35,176 nt of DNA, taken from contig JAADEW010000018.1 in NCBI GenBank assembly GCA_013153205.1, forward strand, positions 1-35,176, given 5' to 3'. This DNA is from Deferribacteres bacterium. Its GTDB lineage: Bacteria > Thermosulfidibacterota > Thermosulfidibacteria > Thermosulfidibacterales > Thermosulfidibacteraceae. The position numbers and the translations under genes were made by a program. Shown here piece after piece: positions 1 to 35,176 of this stretch (positions are counted from its first letter, which is position 1; every line of letters starts with the position of its first letter). The notes beneath the pieces were generated by a model. It did no database searches. It saw nothing but the letters and a program-made list of their open reading frames with translations, and was not told the DNA's origin.

Positions 1-160
1 TCCGGCGCTGGCCCGCAACTGTAACCGGGGACGAAAGCCCGCTTGGTCCCGTCTTTTCGGGATGACAGGCCACTGGAGCTGGAGGGCTTTGGAAGGTTCG
101 AAGGCTCTGGGAAGGCGCGGGCGAGTAGGATGATCCGGAAGCCAGGAGACCGGCCCGAAA
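1..160 (+). promoter_or_regulatory. Cobalamin (B12) riboswitch aptamer; 5' part lies outside the window
   Basis: Conserved cobalamin-riboswitch blocks appear in the right order: CCCGCAACTGTAA (12-24), GCCACTGG (69-76), GGGAAGGCG (109-117) and the B12 box AGCCAGGAGACCGGCC (140-155). The element sits directly upstream of corrinoid transport genes. Confidence 0.85.
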
Positions 161-229
161 GTGTATTCTCCCTTTAAAAGGGGAGAGGCCCTCGAGGAGT
201 GGGGTTGATGTATATGAGGGGATTGCTGT

Positions 230-262
230 GCCCCGGCTCCTTAAGGGCGCCGGGGCTTTTTT
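230..262 (+). terminator. Intrinsic terminator acting as riboswitch expression platform
   Basis: Perfect 8-bp GC stem GCCCCGGC (230-237) / GCCGGGGC (249-256) followed by TTTTTT (257-262). The 5' arm CCGGCTCC (233-240) is also complementary to B12-box GGAGaCCGG (145-153), giving a possible antiterminator. Confidence 0.8.
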
Positions 263-351
263 ATTGCTGTGTTCTGAAGAGGTTGAGGTAGGACTGGGAT
301 AAATGTGTTGGTGTAAGATTAAGTTAAGACTAATTGATAGGAGGTGATGCT

Positions 352-1755
352 ATGAGAAAGTGGTTGGTGGTGCTTGTTCTGGTCTTTTTTCCTTTTGCCG
401 CCTTTTCCGCTGATATCTCTCAGCAGGAGCTGAGACAGCTTGCCGAAACCATTAAGGAGCTGAAGGAGAGGGTGGCGTCTCTTGAGGAAAAGCTCAAAAA
501 GTATGAGGAAAGCGGGGCAAAAGGGGCTGGTGCCGGAGATGTTGCGGAGATGGAGAAGACCCTTTCCTCCCTCAAGGAGGCTCTGGGCAGTATAAAGATT
601 TCTGCCGACATAACCATGGTGGGGCAGGGAACCATCAACAATGGGGACAACATCAGGGGTGAGGGAGATGTGCAGGACGGTGCGTGGAGCTTTGATTTTG
701 AGGTTGAATCAAAGCTCTGGAAAGGAGCAACGGCTTACATGCTTATGGAAGGAGGGCAGGGAGAGGGCGTTGAGGACGAGGTGCCTACCCTTTCCGGTTT
801 TAACGACGACGCTCCCGGAACGGAGAGTGCGCATGTGGAGGTGACCAAAGCATGGTGGGAGCAGGAGTGGGAAGGAAAATGGGGCAGTTTTGTATTTACT
901 CTGGGTAAGGTGGATATAAGCGACTATTTTGACGCAAATGATGTAGCCAACGATGAGACCACTCAGTTTCTTTCAAGCGGTTTTGTCCACAACCTCGCTG
1001 TGGAGTGGCCCGATGATAACGGTCCGGGGGCAAGGCTCACCTTTCAGCCCGGCGATACTCTCTATGTGAGTCTGGGATGGGCAGAGGCTGATGGTGATTG
1101 GGAGGACATCTTTGACGACGGATTCGGAATAGTTGAGGTGGGGCTTCACACCAAGCTTTTCGGACTTGACGGGAACTACAGGGTTTATGCGTGGGTAAAC
1201 TGCAAGGACCACCTTGACGTCTCCCACCTGAAAGATGTGGCAGAGGGGAAAAGAGCCGTGTCAGAGGTTGACGACGATAAGACCAACTGGGGAGTGGGCT
1301 TTTCCTTTGACCAGATGGTTGCGGAAAACATGAAGCTCTTTTTGAGGGGCGGTATAATGGATTCTGATGTGGTCTCTGGCAGTGTTGAGGGTGATGGGAT
1401 TTCCGTTGATACCCTTCCCATCAACGGGGCTTTAAGCTTTGGCTTTTCCGTATCCGGTGCCTGCTGGGGAAGGGCTGGCGACGAGCTGGGTGTTGCTTTC
1501 GGGGTGGTCTTCGTTGACGACGAGGCTCAGAAGTTCTACCGGAATACCGAGCTCACCGATTACTATGACTACTTCAGGAAGCCTGACAGGGTTGATATAG
1601 CCAACGAATATCACCTTGAAGCCTACTACAGGATAAGCTTCTTTGACGGAAGGCTTGAGTTTACCCCTGACTTTCAGGTGGTCTGGAATCCCAACGGCAT
1701 TGATAATGCCGATACCGTTTATGTGCTGGGAACGAGGATGCAGGTTAACTTTTAA
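352..1755 (+). CDS. Outer-membrane porin, OprB/carbohydrate-porin-like beta-barrel with N-terminal coiled coil
   Basis: GGAGGTG (340-346) precedes the ATG at 352; the track's TTG at 334 is less likely. Signal peptide MRKWLVVLVLVFFPFAAFS|AD, then a heptad-like EELRQLAETIKELKERVASLEEKLKKYEE. The remainder is rich in alternating G/D/W/Y/F, includes an OprB-like DETTQFLSSGF block, and ends in ...RMQVNF with a C-terminal Phe typical of OMPs. Confidence 0.7.
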   Translation: MRKWLVVLVLVFFPFAAFSADISQQELRQLAETIKELKERVASLEEKLKKYEESGAKGAGAGDVAEMEKTLSSLKEALGSIKISADITMVGQGTINNGDNIRGEGDVQDGAWSFDFEVESKLWKGATAYMLMEGGQGEGVEDEVPTLSGFNDDAPGTESAHVEVTKAWWEQEWEGKWGSFVFTLGKVDISDYFDANDVANDETTQFLSSGFVHNLAVEWPDDNGPGARLTFQPGDTLYVSLGWAEADGDWEDIFDDGFGIVEVGLHTKLFGLDGNYRVYAWVNCKDHLDVSHLKDVAEGKRAVSEVDDDKTNWGVGFSFDQMVAENMKLFLRGGIMDSDVVSGSVEGDGISVDTLPINGALSFGFSVSGACWGRAGDELGVAFGVVFVDDEAQKFYRNTELTDYYDYFRKPDRVDIANEYHLEAYYRISFFDGRLEFTPDFQVVWNPNGIDNADTVYVLGTRMQVNF

Positions 1756-1769
1756 AAAGGAGGTGCGCT

Positions 1770-2759
1770 ATGAGAGGGTTTAGGACTTTGGTGATTGCAG
1801 GACTGATTTTTATCTGTTTATTTAGCTTTATCCAGCCTTCGGAGGCTAAGATGGAGAGAGGGAAGGAGAAGTCGGCTATCGTTCTTGCCTTTTTCGGCAC
1901 CACTTATCCTTCCGGGTTGAAAGCGGTGGTGAATATACTCCAGACGGTCAAAAAGGCGTTTCCCAATACCGAGGTGAGGGTGACTTTCACATCAAACATC
2001 ATCAGAAGCATATGGAGAAAGAGGCAGAAAGAAGCGAAACTGTGGCTTTCCCGCGGAGTGCCCAAAGAGATTCTCTACGTTAAAGGGATACTCGCTACTA
2101 TGGACGAACTTCAGGAGAGGGGCTACAAAAACATAGTGGTTCAGTCCACGCACATATACCACATGGAACAGGTGGAGGACCTCCTCTCTTACATAAGGGC
2201 GTTGAGGTCTATTGAGACGGTCAAGGAGAGGTGGAGACCGTTTCACAAAATTGCTTTTGGCAGGCCCATCTTTGGGGGTGTGGGGGATAAATACGATTAT
2301 CACGAGGACCTGAAGAAAGCAGTTCTTACTTTGAAGGACGACGTTGAGCTTGCAAGGAGAAAGGGAGCTGTTCTCGTCTATATGGGACACGGTAATGAGT
2401 TCTGGTCCACCGGCATTTACATTGAAGCTCAAAAGATGTTCAGAAAGCTCTTTCCCGATGTGCAGGTCTTTGTTGGAACGGTGGAGGGCTTTCCCTCTCT
2501 GGATGACGTGCTCTATCTGCTGAAGACCCATGCAAAGAGCAAAAAGATTATCCTGAAGCCGCTTATGGTTGTGGCTGGAGACCATGCGCACAATGATATG
2601 GCTGGAGATGAGCCTGATTCATGGAAGAATGTTTTTGAGAAGAACGGATTTGAGGTGACCCCCATCTTTGAAGGGCTTGGGGAGAAACCGGGTATAGCAA
2701 ACATAGTGGTTGAACACATTAAAGACGCCGCAAGAGATGCCGGTATAGTTCTGAAATGA
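1770..2759 (+). CDS. cbiK: CbiK-family sirohydrochlorin cobaltochelatase homologue carrying a signal peptide (exported form)
   Basis: RBS AAGGAGG. CbiK-like blocks AIVLAFFGTTYP, YMGHGNEFW, GTVEGFPS and MVVAGDHAHNDMAGDE are present, so the His/Glu/His catalytic positions are retained. N-terminus MRGFRTLVIAGLIFICLFSFIQPSEA|K looks like a Sec signal peptide. Confidence 0.85.
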   Translation: MRGFRTLVIAGLIFICLFSFIQPSEAKMERGKEKSAIVLAFFGTTYPSGLKAVVNILQTVKKAFPNTEVRVTFTSNIIRSIWRKRQKEAKLWLSRGVPKEILYVKGILATMDELQERGYKNIVVQSTHIYHMEQVEDLLSYIRALRSIETVKERWRPFHKIAFGRPIFGGVGDKYDYHEDLKKAVLTLKDDVELARRKGAVLVYMGHGNEFWSTGIYIEAQKMFRKLFPDVQVFVGTVEGFPSLDDVLYLLKTHAKSKKIILKPLMVVAGDHAHNDMAGDEPDSWKNVFEKNGFEVTPIFEGLGEKPGIANIVVEHIKDAARDAGIVLK

Positions 2760-3604
2760 CGGAGATAGAGGTCAGGTCTTTAAGAAAGAGGTTCGGAAAT
2801 ATAGAAGCTCTGAAAGGCGTGGATTTTGAGGTTAAAAGTGGTGAGATTTTTGCCTTTCTGGGTCCCAACGGGGCGGGTAAAACCACCACCATAAACATAC
2901 TGACGGGACTCATACTGAAGTATGAAGGGGAAATCTTTTATCGGGGGGAGCCTTTCTCCCCCCACAACCTCAAGTTCAAAAAGCTGATAGGGGTTGTCCC
3001 CCAGCACAACAACGTTGACAGGGACCTGTCTGTTGAGGCAAACCTCAAGGTTCACGGATACCTTCACGGCATCTTTGGGAGGAGGCTGAAGGAGGCTATA
3101 GACCGGGTTCTGGAGTTCACCGGACTTACCAACCACAAAAAGAGAAAGGCAGACCATCTTTCAGGTGGTATGAAGAGGAGGCTGGTTATAGCGAGGGCTT
3201 TGATGCACAATCCGGGTATCCTCTTTCTGGATGAGCCTACAGTTGGACTTGACCCTGCCGTGAGAAGGAGCATGTGGGACCTGATAAGAAGCGTTAACTC
3301 GCTTAAGGGATGCACCGTGTTTCTCACCACCCACTACATAGAGGAGGCTGAAATCCTTGCGGATACGGTGGTTATAATAGACAGCGGCAGGGTGGTGGCC
3401 TGCGGAAAACCCGATGAGCTGAAGAGAAGGGTCGGCAGGTATGCCCTTGAGATTTACTACCAGGACAGGATTGAGGAGGAGTTTTTTGAAACCAGAGAGG
3501 AAGCCCTTGAAAGGCTGAAAAGCCTTGATGTGCCTGCTAAAATAAGGGAAGTTAACCTTGAGGATGTGTTCCTGAAGATAACGGGAAGGAGAATAGAGGT
3601 TTGA
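2756..3604 (+). CDS. ABC transporter ATP-binding protein (ABC-2/DrrA-like subfamily)
   Basis: Walker A GPNGAGKTT, signature LSGGMKRRL, Walker B ILFLDEPTVGLD, H-loop TTHY. ATGA overlap with the cbiK stop. Confidence 0.85.
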   Translation: MTEIEVRSLRKRFGNIEALKGVDFEVKSGEIFAFLGPNGAGKTTTINILTGLILKYEGEIFYRGEPFSPHNLKFKKLIGVVPQHNNVDRDLSVEANLKVHGYLHGIFGRRLKEAIDRVLEFTGLTNHKKRKADHLSGGMKRRLVIARALMHNPGILFLDEPTVGLDPAVRRSMWDLIRSVNSLKGCTVFLTTHYIEEAEILADTVVIIDSGRVVACGKPDELKRRVGRYALEIYYQDRIEEEFFETREEALERLKSLDVPAKIREVNLEDVFLKITGRRIEV

Positions 3605-4344
3605 AAGGGGTATGGGCGGTTTTTTACAGGGAGGTTATGTTTCTGAAGCCGAGGTTTTTAAAGGTGATGCTTTCCTCCATCATATATCCCGCTCTGTTTC
3701 TGCTTGCCTTCGGCTACGGTCTCGGGAAGAACGCCAGGGTGGGAAATCTGGATTATGTGGTCTTTCTTATTCCCGGGTTGATAACCATGAGCAGTATGAA
3801 TCAGGCTTACGGCATCTCCCTTGAGGTTCACATATCCCGCTACTACTTCAAGATATTTGAGGAGTATCTTCTTGCTCCCATTAACCGCTGGGAGATAGTG
3901 GTGGGCGAGCTTCTCTACGGAATATTCAAAGGGCTTATCCCGGCTTTCTTCATCACCCTTTATGCCCTTATTTCCGGGATTGGCATAAGGTTGAATCTGG
4001 TTTTTGCCATATGCCTGCTTCTGCATCTTATCTGCTTCTCTCTCATCGGCTATGTGATTGCCATGCTGGTCAAGTCCCATGCGGACCAGGCGGCTTTCAG
4101 CTCTTTTGTGATGGTTCCCATGATATTTCTTTCGGATACCTTTTACCCTATTGAGAAGATGCCTGCGCTGGCGAAGTACATCGGTTACCTCTTTCCCCTC
4201 ACCTATTCCACCAAACTGATAAGAGGGGCTCTTTTAGGGATAGATTCTATGGTTACTTTCAGGAATTTTGCCCTTCTGTTCACCATAACTTTTGCGCTTT
4301 TTGTAATTGCTATATGGGTGACTCAAAGGGCGGAGGTGGTGTAA
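3601..4344 (+). CDS. ABC-2 type transporter permease
   Basis: About 6 predicted TM helices and about 247 aa. N-terminal FYREVMFLKPRF is typical of ABC-2 permeases. The TTG start overlaps the stop of the upstream ATPase; start codon is uncertain. Confidence 0.75.
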   Translation: MKGVWAVFYREVMFLKPRFLKVMLSSIIYPALFLLAFGYGLGKNARVGNLDYVVFLIPGLITMSSMNQAYGISLEVHISRYYFKIFEEYLLAPINRWEIVVGELLYGIFKGLIPAFFITLYALISGIGIRLNLVFAICLLLHLICFSLIGYVIAMLVKSHADQAAFSSFVMVPMIFLSDTFYPIEKMPALAKYIGYLFPLTYSTKLIRGALLGIDSMVTFRNFALLFTITFALFVIAIWVTQRAEVV

Positions 4345-5303
4345 TTAAAAAGCGATACCTTTTTGCTCTTATCCTGCCCCTTGTAGTGGGGGGAGTCTCG
4401 CTTTTTGTGGGTTCCGTTAAGGTGAGCCCGTTTCACCTAACAGGTGAGGGGCTTTACATTCTGAAAACCTTCAGGTTTCCCAGAGTGGTATTTGCTCTCA
4501 TAAACGGTGCCCTTTTGGGGGTGAGCGGCTGTGTTTATCAGCTTATCCTGCGCAATCCCCTTGCCGATGGCTTCACCACGGGAGCCGCCGGTTCATCTGC
4601 GGTGGGAGCCGTTGTTGCCATATCACTGGGACTTCCCATAGGGTATGTGCCTGTTCTGGCGCTGGTATCAGGTCTTCTGGGTCTCTTTTTGGTTTACAGG
4701 ATTTCCTCAAGAGGGGGGCTGATAAACCCTGTTACCATGATACTTGCAGGGGTTGTGGTCAACATCATATCTTCGTCTGTAATAGGATTCCTCAAATACG
4801 CCTTTGAGGAGTCTGTTACCGCCGTTGTCTTCTGGCTTATGGGGGGCTTTTACGCGGTAAGCTATTCCAAGATAGCTTTTGCTTTTCTGGTCTTTGTAGC
4901 CGGCTTTCTCTTTCTGATTTCCAGGGGAAGCACCCTTGATGTCCTCTCCTTTGACGACCTCTCTGCTAAAAGCATGGGGGTTGATGTGGACAGAATGAGG
5001 CTTGTTCTTTTTGTGGTTTCAACCCTTTTTGTGGCGGTGAGTGTCTCCTTCTGTGGAATAATAGGCTTTGTGGGGCTGATAGTGCCTCACATTGTGAGAG
5101 CCATTTTCGGTGCGGGTATGAGGGATAATCTGCTCTTTTCCGCCTCTTTTGGAGCCTCTCTTCTATGTCTGTCCGATGCCCTTTCAAGGAGCGTCATCCC
5201 GTCAGGAGGAGAACTGCCCGTGGGTATCGTTACTTCCATTTTTGGAGGGGGATTCTTCCTCTATCTTCTCATCAGGCGGCAGAGGGAGCTCTGGCATGTA
5301 TGA
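4314..5303 (+). CDS. btuC: FecCD-family ABC permease (BtuC-like corrinoid/siderophore importer)
   Basis: Highly hydrophobic 329 aa. FecCD-like blocks RFPRVVFALINGALLGVSG, NPLADGFTTGAAG, GIIGFVGLIVPHIVR and PVGIVTSIFGGGFFLYLL. Confidence 0.8.
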   Translation: MGDSKGGGGVIKKRYLFALILPLVVGGVSLFVGSVKVSPFHLTGEGLYILKTFRFPRVVFALINGALLGVSGCVYQLILRNPLADGFTTGAAGSSAVGAVVAISLGLPIGYVPVLALVSGLLGLFLVYRISSRGGLINPVTMILAGVVVNIISSSVIGFLKYAFEESVTAVVFWLMGGFYAVSYSKIAFAFLVFVAGFLFLISRGSTLDVLSFDDLSAKSMGVDVDRMRLVLFVVSTLFVAVSVSFCGIIGFVGLIVPHIVRAIFGAGMRDNLLFSASFGASLLCLSDALSRSVIPSGGELPVGIVTSIFGGGFFLYLLIRRQRELWHV

Positions 5304-6006
5304 CTTGAGGGTGTCCGGTCTTTGCGTGGAAAGAGGTGGGTTTCGGCTTGGGCTTTCTCGCCTTTTCATAGGATACGGCGAGAAGGTGGCGGTCATGGGG
5401 GAAAACGGCTCAGGGAAGAGCACCCTGCTGCTTTCTCTGTGTGGAATGTTGTCTTTTAGGGGGGAGGTTTTATACGGTGATAAGCCTGTTTCCGCACTCT
5501 CTTTCAGGGAGAGGGCGAGGATTTTTTCCTACCTGCCGCAGAATCCGGAGATACTTTTTCCCTACACTGTTGAAGAGATAGTTTCTCTGGGATTTGACCG
5601 TTCGGATAAAGACTTTTTAAAGGAGGTTTTCAGCCTTTTTGAGCTTGAGGCAATGAAAAAAGCCAGGATAACGGAGCTTTCGGGAGGGGAGAAGAAGCGC
5701 GTTTTTATAGCAAGGGCTGTGGCTCAATCCGCTCCCATTCTCTTTCTGGATGAGCCCACATCCTCTCTTGATGTGCGGCACAGGGTGCGGTTTCTGGAGT
5801 ATTTGAAGGAATTGAAGAAGACTGTCTGTTGCGTGATGCACGATGTTAACGAAGCTTTGAGGTATTTTGACCGCTTTTTATTTTTAAAAAAGGGTGAGCT
5901 GGTGTATGATTTAAAAAAGGAGGAGGTCAATGAGGAAGTTCTTTCTGACGTTTTTGATGTTGCTGTCTCTTCTTGCCAGTGTTTCGTCTTTTCCTGCTCA
6001 CGCTAA
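5296..6006 (+). CDS. btuD: BtuD/FepC-like ABC importer ATPase
   Basis: An in-frame ATG at 5296 overlaps the btuC stop (ATGTATGA). Walker A GENGSGKST, signature LSGGEKKRV, Walker B ILFLDEPTSSLD. The track's 5149 start would overlap btuC by 155 nt and is unlikely. Confidence 0.8.
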   Translation: MYDLRVSGLCVERGGFRLGLSRLFIGYGEKVAVMGENGSGKSTLLLSLCGMLSFRGEVLYGDKPVSALSFRERARIFSYLPQNPEILFPYTVEEIVSLGFDRSDKDFLKEVFSLFELEAMKKARITELSGGEKKRVFIARAVAQSAPILFLDEPTSSLDVRHRVRFLEYLKELKKTVCCVMHDVNEALRYFDRFLFLKKGELVYDLKKEEVNEEVLSDVFDVAVSSCQCFVFSCSR

Positions 6007-6736
6007 GGTTTACAAAAGGGTTGTGGTGCTTGCTCCTGCCGCCGTTGATATTTTTGAGAAGCTTGACGCCGCAGACCTGATAGTGGGAGTTACTAAAAAT
6101 GTTAAGGGGCTTCCCCATGCAAAGAGGGTCGGGTCCCACATAAGGCCCAACCTTGAGCTGATAGCCGCGTTATCTCCGGATTTGATTGTTATATCTTCAA
6201 ACAGGTTTTTTGCTCCGGCTTTTGCGAAAAAGCTGAACGCGGATATCTTTTACTACAACCCGGTTACCCTTGAGGGTATTATCGCCAAGATAGAGGAGCT
6301 TGCGGGATTGATAGGAAGAGAGGATAAGGCTTACTCTCTGGTGAGAGAGCTTAAAAATAAGCTTTCTTCTGTCAAGCCTCTCAAAAAATCTCCCCGGGTT
6401 GTGTATGAGGTTATGGAGCATCCCCTCATCTTTGCCGGTAAGAAGAACATTGTGGCGGACATAATACAGAAGGCGGGGGGAACCTTCCTTCCAGATATTC
6501 CCAAGAAGTTTGTTAGATTTTCTTACGAGAGGATTCTGGTGTTGAAGCCAGACATATACATCTATCAGGTGGGTCCCATGAACAAGAATCCCACCCCTCC
6601 CCTCAAAAGGCCTTATCTCAAGGGGCTAAAAGCTGTCTTTTTAAGGGTCAACGAGCTTGACTTTTCCCGACCCAACACCAGAAGCTTTGATAACGTGCTC
6701 TTTCTCAACAGGGTATTTTATGAGCTGGAGGAGTAG
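5930..6736 (+). CDS. btuF: Periplasmic substrate-binding protein, class III (BtuF-like)
   Basis: RBS AGGAGGAGG. Signal peptide MRKFFLTFLMLLSLLASVSSFPAHA|K. Typical Peripla_BP_2 start RVVVLAPAAVDIFEKLDAADLIVGVT...PNLELIAALSPDLIVIS. Confidence 0.75.
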   Translation: MRKFFLTFLMLLSLLASVSSFPAHAKVYKRVVVLAPAAVDIFEKLDAADLIVGVTKNVKGLPHAKRVGSHIRPNLELIAALSPDLIVISSNRFFAPAFAKKLNADIFYYNPVTLEGIIAKIEELAGLIGREDKAYSLVRELKNKLSSVKPLKKSPRVVYEVMEHPLIFAGKKNIVADIIQKAGGTFLPDIPKKFVRFSYERILVLKPDIYIYQVGPMNKNPTPPLKRPYLKGLKAVFLRVNELDFSRPNTRSFDNVLFLNRVFYELEE

Positions 6737-6738
6737 AG

Positions 6739-7221
6739 ATGGAGAAGGCACCGCACTTTTGTCTTGAAGGCATAACGCCGGACGGAAAGGTTAAGACCAT
6801 ATGTCTGGACGAACTTCTTTCGCAAAAGCCTTTTCTGGTTCTTTACTTTTATCCTAGGGACAACACCCCCGGATGCACCAAGGAGGCTTGTGAGTTCAGG
6901 GATAACCTTTCACGCATTACCCCCTATGCCACCGTTGCCGGAATAAGTCCGGACAGCATCAAAAGCCACGAGAATTTCAGAAAGAAGCATGAGCTCAACT
7001 TTTACCTGTTGAGCGACCCTGAAAAGGAGGTGTGCAGGTTATACGGGGCATACGGGGAGAAGAAGATGTATGGCAAGGTGCGGGAGGGAGTTATAAGGTC
7101 AACCTTTATTATCTCATCCGATGGGATTATTTTAAAGAGTTGGAGAAACGTCAGGGTCAAAGGGCACGTTGACAAGGTGATTGAAGAGCTCAAAAGACTT
7201 TCGGAGGGTGAGGGTGAGTGA
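6739..7221 (+). CDS. bcp: Peroxiredoxin Bcp/PrxQ (thiol peroxidase)
   Basis: Motif YFYPRDNTPGCTKEACEFRD (peroxidatic and resolving Cys), about 160 aa. Starts 2 nt after the btuF stop. Confidence 0.85.
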   Translation: MEKAPHFCLEGITPDGKVKTICLDELLSQKPFLVLYFYPRDNTPGCTKEACEFRDNLSRITPYATVAGISPDSIKSHENFRKKHELNFYLLSDPEKEVCRLYGAYGEKKMYGKVREGVIRSTFIISSDGIILKSWRNVRVKGHVDKVIEELKRLSEGEGE

Positions 7222-7531
7222 ATTCGTGGCAGTTATGACCACCACGGATGATGAGAAGGTGGCTGAAAAAATTTGCAGAACATTGGTTGAGGAGAGGCTT
7301 GCCGCATGTGCGCAGGTTATTAAAGGCATAAAGAGCTTTTACTGGTGGGAAGGGAAGGTGGAGGAGAGTGAGGAGTTTCTGATATTTTTGAAAACAAAGG
7401 CACAGCTTCTTCCGAGGCTTGAAGAGAGGCTGAAGAGGCTTCACAATTATTCCGTTCCGGAGATAGTGGCTCTGCCTTTTGTTTCCGGTAGCAGAGAGTA
7501 TTTTGACTGGATGCTTGAGAATCTGATTTAG
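7214..7531 (+). CDS. cutA: Divalent-cation tolerance protein CutA
   Basis: CutA1 blocks [31 protein letters not shown] and [19 protein letters not shown]. Start is uncertain: GTG at 7214 follows GGAGGGTGAGG, while the track's ATG at 7181 overlaps bcp by 41 nt. Confidence 0.8.
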
Positions 7532-7543
7532 AGGAAATTTTTT

Positions 7544-7570
7544 TAAAGTTGGCGTAATCTTTTCCGATTT
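7544..7570 (+). promoter_or_regulatory. Putative sigma28 (FliA)-type promoter for the MCP gene
   Basis: TAAA (7544-7547), exactly 15 nt, then tCCGATtt (7563-7570), against the consensus TAAA-N15-GCCGATAA. It lies about 35 nt upstream of the MCP ATG, and the downstream gene is a chemoreceptor. Confidence 0.5.
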
Positions 7571-7604
7571 AAACTGTAAGTCCGGCGGTTGTGGAGGAAA
7601 GGGA

Positions 7605-9338
7605 ATGTTCAGGCGGCTTTCCATAGGGACCAAGATAATACTTATCGTTATTCTGGGATTTTTGCTGAGCTATTTGATTAACGTTTACGTTACCAAAAGG
7701 GAATTTGTTCGCTTTGCCATAGAGAAGCTCGTTGAGCGTGCAAGGGGTGTGGCTATCGTTGCTGAAAACACCATGAAGTATGTTGATGAACTTCACAGGG
7801 AAGGGGTCTTTAACGACAGGGTTCTTGAGGAGGAGTTTAAAAAGAGCGTTGAAGCAGGTGTTCCCATTACCCAGACCAAGCTCTACAAAGCGATACCTGT
7901 GGTTGCCGGGTGGCAGGTGGCGATGAGAAGGGCTAAGGAGGCAGGCTATCAGTTCCGCGTGATAAAGCAGAACCCGAGGAATCCTGCCCATCAGCCCACC
8001 GCCTTTGAGAACGAGATGCTCAATGCGGCTAAAAAAGCCGGAAAAAATGAGATATGGCGGCTTTCCCCGGACGGCAAAAAGCTTTATTACATGCGCCTTT
8101 TGAGGCTATCCAAAAGCTGTCTCAAGTGCCACGGGAGCATAGAAGACGATGTGAACCACGATGGAGTGGATATCACCGGTGCCAGGATGGAAGGGTGGAA
8201 GGAAGGGGAGTTCCACGGTGCCTATGTCTTTATAGCTGATATGGGCAGGGTCTATCAGGAGGTCAACAGCGTCATGCTGAAGCAGATAGCCTATGGCGCC
8301 GTGGTGGTTGCTCTGGTGATACTTCTCATCTGGTTTGCCCTGAGGAAGTTGCTTTCCGAACCTGTGGCAAAGCTTGTGGAAGCCCTTGAGCTTCTTGCCG
8401 AAAGGAACCTCGGAATTGAGCTGAATCTGGATAGGGAGGACGAAATAGGAGCCATTGCTGAAAGCGTTAACAGGACCGCATCGGGTATGAGGGAAGCGGT
8501 TCTTGAGGTTAAGGAAGCCAAGGACGAGATAGAGACCAGCGTGGACAACCTTTCCGGAATTGCGGAGGAGGTGAAGAGAGGGGCTGAGGAGCAGTTTGAG
8601 CGGGTGGACCAGGTGGCAGCGGCGTCCGAGGAGTTCAGCGTAACCAGCCAGACCGTAGCCAATTCCGCCGCTTCAGTGAGGGAGAAGGCGGTTGAACAGT
8701 CGGAGAAGGTGAAGATAGGCGAGGAAGCGGTGAAGGGCATGATGGAGAAGATGAGGGAGATAGCGGAGGCGGTGGAGCATTCAGCTCAAACCATTGAAAA
8801 GCTTGGCAAATCCAGCGAGAGAATAGGCGAGATAACCAACGTCATAACGGAGATAGCCGAGCAGACCAATCTCTTGGCGCTTAACGCGGCTATTGAGGCG
8901 GCAAGAGCCGGCGAGCACGGAAGGGGCTTTGCCGTGGTGGCTGACGAGGTGAGGAAGCTTGCGGATAGAACGCAGAAGGCTACTAAAGAGATAGCAGAGA
9001 TGGTCAACAGTATAAGAAACGATTCTATGGAAGCGGTGGATAAGGTGAAGGAGGGAGTGAACAAGGTTGAAGAGGGGCTGGAGATTTCCGACAGGGTCAG
9101 CGAGGTTTTAAGCTCCATAGTGGAAGCGGTTGAGAGCATTACGGAGATGTCCCTTGAGATAACCAATGCCACCAAAGAGCAGGAGATTGCTTCCAGAGAC
9201 ATAGCCGATAACATTCAGGTTCTGGCGGATGTGGCTTCAAAGAATAAAGAGAACGCCAGAGAGATGGTAGAGGTCCTTGAATTCGTGAAGAGGGCTATAC
9301 AAAACCTGAAAAGGGTGGTTGAAAGCTTTAAGTTCTGA
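7605..9338 (+). CDS. Methyl-accepting chemotaxis protein with periplasmic Tll0287-like (DUF3365) c-type heme sensor domain
   Basis: TM1 [19 protein letters not shown]. Periplasmic region with [18 protein letters not shown]...[17 protein letters not shown], with the CXXCH at nt 8118-8132. TM2 [18 protein letters not shown], a HAMP-like segment, then the MCP hairpin tip [35 protein letters not shown]. Confidence 0.85.
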
Positions 9339-9424
9339 TTGGCTTGCTTCCCCTAACTTTGGACTTGCGTAATTTATCGGTTTGACATAACCTCTTTCCT
9401 AACCTGATACGTTAGGGGTCTGCG

Positions 9425-10186
9425 ATGGTTGTTTTGCTTTCTAACGATGATGGAGTGAACGCTTTTGGTCTGCATGCGTTGAGGAAGGAGCTGTCAAAGA
9501 TTGCCGATGTCTGGGTGGTGGCACCCGACAGGCAGAGAAGTGCGGCAAGCCACTCTTTGACCCTTCACAGGCCCCTCAAGGTCACCGAAATTGAGGAGAA
9601 GGTGTTTGCCGTGGACGGAACCCCGACAGATGCGGTTATTCTCGGCATCAACAAGCTTATGCCGGTTAAACCGGATATAGTGGTATCGGGGATAAACGAA
9701 GGTCCCAATCTGGGCGATGACATAACCTATTCTGGAACGGTCTCTGCCGCCATGGAAGGGACGATTCTGGGGGTGCCTGCCGTTGCCACCTCCCTTGCCG
9801 TGGCGGATTTTAAGAATTACAGAGCCGCCGCAAAGGCAGCGGTCAGAATAGTTGAGTGGGTTTGCGAAAACGGCTTGCCTGAGGGTGTTTTGCTCAATGT
9901 GAACTTTCCTGATGTCAGGGAATACAGCGACTTTAAAGGGGTCAGGTGGACCCGTCAGGGGAGGAGGATATACACCGATTACATTTACGAGTTGAAAGAC
10001 CCCCGCGGCAACGTTTATTACTGGATAGGCGGTTTTCCCGTTGAAGACCATGAGGATAACGACGACGGCGAGGAGACGGATATTGGAGCGGTGAAAAAGG
10101 GCTTTATATCCATAACCCCGGTTAAACTGGATTTGACCGACTACAGTATGCTGGAGCGGGTAAAAAACATAAAGCTGGAGCTGTGA
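9425..10186 (+). CDS. surE: 5'/3'-nucleotidase SurE
   Basis: VLLSNDDGVNAFGLHAL and SGINEGPNLGDDITYSGTVSAAMEG signature blocks. Confidence 0.9.
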   Translation: MVVLLSNDDGVNAFGLHALRKELSKIADVWVVAPDRQRSAASHSLTLHRPLKVTEIEEKVFAVDGTPTDAVILGINKLMPVKPDIVVSGINEGPNLGDDITYSGTVSAAMEGTILGVPAVATSLAVADFKNYRAAAKAAVRIVEWVCENGLPEGVLLNVNFPDVREYSDFKGVRWTRQGRRIYTDYIYELKDPRGNVYYWIGGFPVEDHEDNDDGEETDIGAVKKGFISITPVKLDLTDYSMLERVKNIKLEL

Positions 10187-10189
10187 AGC

Positions 10190-10831
10190 ATGTTTGAGGA
10201 GAGAAGAAAGGCTCTGGTTGAGCTTCTCAGAAAAAAAGGCATCAGGGACGAGAGGGTGCTTAACGCCATCCTCAGAGTTCCCCGCCATCTCTTTGTGCCG
10301 CCTGAGCTTGTGGACAGGGCATACGACGACCGCCCCCTGCCCATAGGTAAGGGACAGACCATCTCTCAGCCTTACATAGTGGCTCTTATGACTGAAGCCC
10401 TGGGAATAGACGAGGATTCCAGGGTGCTTGAGATAGGCACAGGCTCCGGATATCAGGCGGCTGTTCTGGCGGAGATAGCGAAGGATGTCTATACCGTAGA
10501 GAGAATCCCGGAGCTTTCCGAAAGGGCGAGGAAGATAATTGAGGGGTTGGGATATAAAAATGTTTTCTTCAAGGTGGGAGACGGCACCTGCGGCTGGCCC
10601 GAACATGCCCCCTATGATGCCATTATAGTAACTGCCGCATCTCCCAGAATTCCTAAGCCTCTGATAAAACAGCTTAAAGTGGGGGGGAGACTTGTAATAC
10701 CTGTGGGTAATGAATTGACACAGGAGCTTCTTAGGATTACAAAGATTACCGAAGACGGAAAGGTAGATATTGAGTCTTTGGGTGGCTGTGTTTTTGTGAA
10801 GCTGAAGGGAAAGTATGGATGGGAAGAATAG
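10190..10831 (+). CDS. pcm: Protein-L-isoaspartate O-methyltransferase
   Basis: GQTISQPYIVALMTE and the SAM motif VLEIGTGSGYQAAVLA, followed by GGRLVIPVG. Directly follows surE. Confidence 0.9.
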   Translation: MFEERRKALVELLRKKGIRDERVLNAILRVPRHLFVPPELVDRAYDDRPLPIGKGQTISQPYIVALMTEALGIDEDSRVLEIGTGSGYQAAVLAEIAKDVYTVERIPELSERARKIIEGLGYKNVFFKVGDGTCGWPEHAPYDAIIVTAASPRIPKPLIKQLKVGGRLVIPVGNELTQELLRITKITEDGKVDIESLGGCVFVKLKGKYGWEE

Positions 10832-10832
10832 A

Positions 10833-10906
10833 CGGGGCGTAGCGCAGCCTGGTAGCGCACCAGCTTCGGGAGCTGGGGGTCGCCGGTTCGAAGCCGGCCG
10901 CCCCGA
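10833..10906 (+). tRNA. tRNA-Pro (anticodon CGG), no encoded CCA
   Basis: Hand-folded cloverleaf. Acceptor CGGGGCG/CGCCCCG; D stem GCGC/GCGC with loop AGCCTGGTA; anticodon stem CCAGC/GCTGG with loop TTCGGGA (CGG at 10867-10869); variable GGGTC; T arm GCCGG-TTCGAAG-CCGGC; discriminator A. Confidence 0.9.
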
Positions 10907-10910
10907 TTTT

Positions 10911-11354
10911 ATTATCGGTGTTATAGGTGCCTCCATCGCCACCTCCCGTGATTTGGAGAATGCCTTTGCAATCGGTAAACTCATAGCACAGCTTGGGTGT
11001 GCCCTTATATGCGGCGGGCTTGGCGGGGTGATGGAGGCTGCCGCCAGAGGGGCTAAGGAGGCAGGTGGGCTGACCATCGGGGTAATCCCCGGCTACAGCA
11101 AATCCGACGCCAATCCGTATATTGACGTGCCTATTGCAACGGGACTGGGCCATGCGAGGAATGTGATAATAGCGGCTACCTCCGATGCGCTTGTGGCTGT
11201 GGGGGGTGAGTATGGAACCCTTTCTGAGATAGCCTTTTCCCTTAAGATGGGAAAGCCTGTTATATCCCTTTTCAGCTGGGATATACCCGGGGTGATAAAA
11301 GCAGGGGACCCGGAGGAGGCTTTTGCCCTTCTTAAGGAGGTCCTTTCTTGCTGA
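10911..11354 (+). CDS. LOG/SLOG-superfamily Rossmann protein (TIGR00725-like)
   Basis: IGVIGAS...[33 protein letters not shown]...[42 protein letters not shown] matches the TIGR00725/LOG-like fold pattern. The start is unresolved, because there is no in-frame ATG/GTG/TTG between the tRNA end and the conserved first strand. ATT 10911 and ATC 10914 are the only candidates. Confidence 0.6.
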
Positions 11355-12172
11355 GAAGGATTGTCCTTTTCCTTTTGATTCCTGCCATCTCCTACTCGGC
11401 ACAGCTTTGCGTTTACAGGGTTAAAAAGGGGGATACCCTGCTGAAGATAGCAAAAAGATACGGGGTCAGTAAGACGAGGCTTCTGCGTCTGAACAGGGGC
11501 AACATCAGAAATCCCAATGTTCTTGTGGTTGGGCAGAGGATATTCGTTCCCTGTAAGAGGGGAGAGATTCCGAATTTCTGCGTCTATAAAGTGAAAAAGG
11601 GAGAGACCCTTATCATGCTTGCGAGAAGATTTGGCCTGTCCCTTGAGTTTATCAAGCGGGTAAACGGTATAACCAACCCTTCAAGAATCAGGGTGGGTAT
11701 GCCTTTGAGAGTCCCCTGCGAAAAGCTCGTTGAGTGGAAGATAAAGAGAAAGATAAAGCCTTACGATTCCAAGGGGATTCTCGGCGAAAAGTTTAAGCTT
11801 AAAGGGATGTGGTTCTACAATCCGCTGAAGAGAGCCACCATCGCCGTCAAAATTGCGGAAAGAATAGACATTCCCGTTAAGCGGGGAAACTACATTTACG
11901 CCACCTATAACGGGGTGGTTATATACGCCTCTTCTACCATTAACGGGCTTTCCTCTTTGGTGATAATAAAGCATCCGGGAGGGTTATACAGCATATACGC
12001 CGGAGAGAACCTGGTGTGGAAGGTGAGGGAAGGTATGCGGGTCAAAAGGGGGGCTTTTATAGGTTTTGCAAAGGCTGATACCCTGCTGCACTTTGAGATA
12101 AGGCATGGGGAAAAGCCTTTGAATCCTGAAAAATATATGATAGTTGAATCTAAAAAGACCGGTAGGGAGTGA
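11348..12172 (+). CDS. nlpD: NlpD-like protein: 2x LysM plus a degenerate LytM (M23) domain
   Basis: RBS AAGGAGG then TTG. Signal peptide, followed by two LysM repeats ([27 protein letters not shown]; [27 protein letters not shown]). The C-terminal M23-like block is GVVIYAS...[16 protein letters not shown]...[15 protein letters not shown]. The HxxxD His (AERIDI) and the first His of HxH are both missing. Confidence 0.8.
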
Positions 12173-12175
12173 CAG

Positions 12176-13486
12176 ATGAAGATATCCGTTATTGGTGCTG
12201 GCTATGTTGGAGTGGTTACTGCCGCCTGTTTTGCAGAGTTTGGCAACGAAGTGGTCTGCGTTGATAAGGTAAAAGAGAAGGTGGAAGCCCTGTCTGAGGG
12301 GAAGATACCCTTTTATGAGCCCGGACTTGAGGAGCTCGTAAAGAAAAACCTGAAAGAGGGCAGGCTCTTTTTCACCTCGGACATTGATAAAGCCATTCAG
12401 GACGCTCTGGTCATCTTCATCGCCGTGGGAACTCCTCCCAGAGGGGATGGGTCTGCGGACCTCACCTATGTTGAGGAGGTTGCGAAAAAGATTGCTGAGA
12501 ACCTCAACGACTACAAGGTGGTGGTTACCAAAAGCACCGTTCCGGTGGGAACGGGCCACAGGATAAAAGAAATTATAGAAAAGGCGAGGAACAACAACTG
12601 CTCCTTTGACGTGGCTTCTAACCCTGAGTTTCTGCGGGAGGGCTCTGCCGTTTACGACTTCATGCATCCGGACAGGGTGGTGATTGGGACTGAGAGCGAT
12701 TCTGCAAGGGCAATTTTGAGGGACCTTTACCGGCCCCTTTATCTAAGGGATACCCCTTTTGTTTTCACTGACATAAAGACTGCAGAGCTTATAAAATACG
12801 CTTCCAACTCCTTTCTGGCTATGAAGATATCCTTCATCAACGAAATAGCCAATCTGTGCGACATAATAGGTGCGGATGTGCATGTGGTAGCTAAAGCTAT
12901 GGGGCTTGACGGCAGGATAGGTCCTAAATTTCTCCATCCGGGGCCCGGTTTCGGAGGCTCCTGTTTTCCCAAGGATACCAGGGCGCTAATCAAGATAGCC
13001 GAGGAGAGGGGGTATGACTTCAAGCTGGTTAAAGCAACCGTTGAGGTCAACGAGCTTCAGAAAGAGCGCTCTTTTCAGAAGATAAAGGACATGCTCGGCG
13101 GAAGCGTTTCGCAGAAGAGGGTTGCCCTTCTCGGCCTTTCCTTCAAGCCCAACACCGACGACATCAGGGAGTCACCTGCCATATACATAGCCAGAAGGCT
13201 GAGGGAGGAAGGGGCGTATGTAAGGGCTTTTGACCCTGCCGCCATGGACAATGCAAAAGCTGAGCTGGGGGACGAAGGGATATATTACGCCGAAAGTGCT
13301 TATGACGCCGCAAACGGTGCCCACGCAGTTGCCGTGGTTACCGAATGGAATCAGTTTAGAAACCTTGACCTTGCCCGGCTTAAAGAGGCTATGGAAGGGG
13401 ATGTGCTCGTTGATTTGAGGAACATATATGAGCCTGAAAAAGCCAGAAAAATAGGCTTTAAATATACGGGTATGGGGAGGAGTTGA
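12176..13486 (+). CDS. ugd: UDP-glucose 6-dehydrogenase (UDP-glucose/GDP-mannose dehydrogenase family)
   Basis: MKISVIGAGYVGVVTAACFA Rossmann start, NPEFLREGSAVYD, catalytic GGSCFPKD, FKPNTDDIRESPA. Confidence 0.9.
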   Translation: MKISVIGAGYVGVVTAACFAEFGNEVVCVDKVKEKVEALSEGKIPFYEPGLEELVKKNLKEGRLFFTSDIDKAIQDALVIFIAVGTPPRGDGSADLTYVEEVAKKIAENLNDYKVVVTKSTVPVGTGHRIKEIIEKARNNNCSFDVASNPEFLREGSAVYDFMHPDRVVIGTESDSARAILRDLYRPLYLRDTPFVFTDIKTAELIKYASNSFLAMKISFINEIANLCDIIGADVHVVAKAMGLDGRIGPKFLHPGPGFGGSCFPKDTRALIKIAEERGYDFKLVKATVEVNELQKERSFQKIKDMLGGSVSQKRVALLGLSFKPNTDDIRESPAIYIARRLREEGAYVRAFDPAAMDNAKAELGDEGIYYAESAYDAANGAHAVAVVTEWNQFRNLDLARLKEAMEGDVLVDLRNIYEPEKARKIGFKYTGMGRS

Positions 13487-13782
13487 TGTTTATCGTCTCC
13501 AATTTTATCAGGGCGCTGGCATACATACTGGATATGGTTTTGAAGCTCTACTTCTGGATAATAATTATAAGGGCGATTATTTCGTGGGTTAATCCTGACC
13601 CCTATAATCCCATAGTGAGGTTCCTCTATCAGGTTACCGAGCCTGTGTTGAGACCCATAAGGAGAATAATTCCGCCTATAGGTGGTATAGATTTGTCTCC
13701 CATGGTGGTGATACTGGTGATATATTTTCTGCAGATTTTTCTCGTTCCTACCCTTCTGCAGATTGCTTACAGCCTGAGATGA
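13486..13782 (+). CDS. yggT: YggT-family membrane protein
   Basis: YFWIIIIRAIISWVNPDPYNPIVRFLYQVTEPVLRPIRRIIPPIGGIDLSPMV is the classic YggT pattern. TGATG overlap with ugd; the TTG at 13483 is an alternative start. Confidence 0.85.
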   Translation: MFIVSNFIRALAYILDMVLKLYFWIIIIRAIISWVNPDPYNPIVRFLYQVTEPVLRPIRRIIPPIGGIDLSPMVVILVIYFLQIFLVPTLLQIAYSLR

Positions 13783-14057
13783 TAAGGGAAAAGCAGGGCA
13801 GGGTTTTTATTGACGTAAGGGTTCAGCCCAGAGCATCCAGAAAGAGGTATGAGTGTGCAGACGGGGTGGTGAAGCTGTGGGTTACGGCTCCACCTGTTGA
13901 CCAGAAGGCAAATGAGGCGGTTGTGGAGTTTGTGGCTGAAATCCTTTCGGTGAGAAAGAGCGCGGTCAGAATAGAGAAGGGGCTTAAATCTAAAAACAAG
14001 GTGGTGTCCGTGGAGGGACTGCCCCTTGAAAAAGTTGTGGAGAGGTTGAAATGCTGA
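13779..14057 (+). CDS. DUF167 (YggU) family protein
   Basis: About 92 aa with VRVQPRASRKR...VKLWVTAPPVDQKANEAVVEFVAEIL, typical of DUF167. Conserved yggT-yggU adjacency and an ATGA overlap. Confidence 0.8.
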   Translation: MIREKQGRVFIDVRVQPRASRKRYECADGVVKLWVTAPPVDQKANEAVVEFVAEILSVRKSAVRIEKGLKSKNKVVSVEGLPLEKVVERLKC

Positions 14058-15100
14058 AACCCGTTTATCTTACCGAAGACGACGCCGTTGCCATAATAGA
14101 CCAGAGGAGACTGCCTCTTGAAGTTGTCTGGCTCAAGCTCAGGGCGGTTTCAGAGGTGGCTGAGGCTATAAAGACCCTTGCCGTGAGGGGAGCTCCTGCC
14201 ATAGGCATTGCGGCGGCATACGGGGTTTACATTGCCGTCAAGGACTTTACTGAAGGGTATGACGCCTTTTACGAGAGGTTCAGGAAGGCTAAAAAGCTTC
14301 TTGCTTCCACCAGACCCACCGCCGTTAATCTCTTCTGGGCTCTTGATAGGATGGAGAGGGTGCTCAAAGAGAATCCCCTCCTTCCTGTCCACAAGCTTGT
14401 GAAAAAGCTGAGGGCGGAGGCCGTAAAGATTCAGGAGGAAGACCTTGAAAGCTGTATAAGAATGGGGGAACTGGGGGCTGAGCTTCTGCCGGATGGTGCC
14501 AGGGTTCTGACCCACTGCAATGCCGGTGCTCTCGCCACTGGGGGATACGGAACCGCTTTGGGGGTGGTGCGTAAGGGCTATGAAAAGGGAAGGGTGGAGC
14601 TCGTGTGGGTTGACGAAACCCGTCCACTTCTTCAGGGGGCAAGGCTCACCGCGTGGGAGATGGAATACGAGGGCATACCCTACAAGGTGGTTACCGATAA
14701 CATGGCAGGTTTCCTCATGTCCAAGGGGATGGTTGATGTGGTGATTGTGGGAGCCGACAGAATAGCGGCGAATGGGGATACGGCGAACAAGATAGGCACC
14801 TATTCTCTGGCTGTTCTTGCAAGGCACCACCGCATTCCTTTCATAGTGGCGGCACCGGTTTCAACCTTTGACCTCAGCCTCTCAAGGGGTGCCGACATTC
14901 CCATTGAGGAGAGAAATGAGCTTGAGGTTCTTGAGTTCAGAGGAGTGAGGGTTACTCCAAAGGGCGCAAAGGCTTATAACCCCGCTTTTGACGTGACTCC
15001 TTCTGAGCTAATCAGCTTTATAGTGACGGAGAAGGGAGTGATTGAGCCTCCCTTCAGTAAAAACATAGAGGCTCTTTTGAGAAATGAAGATAAGGTGTAA
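14051..15100 (+). CDS. mtnA: S-methyl-5-thioribose-1-phosphate isomerase (eIF-2B alpha/beta/delta-related family)
   Basis: IDQRRLP, AIKTLAVRGAPAIGIAAAYG, TRPTAVNLFWAL, THCNAGALATGGYGTALGV, VGADRIAANGDTANKIGTY, NPAFDVTP. Ribose-1,5-bisphosphate isomerase cannot be excluded by eye. Confidence 0.8.
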   Translation: MLKPVYLTEDDAVAIIDQRRLPLEVVWLKLRAVSEVAEAIKTLAVRGAPAIGIAAAYGVYIAVKDFTEGYDAFYERFRKAKKLLASTRPTAVNLFWALDRMERVLKENPLLPVHKLVKKLRAEAVKIQEEDLESCIRMGELGAELLPDGARVLTHCNAGALATGGYGTALGVVRKGYEKGRVELVWVDETRPLLQGARLTAWEMEYEGIPYKVVTDNMAGFLMSKGMVDVVIVGADRIAANGDTANKIGTYSLAVLARHHRIPFIVAAPVSTFDLSLSRGADIPIEERNELEVLEFRGVRVTPKGAKAYNPAFDVTPSELISFIVTEKGVIEPPFSKNIEALLRNEDKV

Positions 15101-16175
15101 AAACTGCGGTGCTCAGTATTTTATCAAGGATGAGCTCATCACCGAAAAGGGGATAAGGGTAAAGTGCGGAAAGTGCGGTTATACCTTTGTTATAAAGAAG
15201 AGAATAAGAAAAAGAGAGCTGTCCCGGACAGAGAAAAAGACGGAAAAACCCCCTTTAGTGGCAGAGCCTGAAAGGCATGAGGTGGTTGAATCCCCTGTGG
15301 AGGAAGCTGGCTCTCAGGAAGAGTCTTTGCTTCTTGAATGGAAGAGCTCGCCTTTCTCTTTGCGGCTTCTTTTCATAATTCTTGTGGTGGCTTTTCTGGC
15401 TGAGGCAACTTTTTACTTTTACAAGTATCGGCAGGTCAAAAGGGAGGAGGAATACTTCTATCTTTTGAGGAATCTGGAGTATGGGTATCTGGATGACTTT
15501 CTTCGGAATGCCGCAAAAGTGGTGAATAAAACCTCTGACCCGGTCTTCTTTTACCTTCTGGGAGAAGCCTATTACATTCTGCAGGACGAAAGATACAGGG
15601 CTTACTTTAAGAAAGCGGCTGAGCTTGTAAGCGACAGGGCGGTTAAGGGCTCTCTGCTGATAAGAGCCGGAGATGTAGCCCGCGGACTTGAGCTTTTGAA
15701 AGAGGTCCTTGTGGTGTCTGAGGGAAATCCGGTGAAGGTTAAAAACGACATGGCTGTGGGGCTTTTGAAGCTGAACGACACGCAGGGCCTTGACATACTG
15801 AAGGGCATCTCAAAGGATGTGGTGTTTGTTCCTGAGTTTAACCGCTCTGTCTATTTCCTTGAAAACCGAAGGCTTGATGAGGCGAAAAAGCTTACCGAGC
15901 ATCTTTACGGTATGTTTCCGGGGGACCCTATGCCCATGGTGAACCTTTCAGCCATCCTTATTGAGGAGAAAAAGCCCTTTGAGGCACTTCAGATTCTTCT
16001 TATGGCAAGGGGCAGACACAAGTATATGCCCCTTGTGATACACAACCTGAGGGTTGCCTACTCCATGGTCAAAAGCGAAAAGGCAAAGGTTTACGCGCAG
16101 AAAGACCTCGTGGACAGAAAAGGACCTGCGTGGGTCTCCTATCAATACCTGCTTAACCCGGAGATGAAGGAATGA
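15084..16175 (+). CDS. Membrane protein: MJ0042-type zinc ribbon, acidic linker, one TM helix, TPR-like helical repeats
   Basis: N-terminus MKIRCKNCGAQYFIKDELITEKGIRVKCGKCGYTF has two CxxC pairs. TM segment LRLLFIILVVAFLAEATFYFY, then a C-terminal helical repeat region. Function unknown. Confidence 0.6.
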   Translation: MKIRCKNCGAQYFIKDELITEKGIRVKCGKCGYTFVIKKRIRKRELSRTEKKTEKPPLVAEPERHEVVESPVEEAGSQEESLLLEWKSSPFSLRLLFIILVVAFLAEATFYFYKYRQVKREEEYFYLLRNLEYGYLDDFLRNAAKVVNKTSDPVFFYLLGEAYYILQDERYRAYFKKAAELVSDRAVKGSLLIRAGDVARGLELLKEVLVVSEGNPVKVKNDMAVGLLKLNDTQGLDILKGISKDVVFVPEFNRSVYFLENRRLDEAKKLTEHLYGMFPGDPMPMVNLSAILIEEKKPFEALQILLMARGRHKYMPLVIHNLRVAYSMVKSEKAKVYAQKDLVDRKGPAWVSYQYLLNPEMKE

Positions 16176-17110
16176 AGGTTGTTGGCGTTGATGTTGGTGG
16201 GACCCAGATAAAGGCGGCGGTTTTTGACCTGAATGGCAATATGCTAAAGTCCACCAGAGCACCCACTGAAAGCAGACTCGGAAAGGAGAGGGTGCTTTCC
16301 AATATAGTCTCGGTTATTGAGGGATTGTTTTCAGAGGATGTGGCCGCCTTGGGGGTTGCAGTGGCAAGCCCTCTGGACCCGGTGGAGGGGATTCTGTATT
16401 ATCCGCCCAATCTTCCCGGTTTCGGCGTTTTCAACATCAAAAGCTTTCTGGAAGAAAGATTCGGCGTTTCTGTGGTGGTTGACAACGATGCCAACCTTTA
16501 CGCCTACGGAGAGTGGGTCAGGGGGGCAGGTAGAGGGGCGCAGGTTCTGCTTTGCGTTACTGTGGGAACGGGAATAGGGGGAGGGCTCATACACGGCGGT
16601 AATATATGGCACGGCGCCCACGGTATGGGGGCGGAGTTTGGACACATAACCGTTGACCCTGATGGTCCCGTATGTAACTGCGGCAACAGAGGGTGTCTTG
16701 AAGCGATGGCTTCCTCTTACTTTCTCGTGGGATATGTTGAGAGGAGGTTGAGGGAAGGGGTTGCTTCAAGGCTTGCTCCTTTAAGAGGTGTTCTTGAGCC
16801 GAAACTGATTTACGAAGCGGCTCTTGAAGGGGATACTCTTGCCCACGAGGCTTTTGCCGTTGTTGGGAAAAATCTCGGCGTGGGTCTTTCCTCTTTGATA
16901 AATGCCCTTGACCCTGATGTTGTAGTAGTCGGGGGTGGACTATCAAAGGCGGGTATGATACTATTGGAACCGGTTAAAAAAGAGATTTATGCCAGAACCC
17001 TGAAAGGTATCAGGGATAGGATAAGGGTGGAGACTGCTGTTTTAGGTGAATTTAGTGCTGTCTATGGTGCGGCATACCTTGCTATCAAAATAATCGGAGG
17101 TGATAGATGA
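16172..17110 (+). CDS. ROK-family sugar kinase (glucokinase-like)
   Basis: VVGVDVGGTQIKAAVFD ATPase start, VDNDANLYAYGE, GTGIGGGLI, and the ROK zinc motif CNCGNRGCLEAMAS. Confidence 0.85.
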   Translation: MKVVGVDVGGTQIKAAVFDLNGNMLKSTRAPTESRLGKERVLSNIVSVIEGLFSEDVAALGVAVASPLDPVEGILYYPPNLPGFGVFNIKSFLEERFGVSVVVDNDANLYAYGEWVRGAGRGAQVLLCVTVGTGIGGGLIHGGNIWHGAHGMGAEFGHITVDPDGPVCNCGNRGCLEAMASSYFLVGYVERRLREGVASRLAPLRGVLEPKLIYEAALEGDTLAHEAFAVVGKNLGVGLSSLINALDPDVVVVGGGLSKAGMILLEPVKKEIYARTLKGIRDRIRVETAVLGEFSAVYGAAYLAIKIIGGDR

Positions 17111-18204
17111 AGGTAACCATAAGTGTGATTAAAGCCGATATAGGCGGGTATGTGGGCCACAGCAACATGCATCCCAAGCTCATTGAAATGGCTCAGGAGA
17201 GCCTTGATGCGGCCAGAGCTGACGGGATGATAATAGACTACTATGTGGCTTACTGTGGAGACGACCTTTCCCTGATAATGACCCACACCAGAGGGGAGGA
17301 CAACGCCGATATCCACAAGCTTGCCTGGGACATATTCCTGAGGTGCACCGAGGTTGCCAAGAAGCTCAAGCTCTACGGTGCCGGGCAGGACCTTCTTTCC
17401 GATGCCTTCAGCGGCAATGTCAAAGGCATGGGTCCCGGCTGTGCGGAGATGGAGATTGAGGAGAGAAAGAGCGAGCCCATCATAATATTTATGGCTGACA
17501 AGACCTCTCCGGGGGCGTGGAATCTTCCTCTTTACAGGATGTTTGCCGACCCGTTTAACACGGCGGGGCTTGTAATAGACCCTTCAATGCATGACGGCTT
17601 CAAGTTTGAGGTGCTTGATGTTATTGAGAACAAGGTGATAGTTCTCTCCTGTCCCGAGGAGATGTATGACCTTCTGGTCTTCGTGGGGGCATCTGCAAGA
17701 TACATGATAAAAAGCGTTTACAGGAAGACGGACGACGAGGTGGCGGCAAGAGCCTCCGTTCAGAGGCTTAACCTCATTGCGGGAAGGTATGTGGGTAAAG
17801 ACGACCCTGTGCTTATTGTCAGGGCACAGTCAGGTTTTCCTGCCGTTGGTGAGGTTCTTGAGCCTTTTGCCTTCCCCCATCTGGTAGAAGGGTGGATGAG
17901 GGGCTCCCATCACGGTCCCTTCATGCCTGTCTCTTTTGAGCAGGCTACACCCACGAGGTTTGACGGACCTCCGAGGGTTATCGCGGCAGGATTCCAGCTT
18001 GCGGACGGCAGGCTCATAGGTCCAGTTGACATGTTCAAGGATGTTAGCTTTGATTACGCCAGGCAGAAAGCCCTTGAGGTTACCGAATACATCAGACGCC
18101 ACGGTCCCTTTGAGCCTCACAGGTTGAGCCTTGAGGAGATGGAATACACCACTTTGCCGGCGGTGCTGGAGAAGCTTAAAGACAGATTCAAGGTGGCGGA
18201 GTAG
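17107..18204 (+). CDS. fbp: Fructose-1,6-bisphosphate aldolase/phosphatase (class V, archaeal-type FBPase)
   Basis: MKVTISVIKADIGGYVGHSNMHP, MTHTRGEDN, YGAGQDLLSDAFSGNVKGMGPG and GWMRGSHHGPFMPV are hallmark blocks of the bifunctional FBPA/P family. ATGA overlap with the ROK kinase. Confidence 0.9.
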   Translation: MKVTISVIKADIGGYVGHSNMHPKLIEMAQESLDAARADGMIIDYYVAYCGDDLSLIMTHTRGEDNADIHKLAWDIFLRCTEVAKKLKLYGAGQDLLSDAFSGNVKGMGPGCAEMEIEERKSEPIIIFMADKTSPGAWNLPLYRMFADPFNTAGLVIDPSMHDGFKFEVLDVIENKVIVLSCPEEMYDLLVFVGASARYMIKSVYRKTDDEVAARASVQRLNLIAGRYVGKDDPVLIVRAQSGFPAVGEVLEPFAFPHLVEGWMRGSHHGPFMPVSFEQATPTRFDGPPRVIAAGFQLADGRLIGPVDMFKDVSFDYARQKALEVTEYIRRHGPFEPHRLSLEEMEYTTLPAVLEKLKDRFKVAE

Positions 18205-18231
18205 CTGAAAGGGAGAGTTCCGAAATAAAAA

Positions 18232-18258
18232 GGGGGGCTTCACTTGGAGCCCCCTTTT
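18232..18258 (+). terminator. Intrinsic terminator after fbp
   Basis: Stem GGGGGCT (18233-18239) / AGCCCCC (18248-18254), loop TCACTTGG, followed by TTTT. Confidence 0.75.
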
Positions 18259-18274
18259 ACTTATTTTAGATACC

Positions 18275-20485
18275 ATGAATGAGGCAAAACTTAAAAAAGC
18301 TTACGGACTGCTGTTGATTTTCTTTTCTCTTTTTATCGGTGTGTCCATGCTCTCCGTTATGTTCAACTGGTCCTCGTCTCTCGTTGGGGGACTGGGTCTT
18401 GACCTGGGTAAGTTCATGCTGGATTACGCAGGTGTTGCGGCTTTTGTGTTTCCTTTATCGGGGATTTTGATAGGGCTGGGGCTTTTGCTCTCAAAGACCG
18501 TGAAGTTTCTCAAGGTCTGTCTCTACCTTTTCGTTTTCTCCTTTGTCTTTATTCTCTTTTCATCGGTGTGGTTTGAGGGGAGGCTTACGGGTGATGTGGG
18601 CAGAATCGTAGGCCCTTTTGCCGTAAAGAGCGTGGGCAAACTCGGGGTCTTCCTTTTCATACTTGCCCTTCTTGCTTTTCTGTTTATAGCTTTGGATTTG
18701 GACAGATTTATCCCGAGGCTGAGGCTTCCCTCTTTTAGATTTCCGAGCTTCAGGAGAAAGAGGCGCTCGCGGCGGCCGTTTCATAGAGCGGCTTCCTCTG
18801 AAGTGATTTCCGAAGACGACGATGAAAAGGATGAAAGGTCTGCTTCCTCTTTTTCCGAGGAAAGTAGCCTGAAGAACAGAGGCGAGAGCGGGTTTGTGGA
18901 AAACCCCGTTCCGGTTAAAAGAAGGACCAATACGGAAGCTGACATTGCTCTGGCGGAAAGCCCCTCCAGTGATGCCGGGGAAAAGGGCGGTATAGAGATA
19001 GTTGAAGGAGGAGGGGACCTTGCAAACATCCTCGGTGTGAAGGAGGAGACGAAGGACGAGGAAGCGCCGCTTCCCCTTGCCAGAAGGTCTTACAAGCTTC
19101 CCGATGTCTCCCTGTTTAAGCCGTTCAAAAAGGAGAAACCCAAGGTTAACCCCAAGGTCCTTGAGGCAAAGGCTCTACTGTTAGAGGAAAAGCTCAGGGA
19201 TTTCGGTGTTTCGGGCAAGGTGGTCAGTATCCACTACGGACCTGTGGTGAGCATGTTTGAATACAAACCGGCACCGGGGGTGAAGATAAGCAAGATAGTC
19301 AACCTTCAGGACGACATAGCCCTCGTTATGAAAGCCGGTTCCGTCAGGGTGGTGGCTCCCATACCGGGGAAGGATACCGTGGGAATAGAGCTCCCCAACG
19401 ATGAGAGGGAGACGGTCTATTTCTCTGAAATAGCCGCATCCGATGTGTTTAAAGAAGCAAGCTCTTTCCTGACCCTGATACTGGGCAAGGACATATTCGG
19501 CAAGCCCTTCGTCAGCGACCTGCGGAAGATGCCGCATCTTCTCGTTGCCGGTGCCACCGGTTCGGGAAAGAGCGTGGCTTTGAACGCCATGATTTGCAGT
19601 ATCCTCTTTAAGGCGACCCCTGAGGATGTGAAGTTTATTCTCGTTGACCCGAAAATGCTGGAGTTTTCCGTCTATAACGGAATTCCCCACCTCATCACCC
19701 CGGTGATTACTGACCCTAAAAAGGCGGCATCCGCCCTGTCATGGGTGGTTTCGGAGATGGAGAGGAGATACAGCCTTCTCACGCAGGAGGGGGTAAGGAG
19801 CATAGAGAGGTATAACCTTAAAGCCGCAAATCCCCTGCCGTATATAGTTATTGTCATTGACGAGCTTGCCGATTTGATGATGGTTGCGGGAAAGGATGTT
19901 GAGCTTCACATTGCAAGGCTTGCTCAAAAAGCGAGAGCGGCGGGGATTCACATTATCGTTGCTACCCAGAGGCCCTCTGTGGATGTTATAACCGGTCTGA
20001 TTAAGGCTAACTTCCCGTCCCGCATATCTTTCAAGGTAAGCTCAAGAGTGGATTCCCGGACCATCCTTGACGTAATGGGAGCTGAAAAGCTTCTGGGGAA
20101 CGGCGATATGCTTTTCATGCCTCCCGGTAAGTCTGAACTGATAAGGCTTCACGGTGCGTATATCAGCGACAGCGAGATAGAAGCCATTGCCGAGTTCTGG
20201 AGAAGACAGGCTCAGCCTGAGTATTCCGAAGAGATATTCGCCAAGCCCACTCTTAACGGATGTGGTGTTCAGGAGGATTACGACGAGCTTTACGAGGAGG
20301 CTGTGGAGTTCGTTACCAGACTGGGTTATGCCTCTGCTTCCCTGCTTCAGAGACGGTTCAAGATTGGATACAACAGGGCGGCAAGGCTTATAGAGATGAT
20401 GGAGAAAAACGGTATAGTGGGACCTGCACAGGGCAGTAAACCCCGTGAGGTTTTGAAAAAACCCGAAGATAACCCTTCCGATTAA
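18275..20485 (+). CDS. ftsK: DNA translocase FtsK/SpoIIIE
   Basis: N-terminal TM helices and a charged linker. Motor with Walker [17 protein letters not shown] and Walker [14 protein letters not shown], then [13 protein letters not shown]-terminal gamma winged helix [21 protein letters not shown]. Confidence 0.9.
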
Positions 20486-20961
20486 GCTCTGAACTTCTCT
20501 AAGTCTTCAGGACTGAGGTTTTCAAGCCATTCTTTAAGCAGTTCGTCTTTCTTTGACAAATCAAAGCTTTTTGCCTTCTGAAGGACTTCCTGGGTCACAT
20601 AAATGGGCGCGTCTGCCCTTAAAGCAAGCGCTATGGCATCGCTTGGCCTTGAGTCTATCTCCAGAATTCCCTCTGCCGTTTTAAGAAAGATTGACGCATA
20701 GAAAGTGTTGTCTATCAGGTCGTTGACCACGATTTTCTCTATGGTGGTTTCAAGGGCTTCAAGGATGTTCTTGATGAGGTCATGGGTCATGGGGCGCGGG
20801 GTGGTTATCTTTTCAAGCTCAAGGGCTATGGCGTTTGCTTCAAAAAGGCCAATCCATATGGGCAGAGCTTTTCTGTCCTCCAGGTCCTTCAAAATCACTA
20901 TGGGCGAGTTTGTGATGGGGTCAAGGATTATCTTGGCCACCTTCATGCGAATCATCTTCAT
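20482..20961 (-). CDS. Bifunctional nuclease family protein (DUF151/BFN)
   Basis: [29 protein letters not shown]...[19 protein letters not shown] matches the BFN-domain pattern. Starts immediately after the miaB stop. Confidence 0.8.
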
Positions 20962-22266
20962 CTACCTCCCTGCCATTTCTCCTCTGAGTTCATACATTTT
21001 GGCATCCGTTATCTTTATTTTAACTATATTCCCCAGATGGGATTTGTCACCTTTTACTTTCACCATCTTGAAGGTCCTCGTTCTTCCCAGAAGCTCGCCG
21101 TTTTCTTCGTCAAAGTCTTCAAACAAGACATCCACAACCCTGCCTATGTAGCTTTTGCTCATCTTCTGGGTGATTTCGTCCTGAACCTCAAGCAGTCTTT
21201 TAAGCCGCTCTTTCTTTACCTGAAGGGGAATATCGTCTTCCCACGAGCAGGCTTTCGTGAACTCTCGCGGGTTATAGACGAAGGCGAAGACCCCCTCGTA
21301 TTCCACCTCTTTTATTAAATCCAGCGTCATCTCAAAGTCTTCTTCCGTTTCTGTGGGAAAGCCTACAATGAAATCGGATGTAAAGGCAAAGTATTTTCCC
21401 GCACCTTTTATCTTTTCTATTATTTCGAGATACTTTTGCCGGGTGTATTTTCTGTTCATGAGCTCAAGTATCCTGTCTGAGCCGGATTGGGCGGGCAGAT
21501 GTATGTATTCGCACACCTTGGGCAGGGTGGTTACCGCTTCTATAAGGCGTTCGGAGAAGTCTTTGGGATGCGAGGTGATGAACCTTATCCACTCGATACC
21601 GTCTATCTCGTGAAGCTTCTCAAGCAGTTTTGCAAAGTCAATCTTCTCCTCAAGCCCTTTGCCGTAGGAGTTTACGTTCTGCCCTAAAAGGGTTATCTCC
21701 CTGTATCCTTCGTCTGCCAGCCTCCTTGCTTCCTCCAGTATATCCCGGCTCGGCCTGCTCACCTCCCTCCCCCTTACGAAGGGGACGATGCAGTAACTGC
21801 AGAAGTTATCGCATCCCTCCATTATGGTGATGTAGGCTCTGTAAGGGTTGTTCCGGGAAACGGGGTAGGAGAGGTCGGTTATGGGACACCTTCCGTTTTG
21901 CTCCACGAAAAGGGATTTTTTCCCTTCAAAGGCCTTTGATACGGCTTCGCCGATTTTGTAGATGTTTCTGGGACCTATTACAAATTTGACGTGGGGCATT
22001 CTTTCCATGAGCCTTTTCTTCTCTTTCTGGGCAACACACCCGCAGACCCCCACGATTTTGTCCGTCTTTTTAAACCTGCCGAGCTCGCTGTAAACCTTGT
22101 TGACCGGCTTTTCCCTGACGGCACATGTGTTGAGTATAATAACTTCTGCCTCTTTTTCGCTTTCTGCCCTCTCAAACCCGCAGGACAGAAGCACCCCCGC
22201 CATCTTTTCCGAGTCGTGCTCGTTCATCTGGCAGCCGAAGGTTTTTATGAAAAATCTGGGCGCCAT
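20962..22266 (-). CDS. miaB: tRNA-2-methylthio-N6-dimethylallyladenosine synthase (radical-SAM methylthiotransferase)
   Basis: [19 protein letters not shown] (UPF0004 domain), radical [16 protein letters not shown]-terminal TRAM-like [18 protein letters not shown]. An assignment to another MTTase subfamily cannot be fully excluded. Confidence 0.8.
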
Positions 22267-22275
22267 CGGGTTTGT

Positions 22276-22304
22276 AAGATATGAACCTTGATGAAGTTAG
22301 TCAA
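22276..22304 (-). promoter_or_regulatory. Putative sigma70-type promoter placed for a leaderless miaB mRNA
   Basis: On the minus strand: TTGACT (22304-22299), 17 nt, TATCTT (22281-22276), 9 nt, then ATG (22266). There is no Shine-Dalgarno sequence in the 9 nt. Confidence 0.4.
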
Positions 22305-22341
22305 TGTTAAATTGTTGTGCTTTTTGGGAATTGAAATGGAC

Positions 22342-23613
22342 TCATTTCACCAGTTTTGGAAGGAGAAGAACCAGCTCCGGCACATAGGTGATGAGAAGCA
22401 GAATCACTATGAGGAGTGCGACCATTGGAAGAACGGCTCTGCTTATCCTTTCAAGGGAGATGTTGGCTATGGAGCTTGCAACGTAAAGGCATATGGCAAC
22501 GGGTGGGGTGACCATTCCTATTGCCAGTCCCGTGACCATGATAAGGCCGAAATGGACGAGGTTTATGTGAAGGGCTTCCACCACAGGCAGAAAAACCGGG
22601 GTGAGTATCACCAGAGCGGAAGCCGTCTCCATAAAGGTGCCGGCGGCTATTATCAGAAAGTCTATTATGAGCAATATCAGGAACTTGCTGTTGGTGAGAC
22701 TCAGAAGCTTACCTGCTATAATCTGTGGAAGCCTTTCGCTTGCGAGGACCCAGCTGAAGATGCCGGAGGTTGATATTATCAAAAGAACCAGAGCTGTTGT
22801 CATGGCTGACTTGGCGAATATCTCGTAAAGGTCTTTTACGGAAATCTCCCGGTAAAAGAACAGGGCTATTATCAGGGCGTAGTCAACGGCTATGGCGGCG
22901 GCTTCTGATGGAGTGAAGACCCCTGAGAAGATGCCGCCCAGTATGATGAAGGGAGTGAGCAGGGCGAAAAATGAGGAGAAAAAGGTCTCTTTCACCCGTT
23001 TTAAGTCAAAACCTGCTCCTCTGGGGTAGTTGTATTTGTAGGCTATGTAGATGGCAAATGCTATGAGAGCCGCTCCCATGAGTATTCCCGGCACGAAACC
23101 ACCTATAAAGAGCTTTGCCACCGACTGGTCGGCGAGCATGGCGTATATAATCATGGGCACGCTTGGTGGGATTACCACTCCTATGGTGCCGGCTGTTGCT
23201 ATTAAGGCGGCGGAGTAGTCTGTTTTGTAGCCTTTTCTTTTCATCTCTGGAAGCAGAGCGGCGCCTATTGCCGCCGTGTCTGCCGCCGCCGAGCCGGATA
23301 TGCCTGCAAAGAACATGGCTCCCACCACAACCACGATGGATAGCCCTCCCTTTATAAAGCCTAAAAGGGAGTCAACGAAGTCCACAAGCCTCTTTGATAT
23401 CTGGCCCTTGGCAAATATGTCTCCTGCGAGTATGAAAAAGGGAACGGCAACGAGGGCAAATGTGTCTATGCTTGCGAACATCCTCTGGGGAACGAGCATG
23501 AGGGGGAATCCCCTGAGCATGAGGACGATGGTTCCTGAAAGCCCGATAGCCACTGCTATGGGAAGCCCTATCAGAATAAGCACTATAAATGCGCCGAAGA
23601 GAATCACTCCCAT
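22342..23613 (-). CDS. dctM: TRAP transporter large permease subunit
   Basis: 423 aa polytopic protein with DctM-like blocks FALVAVPFFILAGDIF, FFAGISGSAAADTAAIG and IGVVIPPSVPMIIY. Confidence 0.9.
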   Translation of the reverse strand: MGVILFGAFIVLILIGLPIAVAIGLSGTIVLMLRGFPLMLVPQRMFASIDTFALVAVPFFILAGDIFAKGQISKRLVDFVDSLLGFIKGGLSIVVVVGAMFFAGISGSAAADTAAIGAALLPEMKRKGYKTDYSAALIATAGTIGVVIPPSVPMIIYAMLADQSVAKLFIGGFVPGILMGAALIAFAIYIAYKYNYPRGAGFDLKRVKETFFSSFFALLTPFIILGGIFSGVFTPSEAAAIAVDYALIIALFFYREISVKDLYEIFAKSAMTTALVLLIISTSGIFSWVLASERLPQIIAGKLLSLTNSKFLILLIIDFLIIAAGTFMETASALVILTPVFLPVVEALHINLVHFGLIMVTGLAIGMVTPPVAICLYVASSIANISLERISRAVLPMVALLIVILLLITYVPELVLLLPKLVK

Positions 23614-24098
23614 CTGCCTGCTCCCAGAACCTCAAGTATGTTGGATACTATGTGAACGGCGCAAAGCATTCCTCCCACGGGTAGGGAGAGATATACGTAT
23701 TTCATGGATATGCCGAGCCCGGCTGATACCTGAAAGGCTTGAAACCGCATGAGCTTGAAGCCGTAAATTATCACCAGAACGAAGAAATACAGGCTTAAGG
23801 TATAAACCACGAGCGAAAGCCATCTCTGTACTTTAGGCGGGAGAGATGACACAGCAAAGGTCACGGCTATGTGGGCTTTTCTCTTTATTCCCATGGAAGC
23901 CCCTAAAAAGGTGAGCCACACCATAAGGTATCTTGAGAGCTCTTCCGACCATGAAAGCGCCGAAAAGAAGAACCTGCACACTATTTGAGCGGTGATGACC
24001 ACAGTCATTACAACCAGCACAATTACGGCTAAAAAGGTGGCTAAAGCATCGGTGGCATCGGAAATCCTTTTAACCGTTCGGTAAAGTCTGGAGAGCAT
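23604..24098 (-). CDS. dctQ: TRAP transporter small permease subunit
   Basis: 164 aa with 4 predicted TM helices. 10-nt overlap with dctM; typical DctQ size and position. Confidence 0.8.
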   Translation of the reverse strand: MLSRLYRTVKRISDATDALATFLAVIVLVVMTVVITAQIVCRFFFSALSWSEELSRYLMVWLTFLGASMGIKRKAHIAVTFAVSSLPPKVQRWLSLVVYTLSLYFFVLVIIYGFKLMRFQAFQVSAGLGISMKYVYLSLPVGGMLCAVHIVSNILEVLGAGRWE

Positions 24099-24112
24099 GG
24101 GGAAAAATGAGA

Positions 24113-24128
24113 GGGGGCGTCTGCCCCC
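24113..24128 (-). terminator. Intercistronic GC hairpin between dctP and dctQ (possible attenuating terminator)
   Basis: GGGGGC-GTCT-GCCCCC palindrome 5 nt downstream of the dctP stop. On the minus strand it is followed by TCTCATTTTT. Confidence 0.55.
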
Positions 24129-24133
24129 TTTTG

Positions 24134-25096
24134 TTACTGGTTTACCGCTTTGAGGATACGCTCCAGATAGTCCCCGAACTTGGGACCATACTTATCGTAA
24201 ACCGGCTTTACCGCCTTTCTGAAAGCCTCTATATCCGGGTAGGTTACAATCATGCCCTTTGACTTGATAAACTCAAGCTGTTTCTTTTCCTGAGCGGCAT
24301 CCCATGCCCTTTCGTATTCAGCGGCTTCCTGAGCACATTCCATAAGAAGCTTCTGGTCTTCGGGGGAGAACTTCTTCCACAGGCTCAGCCCCATCATGAT
24401 AACCGCAGGGGCATAGGTGTGGCGCGTCATGGCAAGGTATTTCTGGGTTTCGTATATCTTGAAGGCATAGATGACGTTTATGGGGTTTTCCTGTCCGTCT
24501 ATGGTTCCCTGCTGTAAAGCTGTGAGACAGTCTCCCCACGCCATAGGCACGGCGTTTGCTCCCAGCGCCCTGAAGGTGTCCACATAGACGGGATTCTGCA
24601 TAACCCTTATTTTAAGTCCCTTCACATCTTCGGGTTTGTATATAGGCCTTTTGTTGTTGGTGAGGTTTCTGAAGCCTCTTTCCGCAAAGGCAAGCCCTTT
24701 GAGGTTTGCCTTTTCAAGCTCTTTCAGAAGGTCTTTCCCGATGGGACCGTCAAGAATTCTGTATGCGGTGGGGGCGTCTTTGAAGAGAAAGGGCATGTCC
24801 ACCACGGCAAATTTGGGGGCAAAGTTGGAGATGGGACCGCTGGTTATTATGGCAAAGTCCACCGTTCCCATCTGAAGCCCTTCAAGAAGGGTTCTTTCGT
24901 CTCCTAAAACGGCATTGGGATATATCTGTATCTTTATGCGGCCGTTGGAGCGTTTCTCTACAAGCTCCTTAAACTTTGTGGCCGCCACGTGAAAGGCATC
25001 CTTTTCGTTGACCACATGCCCCAGCCTATAGACCCTTGCCTGAGAAAAGCTTGCCAGAAGAAAAAGTGAAATGAGTGTTATCACAAAGCGTTTCAT
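24134..25096 (-). CDS. dctP: TRAP transporter substrate-binding protein (DctP family)
   Basis: AAGGAGG (complement of 25103-25109) precedes the ATG at 25096. Signal peptide MKRFVITLISLFLLASFSQA|R. DctP-like YRLGHVVNEKDAFHVAATKFKELVEKRSNGRIKIQIYPNAVLGDE...GTVD. The 25 extra codons in the track ORF are unlikely to be translated. Confidence 0.85.
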   Translation of the reverse strand: MKRFVITLISLFLLASFSQARVYRLGHVVNEKDAFHVAATKFKELVEKRSNGRIKIQIYPNAVLGDERTLLEGLQMGTVDFAIITSGPISNFAPKFAVVDMPFLFKDAPTAYRILDGPIGKDLLKELEKANLKGLAFAERGFRNLTNNKRPIYKPEDVKGLKIRVMQNPVYVDTFRALGANAVPMAWGDCLTALQQGTIDGQENPINVIYAFKIYETQKYLAMTRHTYAPAVIMMGLSLWKKFSPEDQKLLMECAQEAAEYERAWDAAQEKKQLEFIKSKGMIVTYPDIEAFRKAVKPVYDKYGPKFGDYLERILKAVNQ

Positions 25097-25197
25097 TTTA
25101 AAGCCTCCTTCAAACTTTTGATATGGACATTTGTATCTCATAACCCTTTTTTGCGTCAAGAGCCTTTTCAAATGTGAGTTGTGGATGCTGAACTAAC

Positions 25198-25225
25198 TTG
25201 AAATAGTTTTAGCATGATGTATATT
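25198..25225 (+). promoter_or_regulatory. Putative sigma70-type promoter of the rimP-nusA-infB operon
   Basis: TTGAAA (25198-25203), 16 nt, TATATT (25220-25225), in the AT-rich divergent intergenic region. About 50 nt upstream of the rimP start. Confidence 0.45.
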
Positions 25226-25275
25226 AATGGGAGATTTTTATATGGTTTTTGTTTTGCAAAGGGGGGATTGTTGCC

Positions 25276-25749
25276 GTGAGCCGTATTGAAGTGGAAGAGA
25301 AAGTAAAAAAGCTACTTGAGCCCATTTTGCGCTCTTTGGGTTTGAGTTTATACGATGTGGAATGGCTCTCTTCTGGCAGGCATAATTACCTGAGAATTTT
25401 TATAGACAAGCCCGGTGGGGTTACCATTCACGACTGCCAGAGGGTGAGCGAGGAGATAGGGGATATTCTGGACATTGAGGACTTTATTCCCGTAAGCTAT
25501 TACCTTGAGGTTTCGTCTCCCGGCCTTACCAGAGAGCTCAAAAAGCCCCGCCATTTTGTGAAAAGCATAGGTGAGGTGGTGAAGGTGGTGTTCAAAGAGC
25601 CTTTTGAGGGCCACAGCGATTTGGAAGGGGAGATAATGGATGCAGACGAAGACGGATTTCTCGTGAAGTGGAAGGATGGAGAGGACTGGATTCCCTATGA
25701 AAACGTTGCCAGGGCGAAACTGGTATTCAGGGATTCAAGGAGGAAGTGA
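25276..25749 (+). CDS. rimP: Ribosome maturation factor RimP
   Basis: LEPILRSLGLSLYDVEW...YLRIFIDKPGGVTIHDCQRVSEEI...YLEVSSPGLTRELK. The GTG at 25276 follows GGGGGGA; the track ATG at 25249 is an alternative start. Confidence 0.85.
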   Translation: MSRIEVEEKVKKLLEPILRSLGLSLYDVEWLSSGRHNYLRIFIDKPGGVTIHDCQRVSEEIGDILDIEDFIPVSYYLEVSSPGLTRELKKPRHFVKSIGEVVKVVFKEPFEGHSDLEGEIMDADEDGFLVKWKDGEDWIPYENVARAKLVFRDSRRK

Positions 25750-26825
25750 TGAAGGGAAAGGAACTTCTTTACACCATAGAACTGCTGGAACAGCAGAAGG
25801 GCATTCCCAAGGAGGCTATTATAGAACTGCTTGAGGAATCCATTTTGTCTGCGCTTAAAAAGAGGCTGGGTGAGGATTTGGACATAGAGGTCAGGCTTGA
25901 TGTTGAAACGGGTGACTTCAATGTTTTTCAGCTCAAGAAGGTGGTTAAAGACGGTGAGGTTAAGGATAGAAACAAGGAGATAGCCCTTTCCGATGCAAAA
26001 AAGATAGACCCGGAGGTGGAAGAGGGAGACGTAATAAGGGTTCCTTTTGCCATTGAGGGTATGGGAAGAATAGCCGCAAGGGCTACCATGCAGGCGCTGA
26101 CCCAGAAGCTAACCCAGCTTGAAAGGGATATTATATACAACACCTTTAAGAAGAAAGAGGGCGATATTGTTCAGGGGACGGTGCTTCGTGAGGAGAGGGG
26201 AAACATAATAGTTGACCTTATGGGAAAGGCTGAGGGGATTCTTCCTCCCAGAGAGCAGGTGAAGAACGAGCGCTACAGAAAGGGCGATACAATGAAGTTT
26301 TATGTCCTTGAGGTTAGAAGAGGAAGGGGAGGGGAGCCGAGAATCATCCTTTCCAGAACCCATCCACGGCTTCTGGAGCGCCTTTTTGAGAAGGAGATGC
26401 CGGAGGTGGTTGCGGGGCTTGTCAGCGTTAAGTCCGTTGCCAGAGACCCGGGTGAAAGGGCTAAGGTGGCGGTTGCCGCCAACGACCCGGAGATAGACCC
26501 TGTGGGCGCCTGCATCGGCGTAAGGGGTGCCAGAATACAGGGGATAGTCAGGGAGCTTCACGGTGAGAACATAGATGTGGTGCTCTACTCCGATGACCCG
26601 AAGGAGTTTATAGCCAATGCGTTAAAGCCTGCCCGGGTGAGAAAGATAATAATTGACGAGGAGAATAAAGAGGCGAAGGTTATTGTGGACGACGACCAGT
26701 TTTCTCTTGCTCTGGGGAGAAGAGGTCAGAATGTCAGGCTGGCCGCTAAACTTACGGGATGGAAGATAGACATAAAAACCGTTAGCGAATACGGACTTTC
26801 GGAGCTGGAGGAAGGTGAAGATTGA
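25749..26825 (+). CDS. nusA: Transcription termination/antitermination factor NusA
   Basis: N-terminal domain LEQQKGIPKEAIIELLEESI, S1-like GDIVQGTVLREERGNIIVDL, KH motifs CIGVRGARIQGIVREL and ALGRRGQNVRLAAKLTGWKIDI. No C-terminal AR repeats. Confidence 0.9.
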   Translation: MKGKELLYTIELLEQQKGIPKEAIIELLEESILSALKKRLGEDLDIEVRLDVETGDFNVFQLKKVVKDGEVKDRNKEIALSDAKKIDPEVEEGDVIRVPFAIEGMGRIAARATMQALTQKLTQLERDIIYNTFKKKEGDIVQGTVLREERGNIIVDLMGKAEGILPPREQVKNERYRKGDTMKFYVLEVRRGRGGEPRIILSRTHPRLLERLFEKEMPEVVAGLVSVKSVARDPGERAKVAVAANDPEIDPVGACIGVRGARIQGIVRELHGENIDVVLYSDDPKEFIANALKPARVRKIIIDEENKEAKVIVDDDQFSLALGRRGQNVRLAAKLTGWKIDIKTVSEYGLSELEEGED

Positions 26826-27405
26826 GCCTGTCAGGATGTGTGTCGGTTGCAGAAAAAGGGACAGCAAGTATAGATTTTTGAGGTTCGTGGAAAGGGACGG
26901 CAGGCTTTTTTTTGACCCTGATTATAAAGCTTCCGGGAGGGGAGTGAACATCTGTCCTGACCCTGACTGCTTTGAAAGAGCTTTCAGGAAAAATCTGTTT
27001 GAAAGGGCGCTGAAGACGAAAGTAGAGCTTCCCGGAAGCTGTGAGGAGCTTATTGAAGAGGTTAAAAAACTCCTCAAAGACAGAATCGTTAATGCGGTGA
27101 GGATGGGGCTTAAGTTCAGAGGAGTGGTGCTGGGAAGGGATGCCGTTGAGGCTGAGGCGAGGAGAAAAAGGCTGGCTGTTGTGATTTTGGCGGAGGACCT
27201 TTCCGAAAGGAGCAAGAAGGATATAAGTCGCTTGAATGTAAAGAAGTTTGAGCTTTTTACCAAAGAGCAGTGGGGCGATTTTTTGAACAGAAAGCCGGTG
27301 GGAATTATCGGTATAGTTGATAAGGGGCTTGCCAAGAAGCTTTCTTTACTTATAGAAAAGTATGTTTCCTTAAATAGAAGGGGGAGTTTAGATGGCAAGA
27401 AGTGA
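26815..27405 (+). CDS. ylxR: Fused YlxR (DUF448) and YlxQ (L7Ae-family) protein
   Basis: N-terminal half [19 protein letters not shown]...[16 protein letters not shown] is DUF448. The C-terminal half, [40 protein letters not shown]...[13 protein letters not shown], resembles B. subtilis YlxQ. Start is GTG 26815 or ATG 26836. Confidence 0.75.
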
Positions 27406-29812
27406 CAGGATAAGGGTGCATCAGATAGCCAAAGAGATGGGTCTATCCAGTAAGGAGATTATAGACGGTCTCAAAGAGATGGGTATTCCTGCAAAAAGCC
27501 ACATGAGTTCAATTACTCAGGACGAATACGATAAGTTCATTGAATACATGAAGGCGAAGCTTGAGATAGAAAAGAGAAAGAAAGAGAAGAAGGAAAAAGA
27601 GAAAGCCGTTAAGGATAAGGAAAAAGCGGAAAAAGAGGTTGCTAAGGCGAAGAAAGAGGAGAAAAAGCCTGAAAAGAAGGAGGCTTCCGGGCCCGAGGTG
27701 AAGGTGAAAAAGCCTGAGGCTGAAAAGGCCGTTGAAAAGCCTGAGAAAAAGCCTGAGCGCAAGGCTGTTAAGGAGAAAGAGAAGGAGAAGCCTTCACCTA
27801 AAGCCAAAAAGGCGCAGGAGAAAAAGCTTGAGCCAAAACCTGAGGCTGAGAAGAAGGCTTCCGTAAAGCCGGAGGATGTTAAAGGGGTTATAGAGAAGTT
27901 TGAGGAAAAGAAGGAGAAGAAAGAGGAGAAGGAAGAGAGAAAGATAATAGAGCCCGTCTATATTCCCATAAGAACCAGAAAGCCCAAGCGCAGAAAGAAA
28001 AAGAAAAAGGAAGAGATTGACATAGAGGAGCTGAGAGCCGCCGAGCTCAAGGCTCGGGTTGACTTTGATGCCGGCACCATAAAGCTTCCGGAGTCGGTGT
28101 CGGTCAGGGAGCTTGCCTTTATGCTGGAGGAGGAAGAAGAGACCATTCAGGAGCTTCTCAAGAGCAAAGGGATACCTGCAACGCTGACACAGGTTCTTCC
28201 TTACGATGTGGCGAAAATGGTCTGTGAGGAGTTTGGCTTTGAGGTTGTTCCCGAATCTGACGAGGCGGTTCCTCAGGAGGTTGAGAAGGAGGACGAGAGC
28301 AAGCTCGTTCCCCGTCCGCCTGTGGTTACCGTTATGGGACATGTTGACCACGGCAAGACCACCCTTCTGGATTACATAAGGAACACCAATGTGGCGGCAA
28401 GGGAAGCGGGTGGTATAACCCAGCACATAGGAGCTTATAAGGTGAAGCTTCCGGAAGGGGAGATAACCTTTATAGACACCCCCGGCCACCATGCCTTTAC
28501 CACCATGAGGGCGAGGGGTGCGAGGGTTACGGATATAGTGGTTCTCGTGGTTGCCGCCGACGATGGAGTTATGCCCCAGACCGTTGAGGCTATCAACCAC
28601 GCCAAAGCGGCGGGAGTTCCCATTATAGTGGCTATAAACAAGATAGATAAGCCCAACGCCAACCCCGACAGGGTTAAGCAGGAGCTTGCCAAACACGGGC
28701 TTGTTCCTGAAGAGTGGGGTGGTGATACCATTATGGTAGAGATATCCGCAAAGACCGGCCAGAATGTGGACGAGCTTCTTGAGATGATACTTCTTCAGGC
28801 GGAAATGCTTGAGCTGAAAGCCAATCCCGACAAACCGGCTAAAGGCACCGTTCTGGAGTCAAAACTTGACCCCAAAAGGGGTCCCGTTGCCACTTTGCTC
28901 GTTCAGGACGGAACGCTCAAGGTGGGAGATGCCTTTGTGGCGGGGCTTCACTGGGGTAAGGTCAGGGCAATGATAAACGAGCTGGGCGAAAGGCTTAAAG
29001 AAGCGGGACCGTCAACTCCCGTGGAGGTGCTTGGCCTTTCGGATGTGCCTCTGGCTGGAGAGCCCTTCTTTGTGGTTGAGAACGAGCGTAAAGCAAGAGA
29101 AATCAGTGAGGCAAGGAAGGAGAGAGCCAAGGAAATAGCCGCTGAGAGGCCGAGGCTTTCTCTGGAAGAGCTGATGAAGAAGCTTGCCGAGGGTGAGGCC
29201 AAGGAGCTCAGGATAGTGCTCAAAGCTGATGTTCAGGGCTCTCTGGAAGCGGTGAGGGAGGCTATAGAGAAGCTTTCCACCGATGAGGTCAGCGTTAAGG
29301 TGGTTCACTCCGGTGTGGGAGCCATAACGGAAACGGATGTGATGCTCGCTTCCGCTTCTCAGGCTATAATTATAGGCTTTAACGTCAGGCCCGACAGTCA
29401 GGCGAAGAAGGTGGCTGAAAGGGAGAATGTTGAGATAAGAACCTACAGGGTCATATACGAGCTCCTTGAGGATGTGAAGAAGGCTATGGCCGGCCTTCTT
29501 GAGCCCGAATACGAAGAGGTGGTTCTCGGAAGGGCTGAGGTGCGACAGGTCTTTAATGTTCCCAAGGTTGGCAGGGTGGCAGGCTGTTATGTGGTTGACG
29601 GTAAGATAACAAGGGGTGCCAACATCCGCGTTATAAGGGACGGGGTTATAGTCCACGAGGGTAAGCTCTCTTCTTTGAAGAGATTTAAGGAGGATGTGAA
29701 GGAAGTCTCTGCCGGGTATGAGTGCGGAATGGCTATAGAGGGCTTTCAGGACATAAAAGAGGGAGATATTATAGAGGCTTACGAGGTGAGGGAGATACAG
29801 AGGGAGCTTTAA
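27392..29812 (+). CDS. infB: Translation initiation factor IF-2
   Basis: N-terminus [25 protein letters not shown], then a K/E/P-rich linker. G domain has [21 protein letters not shown] and NKID. C-terminal domains are intact. Confidence 0.95.
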
Positions 29813-29814
29813 AG

Positions 29815-30096
29815 ATGGTAATAGGAAGCATGAGGATTATGGTGGAGATACCCGGTAACGACAACTTAAAGGGCAAAAGAAGGGTGGTTAAGGGGCTGAT
29901 AGAGAGGCTGAGGAACAAGTTCAACGTTTCCGTTTCCGAGATTGACCACCTTGATAAGCACCAGATAGCCACCTTGGGGGTGGCTCTTGTCAGCAATGAC
30001 GCCGCTTTTGCCAACAAAGTGCTTTCTCAGATTATCAACTTTGTTGAGGCGTATTCCGACGTTATGCTTTTAGACTACATGATAGAGATAATATGA
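29815..30096 (+). CDS. DUF503 (YlxP) family protein
   Basis: MVIGSMRIMVEIPGNDNLKGKRRVVKGLIERLRNKFNVSVSEIDHLDKHQIATLGVALVSND fits DUF503. ATG at 29815 lies 2 nt after the infB stop; the upstream part of the track ORF overlaps infB. Confidence 0.8.
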   Translation: MVIGSMRIMVEIPGNDNLKGKRRVVKGLIERLRNKFNVSVSEIDHLDKHQIATLGVALVSNDAAFANKVLSQIINFVEAYSDVMLLDYMIEII

Positions 30097-30461
30097 TGAG
30101 GGGATATAAGAGAACCGACAGGCTTTCCGAGCTTATAAAGCAGGAGATAGCGGAGCTTATAGTTGCCGGGGAGATTAAGGACCCCAGGATAGGCTTTGTT
30201 ACCATCACCCGGGTTAAGGTGAGCTCCGACCTTTCCTATGCGGACGTCTATTACAGCGTTATGGACGGAAAGTGGGACGAGACGAGAGAAGGGCTTGAGA
30301 GCTCGCGCTATTACATCCAGAGCTGTGTGGGGCGGGACTTGAGAATTAAGAAACTGCCTAAACTGCGGTTTTTTGAAGACAGGTCCCTGGATTACGTGGA
30401 GCACATAGAAAGTCTTCTTGAGAGGGTAAAAGGTGAAGGAGAGGATAGCGAAGATACTTGA
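30093..30461 (+). CDS. rbfA: Ribosome-binding factor A
   Basis: RTDRLSELIKQEIAELI...DPRIGFVTITRVKVSSDLSYADVYYSV...LRIKKLPKLRF. ATGA overlap with the upstream gene. Confidence 0.9.
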   Translation: MMRGYKRTDRLSELIKQEIAELIVAGEIKDPRIGFVTITRVKVSSDLSYADVYYSVMDGKWDETREGLESSRYYIQSCVGRDLRIKKLPKLRFFEDRSLDYVEHIESLLERVKGEGEDSEDT

Positions 30462-31383
30462 TGGGGCAAAAAGTATAGCCTGTTTTTTCCACAAAAACCC
30501 CGATGGGGATGCCGTGGGTTCTGCTTTAGCCGTTAAGAATTTCTACGGCGATAAAGTCACCGTCTATTCCCCCAGCAAGGTTCCGGAGGTGTATGAGTTT
30601 CTTCCGGGAGTGGAGGAGATAGTGGTTTACCCGGATTTTTCCGAGGTTGCCCCTTCTGAGGTCTTTCTCGTTCTTGATTGTGCAGACGAAAGAAGGGTTC
30701 CTTCTTTTGATAAAAGCCGTGCTGATGTGGTTGTTAACATAGACCACCACGAAACCAACACCCTTTTTGGAGATGTGAATCTGGTGGAGGCTGACAGGGC
30801 TTCAACTTCTGAAATCGTTTTTGATGTGCTCAAGCTGGCAAAAGGTGGCTCCATTACCCGTGAAGTTGCCGAGTGCGTATATACCGGGCTCTACACGGAC
30901 ACGGGAGGCTTTAAGTTTTCCAACACCAGTAAGCAGGCTTTTGAAGTGGCCGCGGAGCTTGTGGATTTGGGGGTGGAGCCTTCAAAGATAGCCACATATG
31001 TGTATGAGAGCTATCCTTTCAGAAGGATGAGGCTTCTGGCTTTGTCCCTTGCCACTTTAGAACTGCACCTTGGGGGCAGGGTCTCTTCCATGTATGTGAC
31101 CCGGAAGATGTTTGAGGAGACCTCTTCCTATCCCGAGGATACGGAGGATTTCGTAAACTACACCCGCTCCATCAAAGGGGTTGAGGTGGGCATATTTTTG
31201 AGGGAGCTTTCCGGTGGTGGAGTGAAGGTGAGCCTCAGGTCAAAGTCGCAGGTTAACGTGGCGGAAATAGCTTCGTCTTTCGGGGGTGGGGGACACTTTA
31301 ACGCCGCCGGATGTGAGATGGACTGTTCCGTTGAGGAGGCGAAGCACCTTCTTATAGAGGCTGTTTCCCGGGTGCTCGCTTAA
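30433..31383 (+). CDS. nrnA: DHH/DHHA1 phosphoesterase (NrnA-like oligoribonuclease/pAp phosphatase)
   Basis: FFHKNPDGDAVGSALA, LVLDCAD, NIDHHETN (DHH), and the DHHA1 motif GGGGHFNAAG. GTG start at 30433. Confidence 0.8.
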   Translation: MKERIAKILDGAKSIACFFHKNPDGDAVGSALAVKNFYGDKVTVYSPSKVPEVYEFLPGVEEIVVYPDFSEVAPSEVFLVLDCADERRVPSFDKSRADVVVNIDHHETNTLFGDVNLVEADRASTSEIVFDVLKLAKGGSITREVAECVYTGLYTDTGGFKFSNTSKQAFEVAAELVDLGVEPSKIATYVYESYPFRRMRLLALSLATLELHLGGRVSSMYVTRKMFEETSSYPEDTEDFVNYTRSIKGVEVGIFLRELSGGGVKVSLRSKSQVNVAEIASSFGGGGHFNAAGCEMDCSVEEAKHLLIEAVSRVLA

Positions 31384-31392
31384 AGAGCTGAT

Positions 31393-32988
31393 ATGCCGAA
31401 AGTTAAACGCCTTTCTCCCCTTGTGATAAAGAGGATTGCGGCGGGTGAGGTGGTTGAGCGTCCTGCCTCTGTGGTTAAGGAGCTCGTTGAAAACTCTCTG
31501 GATGCCGATTCTTCCCGTATTGTCGTCAGGGTTGAAGATGGGGGAAAAAGGCTCATTGAGGTTTCCGATAACGGCACCGGCATGTCCGAGGAAGATGCCC
31601 TTTTAGCGGTTGAGAGATATACCACCAGCAAGATAGAGAGCCCCTCTGACCTTGAGGCTATAACCACCCTCGGTTTCAGGGGTGAGGCTCTTTACGCTAT
31701 CTCTTCCGTCTCCATGTTTGTGATGACGACAAAAAGGGAAGAGGACGATGTGGGCACGAAGGTTGTGGTTCACGGTGGTGTGCTTAAAGAGGTGTCCAGG
31801 GTGCCAAGGGAGAGAGGAACCACCGTCTCCGTTAGAAACCTCTTTTTCAACCTGAGGGCAAGGAGAAAGTTTCTGAGGTCAAAAAGAACGGAAGAAAGCC
31901 ATGTGAGAAGGGTTTTAATGGAGTATGCCGTCTGCTGTCCCCATGTGGAGTTTGAATACTATGAAGATGGCCAGCCTTATTTTCTGCTTCCCCGGGCATC
32001 TGTTGAGGACAGGCTGTCAACCCTTCTCGGCGATGTTATTGATGAGAAAGCTCTTGAAGATGATGGGCTTGTTCTAAAACTCTTTCTGGTTAAAACCGCA
32101 AGGTTTCAGGGGGATATATTCTTCTTTGTCAACAAAAGGGCTGTGTGGGAGCGGGCTCTTTTTGCCTCAATAAGAAGACAGCTGAAGCAAAAGTTTTTAA
32201 GCTGGGAACTGCCTGCGGTGGTTCTTTTTGCTGAGGTTAATCCCGCAATGATAGATGTTAACGTTCATCCCTCCAAAAGGGAGGTCAAGTTTAAGGAGAG
32301 GGAGAAGCTTTTTGAAAAGGTGCTTTCTATGATTTCGGAAAAGAAATCCTTTCTGTCCGATGCATCGGGCACTTCTTATCCTTTCCGGTGGAAAAAGCCG
32401 GATAGGGGGCAGGAATCCACTCAGCTTACACTTGAGACTGGAGGCGGAGAGGAAGCCCTCTCTTACAGGTTTGTCGGGGAATATGCGGGTGTTTTCCTTT
32501 TATACGAGGATTTGGAGTCCGGGGATTTGGTTGTCGTTGACAAACACGCCTTTCACGAAAGGCTCATCTTTGACGCCATATTGGGTGATGATGCGGGAAA
32601 ACAGCCGGTTTTCATACCTTTTCCGGGATTGAAGGAGCTGGCTTGCTATGAAAAACTCTTTTCCTTTTTAGGCTTTGATGTTGACTTTGAAAGCGAGGTT
32701 GTTCTTTCCGTTCCCTCGTGGGCTCGGGGGAGGGAGGAATCCGTTATCTCAGAGCTGTGCTTTCTCATGAAGAATGAGGAGGTTTCGGACCTGTCCCACG
32801 AAGAGCTTGCAAGAAAAGCGTGCAGAGCCGCCGTTAAGGCGGGGGATACCACCTCGTATGTGGATGCAGGCTTTGTTATAAAGGTGTTGCAGAGAAGGGG
32901 ATTTGACCTTTCTTGTCCCCACGGCAGACCTGTGGTAGTGAGGTTAAAGAAGAGCGATTTTGAATCTTTCTTTAAAAGGAGGAGATGA
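31393..32988 (+). CDS. mutL: DNA mismatch repair protein MutL (endonuclease type)
   Basis: GHKL ATPase N-terminus IKRIAAGEVVERPASVVKELVENSLDA and DNGTGM. C-terminal endonuclease motif DKHAFHERLIFD (32539-32574), plus ACRAAVKAGD and CPHGRP motifs. Compact at 531 aa. Confidence 0.9.
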   Translation: MPKVKRLSPLVIKRIAAGEVVERPASVVKELVENSLDADSSRIVVRVEDGGKRLIEVSDNGTGMSEEDALLAVERYTTSKIESPSDLEAITTLGFRGEALYAISSVSMFVMTTKREEDDVGTKVVVHGGVLKEVSRVPRERGTTVSVRNLFFNLRARRKFLRSKRTEESHVRRVLMEYAVCCPHVEFEYYEDGQPYFLLPRASVEDRLSTLLGDVIDEKALEDDGLVLKLFLVKTARFQGDIFFFVNKRAVWERALFASIRRQLKQKFLSWELPAVVLFAEVNPAMIDVNVHPSKREVKFKEREKLFEKVLSMISEKKSFLSDASGTSYPFRWKKPDRGQESTQLTLETGGGEEALSYRFVGEYAGVFLLYEDLESGDLVVVDKHAFHERLIFDAILGDDAGKQPVFIPFPGLKELACYEKLFSFLGFDVDFESEVVLSVPSWARGREESVISELCFLMKNEEVSDLSHEELARKACRAAVKAGDTTSYVDAGFVIKVLQRRGFDLSCPHGRPVVVRLKKSDFESFFKRRR

Positions 32989-33230
32989 TGCCGGGAAGTG
33001 AACTTTTGAAAGAGACCCTTACCATGTATTCCGAGGTTTCGCTCATATATGTGGTGAACGCGTGCAAACAGCTGGTTAAAGAGGGTGTTCCTGAAGATTT
33101 GGAAGGGGTTATGGACAGGGTGGAGAAGCTCAAGGTTCTGGGCGAGCTGATTAACAGGGCGCTTGATGCCATGTATGCCGCTGAGGACATGGATATGAGG
33201 GATTATGGAGACCTTGAAGACGGATTTTAG
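32988..33230 (+). CDS. Small hypothetical protein (~80 aa, predicted helical, acidic C-terminus)
   Basis: The ORF is translationally coupled to the mutL stop (AGGAGATGATG). It lies in the sense orientation between two coupled genes. No motif recognised. Confidence 0.5.
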   Translation: MPGSELLKETLTMYSEVSLIYVVNACKQLVKEGVPEDLEGVMDRVEKLKVLGELINRALDAMYAAEDMDMRDYGDLEDGF

Positions 33231-33240
33231 GAGGTAGGGT

Positions 33241-34968
33241 ATGAGGCTTACCAGATATCACATGCCCACTTTGAGGGAGAAACCTGCGGAGGCTGAAATA
33301 CCGAGCCACAGCCTGATGCTGAGAGCCGGCATGGTCAGGAAGCTTGCCGCCGGTATATACTCTTTTCTGCCTTTGGGCTGGAGGGTGGTGAAAAAGATTA
33401 TGGAGATAGTGAGAGAGGAGATGGACAGAGCCGGTGCCCTTGAGGTGTTTCTTCCCGTTGTTCAGCCGGCGGAGCTGTGGATGGAGTCGGGGAGGTGGTC
33501 CGTTTTCGGGAAGGAGCTTTTGAGGTTCAAGGACAGAAACCAGAGGGACTTCTGCCTCGGTCCCACTCACGAGGAGGTCATAGTGGACCTGGTGAGGGGA
33601 GAGGTCCGTTCTTACAAACAGCTTCCGCTGAATCTCTATCAGATTCACATAAAGTTTAGAGACGAGGCAAGACCCAGATTTGGCATTATAAGGGCGCGGG
33701 AGTTTATAATGAAGGATGCCTACTCCTTTGATAAGGACTGGGAGTCGCTGGATAGGTCCTACAACGCCATGTATGAAGCTTACAGCCGAATCTTTAAGAG
33801 ATGCGGTCTTGACTTTGTGGTGGTGGAAGCGGAATCCGGGGCTATAGGGGGGGATGTTTCCCACGAGTTTATGGTGTGGGCACCCAACGGTGAGGATACC
33901 ATCGTTTACTGCCGGTCGTGTGGGTATGCCGCCAACCTTGAAAGAGCCGCTTCCAGGGAGGTGGAGACTTCCCCTTCCGAACAGCCGGCTGACCCGGAAA
34001 AGGTTCACACCCCTGATGTGAGGACCATAGATGAGGTGAGCGCCTTCCTCAAAATAGAGCCGTCAAGGCTTTTAAAGTCTTTGATTTACAAAACCGAGAA
34101 GGGGTATGTGCTCTTTCTGATTCCGGGAGACAGGGAGCTTAACGAGGCGAAGGCGAAAAGGGCGGCAGGGGTTGAGACTCTTGAGATGGCTGACCCTGCT
34201 GAGGTTTATGAGATAGCCGGGGCATCGGTAGGCTTTGTGGGTCCCGTTGGACTGAAGAAGAGGATTACGGTTATAGCAGACAGAAGCGTAAAATCCGGGG
34301 TGAATTTTGTGTCCGGTGCCAACGAGGACGACTACCACATAGTCAACATAACGCCGGAAAAGGATTTTGAGGTGGACGGATACGAGGACATAGTTTTTGC
34401 CGCTCCCGGAGACCTCTGTCCGAAATGCGGTTCTCCCCTTGAATTTTCCAAGGGAATTGAGGTGGGGCACATATTTAAGCTTGGCACCAAATACAGCGAG
34501 CCCATGAAGGCGTATTTCCTTGACGAAGACGGAAAGGAAAAGCCTTTTGTTATGGGATGTTACGGCATAGGTGTGACCAGAATAGCCGCGGCTGTGATAG
34601 AGCAGAGGCACGACGACAACGGGATAATGTGGCCCATAACCATCTCTCCTTTTGAGGTCTATCTTCTTGCCACCAACATGAAGAACGAGAAGGTGAAAGA
34701 GGTTTCGGAAAAGCTGTATCAAGGCCTTCTTGATGAGGGTATAGAGGTGCTCTACGATGACAGAGATGAGCGGGCAGGGGTCAAGTTTAAGGATGCTGAC
34801 CTTGTGGGCATACCTGTGAGGGTTACAGTGGGAGAAAGAAGGGTTGCAAACGACGAGGTGGAGATAAAGCTCAGGCACTCAAAAGAGACGCTGGTCTGTT
34901 CCGTGGATGAGGCGGTGGACAGGGTGAAGGAGATTGTGAAACAGCTTTACGAGGAGCTTGAGGCTTGA
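33241..34968 (+). CDS. proS: Proline--tRNA ligase (bacterial type with INS editing domain)
   Basis: [34 protein letters not shown], class II motifs [25 protein letters not shown] and [10 protein letters not shown], a central insertion domain, and a C-terminal anticodon-binding domain. Confidence 0.95.
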
Positions 34969-35176
34969 GGAAGACGCTGGTTCTGCTTCTGCTTGTGGCG
35001 GTGGGATGTGCTTCCGGGGTGAAGAAGGAAGAGGTTGCCGCCTTGAAGAAAGAGCTTTCTATGTGCAAAGAGAGGCTTTCTGCCGTTGAGGAGAGGCAGT
35101 TTCTCATAGAGGCAAAGGTTGACGAAGCCCTTTCAAAGTGGGACATGTTTGAGAAGGCTGTCAAGAACATAAAGGC
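34965..35176 (+). CDS. Putative coiled-coil lipoprotein, 3'-truncated by window edge
   Basis: TTG at 34965 overlaps the proS stop. [14 protein letters not shown]|C is lipobox-like, followed by heptad-like [33 protein letters not shown]. The frame is open to the window end and is not in the supplied ORF track. Confidence 0.45.

Follow-up and report, generated by a model that had tools for sequence, protein, structure and literature searches.

Among the systems closest to the locus described here is that of Desulfovibrio vulgaris, in which a B12 element was found in front of cbiK-cbiL plus btuCDF, with a riboswitch-controlled, signal-peptide-bearing CbiK(P) (2xvx) and a FecCD-type importer (Rodionov 2004, PMC545781). 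For cbiK-using Delta-proteobacteria no known cobalt transporters were reported (PMC545781), and Geobacter pairs CbiX with CbiMNQO (PMC545781, PMC7726332). In this CbiX/CbiK plus CbiMNQO route (Salmonella, Geobacter), cobalt ions are taken up and inserted into sirohydrochlorin in the cytoplasm, CbiL acts next and B12 exerts feedback control. The Iht operon of Porphyromonas gingivalis encodes the TonB-dependent receptor IhtA, the CbiK-like lipoprotein IhtB/FetB and the importer IhtCDE; FetB, an exported CbiK homolog, acts outside the cytoplasm as a chelatase for cobalt and manganese (PMC13065792). Metal-linked OprB porins, such as the Fur-regulated porin next to feoAB in Geobacter (PMC545781) and the NCBIfam family NF033921, are encoded together with an inner-membrane metal transporter.

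The window, i.e., the whole stretch of 35,176 nucleotides of Deferribacteres DNA that was analyzed, contains at its 5′ end an operon that was compared with these systems. CbiK-P shares the chelatase fold and the metal ligands with the CbiK of the window, whereas the window locus additionally encodes an OprB-type porin and an ABC-2 exporter pair and has Bcp-CutA where D. vulgaris has CbiL. The Desulfovibrio locus was compared by its published description; the closest proxy without ABC-2 genes is NaphS2, L082. As in Iht, one operon combines a channel of the outer membrane with an exported CbiK homolog and an importer of the FecCD type. In contrast to Iht, the window operon has a porin and no TonB-dependent receptor, a CbiK without a lipobox, control by a B12 riboswitch rather than by heme or iron, an additional ABC-2 exporter and a module linked to cob genes, and by receptor, lipobox and iron/heme response it falls outside the Iht type. 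Family and genomic context are shared with the metal-linked OprB porins, whereas regulation is through a B12 riboswitch and the genes alongside encode a chelatase and ABC systems, which would imply cobalt. The CbiMNQO route has the pathway step and the feedback logic in common with the module; here, however, the chelatase is equipped with an export signal, and the clusters examined showed no CbiMNQO. No paper on the ensemble or on the mechanism proposed below was found in the literature. The preliminary description had called the combination uncharacterized, and this search agrees with it for the ensemble and not for the B12 element before cbiK-cbiL and btuCDF; relative to the Desulfovibrio report, the ABC-2 pair and the porin are the new parts.

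Downstream of the riboswitch and terminator, nine genes on the plus strand are tightly packed (Table 1). The widest gap of 14 nt is located at the porin/CbiK junction, and the remaining junctions overlap or are spaced by 2–4 nt. By profile matches and coordinates, the nine-gene run, its family assignments and the maximum gap given in the preliminary description were confirmed. The absence of internal terminators that it had stated agrees with 10 terminator-like matches in the operon versus 11.8 expected from shuffled sequence, i.e., no excess. The cobalamin riboswitch with a terminator platform was likewise verified, since the aptamer scores above the RF00174 gathering score of 31.5 and a terminator follows; with our own model R1 the riboswitch reached 110 bits. 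The copy in the window is truncated by the window edge, its 5′ third lying outside. A search beyond this end, carried out on the longer, near-identical contig L163, revealed the complete aptamer (9606–9818, 93.9 bits, RF00174 model positions 1–189). The G + C-rich terminator hairpin (−23.1 kcal/mol, z = −2.6) is directly followed by UUUUUU and is located 85 nt upstream of the porin start, as in an expression platform with predicted switching, and in a wider fold a longer hairpin competes with it.

Table 1. Features of the riboswitch-led operon, with positions counted from the first nucleotide of the window.
Feature	Position	Strand	Evidence
Cobalamin riboswitch aptamer	1..172	+	RF00174, 62.7 bits, model positions 62-189
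Intrinsic terminator, expression platform: hairpin 230-256 and U-run	230..265	+	Sequence read, fold energy
OprB-family outer-membrane porin, signal peptide and N-terminal coiled coil	352..1755	+	PF04966 at 6.5e-38, 131.5 bits
CbiK, exported class II chelatase, signal peptide about residues 1-26	1770..2759	+	PF06180 at 2e-72, 244 bits
ABC ATPase, DrrA/NodI type, partner of ABC-2 permease	2756..3604	+	PF00005; TIGR01188 drrA at 1.1e-77
ABC-2 permease, exporter-type; alternative start 3637	3601..4344	+	PF01061 at 1.7e-21, 77 bits
FecCD-family (BtuC-like) importer permease	4314..5303	+	PF01032 at 1.6e-74; best NCBIfam match BtuC, below cut-off
Importer ATPase, BtuD/HmuV-like	~5296..6006	+	PF00005; best NCBIfam match heme ABC ATPase, then corrinoid ATPase, both below cut-off
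Peripla_BP_2 periplasmic binding protein with signal peptide	5930..6736	+	PF01497 at 6.5e-16
Bcp/PrxQ peroxiredoxin	6739..7221	+	PF00578 at 6.4e-31, 107 bits
CutA, small trimeric divalent-ion-tolerance protein, last gene of the operon	7226..7531 (start approximate)	+	PF03091 at 1.5e-36, 124.6 bits

Gene-neighborhood analysis revealed that cassette and riboswitch recur together across phyla. The conserved core, consisting of the riboswitch, the exported CbiK, the ABC-2 ATPase and permease and then the FecCD-type importer, was found in Thermosulfidibacter-like MAGs, Deferribacterota and Desulfuromonadales, often within de novo cob clusters. CbiK is followed by the ABC-2 ATPase, the ABC-2 permease, FecCD, the importer ATPase and the binding protein, in this order, in L001, L006, L007, L087, L092, L095, L100, L101, L163, L164, L167 and L168. 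A riboswitch heads the cluster in every locus with upstream DNA present; in L169, the CbiK gene is divergent from the ABC-2/importer/CbiL unit and each has a separate riboswitch. Directly after the binding-protein gene, 12 loci encode a CbiL-like methyltransferase, which acts after CbiK in the pathway; in the window operon CbiL is absent. Within the cob clusters of L168, L081, L093 and L100/L101 the exported CbiK is the sole chelatase, and neither CbiM nor CbiQ is listed within 10 kb around the module. This tie to de novo synthesis had been overlooked in the preliminary description, whose envelope-module hypothesis stood for the cassette, the riboswitch, the exported CbiK and the ABC-2 pair, was unlikely for a porin replacing BtuB and was not upheld for Bcp/CutA.

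Judged from its sequence, the CbiK seems to be exported and active. The motif AAAGGAGG is located 7 nt upstream of the ATG at 1770 as the Shine-Dalgarno sequence of this start, and a signal-peptide-like N-terminal extension occurs in about 40 sampled homologs and in all 18 module CbiKs. All orthologs keep a positive n-region, a hydrophobic core and an AxA-type site, the sequence itself being divergent, and export is predicted. The Shine-Dalgarno sequence and the conserved extension argue for a genuine signal peptide and against the start misannotation that had been considered. His207, Glu239 and His272, which align to the catalytic His145, Glu175 and His207 of the Salmonella enzyme, are invariant in the 18 orthologs and in Salmonella CbiK. 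The periplasmic D. vulgaris CbiK (2xvx) is the closest solved structure, with 9b86 (FetB) and 1qgo as further PDB matches. The NCBIfam equivalog NF047852 was not reached (137 bits, cut-off 400), and the comparison sets the window CbiK apart as a subfamily distinct from the cytoplasmic enzyme. Since a Met recurs just past the cleavage site among the CbiKs, and GGAGG precedes the corresponding ATG at 1851 in the window, a cytoplasmic isoform from an internal start is possible.

The importer, whose binding-protein gene overlaps the ATPase gene by 50–77 nt, belongs to the FecCD and Peripla_BP_2 families. Its designation as a canonical BtuC/BtuD/BtuF system was overstated, as all three proteins are far below the NCBIfam equivalog cut-offs (BtuC 199.6 versus 461, BtuD 112 versus 281, BtuF 41 versus 234) and the binding protein is slightly nearer to IsdE. 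In the PDB search its matches to IsdE (2e-9) and to B12-binding proteins (1e-7 to 1e-5) were of similarly low strength, heme-binding IsdE scoring slightly ahead of BtuF; 4ls3 was also listed. With E. coli-type BtuB-BtuFCD the window shares the cobalamin riboswitch leader and a Type II ABC importer with a Peripla_BP_2 protein, whereas its operon lacks a TonB-dependent receptor, its importer scores below the equivalogs, and an exported chelatase and an ABC-2 pair are present.

These matches bear on heme or iron acquisition, in which CbiK would bind or de-metalate heme and the importer would take up heme or iron, after the D. vulgaris periplasmic CbiK and Iht. The structures closest to the window CbiK are that D. 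vulgaris protein, presumably heme-binding, and FetB, and heme-binding IsdE is the best PDB and NCBIfam match of the binding protein. However, His96 of the 2xvx chain, which we take to be the heme ligand of CbiK-P, aligns to Glu136 of the window CbiK. The Iht operon is arranged similarly (PMC12094164), but reverse chelatase activity of FetB on hemin was absent (PMC13065792), the module is located in cob clusters beside CbiL, and every lineage uses a B12 riboswitch, and not iron, for control. We consider this explanation highly improbable.

Corrinoid salvage, in line with the preliminary description, is another explanation: the porin would replace BtuB, CbiK would bind corrinoids or tetrapyrroles in the periplasm, the importer would be a true BtuFCD and the ABC-2 pair would remove unwanted corrinoid fragments or analogues. 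Classically, btuFCD is under riboswitch control, the binding protein has weak matches to B12-binding proteins, the permease matches BtuC best among the NCBIfam models, and TonB-dependent receptors are encoded within the riboswitch-led units of L168 and L166. Downstream of the module, L168 carries CobA, ExbBD, TonB and a TonB-dependent receptor, genes that resemble ordinary corrinoid salvage and would fit corrinoid transport by the importer.

The porin itself speaks against such a role. It exceeds the PF04966 cut-off (22.9 bits) and matches the C-terminal part of the NCBIfam 'iron uptake porin' NF033921 weakly (21 bits, cut-off 100). Its AF2 model (pLDDT 81) has OprB 4GEY as the best Foldseek match (E 1e-22, TM 0.66/0.72), with a 16-stranded OprB-like fold, and OprB-type pores generally exclude solutes as large as cobalamin (about 1.3 kDa). 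The neighbors of its relatives are NikR (15/50), FeoB (13/50) and CbiM (12/46), besides NikM, DUF4198 and ZnuA. This context argues for metal cations, not carbohydrate, as the substrate. Because its relatives lie beside NikR/NikM and FeoB and the model matches a 16-stranded OprB, the porin is probably a divalent-metal (cobalt) channel, and a corrinoid-conducting substitute for BtuB is unlikely; within the module it is a lineage-specific addition. Corrinoid salvage, with close porin paralogs serving FeoB and Nik systems and the importer parts far from the Btu equivalogs, also fails to account for the invariant active site of the chelatase, for the exporter conserved along with it and for the adjacent CbiL, and is improbable in our view.

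The ABC-2 permease is the signature gene of the conserved module, and its assignment to the system in the preliminary description proved right. Its pairing (PF01061) with a DrrA/NodI-type ATPase (drrA at 261 bits, the subfamily cut-off being 312) predicts export by family. The ATPase is 58% identical to the Deferribacter ortholog, and the only PDB sequence match is to ABCG proteins. The permease search gave 466 clusters at E <= 1e-30. Permease orthologs lie between CbiK and FecCD in L087, L092, L095, L100, L101, L167, L168 and L169, whereas among 54 generic ABC-2 loci not one had a riboswitch, a CbiK or a FecCD gene in its vicinity. The exporter is not obligatory, since L082, L165 and L166 have an exported CbiK without the pair.

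Bcp and CutA, regarded earlier as parts of the system, are outside the conserved module. Downstream of the binding protein they occur only in the two closest contigs, L163 and L164, and elsewhere the slot is taken by CbiL; they are recent lineage-specific add-ons in this slot and may buffer redox or metal stress. The Bcp gene is translationally coupled to the binding-protein gene, and its product has an AhpC-TSA fold with Cys-x4-Cys (PGCTKEAC) below the equivalog cut-offs. CutA is just under its NCBIfam equivalog (106.5, cut-off 120), and in L164 convergent genes follow directly after it.

The reading we favor, with somewhat less than even confidence, is a B12-repressed, envelope-spanning module that would provide de novo cobamide synthesis with a tetrapyrrole already carrying cobalt. 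At low adenosylcobalamin, the riboswitch would let transcription read past the terminator. Co2+ would enter the periplasm through the OprB-type porin, the ABC-2 pump would export a metal-free precursor, most simply sirohydrochlorin, and the exported, catalytically intact CbiK would insert cobalt there. The FecCD-type importer with its binding protein would then return the cobalt-tetrapyrrole, perhaps taking up corrinoids as well, and CbiL, encoded at the module end in most lineages and elsewhere in the window organism, would continue the pathway. The riboswitch and terminator, the gene order across phyla, the export signal and catalytic residues of CbiK, the linkage of the porin clade to metal uptake and that of the module to CbiL and cob genes are observed; substrates, ABC-2 transport direction and the periplasmic site of chelation we infer from family type and gene context. 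Points against this best reading are the loci without ABC-2, the TonB genes of L168, the recurring Met, the lack of CbiL in the window operon and the further chelatase and cobalt importer that these organisms may have outside the loci compared.

Cobalt-ion uptake would assign the parts differently, and we hold it to be unlikely: the porin would admit Co2+, CbiK would be only a periplasmic cobalt chaperone, the importer would take up Co2+ with a small ligand, the ABC-2 pair would export this ligand or act as an overflow valve, and chelation would be cytoplasmic, by another chelatase or by internally initiated CbiK. The metal-linked porin clade, the recurring Met with its GGAGG, the nickel-complex binder in the Peripla_BP_2 family (4ls3 being among the matches) and the crystals of periplasmic CbiK in which a His carries cobalt (PMC4063343) are consistent with it. 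However, the full catalytic triad, needless for a mere binding protein, is invariant in all exported CbiKs, genes for ligand synthesis are absent from the module, and the tight pairing with CbiL points to the product of the chelatase, not to free cobalt.

A stronger form of the favored module is possible, though doubtful: the exported CbiK would be the sole cobaltochelatase of the B12 pathway in the module anaerobes, and free cobalt need not enter the cytoplasm. Sirohydrochlorin would serve as a 'cobaltophore', exported by ABC-2, loaded with Co2+ by periplasmic CbiK, re-imported by the BtuCDF-like pump and passed to CbiL. The comparison covers the loci, and the genomes of module organisms may additionally encode a second chelatase, in the cytoplasm, and a cobalt importer; D. 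vulgaris also has a cytoplasmic CbiK. If the stronger form is true, one step of B12 biosynthesis would run outside the cytoplasm, with the module standing in for both a cobalt importer and a cytoplasmic chelatase. The gene set, which recurs in several bacterial phyla, points to a cobalt step of B12 synthesis that may lie outside the cytoplasm.

The operon at the start of the window (Table) is headed by a cobalamin riboswitch scoring 62.7 bits against the Rfam model RF00174 (gathering score 31.5). The match begins at model position 62, since the window edge cuts the aptamer. On L163, a near-identical longer contig with a 99% identical porin, the complete aptamer was found with 93.9 bits immediately after a GGDEF gene. 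The leader terminator, a G + C-rich hairpin (−23.1 kcal/mol) followed by six U residues, was skipped by a simple terminator scan because of an internal mismatch and was recovered by direct folding. The riboswitch and terminator of the preliminary description were thereby confirmed, as was its array of nine tightly packed genes, in which most junctions overlap and the widest gap is 14 nt. Terminator-like motifs within the operon are not enriched in comparison to shuffled sequence, in agreement with the stated absence of an internal terminator. The designation of the importer as a canonical BtuC/BtuD/BtuF system goes too far, as all three parts score far under the equivalog cut-offs of NCBIfam; for the binding protein, the matches to the heme-binding IsdE and to B12-binding proteins are similarly weak. 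The gene of the importer ATPase runs 50–77 nt into that of the binding protein, and a long overlap of similar kind is found in L081, L082, L163, L167, L168, and L169.

Table. Features of the window, with the evidence for their assignment.
Feature	Position	Strand	Evidence
Cobalamin riboswitch (5′-truncated)	1-172		RF00174
Terminator hairpin	230-256		direct folding
OprB-family porin	352-1755	+	profile matches
CbiK	1770-2759	+	profile matches
DrrA/NodI-type ABC ATPase	2756-3604	+	profile matches
ABC-2 permease	3601-4344	+	profile matches
FecCD permease	4314-5303	+	profile matches
ABC ATPase (importer)	about 5296-6006	+	profile matches
Overlap of importer ATPase and binding-protein genes	5930-6006
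Peripla_BP_2 binding protein	5930-6736	+	profile matches
Bcp/PrxQ	6739-7221	+	profile matches
CutA	about 7226-7531	+	profile matches
MCP gene	7605-9338
tRNA-Pro (CGG)	10833-10906

A scan of metagenome contigs, for which the ABC-2 permease was aligned, resulted in 26 orthologous loci (38–99% identity) and 54 generic loci (about 30% identity) serving as controls. The ABC-2 pair is located immediately upstream of FecCD in every ortholog locus with at least 50% identity and enough flanking sequence, and immediately downstream of CbiK in most of these. A riboswitch heads the ortholog cluster wherever upstream DNA is present, whereas no riboswitch, CbiK or FecCD was found near any of the 54 generic loci. 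The expected co-occurrence of cassette and riboswitch in relatives was thus observed. The permease family comprises 466 clusters at E ≤ 1e-30, among them cultured Deferribacter, Geovibrio, Malonomonas, Desulfuromonas, Geothermobacter, and Geopsychrobacter.

The order in Geopsychrobacter (L167) is riboswitch, CbiK, ABC-2 pair, importer, and CbiL. On a Geovibrio-type contig (L168), the module lies midway in a complete anaerobic cob cluster (CbiD, CbiG, CbiJ, CbiC, CbiA, several methylases, and a SirC-like gene), after which CobA, ExbBD, TonB, and a TonB-dependent receptor follow. CbiK of Geothermobacter (L169) is divergent from an ABC-2/importer/CbiL unit, and each side has its own cobalamin riboswitch, the two being arranged back-to-back (L169:8589-9052); tandem same-strand riboswitches precede CbiK in L092 (7609-8044). 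Deferribacter desulfuricans (L081) carries riboswitch, cbiA, cbiK, importer, cbiL, and the remaining pathway, with an orthologous ABC-2 pair (58% identical) adjoining the cob cluster in divergent orientation. A CbiL-like methyltransferase is encoded directly 3′ of the binding protein in 12 loci. Neither a CbiM/CbiQ-type cobalt transporter nor a second chelatase was found within 10 kb in these four loci or the others listed. The ABC-2 pair is co-conserved with exported CbiK and the importer in at least three phyla, and the module is tied to CbiL and cob clusters, often in mid-cluster. Some loci with an exported CbiK do not have the pair (L082, L165, and L166). In L166, which belongs to a 7.7-Mb genome, a TonB-dependent receptor and the exported CbiK lie behind one riboswitch (7116-10987), and a FecCD-type importer is headed by a second riboswitch on the opposite strand, with a CobN-like gene nearby (11191-20816).

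The signal peptide of CbiK could be substantiated. A signal-peptide-like N-terminal extension, not conserved in sequence itself, is present in about 40 homologs sampled and in 18 of 18 module copies, and a strong Shine-Dalgarno sequence is located ahead of the ATG at 1770, which rules out a start-codon artefact. His207, Glu239, and His272 of the window CbiK correspond to His145, Glu175, and His207 of the Salmonella enzyme and are invariant among the module orthologs. Among solved structures, the window CbiK is closest to the periplasmic CbiK of D. vulgaris (2xvx) and to FetB of P. gingivalis (9b86). Signal-peptide-bearing CbiK enzymes adjoin btuCDF and cbiL under B12 control, yet have been assigned to heme/iron handling. 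Such a function is very improbable for the module described here; the His at chain position 96 of D. vulgaris CbiK, its heme ligand, aligns to a Glu in the window CbiK. For FetB, an exported CbiK homolog, chelatase activity with Co and Mn has been demonstrated (PMC13065792).

The conservation of the porin was analyzed by a porin-alignment scan using one genome per species, which yielded 80 loci; the closest cultured relative is Thermosulfidibacter takaii (67% porin identity). In the four closest of the loci that include downstream sequence (L001, L002, L006, and L007), the porin is followed, as in the window, by CbiK, the ABC-2 ATPase and permease, FecCD, an ATPase, and the binding protein. 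An RF00174 riboswitch (84–100 bits) is located immediately 5′ of the porin in all five closest loci (these four and L003). Two distant loci of deltaproteobacterial type are rearranged with the linkage kept, namely L030 (riboswitch, CbiK, binding protein, porin) and L041 (riboswitch, CbiK, CbiL-like gene, porin). The porin-locus riboswitches were used to build a covariance model (R1), which revealed only two additional riboswitches when run on all 80 loci, in L037 and L065. Both were rejected as coincidental, as they precede the classic B12 targets metE (a fragment) and nrdD, respectively, and the porins belong to feoAB operons. With these two excluded from nine candidates, 7 of the 80 loci have the porin in a gene array headed by a B12 riboswitch.

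In the other porin homologs, the directly adjacent same-strand genes belong mainly to metal uptake, with NikR (15/50) and FeoB (13/50) upstream, and CbiM/NikM (12/46), DUF4198 (5/46), and ZnuA (1/46) downstream. NikR-porin-CbiM triads were checked one by one in L062 (9369-12057), L066 (9387-12070), and L078 (9447-12064). The porins behind FeoB in L005, L008, and L009 are 55–58% identical to the window porin, about as close to it as the B12-linked ones; a Fur-regulated OprB-family porin adjoining feoAB was described in Geobacter (Rodionov et al., 2004; PMC545781). The AlphaFold model of the porin (pLDDT 81) consists of an N-terminal coiled coil and a barrel. Its best structural match is P. putida OprB (4GEY, TM 0.66/0.72), the next matches are diffusion porins of 16 strands, among them DcaP with its coiled coil, and the structure search gave no match resembling a TonB-dependent transporter. 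From gene context and predicted fold we conclude that the porin is probably a small-solute channel of a clade dedicated to divalent transition metals, for which Co2+ would be the logical candidate under a B12 riboswitch. With metal-related neighbours in its relatives and an OprB-like predicted fold, the porin is unlikely to be a corrinoid channel or to replace BtuB as proposed, and salvage of corrinoids through it is considered quite improbable as the function of the system. A porin of the metal-uptake clade was recruited under the same riboswitch in the window's lineage.

Members of this clade (L014-L080) in NikR-porin-CbiM/NikM or FeoB-porin arrangements are found in Omnitrophota, Planctomycetota, Thermodesulfobacteriota, and Nitrospirota and are usually annotated as "carbohydrate porin". 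The close relative L164 (1774-3529; genome about 36% GC) seems to be losing riboswitch and porin: the homology of its leader to riboswitch and terminator can still be recognised, with many G-to-A and C-to-T changes, the RF00174 match is lost (R1 14.7 bits), and the porin ORF is in three pieces, with CbiK through CutA intact. L165 (9627-13018) has the order riboswitch, exported CbiK, a 416-aa protein, and CbiL. The 416-aa protein has a signal peptide, a coiled coil, a beta-rich body, and a faint DUF3573 match. Its similarity to the porin is marginal (E 0.009) and restricted to the coiled-coil region, so it was not counted as a homolog; it may fill the porin's role as a non-orthologous outer-membrane barrel.

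Bcp and CutA, previously counted as parts of the module, come after the binding protein in L163 (the window's organism) and L164 (CbiK 83% identical) only. Neither gene is present behind the importer in L001, L006, L087, L092, L095, L167, L168, and L169, and CbiL occupies their slot in other lineages. The two genes, translationally coupled to the operon (gaps of 2 and 4 nt), were therefore added recently and locally and do not belong to the conserved system. The gene of a methyl-accepting chemotaxis protein (MCP) starts 73 nt past CutA with no obvious terminator between them in the window and encodes a Tll0287-like sensor domain with a CxxCH motif (CLKCH). Its membership in the operon is not supported, as L164 lacks it and has convergent genes straight after CutA. 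The remaining sequence (9.4–35 kb) is housekeeping, including SurE, FtsK, class V FBPase, a TRAP transporter, the nusA-infB-rbfA cluster, MutL, and ProS; long spurious ORFs overlap the tRNA-Pro on both strands.

As judged from sequence, the conserved unit is a B12-controlled module that combines a CbiK predicted to be exported and catalytically intact with an exporter-type ABC-2 pair and a type II importer. A mechanism that accounts for every conserved gene would be periplasmic chelation: Co2+ would enter via the porin, a metal-free precursor, most simply sirohydrochlorin, would be exported by the ABC-2 pump and chelated with cobalt by CbiK in the periplasm, and the importer would bring the cobalt-tetrapyrrole back and hand it to CbiL. 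This mechanism as a whole is proposed tentatively, and its stronger form, in which one step of B12 biosynthesis would be extracytoplasmic, is rather doubtful. Periplasmic chelation fits the cbiK-type delta-proteobacteria, which are without known cobalt transporters (PMC545781); in Geobacter, CbiX is paired with CbiMNQO (PMC545781; PMC7726332). The absence of the ABC-2 pair from L082, L165, and L166 counts against it, as do the TonB-dependent receptor and CobA of L168, which resemble ordinary salvage. Furthermore, CbiK has a Met (Met28, ATG 1851) just past the predicted cleavage site with GGAGG 7 nt upstream (window 1839-1853), and many orthologs have a Met there as well (AxA|M..., often with His-rich stretches after it). 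This Met might serve as an internal start that yields a cytoplasmic isoform, or as an N-terminal metal site. The room it leaves for a cytoplasmic isoform speaks against periplasmic chelation and for uptake of cobalt ions or a cobalt complex with chelation in the cytoplasm, an explanation regarded as unlikely.

The closest known arrangement is the B12-element-controlled cbiK-cbiL and btuCDF locus of Desulfovibrio (PMC545781), and the closest functional analog is the Iht system of P. gingivalis with receptor, CbiK-like FetB, and FecCD-type importer (PMC13065792; PMC12094164). Three features are new in comparison to these: an ABC-2 exporter pair that is co-conserved with the module, a porin of metal type under riboswitch control, and the consistent location of the module within de novo cob clusters. 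In the literature search, no paper was found on an ABC-2 system under a B12 riboswitch, on periplasmic cobalt insertion, on a riboswitch-controlled metal-type porin or on the cob-cluster embedding of the module, and a recent review covers outer-membrane cobalt entry only generically.

A large OprB-family porin clade tied to Ni, Co, and Fe uptake was identified, of which the window porin appears to be the first under riboswitch control. Experiments are feasible in the cultured carriers Deferribacter, Geovibrio, Geopsychrobacter, Geothermobacter, and Malonomonas. Periplasmic chelation would provide a concrete and testable route by which anaerobes obtain cobalt for B12 while sparing their Fe-S-rich cytoplasm free cobalt, and it could explain the missing recognised cobalt transporter in cbiK-type delta-proteobacteria.

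Follow-up and report, generated by a model that had tools for sequence, protein, structure and literature searches.

What does a porin admit when its gene stands directly behind a cobalamin riboswitch? This question is raised by a 35,176-nt stretch of DNA from a Deferribacteres bacterium (the window), whose first riboswitch-controlled gene had been described in a first-pass annotation as an OprB-like coiled-coil porin "where BtuB would be expected", and as a possible corrinoid- or cobalt-selective channel. We favor the reading that the protein is a B12-repressed entry porin for Co2+ that serves B12 synthesis, rather than a replacement for BtuB, and assign it a probability of roughly 0.6. The features of the leader and the porin gene are as follows:

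1..172, + strand: cobalamin riboswitch aptamer, 3' two-thirds (Rfam RF00174, 62.7 bits, model positions 62-189)
230..262, + strand: expression platform, an intrinsic terminator with stem 230-256 followed by U6 (direct folding)
338..345, + strand: Shine-Dalgarno site AGGAGGTG, 6 nt 5' of the ATG at 352 (read from the sequence)
352..1755, + strand: OprB-family porin precursor, 467 aa (PF04966, AlphaFold2 model, PDB fold match, 95 homologues)
352..411, + strand: signal peptide, residues 1-20, cleavage between AFSA and D (sequence; model helix 2-16, then a low-confidence linker)
421..588, + strand: coiled-coil stalk in the periplasm, two helices (24-53, 61-79) and a Gly/Ala hinge (DSSP of the model)
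592..1752, + strand: 16-strand beta-barrel, residues 81-467, strongly acidic, C-terminal Phe (model strand list)
913..1020, + strand: loop L3, residues 188-223, putative constriction loop with the motif D..D..NDETTQF (longest loop, pLDDT >90)

Directly 5' of the porin, the leader thus carries a riboswitch, a terminator and a Shine-Dalgarno site, in that order. The RF00174 match lacks its 5' end, which is cut by the window edge; in the twin contig L001 (99% identical), the complete aptamer lies in the same place (9606-9818; 93.9 bits), with its end 183 nt upstream of the porin start. Direct folding revealed the hairpin at 230-256 (-23.1 kcal/mol, z -3.3), which a generic terminator scan missed owing to its loop length, and the U6 run behind this hairpin identifies it as an intrinsic terminator. 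Equivalent GC-rich hairpins with U-runs are found in the leaders of two relatives (L002 and L007), while the leader of a third locus (L063) differs in that its hairpin sequesters the Shine-Dalgarno site. In public reads, the window sequence was found only in DNA metagenomes of hydrothermal vents; RNA-seq data were sought and none were found.

The first-pass annotation had suggested an OprB profile search and a structure prediction, and both bear out a plug-less OprB-like barrel as the first gene behind the riboswitch. Pfam OprB (PF04966) covers residues 113-467, aligned to positions 13-372 of a 372-position profile (131.6 bits, cut-off 22.9; E 6e-38), and the same Pfam search returned no Plug or TonB_dep_Rec match. 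The strand list of the AlphaFold2 model (pLDDT 90, pTM 0.80) parses to 16 strands and eight loops, and the top PDB match is the 16-stranded OprB of P. putida (4GEY; Foldseek E 4e-24, TM 0.74). The signal peptide (MRKWLVVLVLVFFPFAAFSA, followed by D), the OprB-like DETTQFL block (NDETTQFLSSGF, residues 200-211) and the C-terminal Phe (...QVNF) were all recognized correctly in the annotation, as was the coiled coil, although its length is about 55 aa in total and not about 40 aa. This coiled coil, which is found throughout the porin subfamily, makes up the N-terminus in place of a plug.

Two trimeric porins with coiled-coil stalks, DcaP and OmpM1, are also among the top fold matches of the model. 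DcaP of A. baumannii and OmpM of Veillonella share with the window porin a signal peptide, a periplasmic coiled coil and a 16-strand barrel, a likeness seen at the level of architecture and fold. They differ in that OmpM is tethered to peptidoglycan by an SLH domain, and in that DcaP takes dicarboxylates. Pfam and NCBIfam searches found no SLH domain in the window porin, and the NCBIfam model NF033921 (por_somb, "iron uptake porin") stayed below its cut-off of 100 with 21.3 bits, matching the last 53 residues only. The OprB proteins of P. putida and P. aeruginosa share the Pfam family, the 16-strand barrel, the C-terminal Phe and a plug-less diffusion channel with the window porin, with sequence similarity confined to the last 106 residues (E 2e-4). 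In contrast to the window porin, OprB lacks a coiled-coil stalk and is a carbohydrate channel encoded in sugar-uptake operons, whereas the context here is a B12 riboswitch with metal and cobalt handling. The barrel is strongly acidic (71 D+E against 26 K+R, pI 4.1), and L3, which holds the most conserved alignment columns of the family, contains nine acidic and no basic residues. In the model, the acidic loops L2, L3 and L6 suggest a preference for cations.

Behind the porin lie genes for a chelatase and two ABC systems:

1770..2759, + strand: secreted class II chelatase CbiK, CbiK-P type (Pfam CbiK E 2e-72; signal peptide ...QPSEA, cleaved before K)
2756..3604, + strand: ABC-2 type transporter ATPase (Pfam ABC_tran; NCBIfam DrrA/NodI-like matches, all below cut-offs)
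3601..4344, + strand: ABC-2 type transporter permease (Pfam ABC2_membrane E 1.7e-21)
4314..5303, + strand: FecCD/BtuC-like type II ABC importer permease (Pfam FecCD E 1.6e-74; best NCBIfam match BtuC, below cut-offs)
5296..6006, + strand: importer ATPase, BtuD/HmuV-like (Pfam ABC_tran; NCBIfam haem and corrinoid ABC ATPase models; start adopted from the L001 gene call)
5930..6736, + strand: secreted periplasmic binding protein, BtuF/IsdE-like (Pfam Peripla_BP_2)
6739..7531, + strand: Bcp (AhpC/TSA) and CutA1, probably co-transcribed, position not conserved (Pfam; 2-nt gap after the binding-protein gene)

This operon is conserved in at least eight related species-level genomes. The order riboswitch, porin, secreted cbiK, two ABC-2 genes, btuC, btuD, btuF is kept in L002, L003, L007, L008, L010, L011, L012 and L085, whose porins are 56-69% identical to the window porin. 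In sister genomes, a gene for SUMT follows the binding-protein gene in place of Bcp/CutA1, and related loci carry SUMT (TIGR01469, 291 bits) or CbiL (TIGR01467, 224 bits) within the operon. Homologues of the ABC-2 permease in Deferribacteraceae, Geothermobacter and Nitrospirae belong to the same module of riboswitch and secreted CbiK. Judged by this gene content, the operon is tied to the predicted cobalt-insertion step of B12 synthesis.

We collected 95 database homologues of the porin and tallied genomic contexts over 80 species-level loci. Riboswitches were called with Rfam scans and an nhmmer profile; a B12-box regular expression missed four of them (L026, L045, L048 and L063). At 12 of the 80 loci, the porin or its operon has a cobalamin riboswitch in its leader, with one more inferred from synteny. 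The link between riboswitch and porin is therefore not peculiar to the window, contrary to the condition for refutation given in the first-pass annotation, that homologues elsewhere lack any B12 link: it is conserved among close relatives and recurs in distant homologues of Thermodesulfobacteriota and Planctomycetota at 32-38% identity, where it is independent of that in the window's lineage. These distant loci comprise riboswitch-porin units alone (L026 and L063), riboswitch, secreted cbiK, cbiL and porin (L045 and L048), and riboswitch, secreted cbiK, btuF and porin (L034). A riboswitch upstream of dtxR, feoAB and a porin in L041 was not counted, as it belongs to a metE fragment.

Such an arrangement invites comparison with BtuB, whose gene likewise lies directly behind a cobalamin riboswitch in many bacteria, often near btuFCD. 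A riboswitch in the leader is common to BtuB and the window porin and does not define a protein family. On this analogy, the porin would be a TonB-independent substitute that passes cobalamin or cobinamide to the co-transcribed BtuFCD importer. The BtuC-, BtuD- and BtuF-like genes of the operon agree with such a role, as does the binding protein, whose nearest solved relatives are BtuF proteins and, as the best match, the haem binder IsdE; its resemblance to tetrapyrrole binders points to a corrinoid or other tetrapyrrole crossing the inner membrane in this system. Neither the 35-kb window nor the part of the 57-kb twin contig that was read (21 kb) contains genes for TonB, ExbBD or a TonB-dependent transporter. 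The monocistronic units in L026 and L063 also show the pattern expected of a BtuB substitute, and stand as a counterpoint to Co2+ as the cargo.

The protein itself argues against this role. BtuB is an energized 22-strand barrel with a plug and a TonB box, whereas the window porin is passive, has 16 strands and neither plug nor TonB box, and is by homology too narrow for corrinoids. Porins of 16 strands have an exclusion limit near 600 Da, and B12 has a mass of 1355 Da; the conserved, in-folded L3 and the strongly acidic eyelet are ill suited to a large, uncharged cobalamin. Moreover, L045 and L048 pair the porin with cbiK and cbiL in the absence of a corrinoid importer, and the presence of SUMT in the operon is a sign of de novo synthesis. 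We thus consider a corrinoid channel improbable, and the notion that the gene occupies the place of BtuB is not supported, given a 16-strand OprB barrel with a long, conserved and acidic L3 and paralogues linked to iron and nickel.

These paralogues also bear on the likely cargo. About 56 of the 80 loci have metal-uptake neighbors, and the tally comprises 23 loci linked to DtxR/FeoA/FeoB, 22 linked to NikR/CbiM(NikM)/DUF4198 and 13 linked to a B12 riboswitch; subfamily members are wired into transition-metal uptake regulons. FeoB-linked paralogues sit in dtxR-feoA-feoB operons and others in nikR-cbiM/nikM operons. The FeoB-linked copies are 58-65% identical, show no loop gains and keep the motif of the constriction loop; against two of them (L006 and L013), the window porin is 58-60% identical with no loop indels. 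Loops and motif are likewise shared by the NikR-linked paralogues. Several genomes encode more than one copy (L007/L017, L028/L068/L071 and L023/L030), and one metagenome-assembled genome has both a riboswitch-linked (L007) and a FeoB-linked (L017) porin. Some homologues carry the name MnoP in JGI annotation; MnoP is the Mn2+ porin of Bradyrhizobium. Because relatives adjoin importers for iron and for nickel or cobalt, cobalt ions are the likeliest cargo of the window porin. Of the two selectivities first proposed, that for cobalt is the one we favor, while that for corrinoids is disfavored by the paralogue contexts, the shared loops and the cobaltochelatase operon.

How selective such a channel would be is a separate matter. 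A search for alignment columns that separate riboswitch-linked from Feo-linked porins returned only three weak ones, which track phylogeny and so provide no specificity signature. As no residues distinguish the B12-linked from the Fe- and Ni-linked porins, "cobalt-selective" may overstate the case: small divalent cations in general may be able to pass, in which case regulation alone would confer specificity. Taken further, the same result, together with the multiple paralogues per genome and the roughly 24 of 80 loci that lack a recognized metal context (many of them on short contigs), could indicate a general small-solute porin of this lineage, copied to wherever outer-membrane flux is needed and with no preference for metals; it might equally pass the tetrapyrrole substrate or product of the chelatase, or other small solutes. 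We regard this as unlikely given the majority of loci that adjoin Fe2+, Ni2+/Co2+ or B12/cobalt systems and the cation preference suggested by the loops. Sugar-uptake genes are neither found beside the window porin nor recurrent among the neighbors of the 80 loci, and no recurrent neighbor family in these loci points to uptake of general nutrients.

The chelatase bears on the cargo from the other side. The best PDB relatives of the window CbiK are the haem-binding periplasmic CbiK of D. vulgaris (2XVX) and FetB (9B86). All 15 CbiK proteins of the module (12 porin-linked, plus those of L088, L089 and L090) are secreted and retain the catalytic His residues, which in the window protein lie in the motifs GHG and AGDHA, and we predict that the window CbiK is a catalytically intact cobaltochelatase. 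In L088, the module sits within a cbiA...cbiC-cbiJ biosynthesis cluster. The relationship to 2XVX and FetB, the binding protein's similarity to IsdE, and the feoB genes adjoining the riboswitch-linked loci L026 and L048 could also be read in terms of haem or iron acquisition. In that case, the secreted CbiK would act as a haem-binding chaperone, in line with proposals for CbiK(P) of D. vulgaris and FetB of P. gingivalis, the importer would take haem, the porin would admit iron or haem, and B12 control would be incidental. This we find highly improbable: His96 and His103, reportedly the haem-binding residues of D. vulgaris CbiK(P) according to Lobo and colleagues in 2017 (a study cited in PMC11124144), align with Glu136 and Arg143 in the window CbiK; every lineage relies on a cobalamin riboswitch for control rather than on Fur or DtxR; and haem, at 616 Da, matches or exceeds the exclusion limit of a porin of this kind.

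Returning to Co2+ entry, the operon centers on a secreted cobaltochelatase, joined in sister genomes by SUMT or CbiL, and thereby points to B12 being made de novo, a process that requires cobalt. The protein encoded at 352-1755 is a 16-strand porin of an OprB subfamily, predicted to be cation-selective and of the trimeric type. Its proposed switch is an adenosylcobalamin riboswitch of the "OFF" kind that acts through the terminator. Under B12 scarcity, transcription of the operon would proceed and the porin would raise the permeability of the outer membrane to Co2+. The metal would then be captured by the co-transcribed envelope module of secreted CbiK, the ABC-2 pair and the BtuCDF-like type II importer. 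The riboswitch and its terminator, the fold and family of the porin, and the synteny and genomic contexts are direct results of the analysis, whereas we infer both Co2+ as the transported species and its hand-over from CbiK to the importer. When B12 is replete, termination at 256-262 would shut off cobalt entry and handling together.

A more elaborate scheme, which we consider doubtful, is a periplasmic cobalt-insertion shuttle: a tetrapyrrole would be metalated outside the cytoplasm, and the cell would acquire its cobalt in that form. Here, Co2+ would enter through the porin and be inserted by the secreted, catalytically intact CbiK. The ABC-2 pair would export sirohydrochlorin or precorrin-2, or else power periplasmic metal transfer like NosDFY, and the BtuF/IsdE-like binding protein and type II importer would return cobalt-sirohydrochlorin. 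The co-operonic SUMT and CbiL would supply the upstream and the next step, flanking cobalt insertion in the pathway. If true, an early B12 intermediate would act as a "cobaltophore", and the long-puzzling periplasmic CbiK of Desulfovibrio, Deferribacteres, Desulfuromonadales, Nitrospirae and the window's lineage would be explained.

Parts of this module have counterparts in described systems. In Desulfovibrio, a secreted class II chelatase is encoded beside a type II ABC importer behind a B12 riboswitch (PMC545781, PMC11124144); this locus, riboswitch-cbiK(P)-btuCDF-cobI in D. vulgaris, has no porin or ABC-2 genes, and its CbiK(P) gained haem-binding histidines that the window CbiK lacks. The fetA-fetB-ABC (iht) locus of P. 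gingivalis, whose extracytoplasmic chelatase FetB is active with Co and Mn (PMC13065792), has the same combination with an outer-membrane channel gene first. In that case, however, the channel is a TonB-dependent receptor and the system handles haem or porphyrin. Cobalt importers are typical in B12-riboswitch regulons, and CbtJKL of Sinorhizobium meliloti is a precedent for a BtuFCD-like importer behind a cobalamin riboswitch that serves cobalt rather than B12, although it lacks a porin, chelatase or ABC-2 partner (PMC7689651). The window permease and ATPase are 31-34% identical to their CbtJKL counterparts. The window binding protein was rejected as a CbtJ orthologue (BLASTP fragments of 23-37 residues, E 0.005 or worse; differing PDB neighbors), and its likeness to BtuF and IsdE rather than CbtJ is a further counterpoint to the Co2+ reading.

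OprB-type porins have been linked to metals before: G. sulfurreducens has one with a Fur box upstream of feoAB, a link to Fe2+ (PMC545781), and cyanobacteria have Slr1908-type iron porins (PMC9705863). Like these, the window porin is an OprB-domain barrel genetically wired to divalent transition-metal uptake, with metal conductance predicted in its case. It differs in being controlled by an RNA sensor of the end product B12 rather than by a metal-sensing protein, and the cyanobacterial proteins carry the SLH domain that it lacks. Our literature search found no paper joining cobalamin riboswitch, porin and OprB, leaving a cobalt or B12 link of OprB-type porins unreported there, and nothing relevant on Thermosulfidibacter with TonB or cobalamin. 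A 2021 review lists no confirmed cobalt-specific outer-membrane channel (PMC7689651), and where genome reconstructions depict the passage of cobalt through the outer membrane, they show generic porins (PMC7726332).

The window porin is thus a concrete candidate for outer-membrane cobalt entry: a B12 riboswitch controls it directly, and its conservation extends over several phyla. Within its coiled-coil OprB subfamily, some paralogues are tied to Fe2+ regulons (DtxR/FeoAB) and others to Ni2+/Co2+ regulons (NikR/CbiM), so that in many cases the annotation "carbohydrate porin" would probably be better replaced by metal porin. Matched sets of paralogues inside single genomes could be used for tests of metal selectivity. 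Moreover, the unexplained secreted cobaltochelatase CbiK(P) is now tied to a full envelope module of outer-membrane channel, chelatase, ABC-2 pair and type II importer that can be tested as a unit. In the Nitrospirae locus L090, the slot of the porin, between the riboswitch and secreted cbiK, is taken by an unrelated, non-OprB outer-membrane barrel protein (weak Porin_O_P match).

The window opens within a cobalamin riboswitch, and the OprB-family porin gene is the first gene under its control, as the first-pass annotation had read from the sequence. Rfam matches the 3' two-thirds of the aptamer, and the complete aptamer is present in a 99%-identical twin contig (L001; 93.9 bits), where it ends 183 nt upstream of the porin start. 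A GC-rich hairpin followed by U6 lies between aptamer and gene and forms an intrinsic terminator; the leader therefore acts as a transcriptional OFF switch, combining B12 sensing with a terminator platform. Folding identified equivalent terminators in the sister loci L002 and L007, and a Shine-Dalgarno-sequestering hairpin in place of the terminator in the Planctomycetota locus L063. Because a strong Shine-Dalgarno sequence precedes ATG 352, we favor this previously proposed start over a mechanically listed upstream TTG. Pfam and NCBIfam identified the tightly packed, same-strand genes 3' of the porin.

Features of the riboswitch-led operon in the window
1-172, + strand: cobalamin riboswitch aptamer, 3' two-thirds (Rfam RF00174, 62.7 bits), 5' part beyond the window edge
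230-256, + strand: hairpin of the intrinsic terminator, GC-rich, then U6 (folding, -23.1 kcal/mol, z -3.3)
338-345, + strand: strong Shine-Dalgarno AGGAGGTG, read from sequence, 5' of ATG 352
352-1755, + strand: OprB-family porin, 467 aa (Pfam OprB PF04966, E 6e-38)
1770-2759, + strand: CbiK chelatase with signal peptide
2756-4344, + strand: ABC-2 ATPase and permease
4314-6736, + strand: FecCD/BtuC-like permease, ATPase, and secreted Peripla_BP_2 binding protein
6739-7531, + strand: Bcp (AhpC/TSA peroxiredoxin) and CutA1, 3' of the binding-protein gene

The Bcp gene starts 2 nt past the binding-protein gene and is followed by CutA1, a "divalent ion tolerance" protein; sister genomes have a SUMT gene in this position. 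Directly downstream of the operon, 7605-9338 encodes a methyl-accepting chemotaxis protein whose periplasmic sensor domain is Tll0287-like. Elsewhere the window carries housekeeping genes and no tonB, exbBD, TonB-dependent transporter, or cbi genes.

OprB is the sole Pfam match in the porin, with no plug or TonB-receptor domain. An AlphaFold2 model built from 81 homologues (pLDDT 90, pTM 0.80) contains a signal peptide, two periplasmic helices (residues 24-53 and 61-79) separated by a Gly/Ala hinge, sixteen strands, eight external loops, and a C-terminus of ...QVNF. The longest loop, L3 (residues 188-223), holds the most conserved block of the family, D188..D194..N200-D-E-T-T-Q-F, which corresponds to the DETTQFL block singled out earlier. 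The best PDB match by Foldseek is P. putida OprB (4GEY; 16 strands, E 4e-24, TM 0.74), followed by OmpM1 and DcaP, trimeric porins with coiled-coil stalks, and then by OmpF-type porins. The barrel is strongly acidic (71 D+E versus 26 K+R; pI 4.1), and loops L2, L3, and L6 contain no basic residues. Overall, Pfam and AlphaFold2 describe an acidic OprB-type barrel of 16 strands that has a coiled-coil stalk and lacks a plug. The sequence, Pfam, and model results therefore confirm every element of the first-pass observation: a roughly 450-aa barrel-like protein with a signal peptide, a coiled coil, and a C-terminal Phe, lacking a plug-like N-terminus.

Scanning 185,579 species-representative genomes for porin homologues yielded 486 relatives, and the best 80 of these 486 loci were analyzed (L, homologous loci or contigs; P, homologous proteins). 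A riboswitch linked to the porin was detected in 12 of the 80 and inferred from synteny in one more, meaning that the B12 linkage recurs outside the window, contrary to the absence of such linkage that the first-pass annotation had named among the grounds for refuting its reading; neither nhmmer profiling of every locus nor a further Rfam control batch of 15 loci added any riboswitch. The complete order riboswitch-porin-cbiK-ABC2-ABC2-btuC-btuD-btuF is found in L002, L003, L007, L008, L010, and L011 and, riboswitch included, in L085/L086; the L004 contig ends after the porin, and the L012 contig begins past the riboswitch. The operon-sharing loci among L002-L012 belong to "Aquificales/Aquificota" and unclassified vent MAGs (porin identity 56-69%), and co-transcription of the porin with a secreted chelatase and two ABC systems is conserved. 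Distant homologues show independent B12 linkage: the order is riboswitch-cbiK(secreted)-btuF-porin in L034 (deltaproteobacterial MAG, 38% porin identity) and riboswitch-cbiK(secreted)-cbiL-porin in L045 and L048 (Thermodesulfobacteriota, 32-34%), and a stand-alone porin lies directly behind the riboswitch in L026 (34%) and L063 (Planctomycetota, 32%). Our searches of the openly accessible literature turned up no report of a porin under riboswitch control. One candidate, L041, was rejected and left out of the count: within L041:2220-2842, a cobalamin riboswitch (69 bits) precedes and regulates a 117-aa N-terminal fragment of B12-independent methionine synthase (Meth_synt_1), which may be a decayed metE, just upstream of dtxR-feoAB-porin.

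The porin is attached family-wide to transition-metal uptake. Its closest riboswitch-less homologues (P0007/L082 and P0011/L083; 58% identity) lie immediately downstream of dtxR-feoA-feoB. Among the best 80 of 486 relatives, tblastn finds 21 loci in which FeoB immediately precedes the porin, and Pfam adds two more (L022, L032). When the immediate neighbors of the remaining loci were pooled and Pfam-scanned, CbiM/NikM (15 members), NikR (14), DUF4198 (4), and PDGLE (3) dominated, and by tblastn 22 of the same 80 loci are NikR/CbiM-linked (L018, L020, L029, L038, L044, L046, L047, L052, L057, L058, L061, L064, L066, L067, L069, L071-L073, L075, L076, L078, and L080). The MAGs concerned (Omnitrophota, Planctomycetota, and others) have nikR on one side of the coiled-coil OprB porin and cbiM/nikM on the other, in some cases with DUF4198 as well, and the protein looks like a nickel/cobalt regulon porin; our literature search found no description of this arrangement. 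In total, the porin adjoins an importer or regulator for Fe2+, Ni2+/Co2+, or B12/cobalt in about 56 of these 80 loci, with no sugar systems among the recurring neighbor families.

Several MAGs hold two or three porin paralogues, and one has both riboswitch-linked (L007) and FeoB-linked (L017) copies. At L026 and L048, the porin unit under riboswitch control directly follows a feoB operon, making the iron-linked and B12-linked arrangements neighbors; the two may interconvert by riboswitch gain or loss. The family's contexts extend the older observation of a Fur-box OprB porin 5' of feoAB in Geobacter sulfurreducens (PMC545781) and agree with the metal phenotypes of cyanobacterial porins that carry an OprB domain (PMC9705863). 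Among the metal-regulon OprB porins, the window protein is best placed as a new variant under B12-riboswitch control.

The first-pass annotation had suggested a possible corrinoid- or cobalt-selective channel where BtuB would be expected. A true corrinoid channel is quite unlikely: riboswitch-linked and Feo-linked porins can be aligned over their full length with no loop insertions and the same L3 motif, the window porin is 58-60% identical to those of L006 and L013 (L008 and L013 share 65%), and no alignment columns separate the two groups beyond phylogeny. A channel for a neutral 1.3-kDa corrinoid would be expected to differ structurally from one attached to FeoB. Moreover, 16-strand porins with an in-folded L3, as here, are known to exclude solutes above ~600 Da. 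The extreme acidity of the barrel fits cation selection, and we think it improbable that this is a non-selective porin copy. The genes that accompany the porin likewise suggest that B12 is made de novo and not salvaged: 15 of 15 CbiK proteins of these modules are secreted and keep their catalytic histidines (GHG/AHG and AGDH motifs), a SUMT gene (TIGR01469, 291 bits) is the last operon gene in L002, L007, L011, and L085, and a CbiL gene (TIGR01467, 224 bits) lies between cbiK and porin in L045 and L048. The SUMT product is the precursor of CbiK's substrate, and CbiL catalyzes the step after cobalt insertion. The earlier interpretation is therefore partly supported: metal contexts, acidity, and CbiK/SUMT/CbiL favor its cobalt half, and the likeness to Feo-linked porins tells against both the corrinoid half and, with the signs of de novo synthesis, a stand-in for BtuB.

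We conclude that this porin probably lets cobalt across the outer membrane as part of a conserved envelope module around periplasmic CbiK. When B12 is low, we infer with a probability of roughly 0.6, it would admit more Co2+ to the periplasm to supply the downstream module. Much more tentatively, periplasmic insertion of cobalt into sirohydrochlorin might precede import of the metallated tetrapyrrole, with the ABC-2 pair exporting the macrocycle or, NosDFY-like, powering metal transfer. Cobalt importers classically belong to B12-riboswitch regulons, and S. meliloti CbtJKL illustrates that a riboswitch-linked BtuCDF-like system can serve cobalt (PMC7689651). Against the cobalt reading, the window binding protein is unlike CbtJ; its nearest solved relatives are IsdE and BtuF proteins, a relationship suggesting that the inner-membrane substrate is probably a tetrapyrrole.

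That the module is instead a heme or iron system is very improbable. Desulfovibrio CbiK(P) turned heme binder (Lobo et al. 2017, cited in PMC11124144), reportedly through His96 and His103; these residues are replaced by Glu136 and Arg143 in the window CbiK, and the heme-chaperone explanation therefore does not transfer. A precedent for an extracytoplasmic CbiK-like chelatase is P. gingivalis FetB, a genuine chelatase for Co and Mn (PMC13065792).

In Desulfovibrio, the linkage riboswitch-cbiK(P)-btuCDF was already known (PMC545781, PMC11124144). Searching with homologues of the window ABC-2 permease, we found the riboswitch, secreted CbiK, ABC-2 pair, FecCD/ABC/binding protein, and SUMT together in three other lineages (L088, L089, L090). 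In L088 (complete Deferribacteraceae genome V6Fe1, CP063375 201123-217863), the module lies inside a cbiA...cbiC-cbiJ cluster; the BtuCDF-like importer genes fall between secreted cbiK and the cbi methyltransferases, cbiC, and cbiJ of this B12 biosynthesis operon, and the ABC-2 pair is divergently transcribed from the riboswitch region. L089 (Geothermobacter) has two back-to-back cobalamin riboswitches on opposite strands (6589-7054; 126 and 119 bits), one leading to secreted cbiK and the other to ABC-2, FecCD, ABC, binding protein, and SUMT. In L090 (a Nitrospirae contig), the first gene behind the riboswitch (4271-5575, + strand) encodes a secreted 434-aa protein ending ...GVNF, with no similarity to the window porin and a near-threshold Porin_O_P match (19.9 bits versus a cut-off of 20.9). 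The porin slot is thus taken by a non-orthologous outer-membrane channel, which argues that the module functionally needs outer-membrane entry. Behind this gene come secreted cbiK, PepSY_TM, the ABC-2 pair, and the importer.

The window porin sequence had no transcriptome match and occurs in hydrothermal-vent metagenomes. Elsewhere in the window, tRNA-Pro(CGG) at 10833-10906 overlaps the 5' end of an ORF at 10815-11354 (LOG/Lysine_decarbox-like), whose true start must therefore be downstream of the tRNA. Finally, 17107-18204 encodes a class V fructose-1,6-bisphosphate aldolase/phosphatase (FBPase_3, E 5e-191), an enzyme typical of deep-branching thermophiles and consistent with a Thermosulfidibacter-like vent organism.

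Follow-up and report, generated by a model that had tools for sequence, protein, structure and literature searches.

A CbiK-family chelatase with a signal-peptide-like leader, from a long-insert clade, in a conserved cobalamin riboswitch-controlled cassette with a BtuCDF-type importer

Introduction

What would a CbiK-type chelatase do outside the cytoplasm, when in textbook anaerobic B12 synthesis cobalt enters sirohydrochlorin inside it? The question is raised by the window, the whole 35,176-nucleotide stretch of DNA analysed here, in which a cbiK gene encoding a signal-peptide-like leader lies in an operon behind a cobalamin riboswitch (Table 1). Exported CbiKs were known before, namely CbiK(P) of D. 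vulgaris and IhtB/FetB of P. gingivalis; the work on CbiK(P) between 2008 and 2017, which included GFP localisation, reportedly left the physiological role of an exported CbiK unsettled. The locus described here represents a whole clade of CbiK that combines an export signal with exporter- and importer-type ABC systems and a B12 riboswitch. Cobalt insertion in its carriers may be extracytoplasmic, a single cbiK gene may yield two isoforms, or a cytoplasmic chelatase may have gone unrecognised, and the exported CbiK would then have a new part in cobalt or corrinoid handling; any of the three, if true, alters the annotation of B12 pathways and of cobalt acquisition.

Table 1. Features of the riboswitch-controlled operon, with positions counted from the first nucleotide of the window
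Feature	Positions	Strand	Evidence and remarks
Cobalamin riboswitch aptamer, truncated on its 5′ side by the contig end	1-172	+	Rfam RF00174, 62.7 bits (gathering score 31.5)
Probable expression platform: terminator-like hairpin (CCCCGGC...GCCGGGG) with T6 behind it	231-262	+	Sequence read and RNAfold
OprB-family outer-membrane porin, first gene of the operon, N-terminus signal-peptide-like	352-1755	+	PF04966, 131.5 bits
CbiK-family class II chelatase, long-insert clade	1770-2759	+	PF06180, 244 bits; triad H207/E239/H272
CbiK residues 1-26, a signal-peptide-like leader predicted to be cut between SEA and K	1770-1847	+	Anatomy kept in 111/119 homologues
Internal GGAGG, 5 nt spacer and ATG (Met28), possible second start	1836-1853	+	Sequence read
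ABC-2-type (DrrA/NodI-like) ATPase	2756-3604	+	PF00005; TIGR01188, 261 bits, under its cut-off
ABC-2 permease, exporter-type architecture, without a binding protein of its own	3601-4344	+	PF01061, 77 bits
BtuC/FecCD-type importer permease	4314-5303	+	PF01032, 251 bits; best NCBIfam matches are BtuC models, under cut-offs
BtuD-type importer ATPase, with ATG 5296 assumed as the start	5296-6006	+	PF00005; best NCBIfam matches are haem and corrinoid ABC ATPases
BtuF-like periplasmic binding protein, signal-peptide-like N-terminus	5930-6736	+	PF01497
Bcp peroxiredoxin (6739-7221) and CutA (7181-7531), cassette membership uncertain	6739-7531	+	PF00578 and PF03091; 2 nt gap past btuF

Fold, metal site and clade of the CbiK protein

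The open reading frame at 1770 to 2759 of the forward strand encodes a product of 329 amino acids, and its ATG, which has a strong ribosome-binding site before it, lies 7 nt past AAAGGAGGT and 14 nt past the porin stop codon. The product matches the Pfam profile PF06180 with 244.1 bits (cut-off 26.2) over profile positions 2 to 261 of 262, the domain starting at residue 36, and its sequence matches in the PDB are 2xvx (3e-31), 9b86 (6e-30), and 1qgo (8e-24). The AlphaFold2 model (pLDDT = 92.4) has the two-domain α/β chelatase fold, which begins at residue 34, with Foldseek TM-scores (normalised by target length) of 0.92 to 2xvz, 0.89 to 1qgo, and 0.88 to 9b86. Profile and model thus agree with the initial annotation, which had called the protein a CbiK homologue.

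That annotation had also described the catalytic residues as intact. In the HMMER alignment H207 (in MGHG), E239 (in VEG), and H272 (in GDH) correspond to H145/E175/H207 of S. enterica CbiK and to H154/E184/H216 of D. vulgaris CbiK(P), and this metal triad is kept in 121/121 family members. The description therefore stands for these three residues; the second His of the GDHAH motif (H274) is not conserved. The same alignment places E136 and R143 at the positions of His96 and His103 of CbiK(P).

The window CbiK is no canonical CbiK. It scores 137.3 bits against the canonical CbiK equivalog NCBIfam NF047852, below the cut-off of 400, and falls outside the canonical leaderless CbiK clade in the tree. 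A deep split (SH-aLRT = 96) separates a long-insert clade, which contains the window protein, from a short-insert clade with the CbiK(P)-like sequences P0257 and P0289, both of which have His at the two haem-ligand positions. The long-insert clade is marked by two specific inserts, about 34 extra residues in all, that are highly conserved and include invariant Trp, Arg, and Tyr. By these sequence comparisons the window protein is a CbiK-family class II chelatase with putative cobalt insertion activity, and what appears new is a CbiK of an uncharacterised, long-insert clade separate from the known exported CbiKs.

Leader and start codon

Residues 1 to 26 of CbiK comprise R2 and R5, then 19 uncharged residues, and then S-E-A before a Lys, that is, a positive n-region, a hydrophobic h-region, and small residues at −3 and −1; in the AlphaFold2 model this part is a helix (residues 2-19) followed by a disordered linker (22-30). 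A twin-arginine motif and a lipobox (L-x-x-C at the leader end) were looked for in the window leader and neither was found. The same anatomy is present in 111 of the 119 nearest homologues (54-95% identity) despite differing sequences, with a mean n-region charge of +2, a median of 21 residues for the uncharged stretch, and, ahead of a Lys-rich linker, residues that are mostly small. Such shared anatomy across diverged sequences argues that the leader is not there by chance, and the earlier claim of a Sec-signal-like N-terminus is borne out. The true start of the gene had also been called into question. The upstream ATG is in frame in all 18 orthologous loci that retain the 5′ end of cbiK (19 including the window), and a GGAG-type ribosome-binding site before it is recognisable in most of them and weak in a few, which favours the upstream start.

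We infer from the sequence that CbiK would be exported and cleaved between A26 and K27. A point against export is that the linker past the predicted cleavage site is Lys-rich, with a mean net charge of +1.1 in the homologues; a Lys-rich start of the mature protein can hinder Sec export in E. coli. The internal ATG at 1851, encoding Met28, has a GGAGG 5 nt upstream of it, so a second, leaderless isoform is possible.

The cassette and its distribution

The first 91 nt of the riboswitch recur without a mismatch at the beginning of contig C40 in this genome, where CobN-like and CbiZ-like proteins with signal-peptide-like N-termini are encoded behind near-identical riboswitches. The hairpin downstream of the aptamer is absent from a simple terminator consensus scan because its loop exceeds 8 nt. 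The porin ATG at 352 is preceded by TAGGAGGTG; an OprB-family porin also precedes CbiK in the Aquificota loci L002 and L004-L006, and the window porin bears a weak resemblance to an iron-uptake porin model. The ATG of the ABC-2 ATPase overlaps the cbiK stop codon (ATGA), and all four distant homologues of the ABC-2 permease that were looked up (44-52% identity) sit in a CbiK/BtuCDF cassette, where they adjoin a CbiK with a signal-peptide-like N-terminus. The family profile of the BtuF-like protein is about equidistant from the solved haem binders IsdE and HmuT and the B12 binder BtuF, and the best NCBIfam match of the protein, IsdE at 61.8 bits, is far under the cut-off. A complex prediction for mature BtuF (residues 26-268) with mature CbiK (residues 31-329), made with alignments and without controls, gave 0.00 against a mark of 0.32, which we count as evidence neither way. 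In other phyla, no cassette was seen to include Bcp or CutA.

Sequence analysis shows that the cobalamin riboswitch, a CbiK with a predicted signal peptide, an exporter-type ABC-2 pair, and a BtuC/D/F-type importer form a conserved cassette in Aquificota, Deferribacterota, Desulfobacterota/Desulfuromonadales, and a Nitrospirae MAG. Synteny of CbiK with BtuC/D/F was seen in Aquificota, Deferribacter, Desulfobacterales, Denitrovibrio, Geothermobacter, Malonomonas, the Nitrospirae MAG, and two other bacteria, and exported CbiKs of both the long-insert and the short-insert clade are found in this type of cassette. It often lies inside cbi biosynthetic operons: cbiK stands beside CobA and CbiL in Deferribacter and other lineages, and CbiL is at the cassette end in several.

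A cobalamin riboswitch is located upstream in 15/15 cassette loci with enough 5′ sequence, the window included. The proposed B12-riboswitch control is thus upheld, by the Rfam match as well as by the conservation of riboswitch and BtuF-CD linkage across phyla. The initial annotation had gone further and taken this control as an argument for a corrinoid- or cobalt-related role in the periplasm. Of this, the step from riboswitch to periplasm was rejected as an argument, because a leaderless relative with 53% identity (P0208), which heads a TonB/ExbBD/CbiZ locus, is riboswitch-controlled too. Another leaderless protein, P0214, is surrounded by RND efflux and phosphonate genes, and cbi genes and a riboswitch were not found there.

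Chelatases and cobalt supply of the carriers

The host of the window has the anaerobic de novo pathway genes CbiL, CbiD, CbiG, CbiH-CbiC, and CobS. A search of its genome for a second, cytoplasmic CbiK/CbiX-type chelatase (PF06180/PF01903), which the initial annotation had suggested, found none besides the exported CbiK. The same holds for other de novo producers, near-complete Aquificota genomes among them: in G004 and G006 (both 99% complete), G007, G009, and G011, in the Deferribacter isolates G031 and G032, and in three Desulfobacterales MAGs no further PF06180/PF01903 chelatase was found. The strict claim that CbiK is the sole chelatase was nevertheless rejected. A gene for a CysG-N/SirC-like protein lies beside cbiD in every genome checked, directly upstream of it in G004, G006, G031, and G032 and between cbiL and cbiD in the window genome, where the homologue of the CysG N-terminal domain matches TIGR01470 with 85.5 bits, above the cut-off; the protein has 153 residues and covers model positions 1 to 146 of 205. 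Moreover, G000, G001, G003, and G008 encode a CobN-like protein with a signal-peptide-like N-terminus in a TonB-type operon. The claim is therefore confined to chelatases of the CbiK/CbiX type (class II). CysG and Met8p are able to insert cobalt, while SirC-type enzymes can be dehydrogenases only; the CysG-N/SirC-like protein may take the place of a cytoplasmic chelatase.

The exported CbiK is not merely a substitute for a cytoplasmic chelatase, since Geothermobacter carries a cytoplasmic CbiX-CbiC fusion alongside the cassette. The presence of CbiM, a known component of cobalt import, in the window genome (C78) and near the Desulfobacteraceae locus indicates that a cytoplasmic cobalt supply exists, and CbiM is present in G007 and G009 as well; CbiM-type systems may also carry nickel. 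No riboswitch was found near CbiM on C78, and neither CbiM nor NicO turned up in G004 or G006 (both 99% complete). In G017 (73% complete) CbiK is present and CbiD and CbiC were not found; this genome is too incomplete to be classed as salvage-only.

Comparison with known systems

CbiK(P) of D. vulgaris (2xvx/2xvy/2xvz) shares with the window protein the CbiK fold, an N-terminal export signal, the His/Glu/His site, and riboswitch control together with a BtuCDF-type importer. Its tetramer-interface pair, Arg54 and Glu76, has conserved equivalents in R79 and E116; His96 and His103 are its haem ligands, and His154 and His216 belong to its metal site, these numbers being partly matched to the HMMER alignment numbering. 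The two proteins differ in that they are only about 30% identical, CbiK(P) being of the short-insert type, and in that the window CbiK has the extra conserved residues of its inserts and lacks the haem ligands. D. vulgaris also has a second, cytoplasmic CbiK(C), unlike the window genome and several near-complete relatives, where no second CbiK was found, and the window operon differs further in including the ABC-2 pair and the porin. In the literature CbiK(P) is described as periplasmic. Its link to a riboswitch together with btuCDF, and a Desulfovibrio layout of cobalamin riboswitch, BtuCDF-type importer, and CbiL, have been reported (PMC545781; PMC11124144), and its physiological role has been called unsettled (PMC11568245).

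With IhtB/FetB of P. gingivalis (9b86, ihtABCDE) the window locus has in common an exported CbiK fold and a FecCD-type ABC importer with its binding protein. FetB, however, is a lipoprotein that goes with a TonB-dependent receptor and is tied to haem/PPIX and iron or manganese, whereas the window CbiK has no lipobox, stands behind an OprB-type porin, and is tied to cbi genes; the two are 30% identical, and FetB belongs to the short-insert clade. [quoted passage not shown] The cytoplasmic sirohydrochlorin cobaltochelatase CbiK of S. enterica (1qgo, 2xwp) resembles the window protein in its fold, in its catalytic residues, and, as far as several lineages are concerned, in its genomic company of CobA, CbiL, CbiC, CbiD, and CbiJ. 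It differs in being leaderless and only 27% identical, and the window protein has the two extra inserts and always adjoins a BtuCDF-type importer. A further comparison is with the CobN-like BtuS/HmuS proteins of Bacteroidota (PMC6460266). These are homologues of a cytoplasmic-type chelatase in B12- or haem-uptake operons with TonB/ExbB parts. The CobN-like protein on C40 of the window genome is the counterpart here, but CobN-like proteins are class I subunits, and their tie to the CbiK cassette consists of shared regulation in the window genome only.

Proposed role and alternatives

The reading that we prefer, and to which we give about an even chance of being correct, is that of a Sec-exported periplasmic class II chelatase in a B12-repressed envelope cassette, which would hand a metallated tetrapyrrole to the BtuF-CD importer. 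At low adenosylcobalamin the riboswitch would let the operon through. Periplasmic CbiK would then take up Co2+ together with a tetrapyrrole of the isobacteriochlorin or corrin type, either self-made and then exported or scavenged, with its His/Glu/His site holding the metal over the ring, and the metallated product would pass to the BtuF-like protein and through BtuCD to the cytoplasmic cbi enzymes. The identity of the tetrapyrrole, the direction of the reaction, and the passage of the product to BtuF are the parts that we infer. The envelope role is suggested by the signal-peptide-like N-termini of the porin, of BtuF, and of the CobN-like and CbiZ-like proteins on C40, and the tetrapyrrole by the family of the BtuF-like binding protein, which falls among tetrapyrrole binders; against this reading, a single class II chelatase inside cbi operons by CobA/CbiL is the context expected of an ordinary cytoplasmic enzyme, and the cytoplasmic cobalt supply through CbiM and the riboswitch control of the leaderless P0208 also count against it.

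A bolder proposal, which we consider rather unlikely, places the cobalt step of anaerobic B12 synthesis itself in the periplasm. The ABC-2 pair would pump self-made sirohydrochlorin out, exported CbiK would load it with Co2+ admitted by the porin, BtuF-CD would re-import the cobalt-sirohydrochlorin and CbiL would continue the pathway, so that a pathway intermediate would also serve as the ligand that captures cobalt. Such a periplasmic shunt would explain the leader, the invariant site, the pairing of exporter and importer, the riboswitch, and the failure to find a further class II chelatase in de novo producers. Less probable still is that periplasmic CbiK binds metal only, as a Co2+ scavenger or chaperone with no tetrapyrrole chemistry, and that the SirC-like protein by cbiD inserts cobalt in the cytoplasm. 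In its favour, the invariant residues are the metal ligands, and the weak resemblance of the first gene to an iron-uptake porin and the CysG-N homologue adjoining cbiD would fit. However, CbiK is partnered by a transporter of the FecCD/BtuCD type with a binding protein whose nearest solved relatives bind haem or B12 rather than free ions, the entire chelatase fold and both inserts are highly conserved, which goes beyond the needs of a metal site, and the SirC-like protein is short. We hold it very improbable that the locus serves haem or iron acquisition, with CbiK acting as a carrier like CbiK(P) or as a dechelatase/chelatase like IhtB/FetB and the ABC importer taking haem or iron. CbiK(P) and FetB are indeed the nearest solved structures, IsdE is the best NCBIfam match of the binding protein, and the interface pair is conserved; but the window CbiK has no lipobox, a deep split between clades separates it from the CbiK(P)-like and FetB-like sequences, and every locus with enough upstream sequence is behind a cobalamin riboswitch, many of them in cbi operons. 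Since E136 and R143 occupy the ligand positions, in columns that vary across the family, the window CbiK is unlikely to share the haem role of CbiK(P), and a haem carrier was rejected on the ground that equivalents of His96/His103 are missing.

The remaining alternatives concern the start codon. One cbiK gene could give two isoforms, an exported precursor from the first ATG and, from Met28, a leaderless cytoplasmic cobaltochelatase of the de novo pathway; we regard this as doubtful, to the same degree as the periplasmic shunt. It would account for the lack of further class II chelatases among the search results for de novo producers. The equivalent internal ATG follows an (A)GGAG(G) motif in 9/15 loci, in three codon and amino-acid contexts (SEAKM, AGEGM, and TGVSM), and likewise in Denitrovibrio and Malonomonas, against a background of 8.25% of internal in-frame ATGs in the window genome; a Met is found near the predicted cleavage site in all of the about 36 nearest full-length homologues (the Aquificota and Deferribacter group), and gene callers picked the internal start in four homologue clusters. 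These counts overstate independence since the loci are kin, L003, L005, L025, L013, and L060 carry a weak motif or none, and a Met by the mature N-terminus could have another purpose. Furthermore, the Desulfobacterales loci L010 and L011 have a single CbiK with neither an internal ATG nor an obvious alternative start, and Geothermobacter has leader and Met despite its cytoplasmic CbiX. That the hydrophobic N-terminus is untranslated or not used for export, and that the product from Met28 is an ordinary cytoplasmic CbiK, seems to us as remote as the haem reading. The cbi-operon context, the finding of no other class II chelatase, and the ribosome-binding-like motif at the internal ATG agree with it, and a start at Met28 would coincide with the N-terminus of S. 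enterica CbiK. Yet in the 18 orthologous loci it is usually the upstream ATG that has the stronger GGAG-type site, at a good spacing and immediately past the preceding stop codon, several family members are without any internal start, and frame and anatomy of the leader are kept in four phyla as the sequence drifts, which is unexpected for untranslated DNA.

The preferred reading of a periplasmic chelatase and its alternatives are directly testable, since the cassette is present in the cultured strains of Deferribacter, Denitrovibrio acetiphilus, Geothermobacter ehrlichii, and Malonomonas rubra.

Predicted signal peptide and active site of CbiK

The CbiK open reading frame encodes 329 residues from an ATG 7 nt downstream of AAAGGAGGT. 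It scores 244 bits against PF06180, whose match begins at residue 36, and is far below the cut-off of the NCBIfam CbiK equivalog (137 vs 400 bits). Residues 1 to 26 comprise Arg2 and Arg5, an uncharged stretch of 19 residues and S-E-A/K. The AlphaFold2 model (pLDDT = 92.4) shows a helix at residues 2 to 19, disorder at 22 to 30 and the chelatase fold thereafter, with TM-scores of 0.88 to 0.92 (target-length normalized) to D. vulgaris CbiK(P), S. enterica CbiK, and P. gingivalis FetB. The leader anatomy is common to 111 of the 119 nearest homologues (54% to 95% identity; Aquificota, Deferribacter, and Desulfobacterota), with unrelated leader sequences, and each of the 18 orthologous loci that retain the gene 5′ end has an in-frame upstream ATG, usually behind a GGAG-type site. 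Judged from this conservation the leader is no chance extension of the reading frame, which bears out the signal-peptide-like N-terminus proposed in the initial annotation; export and cleavage are predicted.

The intact catalytic residues claimed at the same time were also confirmed. In HMMER alignments His207, Glu239, and His272 correspond to H145/E175/H207 of S. enterica CbiK and H154/E184/H216 of the D. vulgaris enzyme, and all three are invariant in 121/121 aligned family members.

Many Desulfobacterota homologues (P0032-P0120; loci L011, L061, and L063) carry a His at position 2 or 3 past the predicted cleavage site (AG/HGK, A/EEHGK, A/MGHH), resembling an N-terminal X-X-His (ATCUN-like) metal-binding motif that the window CbiK lacks.

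Operon and cassette

Features of the cobalamin-riboswitch operon in the window
Feature	Position	Strand	Evidence
Cobalamin riboswitch aptamer	1-172	+	RF00174, 62.7 bits; 5′ end lost at contig end
Terminator-like hairpin plus T6	231-262	+	Sequence reading and folding
OprB-family porin	352-1755	+	
CbiK	1770-2759	+	PF06180
ABC-2 ATPase	2756-3604	+	
ABC-2 permease	3601-4344	+	
BtuC/FecCD permease	4314-5303	+	
BtuD-type ATPase	5296-6006	+	
BtuF-like binding protein	5930-6736	+	
Bcp, CutA	Downstream of BtuF-like gene	+	

Every junction from the porin to Bcp is an overlap or a gap of at most 14 nt, which suggests that the genes are probably translationally coupled; btuF starts 77 nt within the 3′ end of btuD (5930-6006), preceded by AGGAGGAGG. 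The genome (G000) is a MAG of 1.16 Mb, 71% complete, in which the window is contig C105, and its closest named relatives are Aquificota MAGs. The first 91 nt of the window are identical to those of contig C40, and both starts are overlapped by the 5′ riboswitch half that ends contig C52. This pattern is that of a fork in the assembly where the cobalamin riboswitch is duplicated, so C52 probably carries the operon's promoter and its true 5′ end. The porin has a predicted signal peptide, a charged heptad-like segment (approximately residues 25 to 60 of the reading frame; window 352-600) and then the barrel; in a Nitrospirae locus (L060) a gene of similar size without a Pfam match holds its place.

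The order signal-peptide CbiK, ABC-2 ATPase, ABC-2 permease, BtuC, BtuD, BtuF is repeated in Aquificota relatives, Denitrovibrio acetiphilus, Geothermobacter ehrlichii, Malonomonas, a Nitrospirae MAG, and two further bacteria. The last four were reached from remote ABC-2 permease homologues (44% to 52% identity), 4/4 of which adjoin a CbiK with a signal-peptide-like N-terminus, two of these being of the short-insert type. In Deferribacter the ABC-2 pair is upstream and divergent, and in Desulfobacterales the adjacency is limited to CbiK plus BtuF/C/D. Including the window, all 15 loci whose 5′ sequence extends far enough have a cobalamin riboswitch upstream.

Biosynthetic operons frequently enclose the cassette. 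The Deferribacter operon runs riboswitch, CbiA, CbiK, BtuCDF, CobA, CbiL, CbiC, CbiJ … CobU; in the two further bacteria CbiA, CbiC, CbiD, and a 201-residue tetrapyrrole methylase precede riboswitch, CbiK, ABC-2, and BtuCDF, with methylases, CbiG, and CbiJ behind; and in Denitrovibrio, Geothermobacter, and Malonomonas CobA or CbiL is directly 3′ of BtuF. In L060 (4582-5145) a gene for a PepSY_TM membrane protein separates CbiK from the ABC-2 ATPase, and such a gene comes after CbiL in the Geothermobacter locus L057 (9561-10112).

De novo pathway and other chelatases

G000 has the anaerobic de novo B12 pathway, with CobS on contig C9. On C28 (locus L014, 165-2282, minus strand) lie, in order, cbiL, a short CysG N-terminal-domain/SirC-like gene, and cbiD; on C69 (L015), CbiG precedes a single reading frame (718-2049) fusing a CbiH-like tetrapyrrole methylase to CbiC. 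A degenerate-looking copy of this fusion frame is present in a relative without CbiK and CbiD (G002).

A search for a second cbiK or cbiX, suggested by the initial annotation, turned up a single PF06180 gene, and no PF01903 gene separate from it, in the 71% complete MAG. Likewise, no second PF06180/PF01903 chelatase was found in relatives G004 and G006 (99% complete), G007, G011, or G009 (one borderline 21-bit PF01903 match aside), the Deferribacter isolates G031 and G032, or three Desulfobacterales MAGs. CbiK presence follows CbiD presence among the relatives, and a CobN-like protein occurs in some genomes only. The only other candidate found for cytoplasmic chelation is the short CysG-N/SirC-like protein beside cbiD (153 aa, matching model positions 1-146 of 205), whose gene immediately precedes cbiD in two genomes each of Aquificota and Deferribacter. 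Geothermobacter has a cytoplasmic CbiX-CbiC fusion in addition to the cassette, and the exported CbiK is thus not merely replacing a cytoplasmic enzyme.

The CobN-like protein of G000 (1249 aa) has a signal-peptide-like N-terminus and is encoded in a second riboswitch operon on C40 (L045, 1-9529), in the order TonB-dependent receptor, DUF2162, ExbB, CobN-like, CbiZ-like (408 aa, also with a signal-peptide-like N-terminus), CobA. In this genome CbiK, CobN, and CbiZ, three proteins homologous to “cytoplasmic” B12 enzymes, thus look both exported and B12-regulated.

Possible functions

The best-supported reading, in which we place about even confidence, is that the query is an exported chelatase acting in the periplasm, where it would handle cobalt together with a tetrapyrrole of the isobacteriochlorin or corrin type and feed the BtuF-CD importer. 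In its boldest version, which we hold to be doubtful, the de novo pathway would be shunted through the periplasm for cobalt insertion: sirohydrochlorin would leave through ABC-2, Co-sirohydrochlorin would re-enter through BtuFCD, and CbiL would act after re-entry.

It is similarly unlikely that one gene yields two isoforms through a second start at the ATG ending the leader. An (A)GGAG(G) motif precedes this ATG in 9 of 15 loci, in three codon contexts, and also in Denitrovibrio and Malonomonas, against a background of 8.25% in G000, but the Desulfobacterales members lack the internal start. A purely cytoplasmic product, with the leader kept in so many homologues, seems highly improbable. Binding of metal only by the exported protein has a small probability; the BtuF-like family is about equally distant from solved heme binders and B12 binders, which points to a tetrapyrrole rather than a free ion as the cargo. 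We give very little credence to a heme or iron role. His96 and His103, the reported heme ligands of D. vulgaris CbiK(P), are replaced by Glu136 and Arg143 in the query and vary across the family, and a CbiK(P)-like heme-carrier role therefore does not transfer.

Relation to known exported CbiKs

A periplasmic location has been described for D. vulgaris CbiK(P); its purification with heme and the details of its localization are reported in Lobo 2008, Lobo 2017, and Romao 2011. Its physiological role is still called undetermined (PMC11568245). Control of cbiK-cbiL and btuCDF by a B12 element was reported for Desulfovibrio in 2004 (PMC545781), and O. alaskensis has since been described likewise (PMC11124144). 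According to recent work, the CbiK-like lipoprotein IhtB/FetB of P. gingivalis, whose gene accompanies those of an ABC importer, puts metal ions into tetrapyrroles in vitro and is required for Mn-PPIX production (PMC12094164, PMC13065792).

A tree built without the N-terminal part, from 108 representatives chosen at 50% identity, splits deeply into two clades (SH-aLRT support 96). The long-insert clade, with two conserved inserts of ~15 and 10 to 15 residues, includes the query, and in it signal-peptide members occur beside leaderless ones. Within the short-insert clade are the canonical leaderless CbiKs and a subclade, mostly of signal-peptide proteins, that holds CbiK(P)-like sequences and FetB-like lipoproteins of Bacteroidota, so the query's clade differs from that of the two studied exported CbiKs. 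A signal-peptide-like N-terminus is present in 52 of 111 representatives, and well-supported branches require at least five gains or losses of the leader; exported CbiKs, as predicted from these leaders, are thus common. What appears to be new is a separate long-insert clade of exported CbiKs, an exporter-plus-importer cassette conserved in mostly anaerobic or thermophilic bacteria from four phyla, and, in several de novo producers, a cassette CbiK with no other class II chelatase found beside it.

Five leaderless long-insert relatives (P0226, P0227, P0246, P0258, and P0248) have lost one catalytic residue (Glu to Ala, Asn, or Ser, or the last His to Arg) and may be non-catalytic binding proteins. 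A cobalamin riboswitch with a clear terminator precedes another leaderless long-insert CbiK (53% identity; L047, 6675-14381), which comes first in a run that continues with DUF3450, two ExbB genes, ExbD, TonB, a TPR protein, and CbiZ, with a heme-synthesis cluster (HemN-like, HemE, HemH, HemY-like) upstream.
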